In this document: positions 1 through 57,584 of the stretch, piece after piece
Numbering within the stretch: the first letter of the stretch is position 1
Layout of the letters: each line of letters opens with the position of its first letter
Assembly: GCA_016303095.1 (NCBI GenBank)
Contig: JAEDMH010000001.1
Location: 1-57,584, forward strand
DNA from: Lentisphaeria bacterium
GTDB lineage: Bacteria; Verrucomicrobiota; Lentisphaeria; Oligosphaerales; Oligosphaeraceae
Reading direction: 5' to 3'
Length of the DNA stretch: 57,584 nucleotides
Program-made: the position numbers and the translations under genes
The notes under the pieces: model-generated
What the model saw: the letters and a program-made list of their open reading frames with translations, nothing else
Told to the model about the DNA's origin: nothing
Database searches by the model: none

Positions 1-94
1 GGGGGAAGTCGAAGGAAGGAAAAATGAGGATATATTTTCATTTTTTCCGGATTTTCTCTTCATTTCTCCCTGGTTTTGGCTATTTCTGGGGAGA

Positions 95-1051
95 GTGGCG
101 TTTGGTGTTTTGTTGTCCGCTTCCATGTCCCGTTCCTCTTCTTCCTCTTCTCGTCTTGGGGTTCTTGCCCTGTTAGTCTGCGCGTTCATCTGGGGCTTTG
201 CCTTTTCGGCCCAGAAGCGGGGGATGGAGAGCATGGGCCCCTTTTTTTTCAATGGGGTGCGTTCCTTCATAGGGGTGGTGGCGTTATTGCCCTGCATTGT
301 CCTGTTGGATCTTTTGCAGGGGGAGCGTCCCAGCATTTGGGGGCGTGTCCGGGATGCGGGGTCTCGTGGTCGTCTTTTGACGGGGGGGGTGTTGTGTGGG
401 CTGGCGTTAGGGAGCGCCAGTTTAGCCCAGCAGGTAGGGATTCAGTATACTACAGTGGGGAAGGCGGGGTTTCTCACGGCGTTATACATCATTTTGGTGC
501 CCATTTTAGCCCAGGTCTTGGGGCGTCGCACCCCTAGGCTGGTGTGGGGGGCGGCGGTGATGGCGCTGGTAGGCAGTGCCTTGTTGTGTGGGATTTCCCC
601 GGGAAATCTTTCCCTGCAGAAGGGGGATTTTCTCCTGCTGGCCTGTGCTTTTCTCTTTGCCATCCAGATTCTCTGCGTGGATAAATTTGTGGCCTCTGTG
701 GATTGCGTGCGTCTCTCGGCCCTTCAGTTTTTCTTTGCGGGGGTGCTTTCCCTGGTTTTGGCGCCGTTCGCAGGAGAAAGCCTTTCCTTGGGGCAGATTC
801 TCAAGGGGCTGGGGCCGTTGCTGTTCTGCGGGGTGCTTTCCAGTGGCGTGGCGTACACCCTGCAGTGCGTGGGACAGAAATTTGTCCATCCCGTGGTGGC
901 CACATTGCTGATGAGCCTGGAATCGGTGATTTCCGCCTTGGGCGGATGGCTGGTGTTGGGGGAGTCCATGGGATTCCGGGAGATGGCGGGCTGCGCCATA
1001 ATCTTTGCTGCGGTGTTGATTGCCCAGTTGGCTCCCCCCCGAACGCCGTAG
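95..1051 (+). CDS. DMT-superfamily (EamA-like) permease
   Basis: 318-aa ORF with about 10 hydrophobic helices in two similar halves. The N-terminal LALLVCAFIWGFAF segment is typical of EamA repeats. The true start may be the ATG at 125. Confidence 0.7.
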   Translation: MAFGVLLSASMSRSSSSSSRLGVLALLVCAFIWGFAFSAQKRGMESMGPFFFNGVRSFIGVVALLPCIVLLDLLQGERPSIWGRVRDAGSRGRLLTGGVLCGLALGSASLAQQVGIQYTTVGKAGFLTALYIILVPILAQVLGRRTPRLVWGAAVMALVGSALLCGISPGNLSLQKGDFLLLACAFLFAIQILCVDKFVASVDCVRLSALQFFFAGVLSLVLAPFAGESLSLGQILKGLGPLLFCGVLSSGVAYTLQCVGQKFVHPVVATLLMSLESVISALGGWLVLGESMGFREMAGCAIIFAAVLIAQLAPPRTP

Positions 1052-1106
1052 GGACGGCGCTTCCCTCTTGCCTTCCGTTTTCTCGCAACCCTGATTCTCC
1101 TTCGCC

Positions 1107-3281
1107 ATGATCAAACCTCTTTCCCTCTCTTTGGACTTCACCCCGGAGGGGGCCGTGGCCTCCCTTCGGGCGGGAAGACGGGAATATGCCTCTCCCCGCC
1201 CCAGGCCCCTCTTCGTCTTCCAACTCCGGGATTTGGTGGGCCATCCCCTCCGTTTCTCCGCCAGCATCTTTCCCCGGGTGGAAGAAATGTGGGGGGGGGA
1301 GGGCAAGGTGCTTCTTCGCTTTTATGGCGCCACGGATCTCTTTCCCGGGGGCGAGGTGTGGGTTTCCCTGGAGGAGCGGGAGGGCACCCTGGTCTGGGAG
1401 ATTTCCTTTGATTTGCGGACGGACCGGCTCTCCCTGGAATGGGTGGATTTCCCCGTCATCCGCCTGCGGGCGCCCCGATCGTTCCGCTATCTCACCACCT
1501 TTGCCGAGGGAACCTTGATGGAACGGAAGGGACTGGAGGTGCTTCCCCGGCTTCTGGGGGCGGAGAAGGGGGGCGACTACCTGGGATACGGGGCCAGCAC
1601 CATCCGCTTCCTCTATCCTGGCGCCCTCTGCGCCCAGTTCCATGCCTTCCTCCGGGGGGAGGAAGGGCTCCAGGTGGAATGCCAGGATCTGAGCCACGCC
1701 CCCAAGCTTCTGGAAGCTGCCGTCCTGGAGGGAGACGGCCCCGGGGAATGCACCCTGCGTCAGCAGCATTTCACCCAGGGACGGTGGGAAGTGACCTATC
1801 CCGTGGTCATGCAGGGATTTTCCGGGGGATGGGAGGGAGCGGCCGCCTTGCATCGCCGGTGGCTGGAGGGGACAGGCCAGGCGAAACCGGATTTGAAACC
1901 GTCCGTGCCTTCCTGGTACGGGGAGGATCCCCTGATGCTGATCTACCCTGTCCAGGGGGAGGGAAAGGATCATGGCCCCATGGGGCCCAATGGATATTTC
2001 CCCTATCTCCGGGGAATGGATGTGGTGAACCGCTGGCATGCTCTTTTGCCCGGCGTGCCTCTCATGCCTCTCCTGATGCACTGGGAGGGCACCGCCCCCT
2101 GGGCTCCCCCTTTTCTCTGGCCTCCTTTGGGAGGAAAGGAGGAATTGGACAAATTCATCCAGGCCCTCCATGCCCAGGGGGATCGTCTGGGGCTGTATGC
2201 CTCGGGCATTGGCTGGACCCAGCAAAGCGCCATTCATCCGGACTACGATCAGAGGGAGCGCTTCCGGCGGGAGAGGGTGAGCCGGGAGATTTGCACCGGC
2301 CCCACAGGAGAACGCTACTCCTCCATCTGCAATCATGCCCTGCAGGGACAACGGGTGGGCTACGACCTATGTCCTTCCCGCGCCTATACCCGTGGCGTGG
2401 TGGAGCGGGAGGTGTCCTCCTGTCGTCAGGCGGGGGTGGACTATCTTCAATTTTTCGACCAGAATTGCGGGGGTGCCCCGGCCTTCTGCTATGCGGCGGA
2501 GCATGGGCATCCCGGCTTGCCGGGAGAGTGGCTCACCCAGGCCATGAAGGAAGTGATGGCCCGGGCGTTCCGTGCGGCGGGGAAGAAGATGGGCCTGGGA
2601 TGTGAAAATGCGGTTTCCACCCCCTACGCCTCCTACTGCCGCATCAACGACATGCGCTATGGAAATGCCTGGATCTGCGGCAAACCCGTTCCCCTCCATG
2701 CTTTCCTGATGCATGAAACCTGCGTGGGCTTCTCCGGAAATCTCTGCGCCCTGCAATACTACATCGATTATGCCAAGACGCCCCACTATCCCCTCTTCCA
2801 TCTCGCCTGGCATTTTGCCTGCGGCAATCTTCTGGCCCTGAATCTGGAGGGTGAGGGAAAGGCCCATTGGAACTGGTGCATGCCCTGGAATGTGGAGCCC
2901 CCTCCCCAACCGCCTCTCCTTGCCCTGCTGCGCCATCTTCTGGGCTGGCGCCGGGGCAAGGCCCGCCCCTTCCTCCTCTATGGCAGGATGGAAGCTGCCC
3001 CCCGACTCCAATGCCGAAGCCTGCCCTTCGTCCAGAAGGAACTCCCGGGAGGAGAAGCCACCCTAATGCCGGCGGTATTGTCCTCCGCCTGGCGCCATCA
3101 GGGACGGGAGTTGATTCTGCTCGTGAACTACACAGAAGAGCCCCAGGCTGTGAAGGCCACCTTTGCCCATGTCTGGCAAGGGATGGTGTGGCAGCAGGCC
3201 ATGGCTCCCCAGCCATTCCGGGGAAGGCGCTGGGAAGGCACGGTGCCTCCCCTGGACGCGGTGCTTCTCCTCTCTCCTTGA
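1107..3281 (+). CDS. Large cytoplasmic hypothetical protein, possibly a glycoside-hydrolase-like barrel
   Basis: 724-aa ORF with coding-like composition and no signal peptide. Segments such as GVDYLQFFDQNCGG and GLGCENA resemble sugar-hydrolase TIM barrels, but no family could be assigned. Confidence 0.55.
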   Translation: MIKPLSLSLDFTPEGAVASLRAGRREYASPRPRPLFVFQLRDLVGHPLRFSASIFPRVEEMWGGEGKVLLRFYGATDLFPGGEVWVSLEEREGTLVWEISFDLRTDRLSLEWVDFPVIRLRAPRSFRYLTTFAEGTLMERKGLEVLPRLLGAEKGGDYLGYGASTIRFLYPGALCAQFHAFLRGEEGLQVECQDLSHAPKLLEAAVLEGDGPGECTLRQQHFTQGRWEVTYPVVMQGFSGGWEGAAALHRRWLEGTGQAKPDLKPSVPSWYGEDPLMLIYPVQGEGKDHGPMGPNGYFPYLRGMDVVNRWHALLPGVPLMPLLMHWEGTAPWAPPFLWPPLGGKEELDKFIQALHAQGDRLGLYASGIGWTQQSAIHPDYDQRERFRRERVSREICTGPTGERYSSICNHALQGQRVGYDLCPSRAYTRGVVEREVSSCRQAGVDYLQFFDQNCGGAPAFCYAAEHGHPGLPGEWLTQAMKEVMARAFRAAGKKMGLGCENAVSTPYASYCRINDMRYGNAWICGKPVPLHAFLMHETCVGFSGNLCALQYYIDYAKTPHYPLFHLAWHFACGNLLALNLEGEGKAHWNWCMPWNVEPPPQPPLLALLRHLLGWRRGKARPFLLYGRMEAAPRLQCRSLPFVQKELPGGEATLMPAVLSSAWRHQGRELILLVNYTEEPQAVKATFAHVWQGMVWQQAMAPQPFRGRRWEGTVPPLDAVLLLSP

Positions 3282-3322
3282 CCCCCTCTCGCCGCCAGAC
3301 GCTTTTCTCCTTTCCCTTGAGA

Positions 3323-3769
3323 ATGACGACCATGCCGAAAACCAATCCATTGCCTATGCAGGAAATCTGCCTGGCCACCCAACTCCGGTATTTTCGCAGA
3401 AAACTGGGATTGAAGCAGGTGGAGATGGCGGAAAAACTGGGAGTCTCCCCCAGCCTCTACACCAAATTGGAGGTGAACGCCACCGAAACCACGCCCCGAC
3501 GGGTGGAAAAGTTCGCCATCGCTCTCCACACTACGCCGGAGTTCCTCCTGAAGGGCACAGGGCCGGAATATCTGCCGGGAAGTCCGGAGGCCGCTCCCAA
3601 ACTCACCGACCAGGTCCTCCGGAAAATCCTCGCCTTTGTGATGAAGGAGGATACCCTGGAAGCCGCCCGAAAACTGGCGGAATCCACCGCCCAGGATCCC
3701 GTGACCGTCATGTCCACCCTGGTGAAGGGAATGATTCTGGGAGACGGCATCGCCGATTCTCTGGAATAG
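3323..3769 (+). CDS. XRE-family helix-turn-helix DNA-binding protein
   Basis: In-frame ATG at 3323 within ORF 2867..3769. LRYFRRKLGLKQVEMAEKLGVSPSLYTKLE is a classic HTH_XRE segment. The Pro/Gly-rich upstream part of the ORF overlaps the preceding gene and was rejected. Confidence 0.7.
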   Translation: MTTMPKTNPLPMQEICLATQLRYFRRKLGLKQVEMAEKLGVSPSLYTKLEVNATETTPRRVEKFAIALHTTPEFLLKGTGPEYLPGSPEAAPKLTDQVLRKILAFVMKEDTLEAARKLAESTAQDPVTVMSTLVKGMILGDGIADSLE

Positions 3770-4007
3770 GACGGGGAAGGTGCGCCGCCTCCACGCTCCT
3801 CCCCCCCCTCCAAATCCTAATGGGAGTTCCTGGGGAGTGTCCCTCCCTTTTCCCGAAAGCGGGGAAGGGAATGCCCAGGGGGTTCTCCCGCAAGCCTGGG
3901 GCGGGGAATGGGGCGGCAAGAGCCACTTCCTCTGTACGTTCCGACACGTCTGATTTTTCTTTTCTCCCCCGGGGGGGTGGTGGAGGAGGGAAGGGTGGGA
4001 AAAATTG

Positions 4008-4035
4008 TTGCAGATGACCATTGATGACCTATATT
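4008..4035 (+). promoter_or_regulatory. Putative sigma70-type promoter for rpsA (TTGCAG-N16-TATATT)
   Basis: TTGCAG at 4008-4013 and TATATT at 4030-4035 with a 16-nt spacer, about 145 nt upstream of the rpsA ATG. Confidence 0.3.
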
Positions 4036-4179
4036 ATGCAGTTTTCGATTCCCTGCCATGGCGCCAGGGAATCCCTGGGAGAGTTCCTTCCCTGCCGTTC
4101 CGTTGGCAGAGGGAGCACCCCTGTTGTTTGCGCCCCTGCTTCTCCTTCACAGAGTCAAACGAATCTCCAACCCCCGCGT

Positions 4180-5925
4180 ATGAGCAACATTGATTTAGAC
4201 AACATGCCGTCGATGGACGAGCTGCTCTCTCAGAGTGAGACCACTCAGACCAAGAGCATCCAGGAAGGCACCATCGTCACCGGCACGATTGCCCAGAAGA
4301 ACGAAAACGGCATTCTCCTCGACATTGGAGGGAAGTCCGAGTCCTTCATTGATCGGAATGAACTGAAGGATTTTGATTCCTTGACCTGCGGGGGCAAGCT
4401 GGATGTCTACGTGGAGCGTGTGGAGGGCGAGAATAGCGCGCCCCAGGTTTCCGTGAAGAAAGCCATTGCCCAGCGTGCCTGGGAGAACATCGTGGACAAC
4501 TACCAGGAGGGTTCTCTCATCCAGGGCAAGATCACCAGCCGGGTCAAAGGCGGCTTTGTGGTGGAAGTGTGCGGGGTGGAGGCTTTCCTCCCCGGTTCCC
4601 AGGTGGATCTGGGCGCTCCTCGGGACCTGGATTCCTATGTGGATCAGGAGATGGAGTTCAAGATCCTGAAGATCAGCAAGGATCGGAAGAACGTGGTGCT
4701 TTCTCGCCGGGAACTCCTGGAAGAGGAGCGGAACCGCCAGCGGGCCAAGCTGCTGGAGGAGCTCCAGCCCGGCCAGATCCGGAAGGGCGTGGTCAAGAAC
4801 ATCACCGACTTCGGCGCCTTCGTGGACCTCAATGGCATGGATGGCCTCCTCCATATCACCGACATGAGCTGGTCTCGGATCACCGATCCCCACACTGTGG
4901 TCCACAAGGACCAGGAGCTGGAGGTCATGATTCTGGAGGTGGACAAGGAGCGTCAGCGCGTCTCCCTGGGCCTGAAGCAGAAGGATGGCAATCCTTGGGA
5001 CACCGTGGACGTCAAGTACCCTGTCAACGCCCATGTCCATGGCAAGGTGGTCAACGTGCTGGCCTACGGCGCCTTCGTGGAGCTGGAGGAAGGCATCGAG
5101 GGTCTGATCCACGTCTCCGAGATGAGCTGGACCAAGAAGGTCAACCGCGCCAATGATGTGCTCAACATCGGCGACGAGGTGGATGCGGTGGTGCTGGCCG
5201 TCAACAAGGCCGACCGGAAGATTTCCCTCTCCCTCCGTCAGGCCCAGCCCAATCCTTGGGAGCTCATCAAGGAGAAGTATCCTCGGGGCACCCGCATCAA
5301 GGGCAAGGTGCGCAACATGACCGGCTACGGCGCCTTCGTCCAGATCCAGGACGACATTGATGGCATGATCCACGTCTCCGACCTGAGCTGGCTGCGGAAG
5401 ATCAACCATCCCAGCGAAGTGCTTCAGAAGGGCATGGAAGTGGAGGCGGTCATCTTGGACGTGGATGTGGAGAATCAGCGCATCAGCCTCTCCATGAAGA
5501 AGCTCACCGATGATCCTTGGCAGAACATCCAGGAGAAGTACAAGGTGGGCGACACCGTGGAAGGCAAAGTCACCAAGCTGGCCAGCTTTGGCGCCTTCGT
5601 GGAGCTGGATGGCGGCATTGACGGTCTGATCCACATCTCCGAGCTCTCCGACGAGCGGGTGAACCGGGTGAAGGATGTGGTGAACGTGGGCCAGGTGGTC
5701 AAGGCTCGGGTGAAGAACATCTCCGTGGACGAGCGTCGGATTGGTCTCACCATGAAGAGCGGCAACGCCACCTTCGAGAGCCAGGAGCGTCCTGTGGCTG
5801 GCGCCACCTTCACCAGCGCCCCCGAGACTCCCAGCGCTCTGGGCGGTCTGGGCGCCGTTCTGGATGCCGCCTACAGCGCCAAGGAAAATGGCACTCTGGA
5901 AGTGGATGGCACCAAGGAAGAGTAG
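4180..5925 (+). CDS. rpsA: 30S ribosomal protein S1
   Basis: Six tandem S1/OB repeats with the recurring G..V.G.V..I..FGAFV.L..G..GL.H.S pattern. Start assigned at MSNIDLDNMPS (ATG 4180); the ORF-track start at 4021 was rejected. Confidence 0.95.
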   Translation: MSNIDLDNMPSMDELLSQSETTQTKSIQEGTIVTGTIAQKNENGILLDIGGKSESFIDRNELKDFDSLTCGGKLDVYVERVEGENSAPQVSVKKAIAQRAWENIVDNYQEGSLIQGKITSRVKGGFVVEVCGVEAFLPGSQVDLGAPRDLDSYVDQEMEFKILKISKDRKNVVLSRRELLEEERNRQRAKLLEELQPGQIRKGVVKNITDFGAFVDLNGMDGLLHITDMSWSRITDPHTVVHKDQELEVMILEVDKERQRVSLGLKQKDGNPWDTVDVKYPVNAHVHGKVVNVLAYGAFVELEEGIEGLIHVSEMSWTKKVNRANDVLNIGDEVDAVVLAVNKADRKISLSLRQAQPNPWELIKEKYPRGTRIKGKVRNMTGYGAFVQIQDDIDGMIHVSDLSWLRKINHPSEVLQKGMEVEAVILDVDVENQRISLSMKKLTDDPWQNIQEKYKVGDTVEGKVTKLASFGAFVELDGGIDGLIHISELSDERVNRVKDVVNVGQVVKARVKNISVDERRIGLTMKSGNATFESQERPVAGATFTSAPETPSALGGLGAVLDAAYSAKENGTLEVDGTKEE

Positions 5926-5939
5926 TCGAATCTGACACG

Positions 5940-6003
5940 GCCTTCGCCATGGCGAAGGCTCCCGGCCTCCGGAAGGGAACTTTCCTTTCCGGGGGCTTTT
6001 TTT
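5940..6003 (+). terminator. Rho-independent terminator region after rpsA (two hairpins plus T7)
   Basis: Perfect 20-nt palindrome GCCTTCGCCATGGCGAAGGC at 5940-5959. A second hairpin spans 5966-5995 (about 11 bp with one bulge) and is followed by a run of 7 T at 5997-6003. Confidence 0.7.
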
Positions 6004-6153
6004 ATTCGCGAGGAGGAAGGAATCCCGGGGGCTGGAAATTTGAGGGGATGGTGTTATTTTGGACTTTGTTTTCCCCGATCGGGCTTCTCCTTTTTGGGGG
6101 GCAAGGGAAGGGGTTTTTCTTTTCCGTTTTTTCACAGATCACGATAGAAAAAG

Positions 6154-7629
6154 ATGGCGCGTACCTCCTCGACAACGGCATGGTTTCTGGGCTCCGTGGC
6201 GATGGTCTCCCTCCTCCTGACGGGATGCCGCAGCACCAACAGCGTGCTGTGGCAATACGAGAGCCAGATGGGGCTGGGCAATTATCCTTCGGCGGCGGAA
6301 TCCATCGTGGCCACGGCGGAGAAGGAGGATGGGGACGAATTGCTGTGGCGCCTCCTGGCGGGCAATGCCTATCTTCTGGCGGGAGACCTGGAGCAGACCA
6401 CGGCCCAGCTGGATCGGGCGGAGGATTTGTTCGCCGACCAGGATTCCGCCTCTGTCTTGGTCTCCGGGGCGCAGCAGGCCAAATCCATCCTGGGAAACGA
6501 ACTCTCCTTCCCCTATCGCGGCTTCGGCCAGGAACGACTCTTCTGCTGCCTCTATAAAGGATTGGCCTACGCTTCCCAGGGAAATGTGGCCGCCACGCGC
6601 ACGGAACTGAACCGGGCCGCCCAGCATCAGGAAAACTGGCTCTTCGACCGACGGAAGGAGATTGCCGCCGCGGAAGAAAAATTGGAGCAGGCGGTGGCCG
6701 CCCACTCCGAGGAATCCTCGGAGGAGGTGGATCCCATGGGCCAGCAGGGGATCTTTTGGGGAGACCCGTCCTTCGCCCAGTCCATCCAGGAAAATACCGG
6801 CTTCCATTTGGCTACCTCGGGGGACTTGAGCCGCCTGGCCACCAGCGACTACACCAATGTCTATCTCAACCACTTCTGCGGGGTTTTCCGCTGGCTCCAA
6901 GGGGACGGGGGACGGGAGTTCCTCCGGGATGCCGCGGTCCTGTCTCCTCAAACTTCCGTCCTGCAGCGGGACTGGCAGGAGATTGACGGGGGCGTGCGTC
7001 CCCGGAACCAGGTCTGGATCTATGTGGAGGACGGGCTATGCGCGGAGCGTGTGGAGTGGCGATTGGACTTGCCCCTGTTTTTGATTCCCGAACTGGGGCG
7101 CTACGCTCTCTATGCGGGCATGGCCTTCCCCCGGCTGGTGGAGCGCTCCGCCGCGGCGGAACAGTACTGGGTGAAGACGGCAGGGGGGCAGACGCCCTTG
7201 GAGCTGCTGGAAACCATGGACCGCCTGGTGCGCACGGAATACGATGTCTATATGCGCGGCGCCATAAAGCGGGAGATTGTCCGCACCCTGACCAAGGTCT
7301 CCGCCCAGGTGGCCCTCCAAATCGCCGTGAGGAATTGCGATGACTCCAATGCCCGCCTGGCCTTGAAGATGACCCAGATTGGCGTGGCGGCCTGGGCCGC
7401 CTCCACCACCAAGGCGGATTTGCGGGAGTGGGTCTCCCTGCCCAAGGTGGTCTGGGTGGGCCATATTCCCCGCCCCCAGGAGGGGCGCCTGGTGCTCTCC
7501 GCCCGGGCGGGGGGACAGGATCAAGATTTGGAACTTGTTCTTCCCGAAGGAAATAGTGTGATTTGGGTGCGGAAGATCAACGCTGCGTTGCCCATGACGG
7601 CCCGGGTGTTGACCTATCCCAATCCGTGA
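6154..7629 (+). CDS. Hypothetical lipoprotein
   Basis: N-terminus MARTSSTTAWFLGSVAMVSLLLTGC carries a lipobox (LLTG-C). The rest is soluble and helix-rich. No family recognised. Confidence 0.65.
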   Translation: MARTSSTTAWFLGSVAMVSLLLTGCRSTNSVLWQYESQMGLGNYPSAAESIVATAEKEDGDELLWRLLAGNAYLLAGDLEQTTAQLDRAEDLFADQDSASVLVSGAQQAKSILGNELSFPYRGFGQERLFCCLYKGLAYASQGNVAATRTELNRAAQHQENWLFDRRKEIAAAEEKLEQAVAAHSEESSEEVDPMGQQGIFWGDPSFAQSIQENTGFHLATSGDLSRLATSDYTNVYLNHFCGVFRWLQGDGGREFLRDAAVLSPQTSVLQRDWQEIDGGVRPRNQVWIYVEDGLCAERVEWRLDLPLFLIPELGRYALYAGMAFPRLVERSAAAEQYWVKTAGGQTPLELLETMDRLVRTEYDVYMRGAIKREIVRTLTKVSAQVALQIAVRNCDDSNARLALKMTQIGVAAWAASTTKADLREWVSLPKVVWVGHIPRPQEGRLVLSARAGGQDQDLELVLPEGNSVIWVRKINAALPMTARVLTYPNP

Positions 7630-8648
7630 GGAAGGAAGGGCGGGGGGGCGGTGGCCTGGATCTTCAATCGGGGGATGGCGAGTTTCCAGGCGTGGAGTGC
7701 CTGGGTGGGGAGGAGCAGCCTCTGCCAGTCCTGGGGAGAGAGGGTGCTGGTGGCGAAGCGGAGGAAAATGGTGTCGTCCACCCCGTAGAGCTTGTCTCCC
7801 ACCACGGGGAATCCCAAGGAACAGAGAGTGGCGCGGATTTGGTGTGTCCTTCCCGTATGGAGGGTGGCTTCCAGGAGGGAGAAGTTTCCCTGTTCGTCCT
7901 GGGGGAAGCGTCCTGGGGGTTCCCCTGGGGTAGGGGGGCGTCGATAGTCCAGGAGCCGGAAGTCCGTTTGGGCGGTGACGGCTTCCTCGTCCTCGGGGAG
8001 TTCCACCACGTCGGAATCCCCCTGGTTGAGGATGGGCTGGAAGCACCGTTTTTTCTCCACGGGGGAGTGGGGATCCTTCATGAGCCAGCCGTTGGCGAAA
8101 TAGTGCTTCCAGGGCACTCGTCCATGGACGAGGACCAGATATTTCTTCTGGGTTTCTCCGCAGAGGGAGTGGAAGAGTTTAGCGGCGGTGGCGGCGAAGC
8201 GCGGGTTTTTGCCCACCAGAACGATGCCGGAGGTCTCCCGATCCAGTCGATTGACGAAGTGGATGTGAGAGAGATGGCGCGCCTGGCGCAGCCACGCCCA
8301 AAGGGTGTGGTTGAAGAAGCGTCCCGCCGGGTGGCAGGGGAGATTCCCGGGCTTGTGGAGAAGCAGATAATCCTCCTGCTCCTCCAGAATTTGGATTTGG
8401 AAGGAAACCTCCTGCTCCTCCAGATCCCCTGCCTGGAAGAACAACACTTCGCCCCCGCGGAGGGGGGTGTGTTCCTGGGCGGCGGCGCCGTCCAGGAAGA
8501 GGTTTCCTCGCTGGATTTCCTGATGCCACTGTTCCCGGTTGAGATAGTTGTAGCGCAGGGTGAGAAAATCCAGGAGGGAGGAGCCGGCGGCATCGGGGGG
8601 CGTCACCACCTGGACCGTGCGCTCCATGGGAGGGAAGGGGAGGATCAT
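7614..8648 (-). CDS. RluA-family pseudouridine synthase with S4-like N-terminal domain
   Basis: Contains HRLDRETSG-like FVNRLDRETSGIVLV and GRTHQIRATL motifs. The start at 8648 (MILPFPPMERT) forms an ATGA overlap with the upstream gene's stop. The longer ORF to 9131 was rejected. Confidence 0.85.
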   Translation of the reverse strand: MILPFPPMERTVQVVTPPDAAGSSLLDFLTLRYNYLNREQWHQEIQRGNLFLDGAAAQEHTPLRGGEVLFFQAGDLEEQEVSFQIQILEEQEDYLLLHKPGNLPCHPAGRFFNHTLWAWLRQARHLSHIHFVNRLDRETSGIVLVGKNPRFAATAAKLFHSLCGETQKKYLVLVHGRVPWKHYFANGWLMKDPHSPVEKKRCFQPILNQGDSDVVELPEDEEAVTAQTDFRLLDYRRPPTPGEPPGRFPQDEQGNFSLLEATLHTGRTHQIRATLCSLGFPVVGDKLYGVDDTIFLRFATSTLSPQDWQRLLLPTQALHAWKLAIPRLKIQATAPPPFLPHGLG

Positions 8649-10591
8649 GGCGGGGGGAGGGGGGATTCCGGAGCATGGGGTCGCCGGGCTTTGGGATACA
8701 CCCAGACCCCTTCCAGGAGGAAAAGGAGAATCAGGAGCAATCCGCCCCAGGGCAACAGGAGGGAGCCCCCCGGCTCCTCCCGGCTTCGGGAGCGTTTCCC
8801 TTCGTCCAAGGAGGGGCTTGAGGCGGTGAGCATCCGCTCTGCTTCCTCCGCCGGAAGATACCGGGGGAGGGATTCCGTGGGGGGAGGGATGACTTCCACC
8901 AGTTCTCCCCCAAAGGAATGGAGCCCCGGCTCCTCTGTGGAGAACTCCGGCTGAATCCACTTGCCCTGCCAATCTTTCCGGGGAAGAGGAATGTCGCCGC
9001 AGGAAATTTGCCGTAGGGAGGAGTGGTCGCCCAGGGCCTGTTCCAGGAGTTCCCGGAGGAGCGGCAAGAAAGCCTTGGCGAGGGGGAAGTCGGAGGAGGC
9101 GGTATGGAAACCGAAGGTGAAAAGCAGGCATTTTCCCTTGCCCAGGGGTTTTTGCAGAAGAGCGGGAGCACCTTCCAAGGTCTGGAGGAGCACCTGGGCC
9201 TCTTCTGGCCCCGTCTCCACTTGGAGAGAGCGGCGGATGGGGAAGAGGTGAAGGTCGGAGGAGGCTTGGGGAGGAAAGAGTTTTTCCAGGGGGGAGCCAG
9301 GGGGAAGTTCGCCAATGCCCGTTTGCCGGTGCGTCTCCTGGGCGGAACCCTGGGGAGCCAGGCCGGCGGACTGAAGATGGCGCCAGCCCGCCAAGGGGGC
9401 ACTCCCCGGCACCGCCAGAAGAACGCCGCCCGCCTCCACATAGCGGCGAAGATGCTCCATTTCCTGGGGGGGGAGTCGCTCCGCCGCGCCCAGGAGGAGG
9501 AGGGCGGGAAACTCCTCCCAGGAGGCAAAGGGGGCGCCGGAGGTGCCCAAGGACTGAAGGAGGAAGGCGGGGGAGGCTTCCGGGGGCTCCGCCGTCAAGG
9601 CGGGAACGCAGAAGAACTCCAGTTCTTGGGAGAGGAGGGTGTCTCCGGGATCATCGGAGAAGATGGCCAGCAGGGGGGTGGGGGGAGCGGGCTTGGCCCA
9701 GAAGAGCCTCTGGTCGTCAAAGGCGAAGTCGTCTTGGGGGAGCAGCCGAAGGGTGCCCTGGGGATTGCTGGGCACAGGTACCAGAAAGGAGGTGGAGCTC
9801 TCTCCTTGGGAAGGAAGAGTCAACGGGGCGCGGGTCTCCTGTCCGTCCAGGGAGAGAATCACCTCCCGTGGGGAGGGGGTGTCTCCCCAGTTCCGGCATC
9901 GCACGCGAATGCGGAGGTGATTCTGAGGGGCCGAGGTGACGGTGGTCTGCTGTATGCCGCAGTTTTCCCGGATGGGTTGGGCCGGGGTATGGAGGAGGAG
10001 GCGGGTGCCCGGGGGAAGGGGGCCCAAGTCTCTTCTCCAGTCGGCGGATTGGAGATCGCTGAAGACATGAAGAATGCGCTGGCCCGGGGGAAATTGGGCC
10101 AGCCATTGGTTGGCCTGGGAGAAGGCCTGGGGAAGGGCCTGGGCCCCGCTCCATCCACAACTCCACTGGGAAGGAGAGGAGAGGGGACGGACTTGGGCGC
10201 CGACCTCCCAATAGGCCACATGGGCTCCCTGGATTTCCTGGAGGCTGGGCGTAAGTTGGCCCATGGTGGCCTGAAGGGAGGCGGAGGCATCTAGAAGCAC
10301 GGCCTGGCCGCAGAGCTCTTCCGAGGGGGGAGATTCCTGATCCTCTTGGGGAGTCCAACGGGGAGAGGCGGTCACCAGGATGATGGTGGCCAGCAGAAGG
10401 ATGCGCAGGCACATCAGCAGGAGATCCCGCCAGCGGCGGCGCCCCTGGATGGGAATGGGAGTGGGCCGGAGGAAGCGGATGCCGGGGAAGCCCAGGGAAG
10501 GCGGGGTGGGATGCCCCAGCAGGTGAATCAAGAGGGGGGCGGCGGCGAGAGGCAGGAGCCAGAGCAACTCCGGGTGGAGGAAGGAGAGCAT
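8645..10591 (-). CDS. BatA-like protein with N-terminal double-transmembrane domain
   Basis: MLSFLHPELLWLLPLAAAPLLIHLL followed by a second TM helix is typical of the BatA/aerotolerance N-terminal double-TM domain. A large periplasmic or extracytoplasmic remainder follows. Confidence 0.65.
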   Translation of the reverse strand: MLSFLHPELLWLLPLAAAPLLIHLLGHPTPPSLGFPGIRFLRPTPIPIQGRRRWRDLLLMCLRILLLATIILVTASPRWTPQEDQESPPSEELCGQAVLLDASASLQATMGQLTPSLQEIQGAHVAYWEVGAQVRPLSSPSQWSCGWSGAQALPQAFSQANQWLAQFPPGQRILHVFSDLQSADWRRDLGPLPPGTRLLLHTPAQPIRENCGIQQTTVTSAPQNHLRIRVRCRNWGDTPSPREVILSLDGQETRAPLTLPSQGESSTSFLVPVPSNPQGTLRLLPQDDFAFDDQRLFWAKPAPPTPLLAIFSDDPGDTLLSQELEFFCVPALTAEPPEASPAFLLQSLGTSGAPFASWEEFPALLLLGAAERLPPQEMEHLRRYVEAGGVLLAVPGSAPLAGWRHLQSAGLAPQGSAQETHRQTGIGELPPGSPLEKLFPPQASSDLHLFPIRRSLQVETGPEEAQVLLQTLEGAPALLQKPLGKGKCLLFTFGFHTASSDFPLAKAFLPLLRELLEQALGDHSSLRQISCGDIPLPRKDWQGKWIQPEFSTEEPGLHSFGGELVEVIPPPTESLPRYLPAEEAERMLTASSPSLDEGKRSRSREEPGGSLLLPWGGLLLILLFLLEGVWVYPKARRPHAPESPLPPP

Positions 10592-10603
10592 GGGGCGGCG
10601 ACC

Positions 10604-11287
10604 TCAGGAAACCGGGGCCTCCAAAAGATCTTCCAGTTGACCCAGAAGGGATGGCAGAAGACGGTTCCTCTCCTGAATCCCCGGAAGAGCGTCCCAAAAT
10701 TCCTGGGAGGCGCTCCCTCCGATATAGTTGGAGAGATACCGAACGATGGCCACAGGAATCCGACGCCCCAGAACCGGCTCCATCAGACGACAGAAATGAA
10801 CCACCGCGGGACTCTCCATGTCCACCCCATCCGCCTGGGCCTCGATCCGGTTGTCCTCCCGATAGTATTTGGCATTGTCAAAGACATCCCCGGCGGAGAT
10901 GCGCCCTGTGCCGCAGAAGGGAGTGGTGGGAAAATGGAGGGGAAGCAACTGGGTCAGGAGCTGGGTGAAGCGGGGATCGCAGGGCATCCAGCACTGCTCC
11001 CCAACCTGGGGCACGAAGCCCAGGCCATCGGAACCATAGAGGGGAGAGACGTCATAGTCGCTATAGGCTACCTGGCTGGCCACCAGCAGCCCCCCCAGAG
11101 GCAGAGAACGCTTCAGAGCGCCTGCCGTCCCCCAGACCAAAATGGCCTCGCATTGATCCTGGAACAGGAGTTTGGCCACGGCGGCGCAGGCGGCGGTCTT
11201 GCCCGGGCCAAAGCCGGTGGCGCAGGCCAGGGCAGGGGGAAGGCCCTCCGCTTCCTCCCGGGTGGGGATGAGAACTCCGATTTTCAT
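10604..11287 (-). CDS. PNP_UDP_1-family nucleosidase (MTA/SAH nucleosidase or futalosine hydrolase-like)
   Basis: 227 aa. MKIGVLIPTREEAEGL, GFGPGKTAAC, VWGTAGAL and GVDMES blocks match the nucleoside phosphorylase/nucleosidase fold. Confidence 0.65.
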   Translation of the reverse strand: MKIGVLIPTREEAEGLPPALACATGFGPGKTAACAAVAKLLFQDQCEAILVWGTAGALKRSLPLGGLLVASQVAYSDYDVSPLYGSDGLGFVPQVGEQCWMPCDPRFTQLLTQLLPLHFPTTPFCGTGRISAGDVFDNAKYYREDNRIEAQADGVDMESPAVVHFCRLMEPVLGRRIPVAIVRYLSNYIGGSASQEFWDALPGIQERNRLLPSLLGQLEDLLEAPVS

Positions 11288-11330
11288 CTTTGTATTTATA
11301 ACTGCTTTATATTTAATGAGTTATAAAGAA

Positions 11331-12353
11331 TCACCCAAATTCGTTCCAGGGAATGCGGACAGGGGCGCCCTGGTTGATGATTTCATCCAGGTGTCGCAGC
11401 AGGGGGAATTTGTTGAAATTGGCGGTGCCCCGTTGGTGTCTGGTGCGCAGGGCCCTGGCCGCCCGGGTGATGATGGGGATGGATTCCAGGGTCAAGCCGG
11501 GGTACAGTTTCAGAGCCTCCTGGAAGGGGATTCCCTCTCCCAGGGCCTCCCCCAGCTTTCTGTTTCGTCCGGAGTTGATGGTGACGTACAGGTCGCTGGT
11601 GGCGTAGATGACGCTGTCGGTCTGTCCTCCCAGGAGATGGACCAGCCGGAGCATTTCCCGGACGGCCTGTCCGAAGAGAGAGGCCTGGGGATTGCTCATG
11701 GCCACCCCCTGTTGTTTGGCCAGGCCGATGGCCAGGGAGACGCCCACGGCATAGGCGTTTTTCATGGCCACGGCGCATTCGATGCCCATGACATCCTGGG
11801 TTGGCTGGATGTGGTAGTAGGTGGTGATGAGCTGGGATTTCAGCCAGTAGAGGGTGTCCAGATCTTCGCCGCAGAGGGCCACGGAGGTGTGTTTCCGCTG
11901 GCAGAGTTCCTGGCTGATGCAGGGGCCGCCGATGGAGTTGATGGAGAGCTTGCGTCCCGGCGCCAGTTTCTTCTGGTTGTAGGCCATGGAGATGGGGAGG
12001 AGGGTGCCGTCCGGCTCGTCCTCCAGTCCCTTGGTGATGGAGAGCACCACCAGGGTGTCGGGAACGCGGGAGAGGACATGTTCCGCAAACCAGTCCACGC
12101 CGAAGGAGGGGACGCCGGCGATGAGGAGCTGGCATCCCTCCAGGGCCTGATCCAGCTCCTCGTAGTAGAAGGCGGTGCACCGGGGAGGCAGGGGCATGGC
12201 CAGCTTGGGATGGAAGTTGTCCGTCCGGATGCGCTGGATGATTTCCTGGTCGTAGGGGGTTCCCACCAGACGAACGGCATGTCCGTTGTCCGAGGCGGGA
12301 AAGCACATGGCGGACCCCATCATGCCGGCGCCGACGATGGTGATGATGCTCAT
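11331..12353 (-). CDS. NAD(P)H-dependent glycerol-3-phosphate dehydrogenase-like oxidoreductase
   Basis: N-terminal Rossmann motif IVGAGMMGSAM, a length of 340 aa and central GPCISQE-type segments resemble the GpsA family. Confidence 0.7.
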   Translation of the reverse strand: MSIITIVGAGMMGSAMCFPASDNGHAVRLVGTPYDQEIIQRIRTDNFHPKLAMPLPPRCTAFYYEELDQALEGCQLLIAGVPSFGVDWFAEHVLSRVPDTLVVLSITKGLEDEPDGTLLPISMAYNQKKLAPGRKLSINSIGGPCISQELCQRKHTSVALCGEDLDTLYWLKSQLITTYYHIQPTQDVMGIECAVAMKNAYAVGVSLAIGLAKQQGVAMSNPQASLFGQAVREMLRLVHLLGGQTDSVIYATSDLYVTINSGRNRKLGEALGEGIPFQEALKLYPGLTLESIPIITRAARALRTRHQRGTANFNKFPLLRHLDEIINQGAPVRIPWNEFG

Positions 12354-12377
12354 GGAGTGTTCGGAGAAAGAGGGGGG

Positions 12378-14363
12378 CTAGAGGGCGTCCTGCACTTCCT
12401 GGCGGAAGGAGAGGGCGGGCAGGCCCGCCTGGTTGACCAGATTCCCTTCGGGCAAGTCCACCTTGCCGTTGTATTGGCAGAGGACGGGATGGGGGACTTC
12501 CGGATGGGAGAGGAGGAGTTCCTCTCCCTGGAGGGTGGCCTGGGCAGGGCGGAGGATGCCGTCCTTTCCCGCCATCTCGAAGCCTGCCAGGGGCTGTCCG
12601 TCCTTGGCGTGGAGCCCCTTCCCGTAGAGGAAATGGAGGCGGAGGGAGGCGCCTTCCCGGGTCACCCGATCCAGGGTTGGGCCCTGGGGCAGAACGCCCT
12701 CTTCCCCATAGAGATTGGCCAGGGCCAGGAGGAAGAGCCGGTATCCGAAGGAGCGCTTGTCATGGGGGTGGATGTCCGTGGGCTCGAAGAGGGCCAGATC
12801 CGTGGCGGTGATGACGCCCGTCTCCGGGGTCTCCAGGAAGACCCTCCGCTGGGCATCCTGAATCTTCAGCCAGTTTTCGGGATGGAGATCCCGGTAGTTG
12901 GCCAGCTGGACGAAATAGAAGGGGAAGTCCTCCCGCTGCCCCCAGGCGTGGCGCCAATCCTCAATGAGATCCCGGAAGCGCATGGCGTAGAGGGCGGTGG
13001 TTTCGTCGGTGTCCGCATCGTTCTCTCCCTGGTACCAGAGGACTCCCCGAATGGGGAAGGGGATCAGGGGGCGGATCTTGTTGTCGAAGAGGCGATGGGG
13101 GGAATTTCGGCAGCAGATGGGGTTGGCGGCCTGTTCCGGTCCTCCCAGGGGTTGGAAGGCGTACTCCGGCCAGGCCTTCCAGAGGGTGTCGGCCAGGGGG
13201 AGGGTTTCTCCCGTGGTCAGGTTCTCCAGGAAGTAGGCCCGCTTGGAGCCGGTGAAGCCGGCGTCGAAGAAGAAGCAGTAAGCCCGGATGGCCACCACGT
13301 TGCGTCCCGCCTTCACCGCCTGGGGAGGCACGGGGTAGTTCCGGGGGGTGCACCAATACTGGGTGTCGAATCCCGTCCCCGTGGCGCCCACCTGCACCCC
13401 GTTGAAATAGGTCACGTCGTGCTTGTCCACGCCTCCCAGATGGAGCATCAGGGGTTGGCCTTCCCAGGAGGGGGGCAGGGTCACTTCCCGGCGCACCCAG
13501 AGGGACCCGTGGCTGGAGATCTTCTGGATGATCCAGGAACCGGGAACTTCCATGGTCTTCCAGGAGGAGTCGTCATAGTCCGGATTGGCGTAGCCCAAGG
13601 CGAATCCCCGGTTGCCCGGATCCATCTGGGTGATATGGTCGAAGCATTGGTTGTCCTCGTTGATGCAGTCGGGGAAGGAGGCGTGGGTCTCCAGGCAATC
13701 CCAGGACTCCGGGCGGTAGACGCAGGCATCGTCCTTCTCCAGAAGCTTGTAGTTTTCCGGGCGTCGGGAGAGGGTCTCCCGGCTGGTCCACGCGTGGACG
13801 AAGGTGCCGCCCCAGGAGGAGTGGATCAGCCCCACGGGAATCTGGGGGAACTTTTGCCGGTGGAAGAGGGCGAACCAGGCGCCGATGGCGGTGAAGCCGG
13901 CGGCTGTGTCGGGAGAGGAGAGCTGCCATTCCCCTCCGGGCGGCAGGGTCTCCGGACGGGTGGCCAGGGTGTCATTGGGGGTGGTGAAGCAACGGATGAG
14001 GGGGTCGTTGCCCCCCTCCTGCAAATACTGTCCGGTCTGCTCCAGGGGATCCCCGGGGGAAAAGGTCATCAGGGGAAACTCCGCATTGGACTGGCCGGAA
14101 ACCAGCCAGGTCTCCCCCACCAGCAGATCCCGGCAGACACATTCCTCGTTCTTGCAGGTCACCCGGAGCTCCAGGGGGCCGCCCTCCGCCAGAGAGGGGA
14201 AACGCAGCTCAAAGCGGCCGTCCCAGGAGCTGGGGGCGTAGGCGGAGAGGGATCCCAGGGTGGCATGGACCATGGCGCGGGGGGTGTCGCACCAGCCCCA
14301 GACGACGATGGGCTTGTTGCGTTGGATGACGGCGTGGTCGGACCAGATGGCGGGCAGTCTCAT
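12378..14363 (-). CDS. Sialate O-acetylesterase-like carbohydrate esterase
   Basis: MRLPAIWSDHAVIQRNKPIVVWGW N-terminus plus LVSGQSN, WYQGEND and a C-terminal beta-sandwich, as in the SASA/9-O-acetylesterase family. Confidence 0.75.
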   Translation of the reverse strand: MRLPAIWSDHAVIQRNKPIVVWGWCDTPRAMVHATLGSLSAYAPSSWDGRFELRFPSLAEGGPLELRVTCKNEECVCRDLLVGETWLVSGQSNAEFPLMTFSPGDPLEQTGQYLQEGGNDPLIRCFTTPNDTLATRPETLPPGGEWQLSSPDTAAGFTAIGAWFALFHRQKFPQIPVGLIHSSWGGTFVHAWTSRETLSRRPENYKLLEKDDACVYRPESWDCLETHASFPDCINEDNQCFDHITQMDPGNRGFALGYANPDYDDSSWKTMEVPGSWIIQKISSHGSLWVRREVTLPPSWEGQPLMLHLGGVDKHDVTYFNGVQVGATGTGFDTQYWCTPRNYPVPPQAVKAGRNVVAIRAYCFFFDAGFTGSKRAYFLENLTTGETLPLADTLWKAWPEYAFQPLGGPEQAANPICCRNSPHRLFDNKIRPLIPFPIRGVLWYQGENDADTDETTALYAMRFRDLIEDWRHAWGQREDFPFYFVQLANYRDLHPENWLKIQDAQRRVFLETPETGVITATDLALFEPTDIHPHDKRSFGYRLFLLALANLYGEEGVLPQGPTLDRVTREGASLRLHFLYGKGLHAKDGQPLAGFEMAGKDGILRPAQATLQGEELLLSHPEVPHPVLCQYNGKVDLPEGNLVNQAGLPALSFRQEVQDAL

Positions 14364-14560
14364 GGTAAGGAAGAGGAAAGGGAAGGGGGCGGTGTGGGTG
14401 GGGGGAGAAGGAGGCGGGGGGGCCTCGTCTTCTGGGGTTCAGGGGAAAGTCAGGGGAGAAATATAATCAAAGTAGGCGGAACGTAGGGGGAGAAATTGGG
14501 GCTAAATTAGGCCTCGTGCCTTGGGGCGGACGGCCTCAGGGGCAGGGAGACATTGGTACC

Positions 14561-15592
14561 ATGATTGTCATTTTGAAAGAGAATCCCGATCCCGGGCAAC
14601 TGAAGGACCTGACCTCCTGGCTCAAGAGCCAGGGGGTGGAAATCCATACTTCCCACGGACAGCGGCAGATGATTCTTGGCCTGGTGGGGGACACCTCCCG
14701 GCTGGACATGGATCTCATCAGCGCCCTGGACATCGTGGACGAGGTGAAACGAATCCAGGATCCCTATAAGGCGGCCAACCGGAAGTTCCATCCGGAAGAC
14801 ACGGTGGTGGAGCTGGAGAACGGGGTGAAGATCGGGGGCGGCCACTTCGCCCTGATTGCCGGTCCCTGCTCCGTGGAGAGCGAAGAGCAGATTTGCTCCG
14901 TGGCTCTGGCGGTGAAGGCGGCCGGCGCCAATGTGCTGCGGGGCGGCGCCTTCAAACCCCGCACCTCCCCCTACTCCTTCCAGGGAATGCGGGAACGGGG
15001 CATCCAGCTGCTCCTGGAGGCCAAGCGGGAAAGCGGGCTGCCTGTGGTCACGGAAATCATGGACGCCGCCCAACTCCCCCTCTTCGAGGAGGTGGACATC
15101 ATCCAGGTGGGGGCCAGAAACATGCAGAACTTCGAACTGCTCCACGCCCTGGGTCACGTCCGAAAGCCCATCCTCCTGAAGCGGGGACTGGCCAACACCT
15201 ACCAGGAATTGCTGATGAGTGCGGAGCATATCATGTCCGGCGGAAATTCCCAGGTCATGCTTTGCGAACGGGGCATCCGCACCTTCGAGACCTACACGCG
15301 GAACACCCTGGATCTCACCGCCATCCCTGTCCTCCACAAACTCTCCCATCTGCCGGTCATCATTGATCCCAGCCACGCCTCCGGACGCTCCTGGCTGGTG
15401 CCTCCCATGGGGGTGGCCGCCGCCGCCACCGGGGCCGATGGCCTGATTGTGGAAGTCCACAACGATCCGGAACACGCCTGGTGCGACGGCCCCCAGTCCA
15501 TCACTCCCGCCACCTTCCAGGAGATGGTGCCCCGCGTCCACGCGGTCCGTCAGGCCCTGGGCCTGGAGAAGGGGGAGGAGGCGCGGCCATGA
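14561..15592 (+). CDS. aroF: 3-deoxy-7-phosphoheptulonate (DAHP) synthase, type I-beta with N-terminal regulatory domain
   Basis: MIVILKENP ferredoxin-like N-domain followed by GPCSVESEEQ, LRGGAFKPRTSPYSFQG and DPSH motifs. ATG at 14561. Confidence 0.9.
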   Translation: MIVILKENPDPGQLKDLTSWLKSQGVEIHTSHGQRQMILGLVGDTSRLDMDLISALDIVDEVKRIQDPYKAANRKFHPEDTVVELENGVKIGGGHFALIAGPCSVESEEQICSVALAVKAAGANVLRGGAFKPRTSPYSFQGMRERGIQLLLEAKRESGLPVVTEIMDAAQLPLFEEVDIIQVGARNMQNFELLHALGHVRKPILLKRGLANTYQELLMSAEHIMSGGNSQVMLCERGIRTFETYTRNTLDLTAIPVLHKLSHLPVIIDPSHASGRSWLVPPMGVAAAATGADGLIVEVHNDPEHAWCDGPQSITPATFQEMVPRVHAVRQALGLEKGEEARP

Positions 15593-16452
15593 AAACCGTT
15601 GGCGTGGTGGGATTGGGGCTCATTGGGGGCTCTTTGGCCCGGGCGTTGAAGGCCCGGGGAGGATACCGGGTGCTGGGCTATGATCTCCAGGAGTCTGTGC
15701 GCCTCCGGGCAAAATTGGTCCATGCGATGGACGACACCCTGACCCCGGAGGCCCTTCCGGCGTTGGACATGGTGATTCTTGCCCTGTATCCCCAGGACAC
15801 CATCCGGTGGGCCCAGGAGAATGTCTCCCGGCTGCGCCCCGGCGCCCTAGTGGTGGACACCTGCGGCGTGAAGCGGGTGGTGTGCCAGGAGGTGGGGAAA
15901 CTTTGCGACAGCCGGGGCGTGGTGTTTCTGGGGGGGCATCCCATGGCGGGAATCGAGCGTTCCGGCTTTGAGGCCTCCATGGGAAATCTCTTCAACCAGG
16001 CCTCCATGATTCTGGTGCCCTGGGGGAATCCCGCCATCGAGATTTTGGAGAAGGCCAAGGCCTTCTTCCTGGAGCTGGGCTTCGGCACGGTGAAGTTCTC
16101 CTCCGCCGAGGAGCACGACCGTATCATCGCCTATACCAGCCAGCTGGCCCACATCCTGGCCAGCGCCTATGTCCAGTCCCCTACCGCTCTGCAGCATAGC
16201 GGATTCTCCGCCGGCTCCTTCCGGGACATGACCCGGGTGGCCACCATGCAGGAGGAGATGTGGAGCGAACTCTTCCTGGACAACCGGGAACCCCTGCTGG
16301 CGGAACTGGATCACGTGCTGGAGAATCTCCACCAGTTCCGGAAGGCCCTGGCCGAGGAGGACAGGGACACCCTCCGCGCCCTGTTGAAGCAGGGCAGGGA
16401 GACCAAGGAAAAGGTGAACGCGCTTCCCCGAACCCCCTACTCCCTCTTCTAA
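15589..16452 (+). CDS. tyrA: Prephenate dehydrogenase
   Basis: MKTVGVVGLGLIGGSLA Rossmann start, GGHPMAG motif and TSQLAHILA segment. ATGA overlap with the DAHP synthase stop. Confidence 0.8.
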   Translation: MKTVGVVGLGLIGGSLARALKARGGYRVLGYDLQESVRLRAKLVHAMDDTLTPEALPALDMVILALYPQDTIRWAQENVSRLRPGALVVDTCGVKRVVCQEVGKLCDSRGVVFLGGHPMAGIERSGFEASMGNLFNQASMILVPWGNPAIEILEKAKAFFLELGFGTVKFSSAEEHDRIIAYTSQLAHILASAYVQSPTALQHSGFSAGSFRDMTRVATMQEEMWSELFLDNREPLLAELDHVLENLHQFRKALAEEDRDTLRALLKQGRETKEKVNALPRTPYSLF

Positions 16453-16530
16453 CGGCAAGCCCGGAAGAACCCTTTCCTGTTCCCCGCCGCTCTCCCTTCT
16501 CCCTCCTCCCTCTTCTCTCCCCGCCTCCCC

Positions 16531-17583
16531 ATGGCTCCCCTCTCCCAGATTCCCGTTCGCTGCTCCCGAGGCACCTACCAGGTCACCATTGGACCTGGCG
16601 CTCTTTCCCTCCTTCCCCAGGTGGTCTCCAAGCTTGGCGCGCGCCGGGTGGCGGTGATCACGGATAGCCATGTGGCCCCTCTCCATGGGGAGCGGGTGCG
16701 CCAGTTCCTTCCGCCGGAGACTCCCCTCTACGTCTTTCCCGCCGGCGAGGCCAGCAAGACCCTGGAGACCATTGGAGGGATGTTGCATTTCCTGGCCGAG
16801 GCCCAGCTGACCCGGGGGGATCTGGTGGTGGCCCTGGGGGGAGGCGTCACCGGGGACATGGCGGGATTCTCCGCGGCCATCTATCTTCGGGGAATTCCCG
16901 TGGTTCAGCTGCCCACCACTCTGCTGGCCGCCATCGACTCCTCCGTGGGGGGAAAGACGGGGGTGGATCTTCCCCAGGGCAAGAATCTGGCCGGCGCTTT
17001 TTGGCAGCCCTCCGCCGTCCTCTGCGATACCACCCTCATGGAGACCCTTCCCCAGCGCATCCTCTTCGATGGCACCGCCGAGGCGGTGAAATACGGAATG
17101 ATCCGGGATGCCGCTCTCTTCCGGACGTTGGCCGCCCCTTCCGGTCTTCAGAACCATCTCCAGGAAGTCATTGCCCGCTGTGCGGAGATCAAGGCGGAGA
17201 TCGTGGCGGGAGACGAGTTCGACCGAGGAGAACGGGCCCTTCTGAATTTCGGCCACACCTTGGGACACGCCGTGGAGCGGGAAAGCCAATTCGCCATCTC
17301 CCACGGCCAGGCCGTGGCCATCGGCATGGTGGCGGTGACCCGCTGGGCGGAGCGCCGGGGCTGGTGCCCGGAAAATCTCCACCTCCCGCTGGTGGAGGCT
17401 TTGAAGGAATATGCCCTGCCTACGGAACTCCCCTATCCCTGGGAACGGTTGACGTCGGCCATGCTCCATGACAAGAAGAGGCGGGGAGACCACATCCAAT
17501 TGGTGGTGCCGGAGTCCCTGGGACGCTGCGTCTTGAAGACGATTTCCGTGGAAGAGCTGCAGAGGGGGGAGGGGAATTCATGA
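16531..17583 (+). CDS. aroB: 3-dehydroquinate synthase
   Basis: GGGVTGDMAGFSAA, DSSVGGKTG and NFGHTLGHA motifs. Confidence 0.9.
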   Translation: MAPLSQIPVRCSRGTYQVTIGPGALSLLPQVVSKLGARRVAVITDSHVAPLHGERVRQFLPPETPLYVFPAGEASKTLETIGGMLHFLAEAQLTRGDLVVALGGGVTGDMAGFSAAIYLRGIPVVQLPTTLLAAIDSSVGGKTGVDLPQGKNLAGAFWQPSAVLCDTTLMETLPQRILFDGTAEAVKYGMIRDAALFRTLAAPSGLQNHLQEVIARCAEIKAEIVAGDEFDRGERALLNFGHTLGHAVERESQFAISHGQAVAIGMVAVTRWAERRGWCPENLHLPLVEALKEYALPTELPYPWERLTSAMLHDKKRRGDHIQLVVPESLGRCVLKTISVEELQRGEGNS

Positions 17584-18815
17584 GCCAAGTGGTTCTCTCT
17601 CCCCGTTCCTGGCGCGGACGGGTGGCCATTCCTTCCTCCAAGTCGGTGGCCCATCGACAGCTTCTGTGCGCCGCCCTGGCGGGAATGCCCTTGGATGGGG
17701 TGCGCCTCCAGGGCCCTGCCTCCCAAGATCTGACGGCGACCCGAAATGCCCTGGAAATCCTCCGCTCTCCCCAGGGGGAATGCCCTGTTCTGGACTGCGG
17801 GGAATCGGGCAGCACTCTCCGCTTCCTCCTGCCCGTGGCTGCCGCCCTAGGGGGAGAATGGCGCTTCCAAGGGCGGGGACGGCTTCCCCAGCGCCCCTTG
17901 GAACCCCTCTTGGGAGAACTCCGGAGCCATGGGGTGGACATCCAGGGAGAACATCTCCCCCTTCGCCTGAAAGGAAAGCTGGCCGGCGGCGCCTTTTCCC
18001 TTCCCGGAAATGTCTCTTCTCAATATGTGACGGGACTGCTGCTGGCCCTTCCCCTGGCCGGCGGCGGGGCGGTGCGTTTGACTTCCCCTCTGGAATCCCA
18101 GGACTATGTCGCCTTGACGCTCCAGGCCATGGCTCAGTTTGGCGTGGAAGTCCAACGGGAGGAGGAGGGATTTGCGGTGCCTCCGGGATGCGCCTATCGC
18201 CCTGTGGAGAATCTTCCCGTGGTGGAGGGAGACTGGTCCGCCGCCGCCTTCCCCATGGTGGCCGCCGCCCTGGACGCCCGAAATCCCCAGGGACTTCTCC
18301 TGGAAAATCTCTCCTCCCGCTCCCTCCAGGGAGATCGGCGCATTGTGGAGATTCTCCAGGCCTTTGGCGCCCAAGTGGAGTTCCTCCCCCAGGGACTTCA
18401 GGTGCGTCCCGCCCCCCTCCATGCCCTGCCGGAGATTGACGTGCGCCCCATTCCGGACATGGTGCCCGCCCTCTCGGTGGTGGCCGCTTTGGCGGAAGGC
18501 ACCACGCGCTTCGTCCACGGGGAACGCCTCCGGCTCAAGGAGTCGGATCGCCTGGAGGCCTCCCGGGATCTGGTGGTGTCTTTGGGGGGCAAGGCGGAAC
18601 TCCAGGGAGATGTGCTCCAGGTCACGGGGGCAAAGACATTAAGGGGGGGAGTGGTGGATGGGCGAAACGACCACCGGATCGTCATGGCCGCGGCTGCTGC
18701 TGCCGTCGCCGTCCAGGGCAAGGTCACCATTGGCGATGCCCAGGCGGTGGCGAAATCCTGGCCCGCCTTTTGGCAGGCCTATTCCCTGGCCACGGGAGAG
18801 GAGGTTTCATTGTGA
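17580..18815 (+). CDS. aroA: 3-phosphoshikimate 1-carboxyvinyltransferase (EPSP synthase)
   Basis: PSSKSVAHR, CGESGSTLRFL, KESDRL and DHRIVMA motifs. ATGA overlap with aroB. Confidence 0.9.
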   Translation: MSQVVLSPRSWRGRVAIPSSKSVAHRQLLCAALAGMPLDGVRLQGPASQDLTATRNALEILRSPQGECPVLDCGESGSTLRFLLPVAAALGGEWRFQGRGRLPQRPLEPLLGELRSHGVDIQGEHLPLRLKGKLAGGAFSLPGNVSSQYVTGLLLALPLAGGGAVRLTSPLESQDYVALTLQAMAQFGVEVQREEEGFAVPPGCAYRPVENLPVVEGDWSAAAFPMVAAALDARNPQGLLLENLSSRSLQGDRRIVEILQAFGAQVEFLPQGLQVRPAPLHALPEIDVRPIPDMVPALSVVAALAEGTTRFVHGERLRLKESDRLEASRDLVVSLGGKAELQGDVLQVTGAKTLRGGVVDGRNDHRIVMAAAAAAVAVQGKVTIGDAQAVAKSWPAFWQAYSLATGEEVSL

Positions 18816-19900
18816 ATACATTGGGAAAAAACATTTGCGTCACCATCTTCGGGGAATCCCATGGCCCTGCCATCGGCTGTACCATTGAGGGACTTCCCGC
18901 CGGCTTCAAGGTGGATCAGGAGGCCCTGTCGGCCTTTCTCGCCCGGCGGGCGCCGGGGCACCATGGGTTGCTTGCCACCCAACGGAAAGAGGCGGACCGC
19001 CCGGAGTTCCTCTCGGGCCTCCTGGATGGGGTCCTCACGGGGGCCACGGTCTGCGCCATCATTCGCAATGGGGATCAGCACTCCAAGGACTACGGCAACC
19101 TGAAGGACTGCCCCCGCCCGGGCCACTCCGACTATCCCGCCTCTGTGAAATTCCATGGATGCAACGACATCCGGGGGGGAGGCATCTTCTCCGGCCGTCT
19201 GACGGCTCCCTTGTGCATCGCCGGGGGCATCGTGCGGCAGATTCTGGAGCAGGAAGGGATTGTCATCGGCGCCCATCTGCTTCAGGTGGGCACGGTGAAG
19301 GAAGCCCCCTTCGATCCCGTGAATGTCTCCGCCGCCACCCTGAAAGGATTGGACGAACAGCCCTTCCCTGTACTCTCCTCCGCCTCTCAGGCCGCCATGA
19401 GCCAGGAGGTGGAGCAGGCCCGCATGGCCTGCGATTCCGTGGGGGGAGTGGTGGAGGCCGCGGTGGTCGGCATGCCTCCGGGAATCGGGGATCCCATGTT
19501 CCTAGGGCTGGAAAACCGCCTGGCCCAGGCCCTCTTCGGCATCCCCGCGGTGAAGGGAGTCTCCTTCGGTGACGGCTTCCACGCCAGCGCACGCCGGGGC
19601 TCGGAGAATAACGATCCTTACACCGTGGACGAGGAGGGCAGGATCCGCACGGTGACCAATCACTGCGGCGGCATCCTGGGAGGCATCTCCACGGGCATGC
19701 CCATCCTTTTCCAGGCCGCCTTCAAACCCACCTCTTCCATCGCCAAACCCCAGCAGAGCGTGAGCCTCTCTCGACGGGAAGTCCAGGAATTGCGGGTGGT
19801 GGGACGTCATGATCCCTGCATCGCCATCCGGGCGGTACCCGTGGTCATTGCCGCCGCCGCCCTGGCTCTCTACGATGCGCTTCGGGAACCCCGCCCCTGA
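18812..19900 (+). CDS. aroC: Chorismate synthase
   Basis: NTLGKNICVTIFGESHGPAIGCTIEG, GGILGGISTG and GRHDPC motifs. GTG start at 18812 overlaps the aroA stop (GTGA). Confidence 0.9.
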   Translation: MNTLGKNICVTIFGESHGPAIGCTIEGLPAGFKVDQEALSAFLARRAPGHHGLLATQRKEADRPEFLSGLLDGVLTGATVCAIIRNGDQHSKDYGNLKDCPRPGHSDYPASVKFHGCNDIRGGGIFSGRLTAPLCIAGGIVRQILEQEGIVIGAHLLQVGTVKEAPFDPVNVSAATLKGLDEQPFPVLSSASQAAMSQEVEQARMACDSVGGVVEAAVVGMPPGIGDPMFLGLENRLAQALFGIPAVKGVSFGDGFHASARRGSENNDPYTVDEEGRIRTVTNHCGGILGGISTGMPILFQAAFKPTSSIAKPQQSVSLSRREVQELRVVGRHDPCIAIRAVPVVIAAAALALYDALREPRP

Positions 19901-19999
19901 GGAGGAGAGGCAAGGCTGCCCCCCCCTCCTCCCCACGGGAAATTGGCAGGGAGGAAGGGAGTCTCTGGATCAAACATAAAATAGGAATAGAAGGAAGTC

Positions 20000-21046
20000 A
20001 TGGAGAAGAAAAAGAACTGGATTCTGGTGACCGGCGGCGCCGGTCTGATTGGCAGCGCCATCGTACATGAACTGAATCTCCGGGGATACGAGAACATTGT
20101 CATCGTGGATCACCTGGGAACCGGGGAAAAATGGCAAAATCTCCGGGCTCTCCGCTTCGCTGACTATTTCGAGAAAAACTCCTCCTTCTACGACGAACTC
20201 CTCCAGGGACGCTTCGACCAAGTCTATCCCTTCCAAACCATCTTCCATCTGGGCAACTGCTCCGACACCACGGAAGCCGACGCTTCTTATCTAATGGAGA
20301 ATAACTTCCTCTGTGGAAAGAAGTTAGTGGAATATTGCCGCCGCCGTGGCGTCCGTATGATCTACGCTTCCAGCGCCGCCACCTACGGGGATGGGGAAGC
20401 GGGGTTCCAGGATCGGGAGGAGCAGGTCCACGTTCTCCGCCCCTTGAACAAATACGGCTATTCCAAGCAGATCTTCGACCAGTATCTTCTGCAGCGGGGA
20501 TGGCTGGCCGGGGTGTTGGAGGGAGGAGCCTCCTTTGTGGGGGTGAAGTACTCCAATGTCTTTGGCCCCAACGAGTACCACAAGGGGAAGATGCGCAGCA
20601 TGCTTCTTCGGTGTTTCGAGCAGATCACCCAAACCGGGGAGGTGAAGCTCTTCCGGAGCTATCGTCCGGAGTACGGGGACGGGGAGCAGGTTCGGGATTT
20701 TCTCTATGTGGAGGATGCGGCGAAGATGACCGTTTTCTTCATGGAGGGGCAGGGGCTTTCCGCCACGGGGCTCTACAACATTGGCTATGGCAGCACCCGC
20801 ACCTGGAACGATTTGGCCCGGGCCATGTTTGCCGCCATGGGGAAGCCCGTGAAAATCCAATACATTGAGATGCCGGAGGAACTGAAGGCCCGGTATCAGT
20901 ACTACACCTGCCTGGAGATGGAGAAGCTCCGCCGGGCCGGATACAGGGAGGCTCCCTTGACGCTGGAGGAGGCCGCCCGGAAATATGTGGCCTATCTGCG
21001 AAAAGGAGCCCATCTGGGGGATGAACATCTCCTCGACCATGACTAG
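20000..21046 (+). CDS. hldD: ADP-L-glycero-D-manno-heptose 6-epimerase
   Basis: ILVTGGAGLIGSAIV, IYASSAATYG, YGYSK and RYQYYT blocks align over the full length with remembered E. coli HldD/RfaD. Confidence 0.85.
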   Translation: MEKKKNWILVTGGAGLIGSAIVHELNLRGYENIVIVDHLGTGEKWQNLRALRFADYFEKNSSFYDELLQGRFDQVYPFQTIFHLGNCSDTTEADASYLMENNFLCGKKLVEYCRRRGVRMIYASSAATYGDGEAGFQDREEQVHVLRPLNKYGYSKQIFDQYLLQRGWLAGVLEGGASFVGVKYSNVFGPNEYHKGKMRSMLLRCFEQITQTGEVKLFRSYRPEYGDGEQVRDFLYVEDAAKMTVFFMEGQGLSATGLYNIGYGSTRTWNDLARAMFAAMGKPVKIQYIEMPEELKARYQYYTCLEMEKLRRAGYREAPLTLEEAARKYVAYLRKGAHLGDEHLLDHD

Positions 21047-21857
21047 GCCCAGGACAAGACCACGCCTCCCCGGGCTGCCCCTCCTCCTGGCGCTTCTCCT
21101 TCTCCCCGGAGTGGCCTCCCTTCCCCTCCTCCAGGGAGAGGAAGCGCCCTCCGATGTCGCGCAAAATCTCTCCATCCAACTGGCGGAAAGCCGGGAACTC
21201 AATGCCCAGCTCCGGGAGGAGGTGGAACAGCTCCGCCAACAGGGCAGGGAACGGGAAAGGGAATTGGCGGAACTCCGCCGGGAATACGCGACTCTTCTCT
21301 TGGAAACGGATCGCCTGGCCGGACAGCTGGCACGCCAGGATCTGGCCGCCGCCCACCTGATCCGGGAAGGGGAAAAGGACGCCCCCGAAGAGCCGGACGC
21401 CCTCCTGATGCTCTCCGCCTTGGGAGAGTGCCGACGCCTGCTCCAAGAGCTCCAAAAGGCCTGGGAACGACACCAGGAGGCCGTGGATGCCGCTCTGGAG
21501 GCCACCCAGGCCTCCCAGGCCCTCCGAATCCCCTTGGAACGCCAGCGGGAGGAATTGCAGGCGCACTGGGAGAAGGCCTTGAAGGCCCTGGGACTGGCCA
21601 CCCTCCCCCAATTGCAGGCCTCCACCGGCAGCACTGCCGTCCTGCAAATCGACCAGGCCACCCAACTGGTGCTCTTGGATCAGGGAAGCCTTCACGGACT
21701 CCGAGAAGGGCAGAGCCTCCTGTTCCAACGGGAGGGCCATCCCCTGATTCGCCTGAAAATCGCTTTGGTGCGCCCCCTGCGCGCCGTGGCCTTCCCTCTG
21801 GAGGGAAAGGTGGAGCAGCTCGCCCCGGGAACTCTCCTGCGCCGGGAAACCCCCTGA
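21039..21857 (+). CDS. Secreted coiled-coil hypothetical protein
   Basis: Signal-like MTRPRTRPRLPGLPLLLALLLLPGVA, then Leu/Glu/Arg/Gln heptad-rich sequence. Overlaps the hldD end by 8 nt. No family recognised. Confidence 0.5.
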   Translation: MTRPRTRPRLPGLPLLLALLLLPGVASLPLLQGEEAPSDVAQNLSIQLAESRELNAQLREEVEQLRQQGRERERELAELRREYATLLLETDRLAGQLARQDLAAAHLIREGEKDAPEEPDALLMLSALGECRRLLQELQKAWERHQEAVDAALEATQASQALRIPLERQREELQAHWEKALKALGLATLPQLQASTGSTAVLQIDQATQLVLLDQGSLHGLREGQSLLFQREGHPLIRLKIALVRPLRAVAFPLEGKVEQLAPGTLLRRETP

Positions 21858-22293
21858 CGCCACCCCCACCCCCCATCTCCTCCCGGAGAAAGAAATTCCG
21901 CCCCCCCTCCGCCCTTTTCCGGGGAATGTGATGTCCTGACCTGTCCGGTGGGTGGAAAAAATGGAGAATGGAGTTACATTAAGCAACCTTGTCTGCGGTT
22001 CTTCCCTGGTCTCCCAGGAGAACCTGCAATGACTCTCTGCCGAATCCCGGCTGGGCGGGGTTTCTCGCCATGGCTGGACAGGCTCCGTTGGTGGCGTATT
22101 CCTCGTCATACCCCGGAGCAGGGCAGGGAAGATCCCCGGACGGCGACAGGCTAGGCCTGCGCCTCCCCTCGGAAAAACCCCGTTGTGACCGCCCTCGTGC
22201 CGGCTGGCCCGACGCCATGGGGCGTCCATCCCCCTTTTTTTCTGTTTTTTTCTCTAGAAATCGTCCCAACCAGGAAACCCAAACACAGCAAAG

Positions 22294-22635
22294 ATGGAAA
22301 AAATCGCCATTTCCAAGTATGTGCGGATTTCCCCCTTCAAGGCTCGTGAAGTCACGAGGCTGATCCAGGGGAAGCCCGCCATCACGGCGCTGAACACCGT
22401 GGCGCTGATTCCCCGCAAGGCAGCCCGCCTGGTGGAATCCACGCTGAAGTCCGCCATCGCCAATGCGGAACACGCAGAGCAGGGCGCGGTGAATCGCGCC
22501 GCACTCGTCGTGAAGGAAGCCACCATTGGTGAGGGGCCGACCATGCGCCGCTTCTGGCCGCGCAGCCGCGGCTCCGCCGGCCGTATCCTCAAACGGACCA
22601 GCCATATCCGCATCGTCGTCTCTGACGAGGCATAA
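22294..22635 (+). CDS. rplV: 50S ribosomal protein L22
   Basis: ISKYVRISPFKAREVTRLIQGK and RILKRTSHI motifs. 113 aa. Confidence 0.95.
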   Translation: MEKIAISKYVRISPFKAREVTRLIQGKPAITALNTVALIPRKAARLVESTLKSAIANAEHAEQGAVNRAALVVKEATIGEGPTMRRFWPRSRGSAGRILKRTSHIRIVVSDEA

Positions 22636-22650
22636 TCAGGAGGAATTACT

Positions 22651-23457
22651 GTGGGTCAAAAAGTCAATCCAATCGGATTCCGCCTCCCCCTCCGCAAGGA
22701 CTGGAAGTCTCGCTGGTTCGCACGGAGCAAAGAGAAGGCCGGCAGCATCAACAAGTCCTTTGGAGAACTCCTCCAGGAGGATCTCAAAATCCGCAAGCGC
22801 CTGGACGCCCTTCTGAAGAACGCCAGCGTCTCCAAGGTGCTCATCGAACGCTTCGGCCGCCGTCTCCGCCTCACCATCTTCACCTCCAGGCCCGGCGTCA
22901 TCATCTCCGGACACTTCGAGGAACGGAATGACCGCCGCGGCAAGCCCGCCCCCGCCGCCGATCCGAAGGCCGAGAAGAAGGGACAGGGACTGGACAAGAT
23001 CAAGGAGGAGCTGAAGGACATCGCCGTGGACGAGGAAGTCCTGGTGGATGTGAAGGAAATCCGGGTCCCCGAAGTGGACGCCGTCCTGGTGGCGGAGTCC
23101 ATCGCCCAGCAGCTGGAGCGCCGCGTGGCCTTCCGCCGCGCCATGAAGCGCGCCATCCAGACTGCCATGGAACGTGGCGCCGAGGGCGTCAGAATCCGCA
23201 TCAGCGGGCGTCTCGGCGGCGCTGAACTGGCCCGTGTCGAACAGTATAAGGAAGGGAAGGTGCCCCTGCACACCCTCTCCGCCAACATCGACTACGGCTT
23301 CGTGGAAGCCCACACCCTGGCCGGCCTGATTGGAATCAAAGTTTGGATCTGCAAACCCGAAAACTGGGAGGAAATCAACAATGCCATTAATGCCAAAACG
23401 CGCAGAGCACCGAAAGGTGCAACGCGGAACGCGCGCGGGCCTCGCAACGCGCAATAA
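22651..23457 (+). CDS. rpsC: 30S ribosomal protein S3 (carries lineage-type insertions)
   Basis: GTG start after an AGGAGG RBS. GQKVNPIGFRL, ESIAQQLERRVAFRRAMKRA, GRLGGAE and PLHTL motifs. About 22 extra residues lie next to the KH GKKG loop. Confidence 0.95.
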   Translation: MGQKVNPIGFRLPLRKDWKSRWFARSKEKAGSINKSFGELLQEDLKIRKRLDALLKNASVSKVLIERFGRRLRLTIFTSRPGVIISGHFEERNDRRGKPAPAADPKAEKKGQGLDKIKEELKDIAVDEEVLVDVKEIRVPEVDAVLVAESIAQQLERRVAFRRAMKRAIQTAMERGAEGVRIRISGRLGGAELARVEQYKEGKVPLHTLSANIDYGFVEAHTLAGLIGIKVWICKPENWEEINNAINAKTRRAPKGATRNARGPRNAQ

Positions 23458-23800
23458 CAAGCTGGACTTCGGCGACTACGGCCTGCAGGTTCTGGATCGC
23501 GCCTGGCTTACTGGCGCCCAGATCGAGGCGGCCCGTGTGGCGGCTACCCGCCGCATGGAGAGAAAAGGCCAGCTTTGGCTGCGCATCTTCCCCGACAAGC
23601 CCGTCTCCAAGAAGCCCCTGGAAACCCGTATGGGAAAGGGAAAGGGCGCTCCCGAGTTCTGGGTGGCCGTCATTCGTCCCGGCAACATGGTGATTGAGAT
23701 CTCCGGATGCTCCGAGACCGTCGCCAAGGAAGCCCTGGCCCTGGCCGCCAGCAAGCTGCCTGTCCGCTGCCGGTTCCTCTCCCGTTACGTCGCCGAATAG
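23381..23800 (+). CDS. rplP: 50S ribosomal protein L16
   Basis: MPLMPKRAEHRKVQRG, MGKGKG and EFWVAVI motifs. The start (23381, or 23390) lies inside the 3' end of rpsC. Confidence 0.9.
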   Translation: MPLMPKRAEHRKVQRGTRAGLATRNNKLDFGDYGLQVLDRAWLTGAQIEAARVAATRRMERKGQLWLRIFPDKPVSKKPLETRMGKGKGAPEFWVAVIRPGNMVIEISGCSETVAKEALALAASKLPVRCRFLSRYVAE

Positions 23801-23933
23801 TCACGGCGCCGGCAAACCGCCCCTCCGGAAGAACGGGGAGGAGAAAAACGGGAACTTCCCCCCTCCTCCCTCTTCTCCGAACCCCGGAGGAGCCCGGATG
23901 CCGGCATAGCCAGAGACCAAGGAGAATTTCAAG

Positions 23934-24131
23934 ATGAAAGCATCCGAGATCCGTCAGAAGACCGACGACGAGATTCTGCAGCAGCTGAACGACTGCCGCA
24001 AGGAAATCTTCCAGCTCCGCCTGAAGGTGCAGACCAGCGAACTGAAGGACACCGCGCGCATCGGAAAGCTCCGCAAGGACATCGCCCGTCTGAACACCGA
24101 AATCTCCGCCCGCAAGGCGGCCAAGGCCTAA
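23934..24131 (+). CDS. rpmC: 50S ribosomal protein L29
   Basis: 65 aa. MKASEIRQKTDDEILQQLNDCRKEIFQLRLK is typical of L29. Confidence 0.9.
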   Translation: MKASEIRQKTDDEILQQLNDCRKEIFQLRLKVQTSELKDTARIGKLRKDIARLNTEISARKAAKA

Positions 24132-24152
24132 CCGCGAAAGGGGTAACGAAAG

Positions 24153-24458
24153 ATGTCAGAAGATACGCAGAAAGTTGACGCCCCCGCTCAGACGGAGGCC
24201 CGCGAAAACCACCGCAAGGTGCGCGTGGGAACGGTGGTTAGCGACAAGCAGGACAAAACCCGCGTGGTCGCCGTGGCCCGCACCGCCCCCGATCCCCTCT
24301 ACAAAAAGGTGATCAAGCACACCAGCAAGTGCTACGTCCACGACGAAAAGAACGAGTCCAAGATGGGCGACGTGGTCCGCATCATGGAAACCCGCCCCCT
24401 CTCCAAGTTGAAGCGCTGGCGCCTGGTGGAAATCCAGAAGCACGCCGACACGGATTAA
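24153..24458 (+). CDS. rpsQ: 30S ribosomal protein S17
   Basis: [44 protein letters not shown] and KRWRLVEI motifs. Confidence 0.9.
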
Positions 24459-24485
24459 CCTCAACCCAGCCCAGGAGTAACAATC

Positions 24486-24851
24486 ATGATTCAGATGCAG
24501 ACCACACTCGAGGTGGCTGACAACACCGGCGCCAAGGAAATCATGGCCATCCGGTGCCTCGGGCAAGGCAAGGAGTACGCCGAAATCGGCGACATCATCC
24601 GGGCCAGCGTCAAGGAAGCTCAGCCCCGTGGCGTCGTCAAGAAGGGCGACGTCGTCAAGGCGGTCGTCGTCCGCACCGCCAAGAACATCCGCCGCGCCGA
24701 CGGCAGCTGCCTCCGGTTCGACCGGGACGCCGCCGTGATCATCGACGACGCCAACAATCCCCGCGGCACCCGCATCTTCGGACCGGTTGCCCGCGAACTG
24801 CGAGACAAGAATTTCACCAAAATCATCTCGCTGGCCCCGGAGGTGCTCTAA
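24486..24851 (+). CDS. rplN: 50S ribosomal protein L14
   Basis: [24 protein letters not shown] and [10 protein letters not shown] motifs. Confidence 0.95.
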
Positions 24852-25120
24852 TGTCCAAAGCCAACATCAAGAAGAACGACGTGGTCGTCGTCATCGCCGG
24901 CGCCGAAAAGGGCAAGTCTGGCAAGGTGCTTCGGGTTGACCGCAAGGCTGGCCGGGTGTATGTGGAGGGCCTCAACATCCAGAAGAAGACCATCCGCCGC
25001 AGCCAGGAGAAGCCCCAGGGCGGCATTATGGACGTGGAAGGCCCCATCGCCATCAGCAACGTGATGGAGGAAGGCCGTTACAACGCCCGTCCCCAGATCG
25101 CCAAGGCGAAGCAGGCTTAG
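24851..25120 (+). CDS. rplX: 50S ribosomal protein L24
   Basis: [27 protein letters not shown] motif. ATG overlaps the rplN TAA stop (TAATG). Confidence 0.9.
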
Positions 25121-25137
25121 ACGGCAGGAGGTGACCA

Positions 25138-25683
25138 ATGAACACGAATCCTCTCTACAAGAAATACCAGGATGAGGTGATCCCCGCCCTGAAGGCCAAT
25201 CACGGCTACCAGAACCCCATGCAGGTTCCCAAGCTGGTGAAGGTGGTGCTCAACAGCGGCGTCTCCCCCGACAAGGATCGGGAGACCCTCAACGAGGTGG
25301 TGGACACCCTGAGCCGGATCACCGGCCAGAAGGCCATCATCACCAAGACCACGAAGAACATCTCCCAGTTCAAGCTGCGTGCCGGCATGAACGTGGGAGC
25401 CTCCGTCACCCTCCGCCGGGAGAAGATGTACAACTTCCTCTACCGGCTGGTCAACATCGTGTTGCCCCGCGTCCGCGACTTCCGCGGCGTGCCCACCAAG
25501 TCCTTCGACGGTGCGGGAAACTACACCTTCGGATTGGCAGAACAGTCCGTCTTCACCGAGATTGACATGGACAAGGCCAAGCACACGGTGGGAATGAACA
25601 TCACCATCGTCACCACGGCCAAGACCGATGACGAGGCGCGGGACCTGCTCGCGCTCTTGGGCATGCCTTTCGCCAAGAACTGA
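25138..25683 (+). CDS. rplE: 50S ribosomal protein L5
   Basis: [19 protein letters not shown] and [11 protein letters not shown] motifs. Confidence 0.95.
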
Positions 25684-25696
25684 GGAGGATACCGCT

Positions 25697-25882
25697 GTGG
25701 CTAAGAAAAGTCTGATCGTCAAGTCCCAAAGGACGCCGAAGTTCAGCTCCCGGGCCTACACCCGCTGTGAGCGCTGCGGCCGTGTCCGCGCCGTGTATCG
25801 CAAATTCCACCTCTGCCGCATCTGCCTGCGGGAACTGGCCAGCAATGGCATGATCCCCGGCGTGACCAAGGCGAGTTGGTAA
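25697..25882 (+). CDS. rpsZ: 30S ribosomal protein S14, type Z (zinc-binding)
   Basis: GTG start. 61 aa. CERCGR..17..CRIC Zn ribbon, and ends in KASW. Confidence 0.9.
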
Positions 25883-25903
25883 CCGGAAGGAGGCATAACA
25901 ACC

Positions 25904-26308
25904 ATGAGCATGAGCGATCCCATTGCCGATATGCTGACTCGGGTGCGCAACGCCTCGAATGCCAAGCTGCCCACTGTCACCATGCCCTCCAGCAAGCTGA
26001 AGGCCGCCCTGGCCCAGACGCTGAAGGAGACGGGGTTCATCGACAGCTTTGAGGTCCAGGACCTGGGCAACAACAAGAAGGCCCTGAACATCACGCTGAA
26101 GTACAAGGGCAAGAATTCCACTCCTGTCATCGAGGGGATCAAGCGGGTCAGCCGCCCCTCCTGCCGGGTCTATGTGAACAGTTCCGAAATTCCCCGTGTC
26201 CTGGGCGGACTGGGGGTGGCCATCCTGACCACCTCCCAGGGCCTGATGACGGACCGCGCGGCGCGGAAGCGCAACGTGGGCGGTGAACTGCTTTGCTATG
26301 TCTGGTAG
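25904..26308 (+). CDS. rpsH: 30S ribosomal protein S8
   Basis: [14 protein letters not shown] start and GGELLCYVW end. Confidence 0.95.
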
Positions 26309-26328
26309 CGCTAAAGGGAGGAACCGCA

Positions 26329-26868
26329 ATGTCTAGAATGGGTAACAAGCCGATTGCACTGGATCCCAAGGTGAAGGTGGAAATCAAGGACGGAGTGGCT
26401 ACCGTCACCGGCCCCAAGGGCACCCTGACCCAGTCCATCCCCGCCGATGTCACCGTGAAGGTGACGGAGGACGGCAAGGAGATCCTGGTGACCCGGGCCA
26501 GCGACGCGCGTCAGACCAAGATGAACCATGGTCTGATCCGCAGTCTGATGAACAACATGGTGGTGGGCGTCAGCAAAGGCTTCGCCATCGAGTTGGAGCT
26601 GGTGGGCGTGGGATACCGCGCCGCCCTCAAGGGCCAGGAGCTCACCTTGAACCTGGGATATAGCAATCCCCGGGTGGAGGTGGTTCCCGAGAATGTGAAG
26701 GTCACCCTGAAGGACCAGACTCACATTCTGCTGGAGTCCATCGACAAGCAGGCGGTGGGGCAGGTGGCTGCCACCATCCGCCGCAACCGCGTGCCTGACG
26801 CCTACCACGGGAAGGGCGTTCGCTATGCCGGCGAGCAGCTCACCCTCAAGGAAGGCAAGAAGGTGTAG
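26329..26868 (+). CDS. rplF: 50S ribosomal protein L6
   Basis: MSRMGNKPI, VTGPKGTL, LVGVGYRA and PDAYHGKGVRY motifs. Confidence 0.95.
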   Translation: MSRMGNKPIALDPKVKVEIKDGVATVTGPKGTLTQSIPADVTVKVTEDGKEILVTRASDARQTKMNHGLIRSLMNNMVVGVSKGFAIELELVGVGYRAALKGQELTLNLGYSNPRVEVVPENVKVTLKDQTHILLESIDKQAVGQVAATIRRNRVPDAYHGKGVRYAGEQLTLKEGKKV

Positions 26869-27043
26869 TGTGTTTCGTCCCGGGCGCTGTGGCTGCGCTC
26901 TTCCTGCGGCTTGACCGCGGGGGGGGCCAGGCCTGGCGCCCTTTGGTGAAAGCGCGCTGCGAACCGGGAGGGGAGTGCCCTCTGCGGGTTCGTGGCGGCC
27001 GCCGTACCAAGCCGGCGGCAAGTGAAGAAGAGGACAAGAATTC

Positions 27044-27406
27044 ATGAGCAAACTCAGCAAGAAGGAACAGCGGGTGCGCCGTCACCGCCACATTCGAAAT
27101 AAGGTGGCCGGCACTGCCCAGATGCCCCGTTTGTGCGTCTGCCGCACAGGGGCCCACATCTATGCCCAGGTGATTGACGACGAGGCCGGGAACACCCTGG
27201 TCGCCGCCTCCACCGTGGAGAAGGTCTTCCGGGACCAGAAACTTTCCGCCAATGTGAAGAGTGCCCAGGTGATTGGCGCGGCCATTGCCCAGCGGGCCCT
27301 GGAGAAGGACATTAAGACCGTGGTCTTCGACCGTGGCGGGTTCCCCTACCACGGATGCGTCAAGGCCCTGGCCGACGCCGCCCGCGAGGCCGGCCTCCAG
27401 TTCTAG
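27044..27406 (+). CDS. rplR: 50S ribosomal protein L18
   Basis: [34 protein letters not shown] and [10 protein letters not shown] motifs. Confidence 0.9.
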
Positions 27407-27439
27407 TCACCCACCGTCTCACATAGGGAGAATACATCC

Positions 27440-28045
27440 GTGACAACTGCAATTGAAGAAAATGTGACCGTGGCGGAGACCCCCGAGGCCAGCGTGCCCG
27501 CGGCTCCCCGGAAGTCCGAGGGCCGTCCTCCTCGCCGGGAGGGACGTCGCGACGCCCGCCGGGAGCGGGAGGTGGAGCAGGACGATCTGGAGGAACGCAC
27601 CATTGTGGTGAATCGTTCCACGAAGGTGGTGAAGGGAGGCAAGAATTTCTCCTTCAGCGCCCTGATCGTGGTGGGCGACAAGAAGGGTCGCGTGGGCATG
27701 GGCTTTGGCAAGGCCAACGAGCTCTCCGACGCCATCCGCAAGGGCGGCGAGCAGGCTCGCCGTCACATGATGACGGTTCCCACGTTGGGGTCCACCATCA
27801 CCCATGCGGTGGAGGCCCGCTTCTGCGCCGCCAAGGTGCTGGTGAAGCCTGCCAGTCAGGGAACGGGCGTGATCGCCGGCGGCGGCATGCGTGCTGTGCT
27901 GGAATTGGCGGGCATCCAGGATGTCCTGGCCAAGTCCCTGGGCAGCAGCAACCAGGCCAATGTGGTGAAGGCCACCTTTGATGCGCTGAAGAAGCTCCGC
28001 ACCAAGGCGGAGGTGATGGAGAAGCGCGACCTCAAGGCGCTTTAA
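27440..28045 (+). CDS. rpsE: 30S ribosomal protein S5 (Arg-rich N-terminal extension)
   Basis: GTG start. VNRSTKVVKGGKNFSFSALIVVGD and GTGVIAGGGMRAVLELAG motifs. Confidence 0.9.
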   Translation: MTTAIEENVTVAETPEASVPAAPRKSEGRPPRREGRRDARREREVEQDDLEERTIVVNRSTKVVKGGKNFSFSALIVVGDKKGRVGMGFGKANELSDAIRKGGEQARRHMMTVPTLGSTITHAVEARFCAAKVLVKPASQGTGVIAGGGMRAVLELAGIQDVLAKSLGSSNQANVVKATFDALKKLRTKAEVMEKRDLKAL

Positions 28046-28057
28046 GGAGGAGTTCCC

Positions 28058-28615
28058 ATGAAACTTCACGAACTGAAGAATACCTTCAATCGCCAGGCCC
28101 GCAAGCGTGTTGGCCGGGGCGACGGTTCCGGAAACGGCCGCACCGCCGGCCGCGGTGACAAGGGTGCCGGCCAGCGGGCTGGCGCCAAGCGCCGCCCCTA
28201 CTTCGAGGGTGGCCAGATCCCCCTGATTCGCCGTCTGCCCAAGCGGGGCTTCAACCATGCCTCCCATGTGGATTTCGAGGTGGTGAACCTGGACATCCTG
28301 GAGAAGCACTTTGAGGCGGATCAGGAAGTCACCCGGGAGACCCTCCAGGCCAAGGGACTGCTCTCCAAGGCGGAACTGCCCCTGAAGATCCTCTCCAATG
28401 GCGAGGTGACCAAAGCCCTGAAGGTGACGGCGGACAAGTTCAGCGCCCAGGCCCGGGCCAAGATCGAGGCCGCCGGCGGCACTGCGACCCAGCTGATGCC
28501 CACGCGGGAAGAGGCCAAGGCCGCCAAGCACGCCGCCCACGTGGCCTGCAAGCACAAGAAGGCCGCTCTGGCCGCCCAGGCCGATCTGAAGGCTTCCGCT
28601 CCTGCCGCCGAGTAG
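28058..28615 (+). CDS. rplO: 50S ribosomal protein L15 (Ala/Lys-rich C-terminal extension)
   Basis: MKLHELK, RVGRGDGSGNGRTAGRGDKG and FEGGQIPLIRRLPKRGF motifs. Only 12 nt separate it from rpsE, so no rpmD lies between them. Confidence 0.9.
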   Translation: MKLHELKNTFNRQARKRVGRGDGSGNGRTAGRGDKGAGQRAGAKRRPYFEGGQIPLIRRLPKRGFNHASHVDFEVVNLDILEKHFEADQEVTRETLQAKGLLSKAELPLKILSNGEVTKALKVTADKFSAQARAKIEAAGGTATQLMPTREEAKAAKHAAHVACKHKKAALAAQADLKASAPAAE

Positions 28616-28696
28616 GACACCCGTCCCTTCAGACGCCTATCTCCCTGGCCTTCTCTCCGGGACTTGCTTTCCTGGAGAGGGGGCGGGGACTGCCTT

Positions 28697-28730
28697 ACGC
28701 CCCTTCAGGCTCATCCTGTGGGGCGTTTTT
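28697..28730 (+). terminator. Terminator-like hairpin plus T5 between rplO and secY
   Basis: ACGCCCC (28697-28703) pairs with GGGGCGT (28720-26), with a 16-nt loop. The T5 run at 28726-30 starts with the last base of the stem. Confidence 0.4.
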
Positions 28731-29043
28731 CCCCCAGTGTTTCCCCCTCTGATCTGAGAAAACCGTTTTGAGAACGGCCCTCGTCCCCTCTCCTCCGTCT
28801 CTCTTCTTTATGGACGGAGGGGGGAAACGTTTGCCTTCCCTTGGTGGGGAGAAGCCTCTTCTGACAGGGAAGAGGAGACCCATTTCCCTTGAATTTCCCG
28901 TTTCTCCTGGGAAAACGACTCCCTGACGGGTATATTGAGGGCTTCGGGACGGACAGCTCCGCCCCCCTTTTCCTTTCTCTCCCTTTCCTGGAGAGTGGGA
29001 TTTCCTTTGCGTTCCGTCATTCACGTTCCTGAAAGATTCTGCC

Positions 29044-30423
29044 ATGCTCTCCGCCTATCTGAATTGCTTTAAGATTCCGGAATTGAGAAAGCGCCTCTTC
29101 TTCACCTTCGCCATGATTGCGCTGGTGCAGCTGGCGGCCGCCATCCCCTGTCCGGGGATTGATCCCGCCCGCTTGAAGGAGCTCTTCGGCAATCTGAACA
29201 GCGATGCGGGCGCCTCGGGCATCATGGGCATGCTGAATCTTTTCAGCGGCGGAGCCATGGAGAAGTTTGCCATTGGCGCCTTGGGCATCATGCCCTACAT
29301 CTCCGCTTCCATCATTCTTCAGCTCATGACTCCCGTCATTCCTGCCCTGAGCAAGATGACCCGGGAAGGAGAGAGTGGAATGCAGCAATACAATTTCATC
29401 ATGCGCTTGTTGACGGTGGGCGTGGCCATTGTCCAGGGCGTGATGTTCTCCATGGCCATGATGGAACCCTCCCGGGTGGGCCTGGGAAATGTCTCCGTGG
29501 TGTCCAATCCCGGCGCGGGCTTCATCCTGCAAACGGTCATCATCCTTACGGGCGGCTCCATGTTCATCACCTGGCTGGGGGAGATGGTGACAGAGCGGGG
29601 CGTGGGAAATGGCGCCTCTCTCATCATCACCGTGAATATCGTGGCGAGAATCCCCAGCGCCCTGGTGAGTCTCTATCAAATGGTCTTCATGGGCAGCGCC
29701 ACCGGAGAAAGCCAGCTGACCATTCTCCATCTCCTGATCCTGGTTGTCCTCTTTGTTGCGGTGACGGTGGGCGCCATCGTCCTCACGGAAGGCATGCGGA
29801 AGATTCCCGTGCGCTATGCCCAGCAGCGCTCCATGGGATTCCTGGGCCGCTCCACCGGGGTGCAGACGACCTATCTCCCTCTCCGGGTCAACTACGCCAA
29901 CGTGATGCCCATCATCTTCGCCGGCGCCATCCTTTCCTTTGTGGAAATGGGAATCCGCTATCTCCCCTTGAATGGGGTCACCCAGTGGATCAGCACCAAG
30001 TTGGCCTATGGCTCCCCCAGCTATCTGGTGATCTACGCCGCCCTCCTTCTCCTCTTCTCCTTCTTCTGGGTGGCCAACCAGTTCAACCCTATCCAGATCG
30101 CCGATGATTTCCAGAAGAACAACGGCTACATCCCCGGCATCCGCCCCGGCAAGCCCACCAGCGATTTCCTGGATCACGCCATGACCCGCATTACCCTGGC
30201 CGGCGCCATCGGCTTGCTGATCCTGGCCATCCTGCCTATGGTTCTGGCTACCTCTTTCCTGAAAATCCCCCATACCATCGCCCAGTTCTTCGGCGGCACC
30301 AGCCTCCTCATCATTGTGGGCGTGATGTTGGATACCATGCGGCAGATCCAAACCTACCTCATCAGCCGCAACTATGATGGATTCCTCTCCAAGGGAATCC
30401 TCCGGAACGGACGGACGATGTAG
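29044..30423 (+). CDS. secY: Preprotein translocase subunit SecY
   Basis: 459 aa and 10 TM helices. IPELRKRLFFT, GIMPYISASII, GGTSLLI and VGVMLDT motifs. Confidence 0.95.
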   Translation: MLSAYLNCFKIPELRKRLFFTFAMIALVQLAAAIPCPGIDPARLKELFGNLNSDAGASGIMGMLNLFSGGAMEKFAIGALGIMPYISASIILQLMTPVIPALSKMTREGESGMQQYNFIMRLLTVGVAIVQGVMFSMAMMEPSRVGLGNVSVVSNPGAGFILQTVIILTGGSMFITWLGEMVTERGVGNGASLIITVNIVARIPSALVSLYQMVFMGSATGESQLTILHLLILVVLFVAVTVGAIVLTEGMRKIPVRYAQQRSMGFLGRSTGVQTTYLPLRVNYANVMPIIFAGAILSFVEMGIRYLPLNGVTQWISTKLAYGSPSYLVIYAALLLLFSFFWVANQFNPIQIADDFQKNNGYIPGIRPGKPTSDFLDHAMTRITLAGAIGLLILAILPMVLATSFLKIPHTIAQFFGGTSLLIIVGVMLDTMRQIQTYLISRNYDGFLSKGILRNGRTM

Positions 30424-30454
30424 ACCCACGGCCCATCCCCCAACGAGCTTTCAA

Positions 30455-30493
30455 GGGCGGACATGCTCCAGCATGCCCGCCCTTCTTTTTTTT
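30455..30493 (+). terminator. Strong rho-independent terminator after secY
   Basis: GGGCGGACATGC (30455-66) pairs with GCATGCCCGCCC (30471-82): 12 bp, one mismatch, 4-nt loop. It is followed by TTC plus a T8 run (30486-93). Confidence 0.8.
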
Positions 30494-30585
30494 CAGGGAC
30501 ATGGATATCTCAGGATTCCCGCTCCTCCCAACGGCAAGAAAAATGATTCCCTACGCCGCATGGATAGGAGATCGATATGCAATTC

Positions 30586-30689
30586 GCTGAAAACGCATGA
30601 AAAGGAAAGAACAATCTTGATTTCTTAAAAAATTTTTCTATAATACCCTTGTTCCGCTTCGGATTTTCCCGTTGCCCATCTTTCTCTCC
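30586..30689. repeat. Promoter/5'UTR cassette, copy 1 (~104 nt, AT-rich)
   Basis: Aligns without gaps to 31631..31734 with only a few substitutions (gctgaaaaYgca..ggaaagaacaatcttgatttcttaaaa..ttctataata..gttccgcttYggattttcccgttgcccatctttctctcc). Confidence 0.8.
30617..30644 (+). promoter_or_regulatory. Near-consensus sigma70-type promoter TTGATT-N16-TATAAT driving paralog P1
   Basis: TTGATT at 30617-22 and TATAAT at 30639-44, separated by an AT-rich spacer. GAAGGAG RBS at 30692-98 lies 5 nt before ATG 30704. Confidence 0.55.
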
Positions 30690-30703
30690 CTGAAGGAGCA
30701 TTG

Positions 30704-31621
30704 ATGTCCATGAGGCCGGTTCTTTGTCTTTCCCTTCTTTGTTGCTTCCTGTTTCTGGGTGGTGCCGAAGAGGACTACCGTGCCCATTTGGAGAAGGCCT
30801 TTGAGGTGATGGCCACTCGCACCATGGAGTATCAACACGCGGTGGGCATGGGGAAAGGGAGAAAGAAAGTGGTTTTCTACCAGATTCTTCAGGAGGGGAG
30901 GGCAGATGGTAGTGTTGTCCGCAGGGAGAGGAGACTTGGGCCGCTGGAAAAGACACCCCGGGAGAAGTTCCCTCTTGGGGCCTTTACTTTTGAATCCTAT
31001 TTCACGGACGAGGGATTTACCAAAGTGTATATCAGTCGAGAAAAACGAAGGGGAATACGGATGAAGCAATCGATTCCCCACCGGAGAATCCCTGCGGAAG
31101 CGAGAGTGTCGGGTCAGGTGGAACAACAGGGAGATGAGGCGTGCTGGAAGATTCAGGTGAAATGGCCGAAGGATGAATCGGGTGTGGAACGGAGGAGTGA
31201 ATATCTCGTTTCCCAGAGGGAATCTGTCCTTTATCGAGAAAGGGATTTTGATGGAAACGGACGTCTCCAGATGGAGGTAAAAAATGAGAATTTCAATTTC
31301 CATCCCCAGTCCTCACAGAAGGAATTTCGTCTCCCCCCATTGGATGAAATCCATTTTGCCAAGAATGCCCAGGAATTTTCAGAGATGTGTCAGAACGTGA
31401 CCTGGGAAATTGTCCAGGAGGCCATTCCGGAGTCCCGGGGAGGGACGAGAAAGAGCCCCTTGGCGAGGAAAGAGGGCTTTTCCCTTCGTTCCTGGCGACG
31501 CCTTCACCGTTCTCCCGTGCGGTCCGCTACCTGTGGCGTTCTGCTTCTGGCGGTGCTCTCCTTGGGCACCGCCCTGGCGCTGAAAAGTCGGAGTAAAAGG
31601 GGCGTATCGGTCGACCAATGA
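30704..31621 (+). CDS. Island paralog P1: signal peptide, ~230-aa periplasmic domain (LolA/RseB-like fold suspected), C-terminal TM helix and basic tail
   Basis: [21 protein letters not shown] signal. Family motifs YFTDEGFTKVYIS, ACWKI, RESVLYRERDFDGNG and NFNFHP..FRLPP. C-terminal [23 protein letters not shown]. Protein-level homology to four other ORFs in the island. Confidence 0.85.
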   Translation: MSMRPVLCLSLLCCFLFLGGAEEDYRAHLEKAFEVMATRTMEYQHAVGMGKGRKKVVFYQILQEGRADGSVVRRERRLGPLEKTPREKFPLGAFTFESYFTDEGFTKVYISREKRRGIRMKQSIPHRRIPAEARVSGQVEQQGDEACWKIQVKWPKDESGVERRSEYLVSQRESVLYRERDFDGNGRLQMEVKNENFNFHPQSSQKEFRLPPLDEIHFAKNAQEFSEMCQNVTWEIVQEAIPESRGGTRKSPLARKEGFSLRSWRRLHRSPVRSATCGVLLLAVLSLGTALALKSRSKRGVSVDQ

Positions 31622-31630
31622 GGGCCATTT

Positions 31631-31734
31631 GCTGAAAATGCAAAAAAAGGAAAGAACAATCTTGATTTCTTAAAATTTTTTTCTATAATACTTTTGTTCC
31701 GCTTTGGATTTTCCCGTTGCCCATCTTTCTCTCC
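31631..31734. repeat. Promoter/5'UTR cassette, copy 2
   Basis: Second copy of the 30586..30689 cassette, located upstream of the rhodanese-led operon. Confidence 0.8.
31662..31689 (+). promoter_or_regulatory. Near-consensus promoter TTGATT-N16-TATAAT driving the rhodanese-to-pseudopilin operon
   Basis: TTGATT at 31662-67 and TATAAT at 31684-89. Same geometry as copy 1. Confidence 0.55.
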
Positions 31735-31768
31735 TTCTTCGATGAGACAAGAGGTTAGGGAGGCAGAA

Positions 31769-32248
31769 ATGAAAATTCTACGGTGTCAGTCCATCCGAGA
31801 GTGCCTTTTGATTCTCCTCGTGGGAAGCCTTTGCCTGGGAAGTTTCTGGGACGGAGCGCAGGGGCGCAGGATGTCAGTGCCTAGGGAACGGCCTCGACAG
31901 AAGCAGGCGGACGCCATTGATCTTGTGGGGGTGCTGGGGTTGCTCCAGCAGTATGAGGATCGAGTGCTCCTGGTGGACGTGCGTCCCCGCCCGCAATATG
32001 AGACAGGACATATTCCTTACTCCTGCCCGGCCTATCCTCCCAGTTGCACCTGCGAACTGAGCCAGGAACTCTTGGAGCAGGGAAAGAAAGCGGATTTTGT
32101 GGTGGCGCTGGGGGTGCGGGGACAAGATTTTTCTCCTTTTCTCGCTCATTTCTCCCAGGAGGCTCGTTGCCCCGTGTTTCTTTACGAGGGAGGAATTTCC
32201 GAATGGAAGGGATGTGGCCTTCCTTGGGAGGGGGAGAAAGCAGAATGA
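31769..32248 (+). CDS. Exported rhodanese-homology-domain protein (no Cys in the expected catalytic loop)
   Basis: ATG 31769 after GAGGTTAGGGAGG. Signal/anchor CLLILLVGSLCLGSFW. Rhodanese blocks LLVDVRPRPQYETGHIP, FVVALGVRGQD and LYEGGISEW. The upstream TTG-start part of ORF 31694 is the duplicated noncoding cassette. Confidence 0.7.
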   Translation: MKILRCQSIRECLLILLVGSLCLGSFWDGAQGRRMSVPRERPRQKQADAIDLVGVLGLLQQYEDRVLLVDVRPRPQYETGHIPYSCPAYPPSCTCELSQELLEQGKKADFVVALGVRGQDFSPFLAHFSQEARCPVFLYEGGISEWKGCGLPWEGEKAE

Positions 32249-32667
32249 AACAGGGCCTCTTTCGCGGTGTGGCATGGGGACGCCGGGTGACTTGTCTCCT
32301 TTCTCTGCTGTTGCTTTTGAAGGGACCGGGACGCTTTGTGGAACTGGGGACGATCCTGGGCGCCTGGCCACTGGGGGCCTTGGCCTACATTCTTCTGGCC
32401 GGATACAGCGCCCTGTGGTGCGCCCGCCTGTGGTGCGGAACCCTTTCCCCGGGGGATAAGGGAGGAATGGCCTGCTCCCTGATCCTCTCCCTGTGTGTCC
32501 TGGCCATGGCCTTCGCTCCCTCTCTTCAGGCCTGCCACTGTGTTTCCTGGAATCCAGCTCAACTCTTCAGCCCCTACTGGAGATTTCTCCTGTGGTCAGG
32601 GTTGTGGCTAGGGGCAGAGATTCTTTCCTGCTGGTGGTTCACGCACAAAAAAGGAGATGTCCCATGA
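32245..32667 (+). CDS. Small 4-TM membrane protein with loop cysteines (MauE/DoxX-like or DsbB/VKOR-like, tentative)
   Basis: 140 aa with ATGA overlaps at both ends. Four hydrophobic helices. WCARLWC (CX4C) follows helix 2 and ACHC (CXC) follows helix 3. Pairing with a rhodanese is typical of MauE-family proteins. Confidence 0.6.
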   Translation: MKQGLFRGVAWGRRVTCLLSLLLLLKGPGRFVELGTILGAWPLGALAYILLAGYSALWCARLWCGTLSPGDKGGMACSLILSLCVLAMAFAPSLQACHCVSWNPAQLFSPYWRFLLWSGLWLGAEILSCWWFTHKKGDVP

Positions 32668-32897
32668 AACGAATCCTGCTTCTTCTTTCTTTTGTCCTGG
32701 TTGGAGTCTTGTTTCACCTCTTCTCCGAGGAAGTGGTCATTAGTTGCCAGGCACGGTGCTATGACCTTTACCAAGCGTATTACGAAGATTGCTGGGTCGC
32801 ATACTGGAATGACTGGGATGCGGCGCGGGACTGCGTGGATAAGATTGACGCAATGCGGGCGAAATGTGTGGCCAATTGTGAGCCAGAAGAGAATTAG
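32664..32897 (+). CDS. Small secreted six-cysteine protein A (CX3C-X10-C-X13-C-X10-CX3C)
   Basis: 77 aa. AAGGAG RBS 7 nt upstream and ATGA overlap with the preceding gene. Signal MKRILLLLSFVLVGVLFHLFS. The Cys scaffold is shared with ORF 38488..38754. Confidence 0.7.
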   Translation: MKRILLLLSFVLVGVLFHLFSEEVVISCQARCYDLYQAYYEDCWVAYWNDWDAARDCVDKIDAMRAKCVANCEPEEN

Positions 32898-32919
32898 CAG
32901 TTTTTACCCAGGAGCGTAG

Positions 32920-33797
32920 ATGTCCATGAGGCCGGTTCTTTGTCTTTCCCTTCTTTGTTGCTTCCTGTTTCTGGGTGGTGCCGAAGAGGACTACCGTGTC
33001 CATTTGGAGAAGGCCTTTGAGGTGATGGCCACCCGCACCATGGAGTATCGGGAACTGGTGGGGATGGGGAAGTGGGGAAGAAGCAAGATGAAGGTCTATC
33101 AATGTCAGAAGCCAGACGGACGCACCCTCCGGGTGGAGAAGGGATCGTGGAATGAGAAATGGGAACCCCGGGAGAAATTGCCTCCCGGGGTATCGGATAC
33201 TCACTTCTATTATACCGACGAGGGGTTTACCTACGTGTATGTCAGCCGGGAGAAGATTCGTGGCATCCGCATGAAGCAAGGAATCCCCCGAAAGAAGGTG
33301 GAGCCGGGGGACAAAATCACGGGCAAAACGGATGAGGAGGTGGACGGGTTCCCCTGCTGGATCATCCGGAGGGATAGGGGCAAGAAAGCCGAAGGGGCGG
33401 TGAAGGTGGAGGAATATGCCGTGGACAAGGAGAGTTTTGTCATTCGCCGGGAGCGTGCCTTCAATGAGAATGGAGGGCTGCTTATGGAACGGAAGCGAAT
33501 CAACTTTCTCTTCTCTCCTGTCTTTGAAGAGGGACTGTTTCAAGTGCCTCCCCTGGATGAAATCGCCTTTGCCAAAGATGCCTGGGAAGAGGTGGAACAT
33601 GTCAAGAAGTTCTCTTGGGAGATTGTCCAGGAGGCCATTCCGGAGTCCCAGGGAGGGACAAGAAAGAGCCCCCTAGCGAGGAAAGAGGGCTTTTTCCTTC
33701 GTTCCTGGCGACGCCTTCGCCGTTCTCCCGTGCGGGCCGCTACCTGTGGCGTTCTGCTTCTGGCGGTCCTCTCCCTGGGCACCGCCCTGGCGCTGAA
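32920..33797. repeat. 878-bp direct repeat, copy 1 (covers P2)
   Basis: Near-identical to 34848..35725 at an offset of 1928 bp. The encoded proteins are identical until about residue 250. Only a handful of substitutions were seen by eye. Confidence 0.85.
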
Positions 33798-33834
33798 AAG
33801 CCGAAGGAAAAGGGGCGTATCGGTCGACCAATGA
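32920..33834 (+). CDS. Island paralog P2
   Basis: The signal and first ~43 aa are almost identical to P1. Motifs [35 protein letters not shown] and NFLFSP..LFQVPP. C-terminal TM plus KSRRKR tail. AGGAG RBS. Confidence 0.85.
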   Translation: MSMRPVLCLSLLCCFLFLGGAEEDYRVHLEKAFEVMATRTMEYRELVGMGKWGRSKMKVYQCQKPDGRTLRVEKGSWNEKWEPREKLPPGVSDTHFYYTDEGFTYVYVSREKIRGIRMKQGIPRKKVEPGDKITGKTDEEVDGFPCWIIRRDRGKKAEGAVKVEEYAVDKESFVIRRERAFNENGGLLMERKRINFLFSPVFEEGLFQVPPLDEIAFAKDAWEEVEHVKKFSWEIVQEAIPESQGGTRKSPLARKEGFFLRSWRRLRRSPVRAATCGVLLLAVLSLGTALALKSRRKRGVSVDQ

Positions 33835-33981
33835 GTGCCAAGTTTCTTCTTGGCTCTGAGGAAAGATTCCTTTTTCGAGAATTTCTGTTGAGGCTTCAAA
33901 GTTTTTTGCATGGTTCATTTTCTTCTTCACCATTCGTGGACTGGTTTTTGCCCCTCATGGGGCATGAGAATCTGAAACATC

Positions 33982-34857
33982 ATGTCCTTTCTTCGCTGTC
34001 TATTTTGGTTTTTCCTGAGTGGGGGTGTTCTGATTGCCCAGGAGGATTTTGGGGCGCACCTGCGTCTTGCCTCTGAGGTGATGGCCACAGCCACCATGCG
34101 CTATACGCGGACGGTGCGCATGGGGATGCCTGGGGGGCGGGGAGAACTTTCCTATGATGTGATTCAGGAGATGCAGCCTCATGGCACCCTGTTTCGAAGA
34201 GAGGAGTTGATGCATGAAGGGCGTCTTCTCCGTCGGGAGTCCCTGCGGGGAATCCAGGAAATCCAGCGGATCTATTACACAGACCAAGGGGAAAGCATCG
34301 TCTTTATCTCCGCAAGGTCGGTGCGCACCATATGCACTCCCGAGGCGGTTCGCCGGCTGACGTTCACTTCCGAGAGTCAATTCTCGGGAAAGGAGATCAC
34401 CTATGCCGGAGTCCCCTGCTGGGAAATCCATCACACACTAAAATGGCAAGGCAAGTCCCTTCCCCGGGACTACATCGTGGAAAAGGAAAGTCATGTCATT
34501 CGACGAGAAAGGCTTCTGGATGAGGATGGCCGCATGCTCAGCGAAACGACGTACGGAAACTTCTCCTTTGCGCCTCAGGTCTCTCCAGGACTTTTTCAGC
34601 CTCCCGCTCCAGATGTCCTATTCTTTGCCCGAACTCCCGAGGAATTGGGAGAGGCCTATCGTGGAGTGACAGAAGCGCGCACTCAGGATTTTTTGAGTGA
34701 AAAGAGCCGGAATCTGCCACGTCCTGTGGTCAAAGGCAGGAGCCGAATTTCTGCCTTTTTGAGGGGGAGGGTGGTCTTGGTGGCGGGAAGTCTCCTTTGC
34801 TTCGTGGCAGCCGTCGTCTTGAAGGGACTTCGAAAAAAAAGGAGACAATGTCCATGA
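33982..34857 (+). CDS. Island paralog P3 (divergent)
   Basis: Signal MSFLRCLFWFFLSGGVLIA. Motifs YYTDQGESIVFIS, VPCWEI, KESHVIRRERLLDEDG and NFSFAP..LFQPP. C-terminal TM plus LRKKRR tail. Overlaps the P4 start by 10 nt. Confidence 0.8.
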   Translation: MSFLRCLFWFFLSGGVLIAQEDFGAHLRLASEVMATATMRYTRTVRMGMPGGRGELSYDVIQEMQPHGTLFRREELMHEGRLLRRESLRGIQEIQRIYYTDQGESIVFISARSVRTICTPEAVRRLTFTSESQFSGKEITYAGVPCWEIHHTLKWQGKSLPRDYIVEKESHVIRRERLLDEDGRMLSETTYGNFSFAPQVSPGLFQPPAPDVLFFARTPEELGEAYRGVTEARTQDFLSEKSRNLPRPVVKGRSRISAFLRGRVVLVAGSLLCFVAAVVLKGLRKKRRQCP

Positions 34858-35725
34858 GACCGGTTCTTTGTCTTTCCCTTCTTTGTTGCTTCCTGTTTCT
34901 GGGTGGTGCCGAAGAGGACTACCGTGTCCATTTGGAGAAGGCCTTTGAGGTGATGGCCACCCGCACCATGGAGTATCGGGAACTGGTGGGGATGGGGAAG
35001 TGGGGAAGAAGCAAGATGAAGGTCTATCAATGTCAGAAGCCAGACGGACGCACCCTCCGGGTGGAGAAGGGATCGTGGAATGAGAAATGGGAACCCCGGG
35101 AGAAATTGCCTCCCGGGGTATCGGATACTCACTTCTATTATACCGACGAGGGGTTTACCTACGTGTATGTCAGCCGGGAGAAGATTCGTGGCATCCGCAT
35201 GAAGCAAGGAATCCCCCGAAAGAAGGTGGAGCCGGGGGACAAAATCACGGGCAAAACGGATGAGGAGGTGGACGGGTTCCCCTGCTGGATCATCCGGAGG
35301 GATAGGGGCAAGAAAGCCGAAGGGGCGGTGAAGGTGGAGGAATATGCCGTGGACAAGGAGAGTTTTGTCATTCGCCGGGAGCGTGCCTTCAATGAGAATG
35401 GAGGGCTGCTTATGGAACGGAAGCGAATCAACTTTCTCTTCTCTCCTGTCTTTGAAGAGGGACTGTTTCAAGTGCCTCCCCTGGATGAAATCGCCTTTGC
35501 CAAAGATGCCTGGGAAGAGGTGGAACATGTCAAGAAGTTCTCTTGGGAGATTGTCCAGGAGGCCATTCCGGAGTCCCAGGGAGGGACGAGACAGAGCCCC
35601 CTAGCGAGGAAAGAGGGCTTTTTCCTTCGTTCCTGGCACCGCCTTCGCCGTTCTCCCGTGCGGGCCGCTACCTGCGGCGTTCTGCTTCTGGCGGTCCTCT
35701 CCCTGGGCACCGCCCTGGCGCTGAA
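34848..35725. repeat. 878-bp direct repeat, copy 2 (covers P4)
   Basis: See 32920..33797. Confidence 0.85.
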
Positions 35726-35762
35726 GATGGGGAAGAGAAAAGAAAACCAGGAGGTCCTATGA
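34848..35762 (+). CDS. Island paralog P4 (near-copy of P2 with a different extreme C-terminus)
   Basis: ATG 34848 after a GGAG RBS. Translation matches P2 apart from a few residues, plus a tail of [13 protein letters not shown] in place of LKSRRKRGVSVDQ. Confidence 0.85.
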
Positions 35763-36595
35763 GAGCAAAGAATCGATTCGCCACAGAACGGGCCAGGACG
35801 GGGCGTGCCTTTACCCTGGTGGAGTTGTTGACGGTCATGGGCATCATCGGCATCTTGGCCTCTCTGCTGTTGGGGGCGGTGTCCACGGCCCGGGGGCATG
35901 CCCGGCGGGCCGCCTGTCTGAACAACCAGCGGCAGACCCTGCTGGCCATGCAGATGTATGCGGGGGACTACAATGGCAACATGATGGTCTGCGCCGGCTT
36001 CAACGAGAATGACGTGTGGGCCTACAAGGCGGTGCTGGGCACCTCTTCCGACTGGCGGAAGCAGGCGATAGAACGCTATGGGCGTGCCCTGGGAGGAAAA
36101 TTCTCCCTGGGGTATCTTCCGGAGGAGGCCACCAGCTGTCCCAATGGCCACTTTGTTTCCTGGCGCACCACCTGGTGCTATGCCACTCCCCAGACCCATC
36201 GGGTCTGGCCTCTGGCCTATGGCGCCCTGGAGGGGGTGGTGACCCTGAAGGGATTCGACCAGATCTTCCGGTTTGACAGCTCCCCCCTCTCCGCCTCTCG
36301 CACGTATGTGTTGAGCGATTCCTGCTTTGCCGAGCAGTCGAAGATCACCTACAATGGATACAAGCCGGATGTGGAGACCTATCGCATGCACACCGGCTCC
36401 TCCGGCGCTGACGAACTGGCCGCGGCCCGCCATGGACGGAAGATCAATGTGGGCTTCTGGGATGGCCACGGAGAATCCATGGACTGCCAGTCTGCCGCCG
36501 AACTTTTCTCCAAAGGCACCAAATCCACGGTCACCTACATCTTTGTGGATGGAGTATTGGAGGAGTTCGAAACCTCCGGAAGCCTGGAGGATTAG
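35759..36595 (+). CDS. Prepilin-type N-terminal cleavage/methylation protein with H-X9-DG C-terminal motif (pseudopilin-like)
   Basis: [24 protein letters not shown] class-III signal and [13 protein letters not shown] (H-X9-DG). AGGAGG RBS and ATGA overlap with the P4 stop. Confidence 0.85.
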
Positions 36596-36766
36596 CCACT
36601 CTGTCTTTTCCTCCGGAGAGGTTTTTTCCGGGGGAAAGGGGGAATTTGGGAGGATTCGGGAGGCCAAGCCGGGAAAAAGGGACACATTACCCTGCATTCG
36701 TCTTCTCAAAGCCAGGGAAGTCCCATTCCCTCATGTTGCGTTGCCATCTTCCATTCCACCATCGTC

Positions 36767-38248
36767 ATGGAGTATTACTATCAGGGACAGTTGAGACTTC
36801 AGCTCTTTGGGGGCTCTCCCAACGTGACAGCCACCGTGCTTCTCTTTGCTTTCTTCCTGGTGCTGGGAGGAGTGGCCTTTGCCCGCCAGCGCATTCCGGG
36901 AAAACGCTGGCTTTGGGCAGGGGTGCCAGGATATCTTCTGTGTCTCCTGCTCCTGGAGGGATTGTTTCTTACCTATTCCCGGGGAGGCATGGTGGCCCTG
37001 GCCGTGGGATTGCTCTTCCTGGTCTGGAAAGAATGGCGCCTCCTGATTCCTCTCCTGGTGCCGGGACTCCTCCTGCTGGCCTTTACCCCTGCGGGCCTGA
37101 ATCGGGTCAAGGCGGTGGGAAATCTCCAAGACCGCTCCATCGGAAACCGGCTGATTCTCTGGTATCATGGATCGGGGATGATTCTGGACTATTGGAAGAA
37201 AGGGGTGGAGGTGGAGGCCTGCGGCACCCATTATACAAAATGGTATAAACCATTGGAGCAGAAGGTGGAAGGATATCGCGGCATGGTGAACGGGTATTTG
37301 ACCTACATGGGCAACCACGGATTGCCCAAGGCTTTCCTGGTCTTCTGGGGACTCTTCTTCCTGGTCTGCTGCACCCTGGATCTGGGCTATCTCAGGAATA
37401 TGCCCTTCTACCGATGTCTGGGGGCGGGAATGCTCTCCATGGCGGTCTGCGAGGTCTTCAGCACCATGTTCATCTTCCCCTCCATCCGGTGGTGCATGGG
37501 AATCGGCGGCGCCCTTGCCTTGGCAGGATTCCTCTGGAGCCATCGGGATGTCTGGCGCCGGCAGGCGGGGGCGCTGGCGACTCTGGGAAGAAGATTCGCA
37601 AGGCTGGCAGGCGCCGGTGCCCTCCTGGCTCTTCTCCCTCTTCTTGTGGTGGCGGTGATGGGATCCCTCGCCCGCCGAGAACAGTATTACCGCAGAACCA
37701 CGGGAACCCTGTCTCTGGATGGGAAGACGATGGCCTTTCAGCAATTCACGGCGAATCATCCCAATGGACGATGGATTCTCCATCTGGCGGGAAATGTGGA
37801 GGAGGAGGCCCGCAGCCGCATCCTGCCTCTGTGCCAAGCCGGCTACGGAGTTCTTTCCCTGGAAGGGGCAGAGAGATGGTCCTCCGAGGAAATGGATCGA
37901 AGACTCCCCTTGCTCCTGGCAAGACGGGAAAATCCCCCGTTCTCCGTTCTGATGGTTTCCGGAGGCCTGCCTGCCAATTGCGTTTTCCGTAGGTTCTGCG
38001 AAAAACGCCCGGAGAACATCTCGTGCCTGGTGCTCTGGGAACCCATTTGGCAACATCCCATGGAGGAGTATTCCCTGGAAGCCATGGACATTCCCGAAGG
38101 AGGCCACGTCCTGTTCCTGGAGGACGAGGAATGGGGACATTCCATGGGGGAAGCCTATGGAAAGACCCAGAAAGAAGAACGTGCAATCCAGGTTCCCTCG
38201 GGAGACCAGCTGGCCGAGGCCCTGGGAACCGCCTTGGAGGAACACTGA
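36767..38248 (+). CDS. Short O-antigen-ligase-like (Wzy_C-type) membrane protein with a soluble C-terminal domain
   Basis: About 8 TM helices. LTYSRGGMVALAVGLLFL resembles the Wzy_C core. It seems to lack the first ~4-5 helices of typical WaaL/Wzy_C proteins. The C-terminal ~190 aa are soluble and alpha/beta-like, with no clear GxSxG. Confidence 0.6.
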   Translation: MEYYYQGQLRLQLFGGSPNVTATVLLFAFFLVLGGVAFARQRIPGKRWLWAGVPGYLLCLLLLEGLFLTYSRGGMVALAVGLLFLVWKEWRLLIPLLVPGLLLLAFTPAGLNRVKAVGNLQDRSIGNRLILWYHGSGMILDYWKKGVEVEACGTHYTKWYKPLEQKVEGYRGMVNGYLTYMGNHGLPKAFLVFWGLFFLVCCTLDLGYLRNMPFYRCLGAGMLSMAVCEVFSTMFIFPSIRWCMGIGGALALAGFLWSHRDVWRRQAGALATLGRRFARLAGAGALLALLPLLVVAVMGSLARREQYYRRTTGTLSLDGKTMAFQQFTANHPNGRWILHLAGNVEEEARSRILPLCQAGYGVLSLEGAERWSSEEMDRRLPLLLARRENPPFSVLMVSGGLPANCVFRRFCEKRPENISCLVLWEPIWQHPMEEYSLEAMDIPEGGHVLFLEDEEWGHSMGEAYGKTQKEERAIQVPSGDQLAEALGTALEEH

Positions 38249-38256
38249 GGCTTCCC

Positions 38257-38279
38257 CGCAGACCACACAGTAATGCCCT
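38257..38279. repeat. 23-nt direct repeat, left copy (CGCAGACCACACAGTAATGCCCT)
   Basis: Matches 39717..39739 with 2 mismatches. It also forms the 5' side and loop of a hairpin (CCCCGCAG 38254-61 pairs with CTGCGGGG 38278-85). Confidence 0.6.
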
Positions 38280-38393
38280 GCGGGGCCACAGGCTTTCAAC
38301 AGGGAGCACACGGAATCCACGCTGGGCGGGGCGCGGAGACCCCAGAGGGGCGGTCCATGCACCCCGCACGTCCCGCTTCTGGGGGAGGGAGCC

Positions 38394-38417
38394 TCTCTAG
38401 AATCTCTAGAATCTCTC
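38394..38417. repeat. TCTAGA-core tandem repeat, left (TCTCTAGAA x2 plus TCTCTC)
   Basis: Read directly from the sequence. Two XbaI-type palindromes sit 9 nt apart, about 70 nt upstream of small Cys protein B. Confidence 0.7.
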
Positions 38418-38487
38418 GCCCCTGGTGTTCGACGAAAAATCCACACCACGTGTACTCAATCAGAAAACCAAACAAGGAGGAAGCCCC

Positions 38488-38754
38488 ATGAAAGGTGTTC
38501 TTGTTTCTCTTGTCTTTGTTCTCCTCGGTACAGGGCTGGCCCTAAGTCGAACCATGGTCCTCGCCGAACAGAATGAATTGTGCCGGTTGGCCTGTAATAA
38601 GAATGACAATGATCAAGTCGCGATTTGCAATCGGGAGTTTGGTGCTGGCGGCCCCCAGGAGAGTGAAGAGAGGAGGTTGGCTTGTCTCCTTGCCGCCGAC
38701 AAATCTTGGCGTTTATGCATGTCCGGTTGTTCTGATGCGGAGGTTGACAGATGA
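38488..38754 (+). CDS. Small secreted six-cysteine protein B (CX3C-X10-C-X18-C-X10-CX3C)
   Basis: 88 aa. AAGGAGG RBS 7 nt upstream. Signal MKGVLVSLVFVLLGTGLALS. Same Cys spacing as protein A except for the central loop. ATGA overlap with the P5 start. Confidence 0.7.
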   Translation: MKGVLVSLVFVLLGTGLALSRTMVLAEQNELCRLACNKNDNDQVAICNREFGAGGPQESEERRLACLLAADKSWRLCMSGCSDAEVDR

Positions 38755-39701
38755 GACGGGAAGAAAGGCATAAGGGCGTTCTGGCCTGGTTTTCCCCGAG
38801 GTGGAGAGGAATTTGCCGCACCTGGTTTGGGTGGGCCCTGATTCTTTGTTTGATGGCGGGGCAGGGGGCAGGGGGGGAGGAGCAGGATTGGGAAAGACTC
38901 CTTCGGGAGGCGGAGGCAACCATGCGACAGGCCACCATGACCTTCCGGCAACGGATCGGCCTGGGGAATGCCTCCTCCCAAACCAAGACGGAGGTGCTGG
39001 TATGGCAGAAAGGGGCTGGCGATGGCACGGTGCAACGGAGGATGGAGATTGCGGGAACGGGGTCTCAACCGGAGAACCTGCGGGGAGGACAGATGCTTTT
39101 CCGCACCTACTACAACGACCAGGGAAGAACGGAGGTGATTTTCTGGCAGGACAAGTGCTGGGGCATTCGCGTCCCCGCCGCCATCCCCCGATTTTTCCCG
39201 GAGACCCCGGCCCTGTTCTCCGGCAAGGAAAGTCTTTTTCACGAATATCCTTGCTGGGAAATCACCCGACACTACCAGGATAAAAACGGAAATGCCCTGC
39301 AGGATGTCTATCAGGTGGATCGGGAACACCGCGTCATTCGCCAAATGCGCTCCTTTAACGCCCAGGGAATGCCCACCTTCGCCTGCACCTACGAGGATTT
39401 CGATTGGCACCCCACCTTCCCTCCTGAACTCTTCCAACTGCCTCAGAAACTCCAGCTCTCTCTGGCGAAAAACGAGGAGGAGTTCACAAAAAAGAAAAGC
39501 CAGGCGATGGAGGAACTGACCAGGGAATGGAATCGGCGAGAAAAGGGGCGCAAAAACATCCCCTCTTTTCCTTGGCAAGAACGATGGAAAAGACGGATGA
39601 GGCATGCCTCTGGGCGCTTCGCACTCCTTGGCCTGGCCTTAGGATCCTTCCTCCTCCTGGGGCTGGGGATCGCCCTGAAGGTCCGGACAAAAAAAATGTG
39701 A
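38751..39701 (+). CDS. Island paralog P5 (most divergent)
   Basis: N-terminal anchor/signal WFGWALILCLMAGQGAG. Motifs YYNDQGRTEVIFW, YPCWEI, REHRVIRQMRSFNAQG and DFDWHP..LFQLP. C-terminal TM FALLGLALGSFLLLGLGIALK plus VRTKKM tail. Confidence 0.8.
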   Translation: MRREERHKGVLAWFSPRWRGICRTWFGWALILCLMAGQGAGGEEQDWERLLREAEATMRQATMTFRQRIGLGNASSQTKTEVLVWQKGAGDGTVQRRMEIAGTGSQPENLRGGQMLFRTYYNDQGRTEVIFWQDKCWGIRVPAAIPRFFPETPALFSGKESLFHEYPCWEITRHYQDKNGNALQDVYQVDREHRVIRQMRSFNAQGMPTFACTYEDFDWHPTFPPELFQLPQKLQLSLAKNEEEFTKKKSQAMEELTREWNRREKGRKNIPSFPWQERWKRRMRHASGRFALLGLALGSFLLLGLGIALKVRTKKM

Positions 39702-39716
39702 GCGCTGCCGCAGGAA

Positions 39717-39739
39717 CGCAGACCACGCAGAAATGCCCT
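39717..39739. repeat. 23-nt direct repeat, right copy (CGCAGACCACGCAGAAATGCCCT)
   Basis: See 38257..38279. Here it sits only 3 nt before the TCTAGA repeats. Confidence 0.6.
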
Positions 39740-39742
39740 TAT

Positions 39743-39766
39743 TTCTAGATCTCTAGATTTCTAGAT
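39743..39766. repeat. TCTAGA-core tandem repeat, right (YTCTAGAT x3)
   Basis: TTCTAGAT CTCTAGAT TTCTAGAT. Shares the 9-mer ATCTCTAGA with the left repeat (38402-10 versus 39749-57). Confidence 0.7.
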
Positions 39767-39806
39767 TTTCGCAGGCGGGGTGTCTCCGGGGTGTTGCCGG
39801 GCGAGC

Positions 39807-39834
39807 TTGCAAAAGGGTGGGCAAGGGTTATAGT
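39807..39834 (+). promoter_or_regulatory. Putative promoter of the rplK operon (TTGCAA-N16-TATAGT)
   Basis: TTGCAA at 39807-12 and TATAGT at 39829-34. Leaves a ~130-nt leader before rplK. Confidence 0.45.
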
Positions 39835-39967
39835 AAGGGTTCGTCTTTTCATGGCAGGCGTGTCATCTCCTTGACAGGGGCGGACATGGACCGTAGAAAA
39901 AGTGACATTTTTCGGGAGAGGACCTGCCACTTCTTACCGGAGAATGTCCGTTTTAGGAACAAACACG

Positions 39968-40393
39968 ATGGCAAAAAAAGTCACGGGTATCGTTCGCCTG
40001 CAGATTCCCGCCGGCGCCGCCAATCCCGCTCCCCCCGTGGGACCGGCATTGGGTCAGGCTGGCGTGAATATCATGGCGTTCTGCAAGCAGTTTAATGCTG
40101 CTACCCAGGGACAGGCCGGACTGGTGATTCCCGTGGTGATCACGGTCTATCAGGACCGTTCCTTCACCTTCATCACCAAGTCCCCCCCCGCCGCCGTGCT
40201 GCTGAAGAAGGCAGCGGGTGTGGCGGCTGGCGCCAAGACCCCGGGAAAGGAAAAGGTCGGCAAGGTCACCCGCAAGGACCTGGAGGCGATTGCGGAGACC
40301 AAGAAGGCTGACATGAACTCTCGCAGTGTGGAGGCGGCGGTCAAGATCATCGCCGGAACCGCCCGGAGCATGGGCATCGAGGTGGTGGAATGA
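39968..40393 (+). CDS. rplK: 50S ribosomal protein L11
   Basis: [36 protein letters not shown] and FCKQFN motifs. Confidence 0.95.
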
Positions 40394-41091
40394 GACGCAG
40401 AAGTAAGCTCTATCGCTCTCGCTGCGCGAATCTGGACCGCAGCAAGAACTACGTCTTCGAAGAAGGCGTCAAGCTCCTGAAATCCATGCCCACCGCCAAG
40501 TTCGACGAGACCGTCGAGCTGGCCTTTGTCCTGGGCATCGATCCCCGCCAGTCTGACCAGATCGTCCGTGGAGCCGTTGTGCTTCCTCGGGGGACGGGAA
40601 AGACCCAGAAGGTGGTGGTGGTGGCCGACGGCCCCGCCGCCGATGCCGCGAAGGCGGCCGGCGCGGACGAAGTGGGCTATCAGGAACTCCTCCAGAAGAT
40701 CAAGGGCGGCTGGCTGGATTTTGACATCCTCATCGCCACTCCCGCCGCCATGAAAGAGGTGCGTACCCTGGGCCGTGTGCTGGGTCCCCGCGGTTTGATG
40801 CCCAACCCCAAGACGGGCACCGTGACCGATGACACCGCCACTGCCGTCAAGGAGGCCAAGGCCGGACGTGTGGAATACCGTTGCGACAAGGCCGGATGCG
40901 TGATGATGCCCGTGGGCAAGCTCTCCTTCGAGGAGGACGCCCTGCTGGACAACATCAACACCGCCTTCCGCACCATCCTCAAGGCCCGTCCCGCCGCCGT
41001 GAAGGGCGTTTACATGAAAGCGGCCACCCTGTGCTCCACCATGGGCCCGGGCATTCCCCTGGATGTGAACGCCAAGCTGAAGGAGAGGTAA
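40390..41091 (+). CDS. rplA: 50S ribosomal protein L1
   Basis: [36 protein letters not shown] and GTVT motifs. ATGA overlap with rplK. Confidence 0.95.
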
Positions 41092-41094
41092 GCC

Positions 41095-41634
41095 ATGAGA
41101 GCAGAAAAAGTGCAGATGTTGGAAGTGGTGAAGGGGCTCCTCAAGGACAAGCCCGTCTTCATCATTGGCTTCGATGCTCTGACGGTGGCCGAGTTCAGCG
41201 AGTTCCGCACCAAGTTGTCTTCCCTGGGCGGCGAAGTCCATGTGGTCAAGAACACCTTGATCCGCAAGGCTGCCGAAGCCCTGGGATACGAAGGTCTGGC
41301 GCAGCAGAAGCTCGCCCTTGCCAGTGCCGTGGTCAGCGGCGACGCGGATCCTGTGGCCCTGGCGAAGGCGGTGAAGGAACTCACCAAGAGCGCCATTCGG
41401 GAAGACAAGAGCCCCAAGGTCACCATCAAGGCCGGCTGGCTGGAAGGCCAGTATCTTTCCGGCGCCGATGTGGAGGCCCTGGCGGAGCTGCCGCCCCGGG
41501 AGGCTCTTCTTGGCCAGTTGCTGGGTCTGCTGCAGGCTCCCGCCGGTCAGTTGGTTCGCGTCCTCAATGCGAAGTTGTCGAGTGTTGTGTACGTCTTAAA
41601 TGCTTTCTTGCAGAAGAAAGAGCAAGCCGCTTAA
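41095..41634 (+). CDS. rplJ: 50S ribosomal protein L10
   Basis: Position between L1 and L7/L12. [20 protein letters not shown] and LLGLLQAPA blocks. Confidence 0.9.
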
Positions 41635-41653
41635 AACAGAGGAAACTACTACA

Positions 41654-42052
41654 ATGGCTGATGAAAAGATCGAGTTGACTGCCGAAATGGAGCAGTTTGT
41701 GAGCTACATCGAGGGACTCACCGTCCTGGATCTCTCCAAGCTGGTGAAGGCTCTTGAGGAGCGCCTGGGCGTCTCCGCCGCCGCCCCCGTGGCCGTGGCC
41801 GCCGCCGCCCCCGCCGCCGCCGCTGCTCCCGTGGAGGAGAAGACCGAGTTCGACGTGATCCTGGTGGACGCTGGCGCCCAGAAGATCCCCGTGATCAAGG
41901 AAGTCCGCGCTCTGACCGGTCTGGGCCTGAAGGAGGCCAAGGATCTGGTGGACGGTGCTCCCAAGGCTCTGAAGACCGGCGCTTCCAAGGAAGAGGCCGA
42001 GCAGATCAAGGCCAAGCTGGAAGCCGCTGGCGCCAAGGTCGAGGTCAAGTAG
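41654..42052 (+). CDS. rplL: 50S ribosomal protein L7/L12
   Basis: Ala-rich hinge followed by [38 protein letters not shown], ending in KVEVK. Confidence 0.95.
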
Positions 42053-42088
42053 CCATGAGGCTGTCGTTTTCGGCAGCATAATGGAGAT

Positions 42089-42135
42089 CGCCGCAGAGGC
42101 TTTTCCCTTGGGAAAGTCACCTCTGCGGCGCTTTT
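42089..42135 (+). terminator. rplL-rpoB attenuator-like hairpin
   Basis: Perfect 11-bp arms: CGCCGCAGAGG (42089-99) pairs with CCTCTGCGGCG (42120-30). An inner TTTCCC/GGGAAA stem is present. Followed by CTTTT. Confidence 0.5.
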
Positions 42136-42572
42136 GCGCCCTAGGGCTTTGGCTTTGGGGCGCCTTCGGCTCTCCCTGGCAGGGGAAGGGTTTTTCTGCC
42201 CGGGAGAGCCGGAGAAATCAAGAGGCAGTGTTTGCGCGCCGTGCGTTCCGGGTTCCGGGAGAGGGGTGGTGAGACGAAGTAGATCGCCCCAGAGCTATAA
42301 GAGGAGCCTGAGTGCGGCGCAGCGCGTCCTAGTGATGGCGCAGGCGGTGTCGCTCCCGTTGTGTCTGGGGGCGTCTCCGCCTTCGCGTGGAGGATGCGTG
42401 TCCCTTTGCGGGATTTCTCCCGTGTCCGGTTTTCGCCGGGGCGCCTGAAGTGCCCGGCTAGTTTTTCTGCATCCGATCCGTGGTCCAGCCCAGGGAGATT
42501 CCATCCCTTTTTCCAGGGCGGGCCGCGTTTTTCCCCATCCCCCCATCCCCCTGTGGCAACAGAAGGAGCAAG

Positions 42573-45500
42573 ATGAAAGGCGAGCGCATCAATTTCGGCC
42601 GTCTGAAGGAAGTCCTTCCCATTCCCGACCTCATCAGCCTGCAGACCAAGGCCTATGCGGACTTTCTGCAAAAGGACGTTCCCCCCGAAAAGCGAATCCG
42701 GGCCGGTCTCCAGGAAGTCCTGATGGATTTCTTCCCCCCCGCCAATAGCGACAATCGGATGGGATGTGGCGTGGAGTTCGTCAAATACGAGATCCGGATG
42801 GGAGAGAGCAATCTCTCCGAACTCTTGAAGTCCGGCGGCACCTACCAGGGGGAGTTGTATGTCACCTTCCGGATGCGGGGCGCCAGCAACAAGGACATTC
42901 ACGAGGAGTCCATTCGTCTGGGGCACATTCCCCTGATGACCCCCAGCGGCTCCTTCATCATCAATGGGAGCGAGCGGGTGATCGTCAGCCAGCTCCACCG
43001 CTCTCCCGGCGTCTGCTTCGAGTGCACCCACCACGCCAGCGGAAAGAACATCTACAGCTACAAGATTCTCCCCGACCACGGTTCCTGGCTGGAAGTCCAG
43101 TTCGACATCAAGGATATGATGCAAATCTATCTGGACCGGAAGCGTCGCCGCCGCAAGTTCCTGGTCTCCGTTTTCCTCCGGGCTTTTGGCTACAATAACA
43201 ACAAGGAAATTCTGGATGCGGTTTATGGCGTGACGGAGAAGAAGGTCTCCGACCTCATGAAGGATTCCGATCCCGCCCACTTCACCAACGTGGAGGAGAT
43301 CATGAATCCAGAGGACAAGTCCCAGCTGCTTTTGGGTGCCTTGGAACCCCTGAGCCAGGAATACCTGGCCGCCCTGAAGGAAGCCGGCGTGAAGAAGATC
43401 TGCGTGGTGGACACCAACGAGCTTGGCGACTACTTCATCAGGTGCCTTCAGCAGGACAGCACCGTCACCCAGGAAGATGCCCAGAAGGAGATCTACAAGA
43501 GGATGCGCCCCAGCGATCCCGCCAGCGCCAGCAATGCCCGGGCCCTCTTCGAGCGGATGTTCCAGGATGTCTATCGCTACGACTTGGGCCTGGTGGGCCG
43601 CTTCAAGCTCAACCAGATCCTCCATATCCAGGTGCCCGAAAATGTGCGCACCCTGACCAAGTGGGACATTGCGGCCGCCACTCGGGAGTTGATGCGCCTC
43701 TACAAGAGCGGGGGAAAGCAGGATGACATCGACCATCTCTCCCGCCGTCGCATTCGCACCATCGGGGAGTTGTTGCAGAATCAGTGCCGGGTGGGGCTGA
43801 ACCGGGTGGCCAATCTGGCCCGGGAGCGCCGGAACAATCGGAATGTGGAAGCGGGCAATGTCAGCATCAGCGCTCTCATCTCCTCCAAGGGATTCGAGAA
43901 TGCCATGACGGACTTCTTCCAGCACAACCAGCTTTCCCAGTTCATGGACCAGACCAACTGCCTCTCTGAACTGACCAACAAGCGACGCCTCTCCGCCCTG
44001 GGCCCCGGAGGACTCACCCGGGATCGCGCCGGCGCCGAAGTCCGTGACGTCCACGCCAGCCACTATGGCAGAATCTGCCCCATCGAAACGCCCGAAGGCC
44101 CCAACATCGGTCTGATCTCCAGCCTGGCCCTCTACGCCCAGCTGGATGAGTTCGGATTCATCCGCACCCCCTACTGCCGGGTGAAGAACGGACAGGTGGT
44201 CACGGACAAGAAGGGATGCCCCGAGATCGTCTACATGAAAGCGGACGAGGAGGAGGAGCATGTGATCGCCCAGGCCAACGCCCCCCGGGACGAGAAGGGA
44301 GTCTTCATCAATGAACATGTTCTGGGGCGCAAGGGCGGCGAGGCCGGCGAGTTCCTGGCCTCGGAAGTGGACTTCATCGACGTCTCCCCCAAGCAGATGA
44401 TCTCCGCCGCCGCCAGTGTCATTACCTTCCTGGAGCACGATGACGCCAACCGCGCCCTCATGGGATGCAACATGCAACGCCAGGCGGTGCCCCTCATGCG
44501 CCCCGAAGCCCCCCTGGTGGGCACCGGAATGGAGGGCGTCATCGCCCGATACTCCCATGCCATCCAGACCGCCACCCGGGACGGCGTGGTGGCCTGGGCG
44601 GATGGCACCAAGGTGATCGTCACCCCCGATGGCAAACTCCCCGAGGGAACCACCGCGGAGGACTACACCGAAAGCCTGGATACGGAGAAGATCCAGGTCT
44701 ATCTCCTCTTCAAATTCCTCCGCTCCAACGCCTGCACCCTGGTGAACCAGCGCCCCATTGTCCTGGCCGGACAGCGGGTCCAAAAGGACCAGCCCTTGGC
44801 AGACGGCGCCTGCACCGAAGGCGGAGAACTGGCCCTGGGCCGGAACGTCCTGGTGGCCTTCATGTCCTGGCGCGGCTACAACTACGAGGACGCCATCATC
44901 ATCAGCGAGAAACTGGTGCAGGAGGACATCTACACTTCCGTGCACATCAACCTCCAGGAAGTGGAGGTGCGTCCCACCAAGCAGTCCCAGCCTGAAGAGA
45001 TCACCCGGGACATTCCCAACGTGGGCGCGGACAAGCTCAGCAATCTGGACACGGAAGGTGTCATCCGTCTGGGCGCGGTGGTGAAGCCCGGGGATGTTTT
45101 GGTGGGCAAGGTCACGCCCAAGCAGGAGGGTGAGCTGGCTCCCGAGGAGCGTCTGCTGAAGGCCATCTTCGGGGAGAAGTCCAGCGATGTGAAGGACACC
45201 TCCCTGAAGACCGAGCCGGGCAACGACGGCGTGGTGATGGATCTGCGCATCCGTCGCACCCAGAATCCCGCCAATGTGAAGATGAACAAGAGCGAGCTGC
45301 GCAACAGCCAGAACGAGACCCGGGAGAAGTACCGCCAGAAGCGGAGCATGATCCAGGACGAGCTGGTGAAGGAGCTGGCGGATATGTTCTCTGGCGGAAA
45401 GCTCTCCGTGGAAGTCACCTTCACCAATGACAACCACGAAGTGGAGATCATCATTCCCGCGGATCGCAAGATCACCAAGCAGATGCTGTCCAATCTGGCC

Positions 45501-46613
45501 AACCACTACGAGCGGTATCAGATGCCCGAGGGCAAGGAGAAGGACGACATCGAGGAGATCGTCAAGAAATACCGCGGCCGTCTTCGGGAGAACGAGCGCT
45601 GCTGCAAGGAGGCCATCGAACTTCTGGAGAAGAACGAGGGCGCCGAGCCTGGCAAGATCTCCCATGTGAAGGTCTACATCGCCAGCAAGCGCCGCCTCTC
45701 CATCGGCGACAAGATGGCCGGACGCCACGGAAACAAGGGCATCGTCTCCAAGATCGTCCCCGTGGCGGATCTGCCTTTCATGGCGGATGGCACCCCCGTG
45801 GAGATTGTCCTGAACCCCATGGGCGTGCCTTCCCGAATGAACATCGGACAGGTCTTCGAGACCCATGCCGGCTATGCCGCCAAGATCCTGGGCATCACCG
45901 TGGCCACCCCGGCCTTCGACGGCATGCCCGAGGAGCGCATGGTGGATCTGCTGGAGCGCGCCCGTCTGGTGAAGATTGCGGAAGCCGCCGGCAAGGCCGT
46001 TCCGGAAAAGATCATGGAGGGGCTGCGGAAGGTGGAAGGCAAGGAAGTGGAGAAGGCCAAAGCGGATCTGCGGAAGCTCATCGAGCAGGCAGGCTGGAAG
46101 GTCGGCCCCCGGAACGACGAAATCGGCACCGGCGGAAAGGTGGTGGACGCCCATGGCACTGACCGCACCGACGATTTCGTGGACATTGACGGCAAGACCC
46201 GCCTCTATGACGGACGCACCGGAGACGCCTTCGAACAGCGGGTCATGGTGGGCCAGATCTATATGCTGAAGCTGGACCACCTGGTGGTGAACAAGATCCA
46301 CGCCCGCGCGGTGGGACCCTACTCCCTGGTGACCCAGCAGCCTCTGGGCGGAAAAGCCCAGGGCGGTGGACAGCGCTTCGGAGAAATGGAGGTCTGGGCC
46401 CTGGAGGCCTATGGCGCCGCCTATACCCTCCAGGAGATGCTCACGGTCAAATCCGACGACATCCTGGGGCGCTCCAAGATCTACGACTCCATCATGAAGG
46501 GCAACAACGAATTGGAACCCGGAGTGCCCGAGTCCTTCAACGTGCTGCGCCGGGAGATGATGAGTCTTTGCTTGGACGTCCGCATCCAGCGCGCCGCCGC
46601 CAATATGGCGTAG
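42573..46613 (+). CDS. rpoB: DNA-directed RNA polymerase subunit beta
   Basis: ATG 42573 after a GAAGGAG RBS. Contains RRIRTIGELL, NQLSQFMDQTN, GRHGNKG and GGQRFGEMEVWALEAYGAAY. Confidence 0.97.
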   Translation: MKGERINFGRLKEVLPIPDLISLQTKAYADFLQKDVPPEKRIRAGLQEVLMDFFPPANSDNRMGCGVEFVKYEIRMGESNLSELLKSGGTYQGELYVTFRMRGASNKDIHEESIRLGHIPLMTPSGSFIINGSERVIVSQLHRSPGVCFECTHHASGKNIYSYKILPDHGSWLEVQFDIKDMMQIYLDRKRRRRKFLVSVFLRAFGYNNNKEILDAVYGVTEKKVSDLMKDSDPAHFTNVEEIMNPEDKSQLLLGALEPLSQEYLAALKEAGVKKICVVDTNELGDYFIRCLQQDSTVTQEDAQKEIYKRMRPSDPASASNARALFERMFQDVYRYDLGLVGRFKLNQILHIQVPENVRTLTKWDIAAATRELMRLYKSGGKQDDIDHLSRRRIRTIGELLQNQCRVGLNRVANLARERRNNRNVEAGNVSISALISSKGFENAMTDFFQHNQLSQFMDQTNCLSELTNKRRLSALGPGGLTRDRAGAEVRDVHASHYGRICPIETPEGPNIGLISSLALYAQLDEFGFIRTPYCRVKNGQVVTDKKGCPEIVYMKADEEEEHVIAQANAPRDEKGVFINEHVLGRKGGEAGEFLASEVDFIDVSPKQMISAAASVITFLEHDDANRALMGCNMQRQAVPLMRPEAPLVGTGMEGVIARYSHAIQTATRDGVVAWADGTKVIVTPDGKLPEGTTAEDYTESLDTEKIQVYLLFKFLRSNACTLVNQRPIVLAGQRVQKDQPLADGACTEGGELALGRNVLVAFMSWRGYNYEDAIIISEKLVQEDIYTSVHINLQEVEVRPTKQSQPEEITRDIPNVGADKLSNLDTEGVIRLGAVVKPGDVLVGKVTPKQEGELAPEERLLKAIFGEKSSDVKDTSLKTEPGNDGVVMDLRIRRTQNPANVKMNKSELRNSQNETREKYRQKRSMIQDELVKELADMFSGGKLSVEVTFTNDNHEVEIIIPADRKITKQMLSNLANHYERYQMPEGKEKDDIEEIVKKYRGRLRENERCCKEAIELLEKNEGAEPGKISHVKVYIASKRRLSIGDKMAGRHGNKGIVSKIVPVADLPFMADGTPVEIVLNPMGVPSRMNIGQVFETHAGYAAKILGITVATPAFDGMPEERMVDLLERARLVKIAEAAGKAVPEKIMEGLRKVEGKEVEKAKADLRKLIEQAGWKVGPRNDEIGTGGKVVDAHGTDRTDDFVDIDGKTRLYDGRTGDAFEQRVMVGQIYMLKLDHLVVNKIHARAVGPYSLVTQQPLGGKAQGGGQRFGEMEVWALEAYGAAYTLQEMLTVKSDDILGRSKIYDSIMKGNNELEPGVPESFNVLRREMMSLCLDVRIQRAAANMA

Positions 46614-46696
46614 TCCGAGGACAGCACCTCCCCTCCATCCCCCAGTGGCGGGTTCTGCGGAACCCGCCGAAAACCCCCTTTCCCTGAGGATAAAAA

Positions 46697-49600
46697 GTGG
46701 ATACTCTGATGAACAAAACCGATTCCGCGGCCGATGTGGATGTGCTGAAGGACTCCAACAGTGTCTCCATCAGCGTCGCCTCCCCCGACATCATTCGCAA
46801 GTGGAGCCACGGCGAGGTCAAGAGCCCCGAAACCATCAACTACCGCACCTTCAAGCCCGAGAGAAACGGCCTCTTCTGCGAGCGCATCTTCGGCCCCCAG
46901 AAGGATTTCGAGTGCAGCTGCGGAAAATACAAGCGGGTGAAGTACAAGGGCGTGATCTGCGAGTCCTGCGGCGTGGAAGTCACCCAGGCCCGGGTGCGCC
47001 GGGAGCGCATGGGCCACATCGAGCTGGCCGTGGGCGTCTCCCATGTCTGGTTCTACAAGTGCGCCCCCTCCCGCCTGGGACTGCTTCTGGGCATGGGCCA
47101 GAATGCCCTGGAGGAAGTCCTCTACTACGAGAAGTTCGTGGTCACCGATCCCGGCGACACCCCCCTGGAGAAGCAGATACTGTTCACCGAGGAGGAGCTC
47201 AAGGAGCAGCAGACGATCTACGGCGACGCCTTCAAGGCGGCCATCGGCGCCGAGGCCATCGAGGCCCTGATGCCCACCCCCGAGGAACTGCCCGCTCTGC
47301 GGGATAAACTGGCCGAGGATTTGTCCTCCACCAAGAGCAAGCAGAGCCGCACTCAGATCGTGAAGCGCATTCGTCTCATCGAGGGCTTCATCAAGAACAA
47401 GATGGATCCTCGCTGGATGATCCTCCATGTCCTGCCGGTCATCCCCCCCGACCTGCGGCCCTTGGTGCCTCTGGAAGGCGGACGCTTCGCCACCAGCGAC
47501 CTCAATGATCTCTATCGCCGGGTCATCAACCGGAACAACCGGCTCCGCAGCCTGAAGCAGATCCCCACGCCCCCCGTCATCATCCGCAACGAACAGCGCA
47601 TGCTCCAGGAGGCCGTGGATGCCCTGCTGGACAATGGCCGCCATGGCCGCGCCGTCACCGGCACGGGAAATCGTCCCCTGAAGTCCCTGACCGACATGCT
47701 GAAGGGAAAGCAGGGACGCTTCCGCCAGAATCTGCTGGGCAAGCGGGTGGACTACTCCGGCCGTTCCGTCATCGTGGTGGGGCCCGAGCTGAACATCAAC
47801 CAGTGCGGACTGCCCAAGGAGATGGCCCTGCGGCTCTTCGAGCCCTTCATCATTCATCTCCTCAAGGAACAGGGCAAGGTGAAGACGATGCGAAATGCCA
47901 AGCACTGGATCGAGGAGCGCCGGAAGGAAGTGTGGGATGTGCTGGACGAGGTGGTCACGGGCCATCCCATCCTGCTGAACCGCGCCCCCACCCTCCACCG
48001 CATCTCCATCCAGGCCTTCGACCCCATCCTCATCGATGGCCAGGCCATCCGGCTCCATCCCCTGGTCTGCGCCGCCTTCAACGCCGACTTCGATGGCGAC
48101 CAAATGGCCGTCCATGTGCCCCTCTCCAACGAGGCTCAGCTGGAGGCGAAGCTCATCATGCTCTCCCCCAACAACATCTTCTCCCCTGCGGATGGACGCC
48201 CCCTGGCGCTGCCCTCCCAGGACATGGTGCTGGGGATCTACTATCTCTGCTACGAGGACGAAGTACGGAAGGCCGCCTTCCTGGCCAAGCCCGCCCACGA
48301 ACAGCCTCACTACGACACCTACGAAGAGGTGCTCCAGGCCATGGAGGCCCACCGCATGGCCAACGAGAACAACCACAATGCCCGGGAACCCATCGCCGTG
48401 GGGCTGGACATCCATGATTTCTTCTACTTCAAGAATCCCTACTACCGGGATCCTGGGGAGCAGGCCCGGCTGGACGCCTTGGAAGGCGCCGAGAAGCTTC
48501 GCCAAGAGGCCGAGGACCGGAAGATGGTCTGGGGAAATCGGAAGGAGCGCTGGGTGGTCACCACGCCGGGCCGCATGATCTACCATGAGATCTGGCCCAG
48601 TGTCCTGGGCTTCTGGAACAAGCCTGCCAAGAAGAAGGACATCCAGGGCATGATCAAGCAGTGCCACGAAATCTGCGGACACGACGAATTGCTGCCTCTC
48701 CTGGATCGCCTGAAGAACCTGGGCTACGCCTGGGCCACCCGCTCCGGCTTCTCCATCGCCATCGCCGACATGCTCATCCCCGCCAACAAGGAAATGCGCA
48801 TCAAGGCCGCCGACCAGGATGTGGAACATGCCCGCCAGGAAAAACTCCAGGGCTCCATCGACGAGAATGTCCGCCGCCAGCGCTGCATCGACACCTGGGA
48901 CAATGTGCGCAAGCTGCTGGGAGAGGATCTGGAAGTGACCCTGAAAACCAACGGAGGCCGCCCTGGCATCAACTCCGTCTGGGCCATGATGGATTCCGGA
49001 GCCCGAGGCTCCAAGGACCAGGTCACCCAGCTGGGAGGCATGCGCGGTCTGATGTCCAACACCAGCGGTGACATCGTGGAGACCCCCATCCTCCATAACT
49101 TCCGGGAAGGCCTCACGGGTCTGGAATACTTCAACTCCACCCACGGCTCCCGAAAGGGCATGGCAGATACCGCATTGAAGACCGCCGACGCCGGTTACAT
49201 GACCCGACGCCTGGTGGACGTGGCCCACGATGTCATCTGCACCGAGGAAGACTGCGGCACCACCAACGGAATCTGGCTTTCCGCCCTCAAGGACGGCAAC
49301 AAGGAGACCAAGTCCCTGGCCGACCGCATCGTGGGACGCTTCTCCGCCGACAACATCTACGACAGCATGAACAACCTGATTGTGGGTGCCGGCGAAGAGA
49401 TCACCCCCTTCATCGCCAATCGCCTGAAGGAGGCCGGCTACGAAAAGGTCCACATCCGCTCAGTCCTCACCTGCGAATCTCATCGGGGCGTCTGCGCCAA
49501 GTGCTATGGACGCAACCTGGCCACGGGCGAAATGCCCATGGAGGGCGACGCCCTGGGCATCATTGCCGCCCAGTCCATCGGCGAACCCGGAACCCAGCTG

Positions 49601-51328
49601 ACCCTCCGTACCTTCCACTCCGGCGGCACCGCCTCCACCAATGCCGCTGACAAGGAAATCGTCGTGAAGTGGGAGCAGAGCTCCGCGGAACTGCGCAGCA
49701 AGCTGGACGAACTGGAGAACCGCGCCAAGTCCTCCAAGTGGAGCGAAAAGAAGCGGAGCGAGGAGCGCCGCAAGCTGGAAAAACAGGAAAATGTGGCCTT
49801 CCTTGTCTTCGAAGGGCTGGACTCCATCCTGGAAGGCCCCGGGGAAGACGGGGACAAGACCCGGTATGTGGCCTCCCGTGACGGACGCATCCACGCCAAG
49901 GTGGCCCTCTTCCCCCGGAATAGCAAGGAACCCATGATGGGCGACGTGGATCTGGCGGTCTTCGACATCCCCTATGGCGCCATCCTGAAGGTGAAGGATC
50001 AGCAGTTGGTGAAGCCTGGAGACCTCCTGGCCATCATCGACCCCTACACCAATCCCACCCTCGCCCGCACCAAGGGCTTCATCAAGTATCAGGACCTCAT
50101 TGACGGACAGACCATCCGGAAGACCTTCAACCGGCAGTCCGGCAAGGAGGAGGTCACGGTCATCCAGCATCCGGAGGACACCCATCCCACCTTGCTCATC
50201 GAGGACAAGGACGGAAATGTCCTTCAGAACGAACCCCTCTCCGAAGGCGCCCAGATTCTCTTCGCCGACGGAGAGGAGATTCTGGGACCCCAGTACATCG
50301 CCAAGACTCCCAAGAGCCAGGCCAAAACCTCGGATATCACCACGGGGCTCCCCCGGGTGGCCGAACTCTTCGAGGCGCGGCGCCCCAAGGACGCCGCCGT
50401 GCTGGCCCAAATCAGCGGCGTCGTGAAGACTGGCGGAACGGTGAAGAACAAGACCAAGGTCTTCGTGGTGGACATGGAAACCGCGGTCCGGGACGAAAAG
50501 GGAGAAATCGACATCCAGAAGTCTCCCATCAAGGCGGAACACCAGATCCCCCCAGGGAAGCACATGGTGGTGGTCAACGACGACCTGGTGAATGCCGGCG
50601 ACTGCCTGACGGATGGCGCCCCCGTTCTCCAGGAGTTCCTGGATATCTGCGGTCCCCAGCGCCTGCAGGCTCTCCTGGTGGAGTCGGTTCAGCGGGTGTA
50701 CCTCTCCCAGGGCGTGGGCATCAACGACAAGCACATTGAGGTCATCGTGCGCCAGATGATGCGGAAGATCCGCATCAACGATCCCAAGGACACTACTTTC
50801 CTCTTCGGAGAGACGGTGGACATGCGGGCCTTCAACGCGGTGAATGACAAGGTGGTGGCCGAAGGAAAGATGCCGGCGGAAGGCCAGCAGATTCTCCAGG
50901 GAATCACCAAGGCCTCCCTGGCCACGGATTCCTTCATCAGCGCGGCTTCCTTCCAGGATACGCCTCGTATCCTCACCGAGGCGGCTACTCTGGGACGGGT
51001 GGATTATCTCCACGGCTTCAAGGAAAACGTGATCATGGGTCACTTGATCCCCGCCGGCACCGGATACTACAAGGTCCAGAATCCCGTCCTGAAGACCCTG
51101 GATGCCGAGGGCAACGAGTGCGAGATCAGCGATGATGGCAAGCACATGGTTGACCCCGGGGATCCCTACGAGGATCAGAACATGGATCTGAACGTGGAAA
51201 GCCTGACCAACGAAAAGGATCTGATGGATCAGGATCTGAACATCAGCACAGGAAAGGATATGGGCTTCTTTGATTTCGGCCCCGACGGCTCCGCGGACGA
51301 CGCGAAGCTGCTGGACGATTTGGAATAG
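46697..51328 (+). CDS. rpoC: DNA-directed RNA polymerase subunit beta'
   Basis: Zn-finger [27 protein letters not shown], and a large trigger-loop insertion. The start is GTG 46697 or ATG 46709. Confidence 0.97.
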
Positions 51329-51440
51329 GCCCTTTGTCCCCAGGGGATGGTTCCCATCCCTGACATCCCCTCCGCCTCGCCCTGTTCTCCTTGGGAGAGG
51401 TGGAGTTTTTTTGTAATTCCCATTCCTTCTCTCGCCCCCC

Positions 51441-53030
51441 ATGTCTATGCATATTGACTCCCTGGCACCCTCCTCCCTGAACCGCTTTACGCTCCCCCAG
51501 GAGGAAGGGAGGCATGGGGCGACCTTCTCCCTGCCTCTGGCGGATCTGCAGGGACATTGGACGCCCCGGTACGCCTGGCCCCAGTTCTTTCTTCCCTGGA
51601 ATCTGACGGTGGAGGCCTCCGCCCAGTCGGATTATCCGGTGCTGGTCTTTGTGAACACCCAGGGGATCTGCCGAGGGCTGGTGGGCCTTTCCCAGCTGAA
51701 GCGGGAAAGTCGCCTCGTGGCCAAAATGAACCAGGAGAAGGGCACCTACGACATCACTGTGGAGACTCTTCCTTCCGCGGAACCAGTGGAACTGGTGGTG
51801 GACTGTCGCCCCATTCCCTGGATGGAGGCCCTGAACCAATGGCGGAATGGGCTGACGGGCTCCCGCCCCATGGTCCCCCAGGAGGCCTGGCATCCTGTCT
51901 TCTGCACCTGGTATGCCGTCCATGGGGCAGTGGAGGAGCAATGGGTGGAGGAGAATGCCCGCCTGGGAGCGGATCTAGGCATGGGAACCTTGATTGTGGA
52001 TGACGGATGGTGCTACGATGAGGCCAAGCGCGTTTCCCCGGACACCATCGGAGATTGGTATGAACATGTGGGAGACTGGGAACTCTCCTCCCGAAAATTC
52101 CCGGACTTCTCTCGCCATGTGGAGCGCATTCACCACATGGGAATGAAGTATCTCCTTTGGGTGGCTCCCTTCCTGGTGGGCAGAAAGAGCCGGCATTTCC
52201 GGGAAATGCCCCAATCCCTCCTTCCCGGGGAATTCCACGAGGGATACCGCCTCCTGAATCCCGCCTCCCCCCAGGCCGACGTCATGCTCCAGCGCATGGG
52301 ACGGCTGCTGCGCCAAACGCCGATCGATGGATTGAAGGTGGATTTCCTGGATCAGATCGAGCCCAGCTGGGAAAATCCCACCAGCGACCATGTCCTCTCC
52401 TTTGTGGAACGCCTCCACCAGACCATCCTCCAGGAACGCCCCCAGGCGCTGGTGGAATTCCGTCAGTCCTACGCCACGCCGGGAATGCTCCCCTATGCCA
52501 CCCAGTTCCGCGCAGGAGACGTGCCCTTTGACTTCCTGGCCAATTTCCGGAATATGTCCCTGATCCGGCTGGCCATCGGAGAGGGCACTCCCGTGCATGC
52601 CGATCCTGTCTATTGGGCGCCAGGGGAAAGCCTGACCAACATTTCCCGTCACCTGGTAGCCTCCCTGCTGGGCGTCCCCATGCTCTCCATGGATCTCACA
52701 AAACTCTCTTCCCAGGAACGGGAGATCATGGCTTTCTGGCTGGAATTCTACCGCCAGAATCTCACCACCTACCAAAGGGGGCGGTGGAGCCTGCGTCCCT
52801 TGGGGAGCCAGGCCGGATATGCCCTGCTGACCGCCCAGGACGCTCCCTCCCTCGCCATCCTCCAGGAACCTGCTCTCCTCCCCGAACTCCTGGATCAGAT
52901 GCAAAAGGGAGACTTCCTCCTGAATCTTTCGGGAAGCCCCCTGCCGATTTCCGGCGGAGAGATTCTCTTCCGCCCCGAGCCGGGCATGGGGCAGGGCGGC
53001 GTGCCTGCCGGCGGGGCGGCCAGACTCTAG
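51441..53030 (+). CDS. Alpha-galactosidase-like glycoside hydrolase (clan GH-D, GH36-like)
   Basis: GTLIVDDGWCYD and IDGLKVDFLDQ resemble the GH27/GH36 nucleophile region. No signal peptide. Confidence 0.6.
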   Translation: MSMHIDSLAPSSLNRFTLPQEEGRHGATFSLPLADLQGHWTPRYAWPQFFLPWNLTVEASAQSDYPVLVFVNTQGICRGLVGLSQLKRESRLVAKMNQEKGTYDITVETLPSAEPVELVVDCRPIPWMEALNQWRNGLTGSRPMVPQEAWHPVFCTWYAVHGAVEEQWVEENARLGADLGMGTLIVDDGWCYDEAKRVSPDTIGDWYEHVGDWELSSRKFPDFSRHVERIHHMGMKYLLWVAPFLVGRKSRHFREMPQSLLPGEFHEGYRLLNPASPQADVMLQRMGRLLRQTPIDGLKVDFLDQIEPSWENPTSDHVLSFVERLHQTILQERPQALVEFRQSYATPGMLPYATQFRAGDVPFDFLANFRNMSLIRLAIGEGTPVHADPVYWAPGESLTNISRHLVASLLGVPMLSMDLTKLSSQEREIMAFWLEFYRQNLTTYQRGRWSLRPLGSQAGYALLTAQDAPSLAILQEPALLPELLDQMQKGDFLLNLSGSPLPISGGEILFRPEPGMGQGGVPAGGAARL

Positions 53031-53051
53031 TCTCCCCCCCCAGACGCCACC

Positions 53052-53082
53052 CCGGGGAGGAGAAGAAACCCCTCCTCCCCGG
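53052..53082 (+). terminator. Perfect 11-bp hairpin after the glycosidase gene (no U-tract)
   Basis: CCGGGGAGGAG (53052-62) pairs with CTCCTCCCCGG (53072-82), with a 9-nt loop. The lack of a T-run makes terminator function uncertain. Confidence 0.3.
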
Positions 53083-53115
53083 CAAAAGAGCTTGGCAAAA
53101 AAATTGGCGGGTGGT

Positions 53116-53143
53116 TTGCAAACTGGGAGAAAGGTTTTATCTT
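53116..53143 (+). promoter_or_regulatory. Putative promoter for the tRNA-Gly pair (TTGCAA-N16-TATCTT)
   Basis: TTGCAA at 53116-21 and TATCTT at 53138-43, about 45 nt upstream of the first tRNA. Confidence 0.35.
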
Positions 53144-53188
53144 AACCCCGCTTTCCGACGAGAGTGGGAAAGCCGAGGTTCATCAGAT

Positions 53189-53264
53189 GCGGGCATAGCT
53201 CAGTTGGTAGAGCGCTACCTTGCCAAGGTAGCTGTCGACGGTTCGAGTCCGTTTGCCCGCTCCA
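53189..53264 (+). tRNA. tRNA-Gly (anticodon GCC), CCA encoded
   Basis: Cloverleaf read by hand. Acceptor stem GCGGGCA/TGCCCGC. D arm AGCTCAGTTGGTAGAGC. Anticodon stem CTACC/GGTAG with loop TTGCCAA. T arm GACGG-TTCGAGT-CCGTT. 3' CCA present. Confidence 0.95.
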
Positions 53265-53291
53265 TCTCTTCTCTGTGAACTTCCATCTTCT

Positions 53292-53367
53292 GCGGGCATA
53301 GCTCAGTTGGTAGAGCGCTACCTTGCCAAGGTAGCTGTCGACGGTTCGAGTCCGTTTGCCCGCTCCA
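53292..53367 (+). tRNA. tRNA-Gly (anticodon GCC), second identical copy
   Basis: Identical 76-nt sequence, 103 bp downstream of the first copy. Confidence 0.95.
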
Positions 53368-53464
53368 TCTTCCCCCCCCCAGGAAAAGCCGCCTGAAGCC
53401 CTATGCTTCGGCGGCTTTTTCGTTCCTCTCCCCTGTTTCTGACGCGCCTTCCTTCGTCCTGCCT

Positions 53465-57584: not shown

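Follow-up and report, generated by a model that had tools for sequence, protein, structure and literature searches.

A lineage-restricted cluster of candidate envelope genes upstream of rplK in gut Lentisphaerota

Several described systems resemble parts of a gene cluster located between secY and rplK in a Lentisphaeria bacterium. One of them is the fold of the RseB/MucB/LolA superfamily (LolA, LolB, LprG and ependymin-related proteins), of which RseB senses LPS intermediates. Twin CX3C and alpha-hairpinin-type proteins are disulfide-stapled helical hairpins, and plant alpha-hairpinin antimicrobials as well as scorpion toxins are among the hairpins with the CX3C...CX3C arrangement; Mia40 is a CXC-motif thiol oxidoreductase. 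Prepilin-type proteins with DUF1559 and H-X9-DG motifs occur in the PVC superphylum. A Wzy_C domain is common to all known O-oligosaccharyltransferases, whose genes often form a pair with a pilin gene on the upstream side, as in tfpO and tfpM, and a histidine is essential in WaaL, PglL and TfpM, an H286A mutant being inactive (PMC9829042). An earlier note on this DNA could match the gene combination to no known system, and we likewise find the combination annotated nowhere.

The interval between secY and rplK

The stretch of DNA that was analysed (the window; 57,584 nucleotides) contains 9.3 kb of lower-GC DNA between the secY terminator and the rplK promoter. GC content is 0.558 in this interval and 0.617 in the remaining window, 1-kb windows outside the interval have a mean of 0.618 (standard deviation 0.023), and GC3 is 0.51-0.77 for its genes and 0.72-0.84 for the other genes tested. 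These values agree with the earlier impression of an island more AT-rich than its flanks. None of the 11 credible genes is a housekeeping gene, as had been claimed, although 12 open reading frames had been counted; the earlier list itself also sums to 11. All five reported ATGA start/stop overlaps are present, and the cluster looks tightly co-transcribed. The interval is a compositionally distinct, non-housekeeping block flanked by two operon boundaries. All features given below are on the forward strand, and related loci are designated by L numbers.

The left boundary is a predicted intrinsic terminator (30453..30493) that closes the S10-spc operon behind secY and consists of GGGCGGACAUGC-UCCA-GCAUGCCCGCCC and then a U-run. 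Its G+C-rich stem of 12 bp contains one mismatch, and its folding energy is -22.4 kcal/mol (z = -3.5 relative to shuffles). A simple terminator scan missed this element, which is supported by folding against shuffled sequences. The right boundary is the rplK operon promoter found by promoter scan, TTGCAA-N16-TATAGT (39807..39834), and the sequence TTGCAAA...TATAGTA is invariant at rplK in the window, L001, L081 and L094. A structured 5' leader of ~130 nucleotides follows (39835..39967), with two hairpins; in their consensus fold, five pairs persist although both partners have changed. The promoter is kept together with the leader in four related loci, conservation of both extends over L001, L094/L095 and L100/L101, and an Rfam search with the leader matched no family. 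Fold, promoter scan and conservation together uphold the strong terminator and the rplK promoter described in the earlier note.

That note had also proposed a duplicated, near-consensus promoter within the island, and we find the two copies of TTGATT-N16-TATAAT at 30617-30644, ahead of P1, and at 31662-31689, ahead of a rhodanese-like gene. Each copy lies in a promoter/5' UTR unit (30579..30689 and 31624..31734) of a 111-nucleotide direct repeat (family D4) that is 91% identical between copies. The four promoter-like sites in the region are not above the chance expectation of 3.5 +/- 2.2; the duplicated promoter is supported because copy 1 is conserved in L001 and L002, where it likewise precedes the first P gene, not because of the scan count.

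Products of the cluster

Five paralogous genes encode the P proteins, in which hydropathy indicates an N-terminal signal and a C-terminal transmembrane (TM) segment. P1 (30704..31621; paralogue alignment and hydropathy) and P2 (32920..33834; paralogue alignment) form a mosaic, with ends that are 92% and 83% identical and a core that is 42% identical. P4 (34848..35762) is a near-identical copy of P2 except at its 3' end, as judged from repeat and paralogue comparison, and P5 (38751..39701; paralogue alignment) has an orthologue, P0003, that immediately precedes rplK on each of three further contigs. P3 (33982..34857) was the paralogue chosen for modelling with AF2, and its model (pLDDT 81) has RseB and MucB as best Foldseek matches (E ~1e-7), followed by further folds of the LolA superfamily, LolA and LprG among them; the RseB structures 3m4w and 2v42 are matched with probability 1.0 and E ~1e-7. 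P proteins are best described as a signal peptide, a LolA/RseB-fold domain and a C-terminal membrane anchor; the domain is predicted to have a helix at its N-terminus and then an open beta-sheet of 11-12 strands, which it shares with the superfamily. They do not belong to the superfamily at the sequence level, the weak match of Pfam LolA_like to P2 (E 0.016) being below threshold. Like LolA-superfamily proteins they are predicted to be periplasmic, but with their TM anchor they are neither soluble nor lipoproteins, and they are found in multi-copy arrays. Unlike RseB, they have no RseB C-terminal domain, and no RseA/sigma-E or LolCDE partners are encoded near them. The fold suggests that P may bind a ligand.

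The resemblance to RseB and MucB, and the sensing of LPS intermediates by RseB, would also fit a regulatory module, in which P proteins would sense envelope stress in the form of mislocalised lipid or LPS and control a membrane partner accordingly. At two distant loci, P is beside a PadR regulator, near lpxK, lptE or a heptosyltransferase gene. However, the neighbourhoods read gene by gene contain no ECF sigma factor, anti-sigma factor or site-1/2 protease, P has its own TM anchor in place of the RseB C-terminal domain, and five paralogues per locus would be unusual for a sensor. We give this explanation little credence.

Two genes encode six-cysteine miniproteins that were delineated by homologue alignment: CysA (32664..32897), a predicted Sec-exported acidic protein of ~56 amino acids with a pI of 4.1, and CysB (38488..38754), a homologue of which is present in L089. 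The pattern C-x3-C-x10-C...C-x10-C-x3-C is symmetric, its six cysteines are invariant in 11 homologues, and it would be expected of two antiparallel helices bridged into a hairpin by three disulfide rungs, as in twin CX3C and alpha-hairpinin proteins. A six-Cys gene is always directly upstream of a P gene; P2 would be the partner of CysA and P5 that of CysB. We consider the two families paired because of adjacency and co-duplication, identical duplicated Cys-P units being found in both L094 and L001; the correlation of their identities (rho 0.69) is as expected from co-inheritance alone.

Such pairs recall bacteriocin/immunity and polymorphic-toxin arrays, and the miniproteins could be secreted peptide toxins with P proteins as cognate tethered immunity proteins, an unpaired P then being an orphan immunity protein. 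The strict order of small peptide then P, the duplication of pairs as units, the strain-variable copy number, the existence of P genes with no partner, the variable core and constant ends of P1 and P2, and the occurrence of toxins among CX3C...CX3C hairpins are all compatible with this idea. With a pI of 4.1-4.9 and a net charge of -2 to -8, however, the mature peptides are acidic, which most membrane-active bacteriocins are not, and their signal peptides are of the ordinary Sec type; genes for a dedicated ABC exporter or for lysis are absent from all of the loci, as are double-glycine leaders. P is tied more consistently to the Wzy_C gene than to the peptides, and peptide-less P and Wzy_C combinations occur in L085, L086, L097 and L100. 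The dN/dS values are well below 1, and PADLOC gave no matches, which is weak evidence given that PADLOC does not cover bacteriocins. A toxin/immunity function is, on balance, unlikely.

Upstream of CysA are genes for an exported rhodanese-homology protein (31769..32248; Pfam Rhodanese, E 5.5e-10) and for TM4 (32245..32667), a small polytopic membrane protein that the earlier note called "4-TM" and that family searches did not match. The former has no canonical catalytic cysteine, its active-site loop being GVRGQDFS in both homologues, but C93-T-C95 and C149 are conserved. An alignment of four homologues reveals an invariant Cys-His-Cys in TM4 after the third hydrophobic segment. The TM4 gene is ATGA-coupled in the window to both the rhodanese-like gene and CysA, and the order of the three genes recurs in three lineages. 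The conserved CTC and CHC motifs of these coupled upstream genes recall CXC-motif thiol oxidoreductases such as Mia40, although neither these proteins nor the miniproteins have sequence homology to Mia40, twin CX3C or alpha-hairpinin proteins. A redox role for the pair is conjecture, and the rhodanese-like and TM4 genes are missing from the L001 and L089 loci despite their six-Cys genes, which counts against the envelope-module reading that we favor below.

The remaining two genes encode a pseudopilin (35759..36595; Pfam N_methyl and SBP_bac_10, TIGR02532) and a Wzy_C-domain membrane protein (36767..38248; Pfam, AF2, Foldseek and alignments). The pseudopilin N-terminus matches type IV pilins, and the protein is ordinary for its family: it has the prepilin N-methylation motif, with AFTLVELL (Glu5), the DUF1559 N-terminal match, and H-X9-DG near its C-terminus. 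It is unusual only in that its gene is translationally coupled to a P gene and precedes the Wzy_C gene. The Wzy_C protein matches Pfam Wzy_C with 35.6 bits (cutoff 31.7) and has no sequence-level match to any solved structure. Family alignments, with motifs mapped onto E. coli WaaL, show conservation of TYSRGG and of the SxxNR arginine (equivalents of WaaL R215 and R288), and of N-x2-L-x6-G-L, corresponding to the scaffold N-x2-[IL]-x6-G-L within the H[NSQ]X9G motif. In contrast to WaaL, PglL and TfpM, the catalytic histidine position is Val or Ile throughout the island-type family. The protein also has ~8 TM helices, roughly five N-terminal helices of WaaL being missing, and has an additional alpha/beta-hydrolase-like domain at its C-terminus, in which no nucleophile is conserved. 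Since the histidine required in WaaL, PglL and TfpM is lacking, ligase activity is doubtful.

The Wzy_C protein might nevertheless be a TfpO/TfpM-type oligosaccharyltransferase that modifies the pseudopilin, in a pilin O-glycosylation locus whose other genes are accessory. As is often so for known O-OTases, the Wzy_C gene has a pilin gene immediately before it, in the window and in L001, L085, L086 and L087. Against this stand the family-wide replacement of the essential histidine, a TM-helix count of about 8 instead of about 12, and the versions of the cluster with no pilin (L094, L097, L089 and L100). DUF1559 pseudopilin genes also turn up in several unrelated contexts across these loci, so some of the adjacency could be chance. 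Pilin glycosylation seems to us quite improbable.

Related loci and the age of the cluster

The earlier note implied a recently acquired foreign island, inserted at a housekeeping junction and displacing the usual genes after secY. Its low GC and GC3 relative to other genes tested, its own promoter, content that varies between 98%-identical relatives, and the rarity of its protein families (78 clusters among 1.84 billion representatives) could be so explained. The genes adk, map, infA, rpmJ, rpsM, rpsK, rpsD, rpoA and rplQ are indeed absent after secY, but the island is not the cause: this block follows secY in none of the Lentisphaeria loci L001-L066 and only in Verrucomicrobia and Kiritimatiellae loci, and the genes after secY differ in every lineage. 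Its absence is a trait of all Lentisphaeria loci examined, unrelated to the island.

Relatives of the window's organism carry the cluster at the same place. Those with 96-98% secY identity have it after secY, and contigs of sufficient length show that the cassettes differ from those of the window. In L001 (98%), secY is followed by P3-like and P2-like genes, two Cys-P units, pilin, Wzy_C and then rplK; in L002 (96%), the contig ends inside the first P gene after secY, short of rplK. Metagenome contigs break within the array. More distant relatives keep tuf-rpmG-secE-nusG ... rplK-rplA-rplJ-rplL-rpoB-rpoC in the order and orientation of the bacterial secE-nusG-rplKAJL-rpoBC arrangement, but in this gut Lentisphaerota clade 2.9-8.7 kb of non-housekeeping genes intervene between nusG and rplK. 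In L094/L095 (L094 shares its MAG with a contig whose secY protein identity is 89%), these are the rhodanese-like gene, TM4, three to four Cys-P units and Wzy_C; in L100/L101 (94% rplK protein identity for L100), they are a minimal pair of one P and Wzy_C. In the sub-clade of the window, secY and with it the spc operon end have taken the place of the nusG side, and neither the window nor L001 contains tuf, rpmG, secE or nusG.

The genes are not an arbitrary assortment: at other sites in distant Lentisphaeria, the P, six-Cys, TM4, pseudopilin and Wzy_C genes recur jointly, as TM4-Cys-P-P-X-pilin-Wzy_C (L087), P-X-pilin-Wzy_C (L085 and L086), PadR-P-X-Wzy_C (L097) and Wzy_C-Cys-P-Y-X adjoining LptE and heptosyltransferase genes (L089). 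Only two distant loci, L089 and L091, are in LPS-gene neighbourhoods. All homologues found are in Lentisphaeria, and the P, six-Cys, TM4 and X/Y proteins are all named "hypothetical" in databases. The earlier note had considered whether close relatives carry the same genes here with housekeeping-like conservation and a known function; the genes are there, but their content is variable and no known function is attached to them.

The island contains no integrase, transposase, tRNA, or flanking or terminal repeats, and no phage, plasmid, viral-contig or defence matches were found for it. Its genes have dN/dS of 0.14-0.24 and appear to be under purifying selection. This selection, the position upstream of rplK in all sub-clades where that site could be examined (window, L001, L094-L096 and L100/L101), the restriction to Lentisphaeria and the lack of mobility genes contradict a recent insertion, which is largely refuted and in our estimation very improbable. 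Lower GC could reflect an old foreign origin. By these comparisons, the cluster is very probably an old resident anchored to rplK rather than a fresh insertion.

A possible role in the envelope

We propose that these genes form an envelope cluster with a lipid-type role, resident in the chromosome and confined to one lineage of gut Lentisphaerota, an Oligosphaeraceae-like clade. Taken whole, this reading is evenly balanced; its evolutionary and anatomical part is highly probable, whereas the biochemical role is tentative. The conserved core would be a membrane-tethered periplasmic LolA/RseB-fold P protein and an atypical Wzy_C membrane protein, with the DUF1559 pseudopilin and the coupled pair of Cys-less rhodanese-like protein and CHC-motif small membrane protein as optional extras. 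The cluster probably grew by tandem duplication and recombination of cassettes, consisting of P alone or of a six-Cys gene and then P. It would have stayed immediately upstream of the rplK promoter in the clade, with nusG as left neighbour in one sub-clade and, through a rearrangement, secY in that of the window.

All products of the cluster are predicted to be exported or membrane-bound. On the periplasmic side of the inner membrane, P may bind a lipidic or lipid-linked ligand, acting together with the Wzy_C protein. The rhodanese-like/CHC pair could supply thiol-disulfide chemistry for the triple-disulfide miniproteins, each of which might be a partner of the P encoded downstream of it. Most likely, the cluster would serve these bacteria as an envelope module for handling lipids or glycolipids in the periplasm, one that grows by cassette duplication.

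A gene cluster between secY and rplK

The upstream neighbour of the cluster, secY (29044-30423), is followed by a terminator hairpin (GGGCGGACAUGC/GCAUGCCCGCCC) and U-run at 30453-30493, with a dG of -22.4 kcal/mol and z = -3.5 against dinucleotide shuffles. At the other end, the rplK promoter, TTGCAA-N16-TATAGT, occupies 39807-39834 and lies 134 nucleotides before the rplK start codon. The earlier note, made from the sequence alone, had placed the borders of an accessory island at these two signals, and both were found again. It had also counted 12 ORFs, none of them housekeeping. The non-housekeeping content stands, but the number does not: there are 11 convincing genes, as in the note's own list, all on the + strand. 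They encode five paralogous, membrane-tethered P proteins (P1 to P5), two six-Cys miniproteins (CysA and CysB), a rhodanese-domain protein, a Cys-bearing membrane protein (TM4), a prepilin-type DUF1559 protein and a Wzy_C protein. P4 is a near-identical copy of P2, and the remaining paralogues share 29-63% identity with P1. All five ATGA start/stop overlaps are present as described. Long antisense ORFs in this GC-rich window mislead gene calling by a greedy longest-ORF rule.

The AT-richness that had been noticed by eye is borne out, with a GC content of 0.558 in the island versus 0.617 in the rest of the window (1-kb windows outside the island: mean 0.618, sd 0.023). GC3 is 0.51-0.77 in island genes versus 0.72-0.84 in 13 other genes of the window, non-ribosomal ones included. 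In the related loci L001, L094, L097 and L100, GC likewise drops within the cluster relative to the neighbouring DNA; in L085 and L087 it does not. As the earlier note had seen, the island's promoter (TTGATT-N16-TATAAT) is duplicated. Its two copies, at 30617 and 31662, fall within a 111-nt direct repeat and would start transcription at 30645 and 31690; the one upstream of P1 is conserved in two related genomes. A promoter scan found four promoter-like sites versus 3.5 +/- 2.2 by chance, hence no excess.

Several further features of the window were recorded. Three TCTAGA palindromes with an 8-nt period (39744, 39752 and 39760; span 39744-39765) are situated after the P5 stop codon and before the rplK -35 box. 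There are two copies in L081 and none in L001 or L094. This array could be an operator or a recombination scar. The rplO-secY spacer (28616-29043; 428 nt, GC 0.57) is unusually long. It is conserved in L001 and L002, not in L010, measures 14-200 nt in more distant relatives, and contains no Rfam match and no convincing ORF. Tandem tRNA-Gly(GCC) genes with identical Rfam scores are found 27 nt apart at 53189-53264 and 53292-53367.

The rplK promoter and a ~130-nt leader are kept in the window, L001, L094/L095 and L100/L101. This highly conserved leader corresponds to 39835-39967 in the window, 18490-18625 in L001, 11027-11161 in L094 and 1465-1599 in L081. It folds into two hairpins in which five pairs are preserved through double changes, and the second hairpin carries an invariant GGGAGAG...CC core. 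No Rfam family matches this leader, which may be an autoregulatory leader of the L1/L11 operon.

Position and recurrence of the cluster among relatives

By a secY-based scan that took a single genome for each species, the window belongs to gut-derived Lentisphaerota. Its closest match, at 98% SecY identity, is an Oligosphaeraceae MAG, and other relatives were recovered from the gut of humans, horses and ruminants. The absence of adk, map, infA, rpmJ, rpsM, rpsK, rpsD, rpoA and rplQ after secY, which the earlier note had pointed out, is real. In a search with E. coli query sequences, these genes were found 3' of secY only in Verrucomicrobia and Kiritimatiellae loci. The spc operon ends at secY in all Lentisphaeria loci (L001-L066), unlike in loci L067-L080, where the order after secY is adk-map-infA-rpmJ-rpsM-rpsK-(rpsD)-rpoA-rplQ. 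The absence is therefore an old phylum-wide trait and gives no evidence on the island. A conserved gene order seems to have been broken at the level of the phylum, and the genes that follow secY vary lineage by lineage.

Whether relatives carry the same genes at the same place receives a divided answer: the site upstream of rplK is occupied in every readable relative (L001, L081-L083, L094/L095 and L100/L101), but the interior varies. L001 has flanks of ~90% DNA identity and the same secY...rplK layout. Its interior comprises P3 and P4 orthologues, two copies of a (six-Cys + P) pair not present in the window, followed by the genes for the pseudopilin and Wzy_C; the rhodanese, TM4, CysA-P2 and CysB-P5 are lacking. 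Homology between the window and L001 restarts at 39805, exactly at the rplK -35 box. L002 (96% SecY identity) has a P gene 3' of secY, after which its contig ends.

On the left of the cluster, a second sub-clade has nusG. L094/L095, which share a MAG with a contig of 89% SecY identity, read tuf-rpmG-secE-nusG, then Rhod-TM4-(Cys-P)x3-4-Wzy_C on the opposite strand, then rplK-rplA-rplJ-rplL. L100/L101, whose RplK is 94% identical, have a minimal form in which one P gene and then Wzy_C lie between nusG and rplK. Neither the window nor L001 contains tuf, rpmG, secE or nusG. In the simplest history, a core of P and Wzy_C would have been inserted between nusG and rplK in an ancestor and would then have grown through tandem duplication of cassettes (P alone, or a six-Cys gene plus P). 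In the window's sub-clade, a rearrangement would have fused the end of the spc operon to the left edge of the cluster.

Assembly affects how these loci can be read. Public contigs with island genes mostly measure no more than 0.6-3.5 kb, or have an end within the array (contigs of P0001, P0002, P0005, P0007 and P0131-P0134, and L081-L084); L081-L083, for example, start at or just upstream of CysB/P5. Repeated P cassettes evidently break short-read assemblies, and copy numbers in MAGs are therefore probably underestimates. In L005, a second, partial secY (11850-12722; 291 aa, 86% identical to the window SecY) lies directly 3' of the full gene, and the two ORFs after the secY copies share the same sequence at their start; the duplication may be real or may have arisen in assembly.

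The P family is very small, with 78 clusters at E <= 1e-3 among 1.84 billion representatives. All members whose source names were looked up are unnamed or 'hypothetical', and all that were traced to a taxon belong to Lentisphaeria. A search with P2 found nothing in JGI metagenomes or viral contigs, and distant matches of 450-515 aa contain no informative Pfam domain. The partner genes recur around divergent members (20-40% identity). L087 has a TM4 fragment, six-Cys, P, a P fragment, P, the neighbour gene X, pseudopilin and Wzy_C, and L085 and L086 have P, X, pseudopilin and Wzy_C (L085 also a second neighbour, Y). L097 has a 644-aa protein, PadR, P, X and Wzy_C; L089 has a Wzy_C fragment, six-Cys, P, Y and X, then a TPR protein, LptE and a heptosyltransferase; and L091 has PadR, a 636-aa protein and P next to lpxK. 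The products of X and Y are alpha/beta hydrolases that are anchored in the membrane and keep intact nucleophile elbows (GESAGG and GFSGGG). P and Wzy_C occur together in 8 of ~11 independent contexts, a six-Cys gene, where present, is always directly 5' of a P gene, and the order Rhod>TM4>Cys is found in three lineages. The genes are conserved together as a module and are no random assortment. The combination matches no annotated system, as the earlier note had reported, but it is not arbitrary, since the same partners recur in distant Lentisphaeria.

Some distant neighbourhoods have additional features. In L085, from a horse-gut MAG, genes for a PP2C phosphatase, a T2SSE-type ATPase and a Ser/Thr kinase (4330-8517) lie 1.5 kb upstream of P-X-pilin-Wzy_C, and a link of the module to a secretion or pilus ATPase is possible. 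In L091 (7704-10903) and L097 (7523-10939), a PadR-family regulator and a ~640-aa protein precede the distant P homologues; the ~640-aa proteins are 24-25% identical, and their order with PadR is swapped between the loci.

A recently acquired foreign genomic island would share the deviant base composition of the cluster. This origin is contradicted by the phylum-wide loss of adk...rplQ, by the age of the cluster at rplK and by the conservation of the gene set as a module. The window contains no integrase, transposase, terminal repeats or inverted repeats, the nearest tRNA is 13 kb away, and there were no matches to phages (megablast), plasmids (tblastn) or viral contigs. Of the marks of a mobile island, deviant composition is present, and integrase, tRNA or repeat borders and presence/absence among close relatives are not.

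Features of the encoded proteins

In P proteins, a signal peptide leads into a domain of ~220 aa; behind it come a helix and a linker, and then a C-terminal TM segment with a basic tail. A structure-based search, which the earlier note had suggested for the island proteins, matched the P fold to the LolA superfamily. The AF2 model of P3 (pLDDT 81, pTM 0.71) has an N-terminal helix and 11-12 beta-strands, and its first 50 PDB matches are almost all LolA-superfamily folds, with RseB first (E 8.5e-8), followed by MucB (E ~1e-7) and then LolA, LprG, ependymin-related proteins and others. The predicted structure has the LolA fold, an open antiparallel beta-barrel or half-barrel with an alpha-helical element. 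Among the Pfam LolA_like and MucB_RseB profiles, only P2 gave a match (LolA_like, E 0.016, 15.3 bits versus a cutoff of 30), the other paralogues gave none, and NCBIfam matched no P. The fold and two PadR contexts would suit an RseB-like sensor of envelope stress. However, RseB and MucB have anti-sigma (RseA/MucA) and ECF sigma partners, and the P neighbourhoods read gene by gene contain neither; RseB and MucB also carry a small C-terminal domain, whereas P ends in a helix, linker and TM segment. We also considered P as a lipoprotein, but the lipobox is missing, and its C terminus as an exosortase-type sorting signal, but there is no conserved motif beside the TM segment and no exosortase gene.

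The six-Cys proteins have Sec signal peptides and an acidic mature part of ~53-63 aa (pI 4.1-4.9). All 11 sequences share the invariant pattern C-x3-C-x10-C...C-x10-C-x3-C, and from its symmetry we infer a helix-loop-helix with three disulfide staples, for which the predicted nested pairs are C1-C6, C2-C5 and C3-C4. The rhodanese call of the earlier note holds (Pfam E 5.5e-10, 40 bits versus a cutoff of 22.2), though the catalytic Cys is missing: the loop, located by eye from its spacing to the conserved GG..W motif, reads (L/F)GVRGQDFS in the window and L094, with Gly at the catalytic position. A CTC motif and one more Cys are conserved in this protein. TM4 has an invariant CHC motif in the loop after its third hydrophobic segment, which should face the periplasm by the positive-inside rule. 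It belongs to no Pfam or NCBIfam family, and a PDB sequence search yielded nothing useful. A likeness to MauE/DoxX, VKOR or DsbB was considered, but no profile matched. Apart from a chance-level Phr_nterm match, Pfam, NCBIfam and PADLOC returned nothing for P1, P3, P5, TM4, CysA or CysB.

The pseudopilin-like call also gained profile support (N_methyl, 21.8 bits versus 21.2; TIGR02532, 22.1 versus 16.3; DUF1559, 21.7 versus 23.3, slightly under the cutoff). With an N-terminal cleavage/methylation motif including Glu5 and an H-X9-DG motif read from the translation, it is an ordinary DUF1559/H-X9-DG prepilin-type protein.

The window's Wzy_C protein scores 35.6 bits versus the Pfam gathering cutoff of 31.7, its homologues in L094 and L100 score 38.9 and 40.3 bits, and those in L087 and L097 fall slightly under the cutoff. 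Its model (pLDDT 78) has ~8 TM helices, unlike the ~12 of WaaL and the O-OTases, and an alpha/beta-hydrolase-like C-terminal domain; the Wzy_C domain begins at residue 58. The best structural neighbours of the hydrolase-like domain are esterases, and its nucleophile position is not conserved. PDB sequence searches with the protein and its profile gave nothing useful. Two Arg residues, R72 (TYSRGG) and R128 (S-x-x-N-R), are invariant in both family alignments, A7 and A8. By Pfam coordinates and motif spacing they map to the R215 region and R288 of E. coli WaaL, whose R215 and R288 are conserved periplasmic-loop Arg residues.

Alignment of the family to E. coli WaaL with hhalign failed, and the His position was therefore set by motif spacing and Pfam coordinates, with V-N-x2-L-x6-G-L aligned by motif to H337-N-x2-I-x6-G-L of WaaL. 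The scaffold of the H[NSQ]X9G motif is kept (N175-x2-L178-x6-G185-L), and the His site holds Val or Ile throughout the family (V, I, V, V and V in five diverse homologues). No His is invariant in the membrane domain in A7 or A8. The His of this motif is required in O-OTases (PMC9829042). The pilin gene lies directly upstream of Wzy_C in the window, L001, L085, L086 and L087, an adjacency that fits a pilin O-glycosylation locus of the TfpO type; the missing His contradicts that assignment, and half of the versions (L089, L094, L097 and L100) lack the pilin.

Cassette turnover and a possible role in the envelope

Comparison of the window with L001 gives dN/dS values of 0.24 for P3, 0.24 for P4, 0.14 for the pilin and 0.18 for Wzy_C, versus 0.00-0.11 for secY, rplO and rplKAJL. 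By these values, the island genes are functional and under weaker constraint than housekeeping genes. Positive selection was considered, and the values of 0.14-0.24 rule it out overall. P1 and P2 are mosaic, with ends 92% and 83% identical and a barrel core 42% identical, and Cys-P genes are copied as units: L094 and L001 each have two units that are 96-100% identical. This turnover suggests a specificity that differs among strains. Paired, duplicated and strain-variable units, together with partnerless P copies, make an array of peptide toxins and immunity proteins attractive. It is weakened by the acidity of the peptides, by their Sec-type signals with no exporter in the neighbourhoods examined, and by the tighter linkage of P to Wzy_C than to the peptide; bacteriocins are cationic or amphipathic secreted peptides with a dedicated exporter or leader, and the miniproteins do not fit that description.

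We are confident in the evolutionary and anatomical description of the cluster, and offer a biochemical role only tentatively. Every island product is exported or membrane-bound, and P with Wzy_C forms the conserved core. At the periplasmic face, P might bind a molecule that is lipidic or linked to a lipid, next to the Wzy_C protein. The retained Arg residues suggest that the latter probably still binds an undecaprenyl-pyrophosphate-type substrate, and because the His is absent it may not ligate. The X and Y esterases and the LPS genes of distant loci also point to the handling of envelope lipids or glycolipids. The CTC and CHC proteins could perform disulfide chemistry for the miniproteins, each of which could be the partner of the P protein encoded downstream.

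A more elaborate reading, which we think unlikely, is that the cluster constitutes an undescribed periplasmic system of PVC bacteria that combines a thiol relay, miniprotein ligands, P receptors, a pseudo-ligase and a recognition array. A CXC-based relay, formed by the CTC rhodanese-like protein that lacks the catalytic Cys and the small membrane protein with its outward CHC, would oxidatively fold triple-disulfide alpha-hairpin miniproteins. Each miniprotein would be the specific ligand of a cognate tethered receptor of LolA/RseB fold, and the receptors would act with the His-less Wzy_C/alpha-beta-hydrolase pseudo-ligase. Cassette exchange would diversify the array for strain-specific envelope recognition, for example in self/non-self discrimination, phage evasion or host interaction.

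As far as the available databases and literature indicate, the anchored LolA/RseB-fold family, the six-Cys family and the His-less Wzy_C fusion appear to be undescribed, as do their linkage and their lodging in the nusG-rplK junction. Literature searches on DUF1559 in Lentisphaerae and on gut Oligosphaeraceae yielded nothing about the island genes. Each individual fold is known, and the system is testable and taxonomically narrow; we consider it moderately interesting. A multi-kb, strain-variable array of non-housekeeping envelope genes sits stably inside secE-nusG-rplKAJL-rpoBC, a block whose gene order ranks among the most conserved in bacteria, and in one sub-clade it marks the breakpoint that joins the end of the spc operon to rplK. 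Cassette repeats break metagenome assemblies, and the locus is therefore probably under-represented and mis-counted in MAGs. Four apparently new families (the anchored LolA/RseB-fold, six-Cys hairpin-pattern, His-less Wzy_C fusion and CHC membrane proteins) are found in gut Lentisphaerota only, and their conserved linkage leads to concrete hypotheses on how the envelope works in a phylum that has hardly been studied and is mostly uncultured.

Follow-up and report, generated by a model that had tools for sequence, protein, structure and literature searches.

The window, the whole 57,584-nt stretch of DNA that was analyzed, carries between secY and rplK a tandem multigene family of five copies (P1-P5) that encode membrane-tethered, LolA/RseB-like, predicted periplasmic proteins. 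We consider it highly probable that this is a recombining array, in which old central segments are maintained by purifying selection, the gene ends are homogenized, and the centers are moved between gene positions by recombination. The process is well known; the uncharacterized gene family is new.

Organization of the array

The features of the island are as follows.

30579-30689, + strand: direct repeat copy 1 (111 nt), upstream of P1; 91% identical to 31624-31734
30617-30644, + strand: promoter-like TTGATT-16-TATAAT in repeat copy 1 (consensus match only)
30694-30832, + strand: P1 shared 5' segment, with ribosome-binding site, signal peptide, and helix α1 box (comparison with P2, dS 0.068; AF2 helices 4-17 and 25-38)
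30704-31621, + strand: P1, whole gene
30704-30763, + strand: P1 signal peptide
30764-30832, + strand: P1 helix α1 box, AEEDYR..TMEY
30833-31402, + strand: P1 center, type A, predicted to code for a LolA/RseB-like half-barrel (AF2, Foldseek); 54% nucleotide identity to type B, pS 0.69
31403-31627, + strand: P1 shared 3' segment; 14 differences from P2 in 220 nt, dS 0.15
31624-31734, + strand: direct repeat copy 2, upstream of the rhodanese gene; matches copy 1
31662-31689, + strand: promoter-like hexamers in repeat copy 2, the same as in copy 1 (consensus match only)
31769-32248, + strand: secreted rhodanese-domain protein (Pfam Rhodanese, E = 7.7e-10)
32245-32667, + strand: small polytopic membrane protein with an ACHC motif (ORF)
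32664-32897, + strand: small secreted Cys-rich protein (CX3C...C...C...CX3C), directly upstream of P2 (ORF)
32920-33834, + strand: P2 (slot 2); shared 5' segment 32910-33048, type B center 33049-33615, shared 3' segment 33616-33840
33982-34857, + strand: P3, type C paralog, diverged over its whole length
34848-35762, + strand: P4 (last slot), type B center, slot-specific 3' tail (12 protein letters not shown)
35757-36595, + strand: pseudopilin-like protein with prepilin N-methylation motif and DUF1559 start; its ATG overlaps the P4 stop
36767-38248, + strand: Wzy_C (O-antigen-ligase-like) membrane protein, the conserved right-hand border of the array (Pfam Wzy_C, E = 9.9e-9)
38488-38754, + strand: second small secreted Cys-rich protein, directly upstream of P5 (ORF; Cys pattern as in 32664-32897)
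38751-39701, + strand: P5, fifth and distant paralog (~30% identity); same architecture, without any shared box

All five copies are complete ORFs with an ATG, a signal peptide, and an anchor. Several neighbors recur in related genomes. In the distant contig L010, a rhodanese gene likewise comes after a LolA-like gene, and the gene that follows it is weakly similar to the ACHC membrane protein, ACHC motif included (pairwise E = 5e-4). The Wzy_C gene is syntenic in L001 and L007 and 33% identical to its L010 homolog. The Cys-rich ORF at 32664-32897 matched no Pfam or NCBIfam family, and the two small Cys-rich ORFs gave no significant BLASTP match to each other despite having the same Cys pattern. 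No sigma or anti-sigma gene was found in the island. The GC content of the island is lower than that of its flanks.

Predicted fold and family

The encoded proteins consist of a Sec signal peptide, a conserved N-terminal helix, a half-barrel, a basic linker, a C-terminal membrane helix, and a short basic tail. The AF2 model of P1 (pLDDT 87.9) places strands at residues 41-219, with pLDDT above 90, and a helix at 271-298. When this model was compared with the PDB by using Foldseek, 63 matches were obtained at E ≤ 1e-3; the top match was RseB (3m4w/2v42; E = 7e-8, TM 0.45-0.50, probability 1.0), and LolA3, MucB, LolA, LprG, and ependymin were also matched. P1 is thus predicted to form an unclosed antiparallel β half-barrel with an N-terminal helix, as in the LolA-like fold. 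Sequence profiles barely register this relationship. Against Pfam LolA_like (PF17131; gathering threshold 30 bits) P2 scored 15.3 bits and P3 11.7 bits, both below threshold, and P1 gave no match, while 6 of 27 family members gave sub-threshold matches at E ≤ 0.05 (best 3.6e-5). No Pfam family was assigned to the P1-P5 proteins, NCBIfam gave no match, and a profile search of PDB chain sequences also returned none. An exhaustive search of 1.8 billion representatives found about 35 clusters of the family at 50% identity, compared to 3 (single sequence) and 10 (profile) with word-indexed protein searches.

The shared 3' segment of P1 encodes the end of the post-barrel helix, the basic linker, a WRRLxRSPVR box, the membrane helix, and the basic tail, and continues through the stop codon plus 6 nt. 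Across the family, a semi-conserved W-x-R-x-x-R-x-P motif precedes the membrane helix, and a basic tail follows it. Sorting-signal models of the PEP-CTERM, LPXTG, and GlyGly-CTERM kind in NCBIfam and Pfam gave no match, and no sortase-like gene was recognized nearby; a plain stop-transfer anchor accounts equally for the membrane helix and basic tail. The proteins are predicted to lie at the periplasmic face of the inner membrane rather than at the cell surface, and the modeled barrels may bind lipids, lipoproteins, or acyl chains in a hydrophobic cavity.

P1 and P2 are mosaics with two breakpoints

A preliminary description of this DNA, made from the sequence, had reported two differences between P1 and P2 in the first ~130 nt, a dozen to fifteen in the last ~220 nt, and a center so diverged that only short protein islands remain. 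The exact counts agree: 2 differences (30783 C/T and 30817 T/C) between 30704-30833 and 32920-33049, 14 between 31402-31621 and 33615-33834, and 259 in the 561 aligned nt between them, where both of the islands quoted are found. As had been claimed, divergence is not uniform. In sliding 20-codon windows the nucleotide identity is 1.00-0.93 over codons 1-50, 0.38-0.73 in the center, and 0.88-0.97 from codon 241 onward. The breakpoint test that had been proposed was run as a two-breakpoint maximum chi-square scan, which placed breakpoints at aligned nt 129 and 690 (P1 ~30832/30833 and 31402/31403). The chi-square value was 177, compared to a maximum of 19 in 200 column permutations, with 259 of 561 nt differing inside the breakpoints and 15 of 345 outside. 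The similarity of P1 to P2 starts 10 nt before the ATG (30694 and 32910), including the AGGAG ribosome-binding site, and stops 6 nt after the stop codon (31627 and 33840).

Centers and ends are combined differently among paralogs and genomes

The pattern is inverted between P2 and P4, which match perfectly for 728 nt (32932-33659), then carry 5 scattered differences, and have unrelated tails from 33798; all but one of their 26 differences lie 3' of 33660/35588. The P4 tail resembles that of the last gene of the L001 contig, the center of which is of another type (X). P3 shares only a 58-nt α1 box (72-78%) and has an anchor sequence of its own, and both P3 and P5 stand outside the 3' homogenization. 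Orthologs of P3 are present in L001 (92%), L002, and L004.

The comparison set comprised a handful of Oligosphaeraceae/Lentisphaeria assemblies, mostly low-coverage MAG or metagenome contigs, with frameshifts in L006 and L007. The survey of other genomes suggested in the preliminary description recovered the conserved ends joined to other centers in independent assemblies (L001, L002, L003, L006, L007, and L008). In L002, slot 2, the position of P2 in the window, is occupied by a type A center with a pS of 0.00 relative to P1 (which rounds to 100% nucleotide identity). The first L001 gene, g1, is chimeric: at the 58-nt box, a 5' end of the P1/P2 type passes into a P3-type (C-type) body. The last slot holds type B in the window and type X in L001, and in both cases this center duplicates that of a neighbor. 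The 3' tails cluster by genome or position rather than by center type, with window P1 matching P2, L001 g2 matching g3, and window P4 approximating L001 g4. Between assemblies, type A is conserved without synonymous differences, type B at 96-97%, and type C at 92-100%. L008 carries an independent tandem pair with another box sequence, in which the centers share 64% nucleotide identity (pS 0.67) and the 3' ends 91-94% (pS 0.12-0.19). Three further members, P0021, P0024, and P0006, have a third anchor sequence in common at the protein level, with bodies ~30% identical. Scans of JGI metagenomes yielded no match with the 3' anchor box and, with the 5' helix box, 4 chance matches, none of which encodes a family member.

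Conserved ends, exchangeable centers, and strain-variable slots recall the bab, msp2, and pilS-type systems, and the GC content of the island is below that of its flanks. These features would suit programmed variation, an antigenic, receptor, or immunity-type locus where selection would favor cassette exchange as a source of diversity in an exposed recognition protein. We regard this reading as improbable: the centers fall into a small number of stable types on which purifying selection acts, searches for a recombinase, an invertible element, and simple-sequence repeats were negative, and the predicted location faces the periplasm rather than the cell surface. Furthermore, since every copy is a complete ORF with its own start codon, there is no division into an expression site and silent cassettes. 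The view in the preliminary description that the pattern is typical of polymorphic recognition or immunity loci is left unsupported: the fold is LolA/RseB-like, the neighbors are envelope and housekeeping genes, and no feature of a toxin, immunity, recombinase, or phase-variation kind could be identified. Searches for a mobile element, recombinase, or DGR involvement were also negative, with the scanned upstream large ORFs being housekeeping genes (S1, shikimate pathway, epimerase). Phase variation was considered separately and rejected; the genes contain no simple-sequence repeats, and an A8 tract at 34833 is unchanged in length across four assemblies.

Synonymous divergence distinguishes recombination from constraint and selection

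For P1 versus P2, dS is 0.068 at the 5' end, 1.9 (saturated) in the center, and 0.149 at the 3' end, so that synonymous divergence of the ends is 13-28 times below that of the center. This contrast indicates that the common ancestor of the ends is much younger than that of the centers. The 34-codon anchor box reaches 84-97% identity (pS 0.06-0.36) when the A, B, and X genes are aligned, compared to 43-54% nucleotide identity (pS 0.62-0.75) for the center types among themselves.

If all segments were equally old, the ends could be alike only through constraint, whether on the protein or on some nucleotide or RNA element. Protein-level conservation of the N-terminal helix box does indeed span the whole family, and purifying selection on it therefore adds to the 5' similarity; the anchor may have to fit a common partner, and one terminator-like stem lies inside the 3' box. 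Codons for the same amino acid, however, are identical at 95 of 103 positions in the ends but only 34 of 75 in the center (Fisher p = 3e-12). Anchors also differ among lineages yet are common to paralogs inside a lineage, and tails sort by genome, not type. Constraint as the whole explanation is thus very unlikely. An RNA-structure constraint on the boxes was tried and discarded, as folding was inconsistent (z = -2.2 for the P1 3' box and +0.6 for the P2 3' box).

Strong positive selection on the central ligand-facing domain after a recent duplication, with no recombination, was the second alternative offered in the preliminary description. The central dN of 0.53, compared to 0.03-0.06 in the ends, and the coding of a putative ligand-binding barrel by the center would fit such diversification. 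Central synonymous sites are saturated (pS 0.69), however, and selection on the protein sequence cannot produce this. Central dN/dS is ~0.28 between types and 0.15-0.23 within one type between genomes, indicating that each type is kept, and identical centers occur at different positions. We therefore give this explanation very little credence. The younger ancestry of the ends points instead to recombination or gene conversion, the first alternative in the preliminary description, with a cassette-like center; the identical-codon test, the varied slot occupancy, and the chimeras agree with it. By these sequence measures the centers are old, stable types, not hypervariable. Between genomes, type B has a dS of 0.12-0.13, compared to 0.32 for SecY, 0.36 for type C, 0.74 for Wzy, and 0.085-0.115 for ribosomal proteins L18 and L1; lower divergence of type B than of the background is suggestive only as a sign of lateral exchange.

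That the mosaic arose in assembly, by chimeric joins or collapsed strain variants in a metagenome contig, is hardly credible: the 728-nt stretch shared by P2 and P4 could not be placed by short reads alone and the relatives are MAGs, but specific differences set the ends of P1 and P2 apart, the same architecture recurs in the 52-kb L001 contig (another MAG) and in L002, L003, and L008 (other samples), L004, which comes from a different read set, matches 33768-34889 at 100% identity and so confirms the order P2 3' end, P3, P4 5' end, and the short-read contigs L004, L007, and L009 end inside the boxes, as true repeats would cause. The artefact envisaged in the preliminary description as a refutation is thus not borne out.

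Discussion

In the mechanism that we propose, the ~140-nt 5' and ~225-nt 3' segments of the A, B, and X genes would be kept near-identical by non-allelic homologous recombination (gene conversion), and these same segments would serve as homology arms through which whole centers move, by copying or swapping, from one gene position or strain to another. Any single event may have been end homogenization or center replacement, in either direction. Recombination via shared arms would account for the P1/P2 mosaic, the identical P2/P4 centers with position-specific tails, and the varied slot occupancy. Center types A, B, and C of the window and X of its relative are deeply diverged, each under purifying selection. 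The shared ends would form a common export and anchoring module, possibly binding a partner as well, and the centers may confer differing specificities for hydrophobic ligands (lipid or lipoprotein) in the periplasm.

The closest analog in mechanism, as a kind of genetic behavior and not as a homologous family, is Helicobacter pylori babA/babB/babC. The N- and C-terminal coding regions of these genes are nearly identical and their middles divergent, every type of middle is conserved in its own right, the occupancy of several loci depends on the strain, and intragenomic gene conversion, with its breakpoints inside the 5' and 3' regions of homology, gives rise to chimeras (PMC4552749). The array likewise has near-identical ends with far lower dS around a diverged middle, center types conserved between genomes, variable slot occupancy, and chimeric genes. 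The folds are unrelated, the bab products being Hop β-barrel outer-membrane adhesins and the array proteins LolA/RseB-like and predicted to be tethered to the inner membrane. Furthermore, bab loci are dispersed whereas these genes are tandem, bab has CT-repeat phase variation and none was seen in the array genes, and the bab host is a pathogen whereas the array host is an uncultured Lentisphaerota bacterium.

Segmental gene conversion of a variable center guided by conserved flanks also operates in Neisseria pilE/pilS, Anaplasma msp2, and Borrelia vlsE. The array resembles these systems in having conserved flanks around an exchanged center. Unlike the pilS, msp2, and vls type, it has no single expression site and no truncated promoterless donors, every copy being complete, and its centers are few stable types rather than hypervariable.

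With LolA, LolB, RseB (MucB), and LprG the array proteins share the predicted fold and export by a signal peptide. They differ from soluble LolA and RseB and from the N-terminally lipidated LolB and LprG in having a C-terminal membrane anchor, and from all four in coming as a recombining multi-copy array. The sigma-E regulators RseB/MucB, moreover, are two-domain proteins encoded with rpoE and rseA/mucA, whereas these have a single barrel plus anchor and no sigma partner nearby.

Segmental gene conversion and cassette exchange are usually described in pathogen surface-protein systems; the array provides a clean, quantifiable case from elsewhere, in a tandem family belonging to an uncultured Lentisphaerota lineage of gut or rumen type. 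It also defines an unannotated family, with a predicted LolA/RseB-fold barrel and a C-terminal membrane anchor, whose neighborhood (rhodanese, ACHC membrane protein, and Wzy_C-like protein) is kept in distant relatives. In practical terms, short-read assemblies break at the repeats, and orthology calls and transferred annotations in these MAGs can be led astray. Should the barrels differ in cargo specificity, the locus would offer an entry to envelope-lipid or lipoprotein handling in the PVC group. More speculatively, and we think this unlikely, the array may constitute a strain-variable repertoire of inner-membrane-tethered LolA-like carriers, with ends selected as recombination arms and barrel exchange resetting the choice of lipids or lipoproteins that a conserved envelope module (rhodanese, ACHC protein, Wzy_C-like protein, and pseudopilin) handles; the lineage-specific C-terminal box would then be a signal for a shared partner or an undescribed sorting step. 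If that reading is true, Lentisphaerota would possess a cassette system, embedded among housekeeping genes, that diversifies the envelope.

Organization of the paralog array

Four similar ORFs (P1 to P4) follow secY and, with a distant fifth paralog (P5), make up the LolA/RseB-like genes of the window. The genes of the region are as follows.

29044-30423, secY, left of the array and closing the spc ribosomal operon
30704-31621, + strand, P1, first of the four similar ORFs
31769-32248, secreted rhodanese-domain protein (Pfam E = 7.7e-10)
32245-32667, small polytopic membrane protein with an ACHC motif
32664-32897, small secreted Cys-rich ORF directly upstream of P2
32920-33834, + strand, P2, second of the four
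33982-34857, + strand, P3, third of the four
34848-35762, + strand, P4, fourth of the four
35757-36595, pseudopilin-like gene with a prepilin N-methylation motif and a DUF1559 start, overlapping the P4 stop
36767-38248, Wzy_C-like membrane protein, directly after the pseudopilin-like gene
38488-38754, second small secreted Cys-rich ORF, directly upstream of P5
38751-39701, P5, the distant paralog

These genes lie in an island (~30.4-39.8 kb) with a GC content of 52-58%, compared with ~62% in the flanks, that is bounded by the end of secY in the spc operon and by rplK-rplA-rplJ-rplL-rpoB. The remainder of the window, as scanned, is housekeeping in character (S1, shikimate pathway genes, an epimerase), and several long + strand candidate ORFs in 6154-14483 (6154-7629, 7563-8954, 9023-10294, and 11172-14486, the last of 1104 aa) had no Pfam match at E ≤ 1e-5. 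The two small Cys-rich ORFs have a CX3C...C...C...CX3C cysteine pattern in common; their BLASTP comparison was not significant, and a family search with both gave no match. The pseudopilin-like and Wzy_C-like pair (35757-38248) is a conserved boundary that closes the array on the right in two related loci, L001 and L007, as well, and its gene order recalls the pairing of pilin and O-oligosaccharyltransferase genes (pilA-tfpO/pilO).

P1 is flanked by a 111-nt direct repeat (30579-30689 and 31624-31734, 91% identical), each copy of which contains a promoter-like TTGATT-16-TATAAT (a consensus match only), one upstream of P1 and the other upstream of the rhodanese gene. A single copy of the repeat occurs in L001. 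P1 and P2 each have their stop codon within ATGAG(G/T)GCCA (31619-31630 and 33832-33843), a sequence that is similar to the pseudopilin gene start where that gene overlaps the P4 stop (ATGAGAGCAAAG; 35757-35768) and is probably left over from a duplication unit that took in the beginning of the pilin gene.

Segments of P1 and P2 differ in age

The preliminary description depicted P1 and P2 as mosaics with near-identical ends around a strongly diverged centre, and exact counts, sliding windows, and a breakpoint scan all bore this out. The two genes mismatch at 2 of 130 nt at the 5' start and at 14 of 220 nt at the 3' end, and their nucleotide identity in 20-codon windows passes from 1.00-0.93 through 0.38-0.73 in the centre to 0.88-0.97. 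A two-breakpoint maximum chi-square scan placed the breakpoints at aligned nt 129 and 690, with 259 mismatches in the 561 nt between them and 15 in the 345 nt outside (chi-square of 177 versus ≤19 in 200 permutations). The similarity extends from 10 nt upstream of the ATG, including the ribosome-binding site, to 6 nt past the stop codon.

By the Nei-Gojobori method, dS and dN between P1 and P2 were 0.068 and 0.058 for the 5' end, 1.9 (pS 0.69, saturated) and 0.53 for the centre, and 0.149 and 0.033 for the 3' end. Where P1 and P2 encode the same residue, the codon itself was identical in 95 of 103 cases in the ends versus 34 of 75 central cases (Fisher p = 3e-12). Because selection on the protein cannot saturate the synonymous sites of the centre while sparing those of the ends, the segments differ in age. 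Two causes had been offered for the mosaic, and the synonymous contrast supports recombination, or cassette exchange, as its origin. Diversifying selection on the centre is rejected, since synonymous sites are saturated there (with dN/dS ~0.28) and almost unchanged in the ends. Nor is the end identity an assembly artefact: the related locus L004 is 100% identical to window positions 33768-34889, and the L004 and MAG302 contigs terminate inside the shared boxes, as short-read assemblies do at real repeats. Neither RNA-level constraint on the shared ends nor the earlier likening to immunity or recognition loci found support.

Centre types and shared ends in related genomes

The family is rare: a word-indexed search of 5.8 billion proteins yielded 3 clusters, and an exhaustive search of 1.8 billion representatives yielded 35 (at 50% identity). 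Fourteen gene copies from the window and from related loci in Oligosphaeraceae/Lentisphaeria MAGs and metagenome contigs were compared by segment.

Centre types, their members (W, window; g, gene copy in a related contig), and nucleotide identity within the type
A: W_P1, L002 g1; rounds to 100%, no synonymous differences
B: W_P2, W_P4, L001 g2, L003 g2; 96-97%
C: W_P3, L002 g2, L001 g1; 92-100%
X: L001 g3, L001 g4

Between centre types the nucleotide identity is 43-54% (pS 0.62-0.75), and in the 34-codon anchor box it is 84-97% (pS 0.06-0.36) among the A, B, and X genes. The extreme tails do not follow centre type but cluster by genome or position. The ending ..SR(S/R)KRGVSVDQ is common to W_P1 and W_P2, and ..HRKT to L001 g2 and g3; the genes that close the two arrays, W_P4 (type B) and L001 g4 (type X), both end in ..KRKExxEV(L/P). 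Within a type, dN/dS between genomes is 0.15-0.23; the genes are functional and constrained.

Slot occupancy varies as well. Between its small Cys-rich ORF and P3, L002 carries an A centre with a pS of 0.00 relative to that of P1, and the adjacent DNA is 96% identical. L001 g1 joins a P1/P2-type 5' end to a C-type body, with the junction inside the 58-nt helix box. In the window and in L001 alike, the centre in the last slot exactly duplicates that of a neighbouring gene, and the 3' end is particular to the slot; P2 and P4 match exactly across 728 nt, and L001 g3 and g4 have identical centres. An unrelated tandem pair in L008 is a mosaic of the same kind that uses another anchor sequence (centre, 64% nucleotide identity and pS 0.67; 3' end, 91-94% and pS 0.12-0.19), and the family proteins P0021, P0024, and P0006 have a third anchor sequence in common on bodies that are ~30% identical at the protein level. 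The anchor sequences are thus lineage-specific yet common to the paralogs of one lineage, the signature of concerted evolution.

Other differences were seen among the loci. In L002, an AT-rich stretch of ~290 nt (865-1154) without a counterpart in the window takes the place of the last part of the small Cys-rich ORF and of the portion of the slot-2 gene that encodes the signal peptide; it resembles foreign DNA that entered by recombination at the helix box. In L001 the island is shorter, with P1's centre, the rhodanese, the ACHC protein, the small ORFs, and P5 all absent. Lentisphaeria MAG281 (L006, 7993-9892) has a frameshifted type B gene with another signal-peptide region directly after tuf and nusG, and in this genome all or part of the array lies at another ribosomal-operon junction.

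Predicted architecture of the proteins

No Pfam or NCBIfam model scored above threshold for the family proteins; weak LolA_like Pfam matches were obtained for P2 (15.3 bits, cut-off 30) and, at E ≤ 0.05, for 6 of 27 family members. An AF2 model of P1 made with a 27-sequence alignment was confident (pLDDT 87.9) and predicts a signal-peptide helix (residues 4-17), a helix that is the conserved helix box (25-38), an all-beta domain (41-219), a further helix (222-239), and, after a disordered basic linker, a membrane helix (271-298). Foldseek comparison with the PDB matched the model to RseB, MucB, LolA, LolA3, LprG, and ependymin. In the P1 protein the breakpoints fall at residue 43 (5') and ~residue 233 (3'), so the exchanged cassette is the barrel. 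On this model, the shared ends encode the export signal and helix 1 (5') and the linker and anchor (3').

Comparison with known systems and implications

The Helicobacter babA/babB/babC genes have near-identical N- and C-terminal regions around a divergent but type-conserved middle, their locus occupancy varies between strains, and chimeras arise by gene conversion (PMC4552749). The array matches their behaviour feature for feature, but it lacks the phase variation of bab and encodes an unrelated fold. A silent-cassette antigenic-variation system is ruled out because, unlike in such systems, every array copy is a complete gene; the parts of the window that were scanned contained neither a recombinase nor simple-sequence repeats or silent cassettes. 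The array proteins belong by fold to the LolA/RseB superfamily while falling below the sequence-family threshold, and they differ from it in having a C-terminal anchor and in lacking the second domain of RseB and a sigma-factor partner. The phenomenon is already known in kind, and its setting is a new, uncharacterised protein family.

A window-like gene order recurs in the distant, low-GC L010 (698-4527; Logan SRR12711394 contig), with a LolA-like gene, a rhodanese, a small ACHC membrane protein, a GxSxG hydrolase-like ORF, and a Wzy_C-like protein. The recurrence of the LolA-like, rhodanese, ACHC, and Wzy_C-like combination in this locus suggests that these genes form a conserved functional module for building the envelope. 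From the predicted fold and topology, we infer that the array proteins may be membrane-tethered periplasmic carriers of hydrophobic ligands, whose paralog-specific barrels would share one module for export and anchoring.

Follow-up and report, generated by a model that had tools for sequence, protein, structure and literature searches.

Disulfide-stapled helical hairpins in described proteins

Alpha-helical hairpins that are stapled by disulfides (the small Tims, the CHCH proteins, the alpha-hairpinins of plants, and some animal toxins) have been described almost exclusively in eukaryotes. The small Tims form a hexameric chaperone complex in the mitochondrial intermembrane space and are oxidized by Mia40/Erv1; the spacer between the two CX3C motifs of a small Tim is about 11 to 16 residues. 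The saposins are also small, all-helical, and often acidic: they have six cysteines with nested disulfides (C1-C6, C2-C5, and C3-C4) and bind lipids, and their domains have about 80 amino acids and four to five helices. In the small Tims, the twin CX3C motifs lie on antiparallel helices and form nested disulfides, with C1-C4 as the outer and C2-C3 as the inner bond (PMC3759932). The small Tims are oxidized after translocation into an extracytoplasmic compartment, and the reduced proteins bind Zn2+ 1:1 (PMC3759932). The alpha-hairpinins have the motif C1XXXC2-(X)n-C3XXXC4 and form an alpha1-turn-alpha2 hairpin with antiparallel helices and nested disulfides; these disulfide-stapled hairpins are antimicrobial in plants (PMC4695807).

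A small gene with six invariant cysteines

We analyzed a window of 57,584 nucleotides from a Lentisphaeria bacterium of the family Oligosphaeraceae (contig JAEDMH010000001.1). A preliminary description of this window had singled out a small gene. Its features are:

32653..32656, + strand: Shine-Dalgarno sequence GGAG of the small gene, 7 nt 5' of the ATG
32664..32897, + strand: small six-cysteine gene; 77-amino-acid precursor, with residues 1-21 as a putative signal peptide

The gene translates to MKRILLLLSFVLVGVLFHLFSEEVVISCQARCYDLYQAYYEDCWVAYWNDWDAARDCVDKIDAMRAKCVANCEPEEN, followed by a stop codon. Its cysteines are at positions 28, 32, 43, 57, 68, and 72, with gaps of 3/10/13/10/3, so the mirror-symmetric scaffold that had been described is real. 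The good ribosome binding site is also as described, as is the coupling to the upstream cysteine-containing membrane protein: the start codon at 32664 and the TGA (32665-32667) that ends the upstream 140-amino-acid ORF overlap in the sequence ATGA (32664-32667). The N terminus (K2 and R3, a stretch of 17 hydrophobic residues, and a small amino acid at position 21) fits a putative Sec-type signal peptide, in agreement with the preliminary description, and position 21 is A, S, or G in all of the relatives. We rejected a Tat signal because, although one relative has SRRRG, the RR is not conserved; we also rejected a lipoprotein signal because the protein lacks a lipobox. The mature protein would have about 56 amino acids, a pI of 4.05, and a net charge of -8, and it is rich in Tyr and Trp (8 of 56 residues are aromatic). 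The mature pI is between 4 and 5 in every member of the family.

The cysteine pattern in the window cannot be due to chance: six-frame translation yields two strict matches, as compared to 3e-4 expected, and none of 200 shuffles contained one. Both matches are ORFs with signal peptides that lie immediately 5' of a gene from the partner family (described below). Relatives at 32-90% identity retain all six cysteines with a spacing of 3/10/(13-16)/10/3, so the homologs that the preliminary description had called for do exist. These include about 10 protein clusters at 32-45% identity, all with the six cysteines. Their sources are all gut Lentisphaerota (Oligosphaeraceae or Lentisphaeraceae) or gut metagenomes. 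In an alignment of 15 diverged sequences, the six cysteines are the only invariant columns, and Y36, Y39, E23, and V25 are nearly invariant. More broadly, predicted helix 1 (residues 22-46) is conserved, while variation is found in the loop and on the outer face of helix 2 (residues 47-67). The ratio dN/dS is 0.1-0.4 overall, 0.08-0.17 for helix 1, and 0.14-0.8 for the loop and helix 2.

Short ORFs can arise by chance in a GC-rich genome, and this one is small and is of a kind that gene callers sometimes miss, as at locus L016. However, its reading frame is conserved under purifying selection, it has a ribosome binding site and translational coupling, it is present on at least 176 blocks of the collection, and its cysteines are invariant across the 15 diverged sequences. 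The probability that it is a chance ORF is negligible; it is a real gene for a putative exported protein.

The protein does not match any family in Pfam, NCBIfam, PDB, PADLOC, or PHROG, which agrees with the statement in the preliminary description that no described family could be recognized. A profile search against PDB sequences gave no matches at E ≤ 10. The sole Pfam match at E ≤ 1 (LPAM_1) is spurious, and so is a match to P0007, a 498-amino-acid repeat protein (E = 5e-4), as only residues 17-40 match, via a repeated 'VISCKTRCY'. No confirmed relative was found in JGI metagenome contigs (searched with the profiles of the small protein and of its partner) or in IMG/VR. A tblastn search against plasmids and phages gave no related sequence, and we therefore set aside an origin from mobile elements. 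In the literature, we found no paper on this family and none on how disulfides form in the Lentisphaerota. Overall, these proteins are a previously undescribed family of gut Lentisphaerota.

A predicted hairpin with three rungs

The preliminary description had proposed structure prediction as a check. AlphaFold2, run on the single sequence, predicts an antiparallel hairpin (pLDDT 82.7) with helices at residues 2-49 and 51-72; the turn, at residue 50, is the exact mirror point of the cysteine pattern. When we compared this model to known structures with Foldseek, we found only generic helical hairpins with E > 2 (PspA/ESCRT-III, the DHp domain of DesK, and designed bundles), which say nothing about function.

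The X3 and X10 spacings fit an 11-residue repeat in which the cysteines take positions a and e and line one face of each helix. In helix 1, these positions are C28(a), C32(e), Y39(a), and C43(e); in helix 2, they are C57(a), I61(e), C68(a), and C72(e). At 3.67 residues per turn, all of the cysteines, Y36/Y39, V/I61, and I65 fall within an arc of about 100 degrees, on one face per helix. This geometry is compatible with a predicted ladder of three disulfides. In our model, the precursor would be cleaved after Ser21, before Glu-Glu, and the mature protein would fold into an antiparallel two-helix hairpin. From the a and e positions we infer that the helices would be joined by nested rungs (C28-C72, C32-C68, and C43-C57), along with one conserved hydrophobic rung (Y39 with V/I61). 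The gut Lentisphaerota are anaerobes. The host is probably a strict gut anaerobe, so the cysteines might remain reduced.

The downstream gene encodes a predicted LolA/RseB-like partner

The gene that follows the small gene is:

32920..33834, + strand: cognate partner gene; 304 amino acids; starts 22 nt past the small gene and has its own AGGAG

The partner has a signal peptide and a conserved helix at its N terminus, followed by a LolA/RseB-like domain of 12 strands; the chain then continues with C-terminal helices and ends in a membrane-spanning anchor with a basic tail. The best Foldseek matches for its AlphaFold2 model (pLDDT 75) are RseB, MucB, and LolA, with E values of 1.4e-8 to 1e-6, probabilities of 1.0, and TM scores of 0.4-0.6 on the target. 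The match to Pfam's LolA_like family (PF17131) is weak (E = 0.016; 15.3 bits, with a cutoff of 30), and one relative matches with E = 0.006. Otherwise, the partner matched no family above threshold in Pfam, NCBIfam, PADLOC, or PHROG. The only helices in the model are residues 25-38 and those past residue 221, with no internal lid helices. The predicted fold is an unclosed LolA-like beta-barrel.

Among the informative loci, by which we mean those with at least 160 nt of sequence downstream of the small gene, all 40 small genes are followed by a match to the partner family within 32-134 nt. This linkage to a gene for a protein of about 300 amino acids with a predicted LolA/RseB fold and a membrane anchor at its C terminus is new here. 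The preliminary description had expected true relatives to adjoin 'P-family' genes, and all 40 do. It had also highlighted the upstream membrane protein and had not recognized the downstream gene as the informative partner. Because the small gene is always encoded just ahead of the partner, the two proteins probably work together in the cell envelope. The small protein is most likely a stapled small subunit or a ligand of the partner, and it is the linkage of the genes that suggests binding. The divergence of the small proteins is correlated with that of their partners (Mantel r = 0.68, p = 0.001), although this correlation is confounded by shared descent. Across strains, the pairing of small-protein variants with specific partner variants is suggestive but not consistent.

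Tandem cassettes beside rplK

The window contains four other members of the partner family and a second small gene:

30704..31621, + strand: partner paralog; 305 amino acids; 5' of the rhodanese gene; without a small gene
33982..34857, + strand: partner paralog; 291 amino acids; without a small gene
34848..35762, + strand: partner paralog; 304 amino acids; near-duplicate of 32920..33834
38488..38754, + strand: second small six-cysteine gene; 88 amino acids, exported; ribosome binding site AAGGAGG; found by the pattern scan
38751..39701, + strand: second partner; 316 amino acids; ATGA overlap with 38488..38754; just 5' of rplK

Of the five partner genes in the window, two are paired with a small gene and the other three stand alone, so a partner evidently does not need a small gene to exist. 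The second copy of the motif, which the preliminary description missed, has the pattern C-x3-C-x10-C-x18-C-x10-C-x3-C. Neither hhalign (E = 0.039) nor an HMM showed homology between this protein and the main family; its membership rests on the spacing of its cysteines, its signal peptide, and its position. The second partner is 29% identical to the product of 32920..33834 and shares its invariant columns. The second pair (38488..39701) recurs on one further contig (L027).

Pairs of small gene and partner have been duplicated as units at L008 and L016, and an array may contain up to four diverged copies of the small gene. At the head of the array there is usually a gene for a rhodanese-like protein that lacks the catalytic cysteine, along with one for a membrane protein with a conserved Cys-His-Cys motif. 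It is flanked by secY or nusG on one side and by rplK on the other, and the location next to rplK is common to two families of Lentisphaerota. The cassettes are conserved at their ends and variable in the middle, and strains whose flanks are 92-97% identical differ by gains and losses of cassettes. In these arrays, small gene and partner make up diversifying cassettes that lie in tandem beside rplK. Two copies of the small gene, at L016, were not called in the NCBI annotation of a metagenome-assembled genome (MAG).

Two upstream genes with CXC motifs

Three features lie upstream of the small gene:

31662..31689, + strand: candidate promoter, TTGATT-16-TATAAT (10 of 12 consensus positions match)
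31769..32248, + strand: rhodanese-domain protein; 159 amino acids; N-terminal membrane anchor or signal sequence
32245..32667, + strand: putative multi-pass membrane protein with a CHC motif; 140 amino acids; ATGA overlap with both neighbors

The first is a candidate promoter for an operon of rhodanese-like protein, membrane protein, small protein, and partner; the number of such promoter-like sites is not above the expectation from shuffling. It lies in a 111-nt repeat (31624-31734) whose other copy is at 30579-30689.

The rhodanese-homology domain is clear (PF00581, E = 5.5e-10, 40 bits with a cutoff of 22.2). It lacks the catalytic cysteine: the cysteine of 'LTCGSS' in domain 4 of 1yt8 aligns to the leucine in 'VVALGVRGQD', and relatives have leucine or phenylalanine at this position. 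Its invariant motifs are C93-T-C95-ELS, GVRGQDFS, and C149-GLPWE. A rhodanese-like gene is found 5' of the small gene at L002, L003, L008-L012, L019-L021, L023, L025, and L026.

The rhodanese ORF overlaps the ORF of the 140-amino-acid protein as ATGA at 32245-32248. By hydropathy, the latter protein has one strongly hydrophobic segment and two or three moderately hydrophobic ones, so the four-transmembrane topology that had been proposed is plausible. Its invariant features are C17, C59, C77, C97-H98-C99, GRFVELG, and SPYWR. It has no match in Pfam, NCBIfam, PADLOC, or PHROG. We considered whether it might be an oxidase of the DsbB/VKOR type, but no family in Pfam or NCBIfam matched even at E ≤ 10. 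Also, its conserved motif is CXC (C97-H-C99) rather than CXXC, and the pair C59-x4-C64 is not conserved.

The order of rhodanese-like gene, membrane protein, small gene, and partner is conserved in two families, and it occurs in at least 176 blocks of human and pig gut assemblies in the collection. A dedicated role for the two upstream genes in maturation is weakly supported, because the MAG locus L016 has pairs of small gene and partner with neither a rhodanese nor a membrane-protein gene.

Proposed role and alternative explanations

Our preferred model is that the small protein is a stapled, Sec-exported hairpin that acts as a companion of the LolA/RseB-fold partner within envelope cassettes that are specific to the Lentisphaerota. 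We hold this model tentatively, with a probability of roughly 0.45. The hairpin would be a subunit, a ligand, or a lid acting in trans for the membrane-anchored periplasmic partner. Helix 1, which is conserved and rich in Tyr, would give a constant contact to the partner, and contacts that are specific to each cassette would come from the variable loop and helix 2. The upstream rhodanese-like protein (CTC) and membrane protein (CHC) probably help to oxidize or assemble the hairpin, as their conserved place in the gene order suggests. A broader version of this model is quite unlikely: the four genes would be a self-contained system for stapled hairpins, akin to the mitochondrial disulfide relay. 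The CHC membrane protein and the CTC rhodanese-fold protein would be a dedicated pair of thiol oxidases in an anaerobe that otherwise lacks general disulfide formation in the periplasm. The three-rung hairpin would plug in, in trans, as the missing helical lid of the lid-less LolA/RseB-fold receptors, and hairpin and receptor would co-diversify to give a variable envelope module that binds lipids or other ligands.

Alternatively, the six cysteines could remain reduced in the periplasm as ligands for a metal or cluster (Zn, Cu, Cd, Fe-S, or persulfide); the CX3C pairs would then form a Cys4 site where the hairpin is open, C43/C57 a second site, and the upstream proteins a relay for sulfur or metal. 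The neighboring genes would suit this idea, as one encodes a rhodanese-fold protein and the other a membrane protein that has a CHC motif and conserved cysteines across its membrane segments, and the host belongs to the anaerobic gut Lentisphaerota; there is also a precedent in the 1:1 binding of Zn2+ by the reduced twin CX3C motifs of small Tims (PMC3759932). However, the rhodanese domain lacks its catalytic cysteine, and the loop and helix 2 are highly variable. Also, the signal is of the Sec type and not the Tat type, so the protein should be exported unfolded and without a cofactor. A 1:1 tie to a diversifying partner, with up to four copies per array, would not be expected for metal homeostasis, and we consider metal binding to be unlikely. 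A role as an oligomeric, ATP-independent periplasmic chaperone like the small Tims is very unlikely. Such a chaperone would shield hydrophobic clients such as the C-terminal anchor of the partner or the acyl chains of lipoproteins in transit through the periplasm, which would fit with the abundance of aromatic residues, with the lipid-carrier type of the partner's fold, and with the outer twin CX3C motifs and predicted helix-loop-helix, as in Tim9/Tim10 (PMC3759932). But there is no sequence relationship to Tim10/DDP (Pfam at E ≤ 1, PDB at E ≤ 10), the surface is highly acidic, the stapled helices are almost the whole protein, with no long flexible 'tentacles' beyond the cysteines, and the 1:1 linkage in cassettes points to a specific partner rather than to general chaperone activity.

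The diversity of the cassettes raises another question: could the hairpin be a secreted bacteriocin-like toxin or a signal peptide, with the downstream protein as its immunity protein or receptor? The arrays would then be toxin-immunity cassettes with additional orphan immunity genes, and there are in fact more partner genes than small genes. The tandem cassettes diversify, and they come and go between strains with flanks of 92-97% identity. Allelic changes are concentrated in the exposed loop and in helix 2, with 16 nucleotide differences in codons 46-63 and the C-terminal codon 77 and with 8 nonsynonymous versus 3 synonymous codon changes. Disulfide-stapled alpha-hairpins from plants are antimicrobial (PMC4695807), but those are cationic, whereas the mature peptides of this family are all acidic (pI 4-5). 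Furthermore, dN/dS is below 1, and there is no dedicated exporter, double-glycine leader, or lysis gene. The arrays are at a single housekeeping locus (beside rplK) in two families, tblastn found nothing related on plasmids or phages, and a LolA-fold protein of 300 amino acids would be atypical for immunity. We view a toxin or signal as improbable and prefer the model of a companion to the partner.

Implications

The small gene marks a probable envelope system, so far uncharacterized and specific to the Lentisphaerota, that is built of cassettes of hairpin and LolA/RseB-fold protein. These cassettes lie between genes that rank with the most conserved and most strongly expressed of the cell (secY or nusG on one side and rplK on the other). 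The system varies between closely related gut strains, and this variation points to a function at the cell surface or in interactions at the strain level in the guts of humans and pigs. If the upstream genes do form a dedicated oxidase, then anaerobes would have a previously undescribed way to make disulfides in the periplasm. The hairpin is also attractive as a scaffold for peptide engineering, because it is compact and probably very stable and because its loop and helix 2 accept a high degree of sequence variation. More broadly, as the uncalled copies in the NCBI MAG illustrate, annotation pipelines miss small genes of this kind.

Comparison with known systems

The partner shares its predicted fold with RseB, MucB, and LolA. 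Judging from the titles of the entries 3m4w, 6jau, and 6in9, RseB and MucB are periplasmic proteins whose binding target is a short helical stretch in the periplasmic part of another protein. However, sequence identity is only 7-14%, the partner has its own C-terminal membrane anchor and diversifying paralogs, and no anti-sigma or Lol genes were found near it. As the partner's fold is of the lipid-carrier type, a lipid-related role for the small protein is conceivable. Like the saposins, the small protein has six cysteines and is small, helical, and acidic, but it has 56 amino acids, two predicted helices, and a different spacing, and it does not match SapB from Pfam.

The twin CX9C or CHCH proteins (Cox17, Cox19, and the core of Mia40) are stapled helical hairpins, as is predicted for the small protein, but its spacings are X3 and X10, not X9, and there is no sequence similarity. 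Mia40 has a CPC redox motif (PMC12114033), which is formally similar to the CHC and CTC of the two upstream proteins; a link between these motifs and oxidation is speculation.

The preliminary description had compared the protein to the small Tims. The resemblance holds as an analogy, given the twin CX3C motifs (C28-x3-C32 and C68-x3-C72) on predicted antiparallel helices. It does not extend to a sequence relationship: there was no match to zf-Tim10_DDP or another small Tim in Pfam at E ≤ 1 or in PDB at E ≤ 10. The CX3C motifs are 35 residues apart, as compared to the far shorter spacer in small Tims, and three rungs are predicted instead of two. The small protein is bacterial and has a Sec signal peptide and one specific partner gene, whereas the import of small Tims is driven by Mia40.

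The small protein also has the cysteine motif and the predicted helix-loop-helix of the alpha-hairpinins (EcAMP1, MBP-1, Luffin P1, and VhTI). Those are plant peptides of 30-50 amino acids that are rich in Lys and Arg, have two disulfides, and often derive from multimodular precursors, whereas the small protein is bacterial and acidic (pI 4.05), has six invariant cysteines, and is made as its own Sec precursor. The small protein is analogous, not homologous, to the small Tims and the alpha-hairpinins: it represents a bacterial family of predicted hairpins with a third rung and with the clean logic of an 11-residue repeat.

A two-gene cassette in a variable array

The main new result concerns the genomic context of the small six-cysteine gene. 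In all 40 fetched loci whose downstream sequence extends for 160 nt or more, a gene of the partner family (about 300 amino acids) lies 32-134 nt downstream of the small gene. The preliminary description had proposed looking for relatives beside partner-family genes in other loci, which is what these 40 informative loci show. It had also placed the small gene downstream of a four-transmembrane cysteine protein: that upstream coupling stands, but it is not the whole context, given the downstream partner. The genes discussed here are:

31769..32248 (+), rhodanese gene
32245..32667 (+), gene for a 140-amino-acid membrane protein
32664..32897 (+), small six-cysteine gene (small-1)
32920..33834 (+), cognate partner gene
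38488..38754 (+), second small exported six-cysteine ORF (small-2), C-x3-C-x10-C-x18-C-x10-C-x3-C
38751..39701 (+), partner-5 (316 amino acids), overlapping small-2 as ATGA, directly upstream of rplK

The two-gene cassette, which encodes the hairpin protein and its LolA/RseB-fold partner, sits in a Lentisphaerota-specific, strain-variable array. The gene orders are:

Window, first half: secY, partner paralogue, rhodanese, membrane-protein gene, small gene, three partner genes
Window, second half: HX9DG-type pseudopilin, Wzy_C protein, small-2/partner-5 (ATGA), rplKAJL, rpoBC
Lentisphaeraceae: nusG, rhodanese (167 amino acids), 151-amino-acid membrane protein, three or four pairs of small (85-87 amino acids) and partner (about 298 amino acids) genes, Wzy_C, rplK

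Small and partner genes are duplicated as units in two related loci, L008 and L016 (the latter from a related Oligosphaeraceae MAG), and cassette content varies among strains whose flanks are 92-97% identical. The divergence of small proteins and partners is correlated (Mantel r = 0.68, p = 0.001), a correlation that is confounded by common descent. The 5' ends are near-identical within both families, as are the partner 3' ends, while the middles have diverged, a pattern that points to recombination among cassettes. L016 has none of the rhodanese, membrane-protein, and small-1 genes, nor the small-2 pair; it contains two other small-partner pairs. In locus L019, the rhodanese gene is preceded by a partner gene with a frameshift. 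The array comes after nusG in L019-L024 and the Lentisphaeraceae loci versus secY in the window and L016; therefore, the ribosomal-protein gene clusters are differently arranged.

As a whole, 30400..39800 is highly plastic compared to L016 and L019. A 111-nt direct repeat (30579-30689 and 31624-31734, 91% identical) precedes the first partner gene and the rhodanese operon, and both copies carry a promoter-like TTGATT-16-TATAAT. The array also includes an HX9DG/DUF1559-type pseudopilin (35759..36595), which shares an ATGA overlap at its start with the partner gene before it, and a Wzy_C (O-antigen-ligase-like) membrane protein (36767..38248); both keep their positions within the array in L016, L019, and a third locus, L027. 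Elsewhere in the window, two large putative ORFs (11172..14486, 1104 amino acids, and 6154..7629, 491 amino acids) are unrelated to the small gene and had no Pfam match at E ≤ 0.001.

The small protein and its predicted hairpin

The 77-amino-acid translation of 32664..32897 (+) is MKRILLLLSFVLVGVLFHLFS followed by EEVVISCQARCYDLYQAYYEDCWVAYWNDWDAARDCVDKIDAMRAKCVANCEPEEN. Its cysteines, at positions 28, 32, 43, 57, 68, and 72, are separated by 3/10/13/10/3 residues, which is exactly the symmetric spacing first described. The reported ribosome-binding site and upstream coupling were also recovered: GGAG (32653-32656) lies 7 nt ahead of the ATG, and the start codon overlaps the stop of the 140-amino-acid ORF as ATGA. 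A second ATGA overlap (32245-32248) joins the start of that ORF to the stop of the rhodanese-domain ORF. Translation of the three genes is thus coupled.

Six-frame translation of the window gives two occurrences of the strict cysteine pattern (3e-4 expected); 200 shuffles gave none. The second occurrence, small-2, is likewise a signal-peptide ORF. Sequence profiles did not link small-2 to small-1 (hhalign E = 0.039), so the cysteine scaffold persists where no other sequence signal does. All members have an acidic mature protein (pI 4.0-5.2), and 8 of its 56 residues in the window's copy are aromatic.

AlphaFold2, run on the single sequence (mean pLDDT 82.7), predicts two helices, residues 2-49 and 51-72. 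They meet in a turn at residue 50, about which the cysteine pattern is mirror-symmetric (28+72 = 32+68 = 43+57 = 100). The X3 and X10 spacings can be read as a-to-e and e-to-e steps of an 11-residue repeat (3.67 residues per turn). The register would then be C28(a), C32(e), L35(h), Y39(a), C43(e), and A46(h) in helix 1 and C57(a), I61(e), M64(h), C68(a), and C72(e) in helix 2, with the residues of each helix on one face within an arc of about 100 degrees. This is the arrangement that the predicted disulfide ladder (C1-C6, C2-C5, C3-C4) needs. The antiparallel hairpin originally suggested is supported. The interface would have four rungs, three of them Cys-Cys and the fourth formed by Y39 and V/I61, which would account for the conservation of these residues. 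Foldseek searches with the model returned only generic antiparallel helical hairpins, none of them significant.

Relatives and conservation

Very few relatives emerged from searching 5.8 billion proteins with a word index and 1.84 billion representatives exhaustively with phmmer: two are close (90% and 71% identity) and a few are at 32-45%. After profile search there were nine clusters. One candidate, P0007, was rejected as a spurious match to a repeat protein. The preliminary description did not recognize a described bacterial family, and scans of Pfam, NCBIfam, PADLOC, PHROG, and PDB sequences gave no match. Searches of IMG/VR, JGI metagenome contigs, plasmids, and phages likewise yielded no relatives. 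Of 185,579 species-representative genomes, only an uncultured Lentisphaeraceae MAG and an Oligosphaeraceae MAG carry the small gene; the latter is about 92% identical to the window over housekeeping flanks. This places the origin of the window in a gut Oligosphaeraceae (Lentisphaerota, PVC). At least 176 collection blocks of gut assemblies, human and pig, carry one allele (P0015). Annotation of the family is incomplete: two intact small six-cysteine genes in L016 (9697..9945 and 10869..11114), an NCBI Oligosphaeraceae MAG, are uncalled in the collection's gene table, so database protein counts are lower bounds.

In an alignment of 15 small proteins, only Met1 and the six cysteines are invariant; E23, V25, Y36, and Y39 nearly are. 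The C3-C4 loop has 13, 16, or 18 residues, and the X3 and X10 spacings are retained in every sequence except P0005 (X4 ahead of the last cysteine). By the Nei-Gojobori method, dN/dS is 0.1-0.4 for the mature part, with 0.08-0.17 in helix 1 versus 0.14-0.8 in the loop and helix 2. Helix 1 (RYQAYYxDCxVA) is conserved on all sides; variation lies in the loop and on the side of helix 2 that faces outward. The window differs from allele P0001 at 16 nucleotides: 15 are confined to codons 46-63, and the other lies in codon 77 at the C terminus. Of the codons affected, 8 change non-synonymously and 3 synonymously, and there is no difference across codons 1-45 or 64-76.

The partner and the upstream genes

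The partner model (AlphaFold2 with a 7-sequence alignment, pLDDT 75) comprises a signal peptide, a conserved N-terminal helix, a 12-strand sheet, and long C-terminal helices leading to a transmembrane segment and a basic tail. Its top Foldseek matches in the PDB are RseB, MucB, and LolA (E = 1.4e-8 to 1e-6, probability 1.0), and Pfam LolA_like matches weakly (E = 0.016). The layout and these matches indicate a periplasmic, membrane-anchored protein with a LolA/RseB fold. The C terminus (33650..33834) has a conserved tail built of three parts, which all partner paralogues share, including those at 30704..31621, 34848..35762, and 38751..39701. In order, these parts are a basic stretch containing R-x-(P/S)-x-R, a hydrophobic helix (LSLGTALAL or LCLGTAGVL), and a Lys/Arg cluster. 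This layout resembles C-terminal sorting signals such as PEP-CTERM, with no match to known sorting-signal models. The Cys/His/Arg-bearing membrane protein (32245..32667) could in principle process this tail.

That membrane protein is not of a known family. Residues C17, C59, C77, and C97-H98-C99 are invariant in it, and by our reading of the positive-inside rule the CHC loop should face the periplasm. The product of 31769..32248 has a hydrophobic N-terminal membrane anchor and a rhodanese domain (PF00581, E = 5.5e-10) in which the catalytic cysteine is missing, with Leu or Phe aligned opposite the active-site cysteine of 1yt8. It retains invariant CTCELS, GVRGQDFS (at the lost-cysteine site), and CGLPWE motifs. 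As a periplasmic rhodanese domain, it is likely to be non-enzymatic or non-canonical.

Proposed role and alternatives

We infer that the small protein would be exported by Sec, oxidized into a three-rung hairpin, and then, as a stable small subunit, bound to the LolA/RseB-fold partner encoded alongside it. We give this whole chain a probability of roughly 0.45; the stapled hairpin itself is quite probable. Helix 1 would be the constant partner contact, and the loop and helix 2 the cassette-specific one. Because the modeled barrel region has no internal helices, the aromatic-rich hairpin may serve the partner as a lid or ligand in trans. Given how tightly the genes are coupled and how well their order is conserved, the rhodanese and membrane proteins may mature or assemble the hairpin. 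This is the weakest step, since L016 has small-partner pairs with neither gene at the locus.

The six cysteines might instead stay reduced and bind metal, as small Tims do with zinc in their reduced state (PMC3759932). The cysteine-rich neighboring proteins and a host that is probably an anaerobe would fit, but the cassette logic and the missing rhodanese cysteine make this unlikely. Diversifying cassettes and orphan partners would suit a bacteriocin-like peptide with the partner as its immunity protein; however, the peptide is acidic, there is no exporter, and the locus is a conserved housekeeping one, so we consider this similarly improbable. A general chaperone resembling small Tims is more doubtful still, and a spurious ORF is hardly credible.

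Comparison with known families

The small protein shares with small Tims and plant alpha-hairpinins a CX3C...CX3C motif on an antiparallel helix-loop-helix with nested disulfides, which are predicted here (PMC3759932, PMC4695807). It belongs to neither family: it has no sequence similarity to them, three predicted disulfides instead of two, a long hairpin that is predicted to be fully stapled, an acidic rather than basic composition, a Sec precursor of its own, and a bacterial host. Saposins have a nested 1-6/2-5/3-4 disulfide topology, which the predicted pairing recalls, but the small protein falls short of their length and is predicted to have just two helices. It is a new family in which an established structural principle appears in a new context.

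Follow-up and report, generated by a model that had tools for sequence, protein, structure and literature searches.

In an uncultured gut bacterium of the Oligosphaeraceae, the neighboring genes B and P5 appear to represent, in an old and strongly diverged copy, a two-gene module specific to the lineage, in which a small secreted Cys-hairpin protein is encoded directly upstream of a membrane-tethered periplasmic protein (P) of predicted LolA/RseB fold. Judged from sequence variation among relatives, the module seems to duplicate and to swap alleles as one unit, as a matched pair would. We put at roughly 55% the probability that each hairpin and its neighboring P form a cognate binding pair in the general sense. 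The features of the locus are listed in Table 1; the window is the whole stretch of DNA that was analyzed (57,584 nt).

Table 1. Positions of the hairpin genes, the P paralogs and associated elements in the window
Feature	Position	Strand	Description
P1	30704..31621	+	no hairpin gene upstream; 96% identical to the P after hairpin A' in L023
Rhd	31769..32248	+	rhodanese-like gene (PF00581, E 5.5e-10); first of the coupled Rhd-Mem-A-P2 unit; ATGA overlap with Mem
Mem	32245..32667	+	140-aa multi-pass membrane protein; ATGA overlaps with Rhd and A
Gene A	32664..32897	+	77-aa Cys-hairpin paralog; ATGA overlap with the stop of the upstream Mem gene
Allelic hypervariable island	32760..33610	+	A and P2 versus strain L023; sliding-window DNA identity 33 to 68% inside
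P2	32920..33834	+	partner of A, starting 22 nt past the end of A (32897)
P3	33982..34857	+	no hairpin gene upstream; 98% identical to L023 7053-7928
P4	34848..35762	+	recent P2 duplicate; aa identity 95.7%; DNA 100% identical over ~700 nt
Direct repeat, left copy	38257..38279	+	23 nt, CGCAGACCACACAGTAATGCCCT; flanks the B-P5 cassette
Shine-Dalgarno sequence of B	38475..38482	+	AAGGAGGA, read from the sequence; 5 nt 5' of the B ATG
Gene B	38488..38754	+	88 aa, secreted Cys-hairpin protein; ORF and translation
B Sec signal peptide (predicted)	38488..38565	+	MKGVLVSLVFVLLGTGLALSRTMVLA, by sequence inspection; putative cleavage after VLA
B mature hairpin domain	38566..38751	+	Cys motif at 38581-38730
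P5	38751..39701	+	316 aa; membrane-tethered periplasmic protein of predicted LolA/RseB fold; ATG overlaps the B stop (ATGA, 38751-38754)
P5 periplasmic domain	38877..39470	+	residues ~43-240; N-terminal helix, then 11-12-strand beta half-barrel (DSSP of the model)
P5 C-terminal transmembrane anchor	39618..39677	+	FALLGLALGSFLLLGLGIAL, from sequence; predicted helix 287-315; then basic tail KVRTKKM
Direct repeat, right copy	39717..39739	+	23 nt, CGCAGACCACGCAGAAATGCCCT; flanks the B-P5 cassette; 21/23 identical to the left copy

The ORF and its translation bear out the Cys-rich reading of B given in the initial annotation, the protein being MKGVLVSLVFVLLGTGLALSRTMVLAEQNEL-C-RLA-C-NKNDNDQVAI-C-(18)-C-LLAADKSWRL-C-MSG-C-SDAEVDR. 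That B is a real gene is confirmed by its Shine-Dalgarno sequence, its signal peptide, a dN/dS of ~0.2 and a confidently predicted fold. Comparison with the orthologs in L001 and L004 gave dN/dS values of 0.20 to 0.26, indicative of purifying selection, and the 90% cluster of B has 40 members found on dozens of contigs. On inspection, its signal junction resembles those of A-type homologs, which read LLA/EETV or LFG/EETV. Mature B was modeled by AlphaFold2 as two helices (residues 2 to 25 and 31 to 53; mean pLDDT 85.9, pTM 0.70). Its cysteines, at residues 6, 10, 21, 40, 51, and 55, form the mirror-related pairs 6/55, 10/51, and 21/40 about a common center at 30.5, which lies in the predicted loop. 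Because of this symmetry, the hairpin is most likely stapled by three nested disulfides, C1-C6, C2-C5, and C3-C4. Most membrane-active peptides are not acidic, in contrast to the hairpins found here, all of which have a pI between 4.1 and 5.1.

Gene A encodes the same scaffold, as had been claimed. The spacing is x3/x10/loop/x10/x3 in both proteins and differs only in the loop (13 residues in A, 18 in B), while the cysteines are indeed almost the only conserved residues: A and B are 16 to 18% identical when aligned, and a profile made from A-type hairpins only gives B 3.7 bits, a score equaled or exceeded by 560 of 2,000 shuffles of B with fixed cysteines. The coordinates also agree with the reported 22-nt spacing of A and P2 and with the ATGA overlap of B and P5. 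In a six-frame translation of the 57.6-kb window, the motif C-x3-C-x10-C-x5-40-C-x10-C-x3-C occurs twice, in genes A and B alone, and it was absent from all of 300 Markov-1 simulated windows. Homologs of A are P0004, P0005, P0008, P0009, and P0011. The protein P0002 (98 aa), a probable assembly artifact with an internal duplication, was left out. Among A-type hairpins, helix 1 is conserved (mean identity of 56%) versus only 22 to 29% in the loop and helix 2.

The AlphaFold2 model of P5, built from 7 sequences, has a mean pLDDT of 78.1 and fits the layout of the LolA/RseB superfamily, with a helix (residues 47 to 60) followed by an unclosed antiparallel half-barrel of 11 to 12 strands. A Foldseek search with the periplasmic domain yielded 56 PDB matches at an E value of ≤1e-3. 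The best was RseB (3m4w, E 3.5e-7), and other top matches were MucB (6jau), LolA, LprG, and ependymin-related proteins, with E values to 1e-4 and a probability of 1.00. At the sequence level, 10 of 17 P-family members match PF17131 (LolA_like) weakly, the best E value of 3e-4 lying under the gathering score; the best match in the window (P2/P4) reaches 15.3 bits (E 0.016), short of the gathering threshold of 30 bits. In Pfam, P5 has no PF17131 match, and the P-family profile found no match among PDB sequences. The topology of P5 was deduced from its N-terminal signal and basic C-terminal tail; the protein ends 7 residues past the transmembrane helix and has no cytoplasmic signaling or histidine kinase domain. 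The beta-domain of the P family carries an invariant Cys in a PCW motif. The cavity of the MucB/RseB half-barrel binds lipid, while the whole protein binds a periplasmic segment of MucA/RseA (PMC7400510); judged by its fold, P5 may bind an acyl chain or another lipid. Orthologs of P5 are P0006 (96%) and P0007 (77%). P5 has a dN/dS of 0.34, and B is the more conserved of the two proteins, with a dN between orthologs of 0.046 versus 0.126 for P5.

The conserved pair of hairpin gene and tethered P gene proposed by the initial annotation, for which recurring adjacency in other genomes had been named as a check, was found throughout the recovered loci. Every related locus recovered (L001 to L007, L008, L009, L012 to L016, L017, L019 to L024, and L026 to L029), has a hairpin gene followed by a P gene on the same strand. 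Tandem pairs are present in L014 (three on one contig) and L009 (two). Each hairpin gene was followed by a P wherever the contig extended far enough, while many P genes lack a hairpin. The divergence of hairpins is correlated with that of their P neighbors (Mantel r=0.82, p=2e-4), also among A-type pairs alone (r=0.61, p=0.007).

Allelic exchange is seen between two closely related strains. Over Rhd-Mem-A-P2-P3, the window and L023 are 95 to 100% identical (93 to 100% in sliding windows on either side) outside an island of ~850 nt, the sole divergent stretch in 3.1 kb, which comprises the body of hairpin A, the spacer, and the signal peptide and beta-domain of P2. The window has the allele A+P2 and L023 the allele A'+P1-type, and each has the P type of the other strain as an orphan. 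For P1, the earlier suggestion that P1, P3, and P4 are orphan partners fits its 96% identity to the P following A'. The initial annotation named P2 and P5 as the least similar members of the family, which is not accurate: P5 is roughly equidistant from the other paralogs (28 to 32%), with the lowest value for P1-P5 (27.9%) and 30.8% for P2-P5. B and P5 are both absent from L009, between the Wzy_C gene and rplK. Elsewhere, B alone was lost: one null allele has a CAG-to-TAG change and another, found on 13 contigs, is frameshifted by +1 within the signal peptide; P5 is intact in both cases. These two null alleles arose independently. An apparent case of partner swapping in L018, with the same A allele beside a different P, was rejected because alignment revealed two strain haplotypes joined across an N gap in one scaffold.

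The cognate-pair reading is supported by the recurrent adjacency, the ATGA or 22-nt coupling, the allelic cassette, the correlated divergence, and the orphan P types. It is also supported by the evidence for a real, secreted, structured hairpin, by the LolA/RseB fold predicted for P5, by the joint absence of B and P5 from L009, by the loss of B with P5 intact, by the many P genes without a hairpin gene against no hairpin gene without P, and by the conservation of helix 1 versus the variable loop and helix 2 in A-type hairpins. The initial annotation took codivergence as the signature of cognate pairs. The codivergence itself stands, but co-duplication or shared history alone would also give the correlation, and linkage together with shared history can yield cassette exchange as well, which counts against the cognate-pair reading.

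The window contains exactly five P paralogs. The segment duplicated from P2 to P4 begins ~15 nt 5' of the ATG and so leaves out A, and the P4 stop overlaps the start of a prepilin-like gene (ATGA). As the duplication that gave P4 did not include A, and as orphan copies of P are frequent, a P gene can evidently occur without a hairpin of its own. Because A is also coupled upstream to Rhd and Mem by ATGA overlaps, the A unit consists of four genes rather than two; the upstream coupling being equally tight, the primary partner of A could be Rhd or Mem instead of P. The canonical active-site Cys is absent from Rhd, in which alignment revealed an invariant CTCELS motif. Mem has invariant cysteines, including those of ACHCV(S/T)WN, so that invariant CXC motifs are present in both proteins. 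Mem belongs to no Pfam family, and HMM searches placed neither protein in the thioredoxin or DsbB family. The order of Rhd-Mem followed directly by a hairpin gene is kept in L012 and L014, which are distant relatives (41 to 52% identity); B-P5 has no adjoining Rhd-Mem, and the L009 locus has hairpin-P pairs without Rhd-Mem. The core (14 nt) of the direct repeats flanking B-P5 occurs twice in the whole window, with 0.04 occurrences expected by chance. A scan for consensus promoters and terminators around B-P5 was uninformative: it revealed a single promoter-like site, 5' of rplK, and none of the candidate terminators was convincing. The interval between secY and rplK contains no sigma or anti-sigma gene, and the array contains neither a glycosyltransferase gene nor one for an ABC/PCAT transporter.

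Word-indexed homology searches returned close relatives only (3 matches for B, 2 for A, and 2 for P5). When the hairpin profile was run by HMMER against the full set of 1.84 billion representatives, about six genuine clusters were detected; another hit, P0010, was discarded as a spurious repeat protein. Two scans of metagenome collections with P-family profiles had no matches. Neither A nor B has a family in Pfam, NCBIfam, or PADLOC or among the PHROGs, and neither matches a toxin, bacteriocin, or defense family in these resources. Foldseek found no significant PDB match for the hairpin, and the only PDB sequence match of its profile was the vicilin-like hairpin peptide 7uv2, which is not significant (E 0.15). 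In the literature, we found no description of periplasmic three-disulfide hairpins or of pairs of a LolA-like and a small protein that match this system. Both components are outside any described family. Their own family is tiny and unannotated, and the module is specific to a lineage, being found in Oligosphaeraceae and related Lentisphaerota. As all members stem from only a few metagenome-assembled relatives, the independent observations are few.

In the mechanism that we favor, the product of the first gene would be a small, acidic, Sec-exported, antiparallel two-helix hairpin, and that of the second, translationally coupled gene a periplasmic LolA/RseB half-barrel held at the inner membrane by its C-terminal transmembrane helix. 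The hairpin would bind the open half-barrel of the adjacently encoded P to give a matched periplasmic complex. The variable parts of both proteins (loop and helix 2 in the hairpin, the beta-domain in P) would set the specificity, while the constant parts (signal peptide and helix 1 of the hairpin, membrane anchor of P) would serve export and tethering.

Since the module shows the population-genetic behavior of a polymorphic specificity pair, its most likely role would be that of an effector with a tethered neutralizing or binding partner, similar to toxin and immunity protein. In this toxin/immunity reading, to which we give only tentative credence, the hairpin would be a disulfide-stabilized antibacterial effector acting in the periplasm of competitors, the tethered P its cognate immunity protein, and P1, P3, and P4 orphan immunity genes directed against the hairpins of other strains. 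Such a system would account for the effector-then-immunity gene order with translational coupling, for the exchange of effector and binder domains as a single allelic cassette, for the other strain's P type being kept as an orphan in each strain, and for repeated hairpin loss with P5 retained, a hairpin gene never being seen without P. There is a parallel in glycocins, e.g., sublancin with BdbAB, which are nested-disulfide helical-hairpin bacteriocins with dedicated oxidoreductases (PMC12457901), and the prepilin-like gene coupled to P4 would, speculatively, suit a type II secretion-like export. However, the hairpins are acidic and match no toxin, bacteriocin, or defense family, their leader is of the Sec type and not double-glycine, and the locus offers neither a dedicated exporter nor an evident route across the outer membrane. 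The greater conservation of B relative to P5 is also unlike that of a classic arms-race toxin, and to our knowledge no LolA-fold protein has been described as an immunity protein. A bolder version, which we regard as improbable, envisages in PVC-group gut bacteria a so far undescribed polymorphic effector system that depends on Sec and acts in the periplasm. It would include three-disulfide hairpin effectors matured by a dedicated, Mia40-like CXC thiol relay consisting of a catalytically "dead" rhodanese-fold protein with the invariant CTC motif and the four-helix protein Mem with its invariant CHC motif. In it, the tethered LolA-fold P would neutralize the effectors specifically and be a new immunity fold, the orphan P genes would be a strain-level immunity repertoire, and B-P5 would be a decaying satellite copy.

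It is quite improbable that the hairpin is instead a secreted, pherotype-like signal with P as its specific tethered receptor, by analogy with agr and comQXP, which are cassettes of a hypervariable peptide and a sensor domain. In favor of such a signal are the island of ligand body and partner extracytoplasmic domain between conserved flanks, the non-producer alleles of B with an intact partner, and the "eavesdropping" orphan P copies. Yet P crosses the membrane by one helix only, its cytoplasmic tail is ~7 residues long and lacks a kinase or any other output domain, no regulator gene was found in the locus, and the hairpin has no evident exit from the periplasm. Another unlikely alternative is an envelope thiol/redox or lipid-handling module, in which the hairpin would mainly serve Rhd and Mem as their substrate or subunit, P is a LolA-like carrier of lipid or lipoprotein, and pairing reflects co-expression rather than one-to-one binding. 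Consistent with such a module are the ATGA overlaps of Rhd, Mem, and A, the gene order kept in L012 and L014, the invariant CXC motifs of Rhd and Mem, the invariant Cys of P (PCW), and the binding of lipid by LolA and RseB folds (PMC7400510). The lack of Rhd-Mem next to B-P5 and the L009 pairs is at odds with it, and strain cassette polymorphism, paralog arrays, and pseudogenes would be odd for a housekeeping pathway. That the adjacency is meaningless, with hairpin and P as mere neighbors copied by tandem duplication or B as no real gene, is very unlikely: tandem duplication is rampant in the array (P2/P4 and the duplicated pairs of L009) and sampling is narrow, but the pairing has survived the divergence of A-P2 from B-P5 (P ~30% identical, hairpins alike in the Cys scaffold only), the start/stop overlaps were kept, and the features of B given above are those of a gene.

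If hairpin and P are a specific binding pair, the LolA/RseB fold would have found a new use in the capture of protein ligands with strain-level specificity, the hairpins would add to the bacterial repertoire a new class of helical hairpins stapled by disulfides, and the module would offer a first handle on how strains interact with or recognize each other in Lentisphaerota, a gut phylum that has been little studied and is mostly uncultured. The natural cassettes A+P2 and A'+P1-type and the B-null strains are ready controls of specificity and loss of function. As a merely accessory envelope module, it would be a narrow, lineage-restricted curiosity.

The hairpins can be compared with two known groups. 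Plant alpha-hairpinins (C-X3-C-X(4-20)-C-X3-C; in the 6C form, C-X3-C-X3-C-X4-20-C-X3-C-X3-C) are helix-loop-helix peptides with nested disulfides, in which the cysteines are nearly the sole conserved residues (PMC11591084). The helix-loop-helix predicted here (pLDDT 85.9), with its mirror-symmetric cysteines and putative disulfides, may be similar. However, the spacing here is x3/x10 and not x3/x3, the inner CX3C motifs are separated by 35 to 40 instead of 4 to 20 residues, and A and B are bacterial, acidic proteins with a Sec signal and no sequence homology to alpha-hairpinins. Glycocins (sublancin, glycocin F, and thermoglycocin) are nested-disulfide helical hairpins, some with three disulfides, whose clusters encode the oxidoreductases BdbAB/GccCD (PMC12457901); SunI is given as the sublancin immunity gene in PMC6391423. 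Glycocins have C-x6-C spacing, are known from Firmicutes, and have an immunity protein unrelated to the LolA fold, while the locus described here has no SunS-type glycosyltransferase, no double-glycine/GK leader, and no PCAT exporter.

P shares its fold class with the LolA/LolB/LprG carriers (PF17131). Those carriers are single-copy housekeeping proteins that are either soluble or lipid anchored, while P is transmembrane anchored, arrayed, polymorphic, and paired with a hairpin. The best structural matches of the P5 domain, RseB and MucB, belong to the envelope-stress sensors RseA/RseB and MucA/MucB of Proteobacteria, in which the half-barrel protein binds to a short stretch of its partner in the periplasm and the gene of that partner lies directly upstream (PMC7400510), an order resembling that of hairpin and P. 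The partner of RseB/MucB is an anti-sigma factor, while the putative partner of P is a Cys-hairpin secreted in free form. RseB and MucB are two-domain, soluble proteins encoded in operons of the rpoE-rseA-rseB type, in contrast to the single half-barrel of P, which is followed by helices and the C-terminal anchor. The locus has no sigma-E gene, and RseB/MucB and P have no relationship at the sequence level.

Polymorphic toxin-immunity loci with arrays of orphan immunity genes and the agr/comQXP pherotype cassettes are further, general points of comparison. The latter have a cytoplasmic histidine kinase domain that P5 lacks. The former have a recognizable toxin domain as well as a route of delivery or secretion, in place of which the hairpins have a Sec signal only. 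The likeness lies in the exchange of cassettes between conserved flanks, in orphan partners that match the alleles of other strains, and in the loss of the effector with its partner kept; as in toxin-immunity loci, adjacent covarying genes are accompanied by orphan copies of the partner.

The entire P/hairpin array lies in a translation-machinery gene neighborhood (window 30424-39901), where a P-family profile search places exactly five of the membrane-tethered P paralogs, P1 to P5. Its downstream end is rplK wherever the contig reaches that far, while the array follows secY in the window and in related loci L009 and L021, and nusG in L010, L012, L014, and L023, splitting the normally conserved nusG-rplK junction. 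Flanking genes are near-identical between strains, yet array content varies. The prepilin-like gene shares an ATGA with the stop codon of P4, and the Wzy_C gene comes next, an order also seen in L009, L011, and L023; a pilin gene beside a Wzy_C protein recalls pilin O-oligosaccharyltransferase pairs such as PilA with TfpO/PglL. The closest named relatives of the contig are Oligosphaeraceae MAGs (Lentisphaerota, PVC group), and the related contigs derive from gut metagenomes, pig gut among them.

Gene order of the hairpin/P array in the window and in related loci
Sequence	Feature	Position	Strand
Window	secY	29044-30423	+
Window	P1	30704-31621	+
Window	Rhd, rhodanese-like gene	31769-32248	+
Window	Mem, Cys-containing multi-pass membrane protein gene	32245-32667	+
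Window	Rhd-Mem unit	31769-32667	
Window	hairpin A	32664-32897	+
Window	P2	32920-33834	+
Window	P3	33982-34857	+
Window	P4	34848-35762	+
Window	prepilin/DUF1559-like gene	35759-36595	+
Window	Wzy_C (O-antigen-ligase-like) gene, 493-aa protein	36767-38248	+
Window	hairpin B	38488-38754	+
Window	P5	38751-39701	+
Window	rplK-rplA-rplJ-rplL-rpoB	downstream of P5	+
L012	Rhd-Mem unit	5206-5996	
L014	Rhd-Mem unit	2558-3513	
L023	Rhd-Mem unit	4706-5604	
L014	nusG, P, Rhd, Mem, (hairpin-P) x3		
L009	secY, P3-type, P2-type, (hairpin-P) x2, prepilin, Wzy_C, rplK; without B-P5		
L008, L012, L013, L015, L016, L017, L019-L022, L023, L024	hairpin, P directly 3'		
L001-L007, L026-L029	B-P5-rplK		

The small secreted protein B reads as the initial annotation gave it; its Cys spacing is that of A except in the loop (13 residues in A, 18 in B). 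Across the six frames of the window, C-x3-C-x10-C-x(5-40)-C-x10-C-x3-C matches A and B only, and it was found in 0 of 300 Markov-simulated windows. As had been claimed, little beyond the cysteines is kept between the two proteins (16 to 18% identity, essentially the cysteines). A ten-sequence A-type hairpin profile scores B at 3.7 bits, a value that 560 of 2,000 Cys-fixed shuffles of B reach or exceed; because B scores no better than its shuffles, the phrase “sequence-unrelated copy of the same scaffold” was accurate. From scaffold and gene context, we infer that A and B share a common ancestry. The 22-nt gap between A and P2 and the ATGA overlap of B with P5 are both real. A strong Shine-Dalgarno sequence precedes B, which encodes a signal peptide; comparison with two orthologs gives a dN/dS of 0.20 to 0.26, and the 90%-identity cluster of B comprises 40 sequences on dozens of contigs.

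An AlphaFold2 model of mature B (8-sequence alignment, pLDDT 85.9) consists of helices 2-25 and 31-53. Since the pairs C6/C55, C10/C51, and C21/C40 share a midpoint at residue 30.5, within the predicted loop, and since in each helix the three cysteines, at offsets of +4 and +15, face the same side, the natural reading is a set of three nested disulfides. All hairpins are acidic (pI 4.1 to 5.1). Searches of Pfam, NCBIfam, PADLOC, PHROGs, and PDB gave no match to them, the sole PDB sequence hit being a non-significant vicilin-like hairpin peptide (E 0.15). Among A-type hairpins, mean identity is 66% in the N-terminal segment and 56% in helix 1, against 22% in the loop and 29% in helix 2. In some, helix 2 or the loop holds a seventh cysteine (L012 6001-6261; L014 3617-3802 and 4765-5019). 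The 98-aa homolog P0002 has the B loop region duplicated internally, probably an assembly artifact that could mislead automated analyses.

In its AlphaFold2 model (pLDDT 78), P5 begins with a signal/transmembrane helix and helix 47-60, which lead into 11 to 12 beta strands (up to residue ~238); a long helix (242-268) and a short basic one follow, and the chain closes with a basic-tailed transmembrane helix. By Foldseek, the beta-domain falls squarely within the LolA/RseB/MucB/LprG/ependymin superfamily (top match RseB 3m4w, E 3.5e-7; 56 matches at E<=1e-3), so that “tethered periplasmic” is a fair description of P5. Ten of 17 P-family members also give sub-threshold matches to PF17131 (LolA_like). 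The LolA/RseB-type fold binds lipids, and RseB and MucB also bind the periplasmic segment of a partner (PMC7400510). One beta-domain cysteine is invariant in all P proteins (PCW motif; C168 in P5), and mixed hairpin-P disulfides are conceivable. The claim that P2 and P5 are the most dissimilar members did not hold: P5 is about equidistant from all paralogs (28 to 32% identity), the lowest value being that of P1-P5. P1 and P2 are mosaics at the DNA level, with ends 92 to 100% identical (5' ~130 nt, 3' ~200 nt) around a central beta-domain at 45 to 70%. P2 and P4 are 100% identical over ~700 nt, P4 being a very recent copy of P2 that was duplicated without A. Both patterns indicate that members of the array have undergone gene conversion or been duplicated recently. 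First-slot P2-type copies in two relatives (L010 5642-6615; L023 3622-4541) are split by frameshifts and thus appear to be pseudogenes, decaying members of the array.

Hairpin identities (Cys excluded) correlate with those of the P beta-domains over all ten pairs (Mantel r=0.82, p=2e-4) and in the A-type subset of eight (r=0.61, p=0.007), which shows that the pair is duplicated and inherited as a unit; the correlation alone cannot tell co-evolution from shared history. The most informative result on cognate pairing is the comparison of the window with strain L023. Over the 3.1 kb of Rhd-Mem-A-P2-P3, the two DNAs are 93 to 100% identical outside one island (32760-33610), where identity falls to 33 to 68%. 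The island starts within A, right after CQARCY, and runs to where the P2 beta-domain ends. The window carries A with P2, and L023 carries A' (71% identical to A) with a P sharing 96% identity with the orphan P1 of the window, i.e., a P without a hairpin gene directly upstream. L023 also has two orphan P2-type copies, of which one is intact and the other frameshifted. L018, which seemed to place one A allele beside a different P, was dropped as a chimeric, N-gapped scaffold joining haplotypes A and A' (gap region ~1337-1346), which could mislead automated analyses. Together, the correlation, the island, the conserved N-terminal segment and helix 1 beside a variable loop and helix 2, and the P mosaics are signatures of a polymorphic specificity module.

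Recurrence of the adjacency in other genomes was exceptionless among the recovered loci: many P genes lack a hairpin, and no hairpin was seen to lack a P. That the adjacency is meaningless is the least probable of the readings considered. The copying of P4 from P2 without A counts against cognate pairing. Two further observations bear on strict pairing. B is more conserved than P5 (ortholog dN 0.046 versus 0.126), which also counts against it, and B has two loss-of-function alleles of independent origin, both with P5 intact: a CAG-to-TAG change at codon 57 (L004-L007) and a +1 A that shifts the frame within the signal peptide (13 contigs, several samples). Therefore P5 can persist without B, which is incompatible with an obligate B-P5 heterodimer and compatible with either immunity retained after toxin loss or a dispensable accessory subunit. 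B-P5 is an old, non-polymorphic satellite copy, sometimes decaying.

We favor, at a probability of roughly 55%, a hairpin-P module that behaves as a polymorphic cognate pair. The hairpin would be exported via Sec, oxidized to a three-disulfide form, and bound by the half-barrel of the P encoded beside it; specificity would be set by co-varying elements, namely the loop and helix 2 on the hairpin side and the beta-domain on the P side. As to its role, an effector with a tethered neutralizer, i.e., a toxin/immunity-like system, is the leading candidate, put forward tentatively. We consider unlikely an envelope module for redox or lipid handling in which one-to-one specificity is lacking. A ligand/receptor system is slightly less likely still, weakened by the absence of any output domain.

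B and P5 are co-present or co-absent, both missing in L009, and the pair is bracketed by a 23-nt direct repeat (38257-38279 and 39717-39739, 21/23 identical) whose 14-nt core has no third site in the window. The empty site of L009 has a similar motif, CAGACCACACGG, twice, about 40 nt apart. A TCTAGA-containing tandem motif, TCTAGAATC, is present in two copies ~75 nt upstream of B (38396-38416), a similar motif precedes B in L004, and another short tandem motif with TCTAGA, TCTAGATCTCTAGATTTCTAGA, lies just 3' of P5 (39744-39765); a role as operator or cassette boundary is conceivable. In L017, a DDE transposase gene (PF13701; 723-2033) stands immediately 5' of the A-P2 pair, in the position of Rhd-Mem in the window, L019, and L020.

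Searched exhaustively by HMMER with the hairpin profile, 1.84 billion representatives gave only about six genuine hairpin clusters (P0002, P0003, P0005, P0008, P0009, and P0011), all retaining the x3/x10/loop/x10/x3 spacing; P0003 is a truncated B allele. P relatives turned up only in Oligosphaeraceae/Lentisphaeria MAGs, bar one 2.4-kb contig, L008 (CAVGTF010000176.1), binned as Anaerovoracaceae (Firmicutes). Given its gene content (P, hairpin, P), it is probably a mis-binned Lentisphaerota contig rather than a horizontal transfer. The hairpin-P system is thus narrow, unannotated, and lineage-specific.

The coupling of A to its upstream neighbors is as tight as that to the gene downstream, with ATGA overlaps at Rhd/Mem and Mem/A, and Rhd-Mem directly precedes a hairpin gene also in the distant relatives L012 and L014 (41 to 52% identical); B-P5 has no neighbors of the Rhd/Mem type. 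In Rhd, the canonical rhodanese active-site Cys is missing, but there is an invariant CTCELS as well as a C-terminal CGLPWE; Mem (140 aa, Cys-rich) has an invariant ACHCV(S/T)WN in a loop predicted to be periplasmic. The two could be a dedicated thiol relay maturing the hairpins, much as Mia40 acts on twin-CX3C/CX9C hairpins. The oxidoreductases of glycocin clusters would parallel such a relay in logic (PMC12457901).

The genomic signatures are clean and the predictions testable with natural controls, in a system limited to a narrow uncultured lineage. Neither hairpin nor P belongs to a described family, and no description of their pairing was found in the literature; its logic resembles that of known polymorphic cognate-pair loci.
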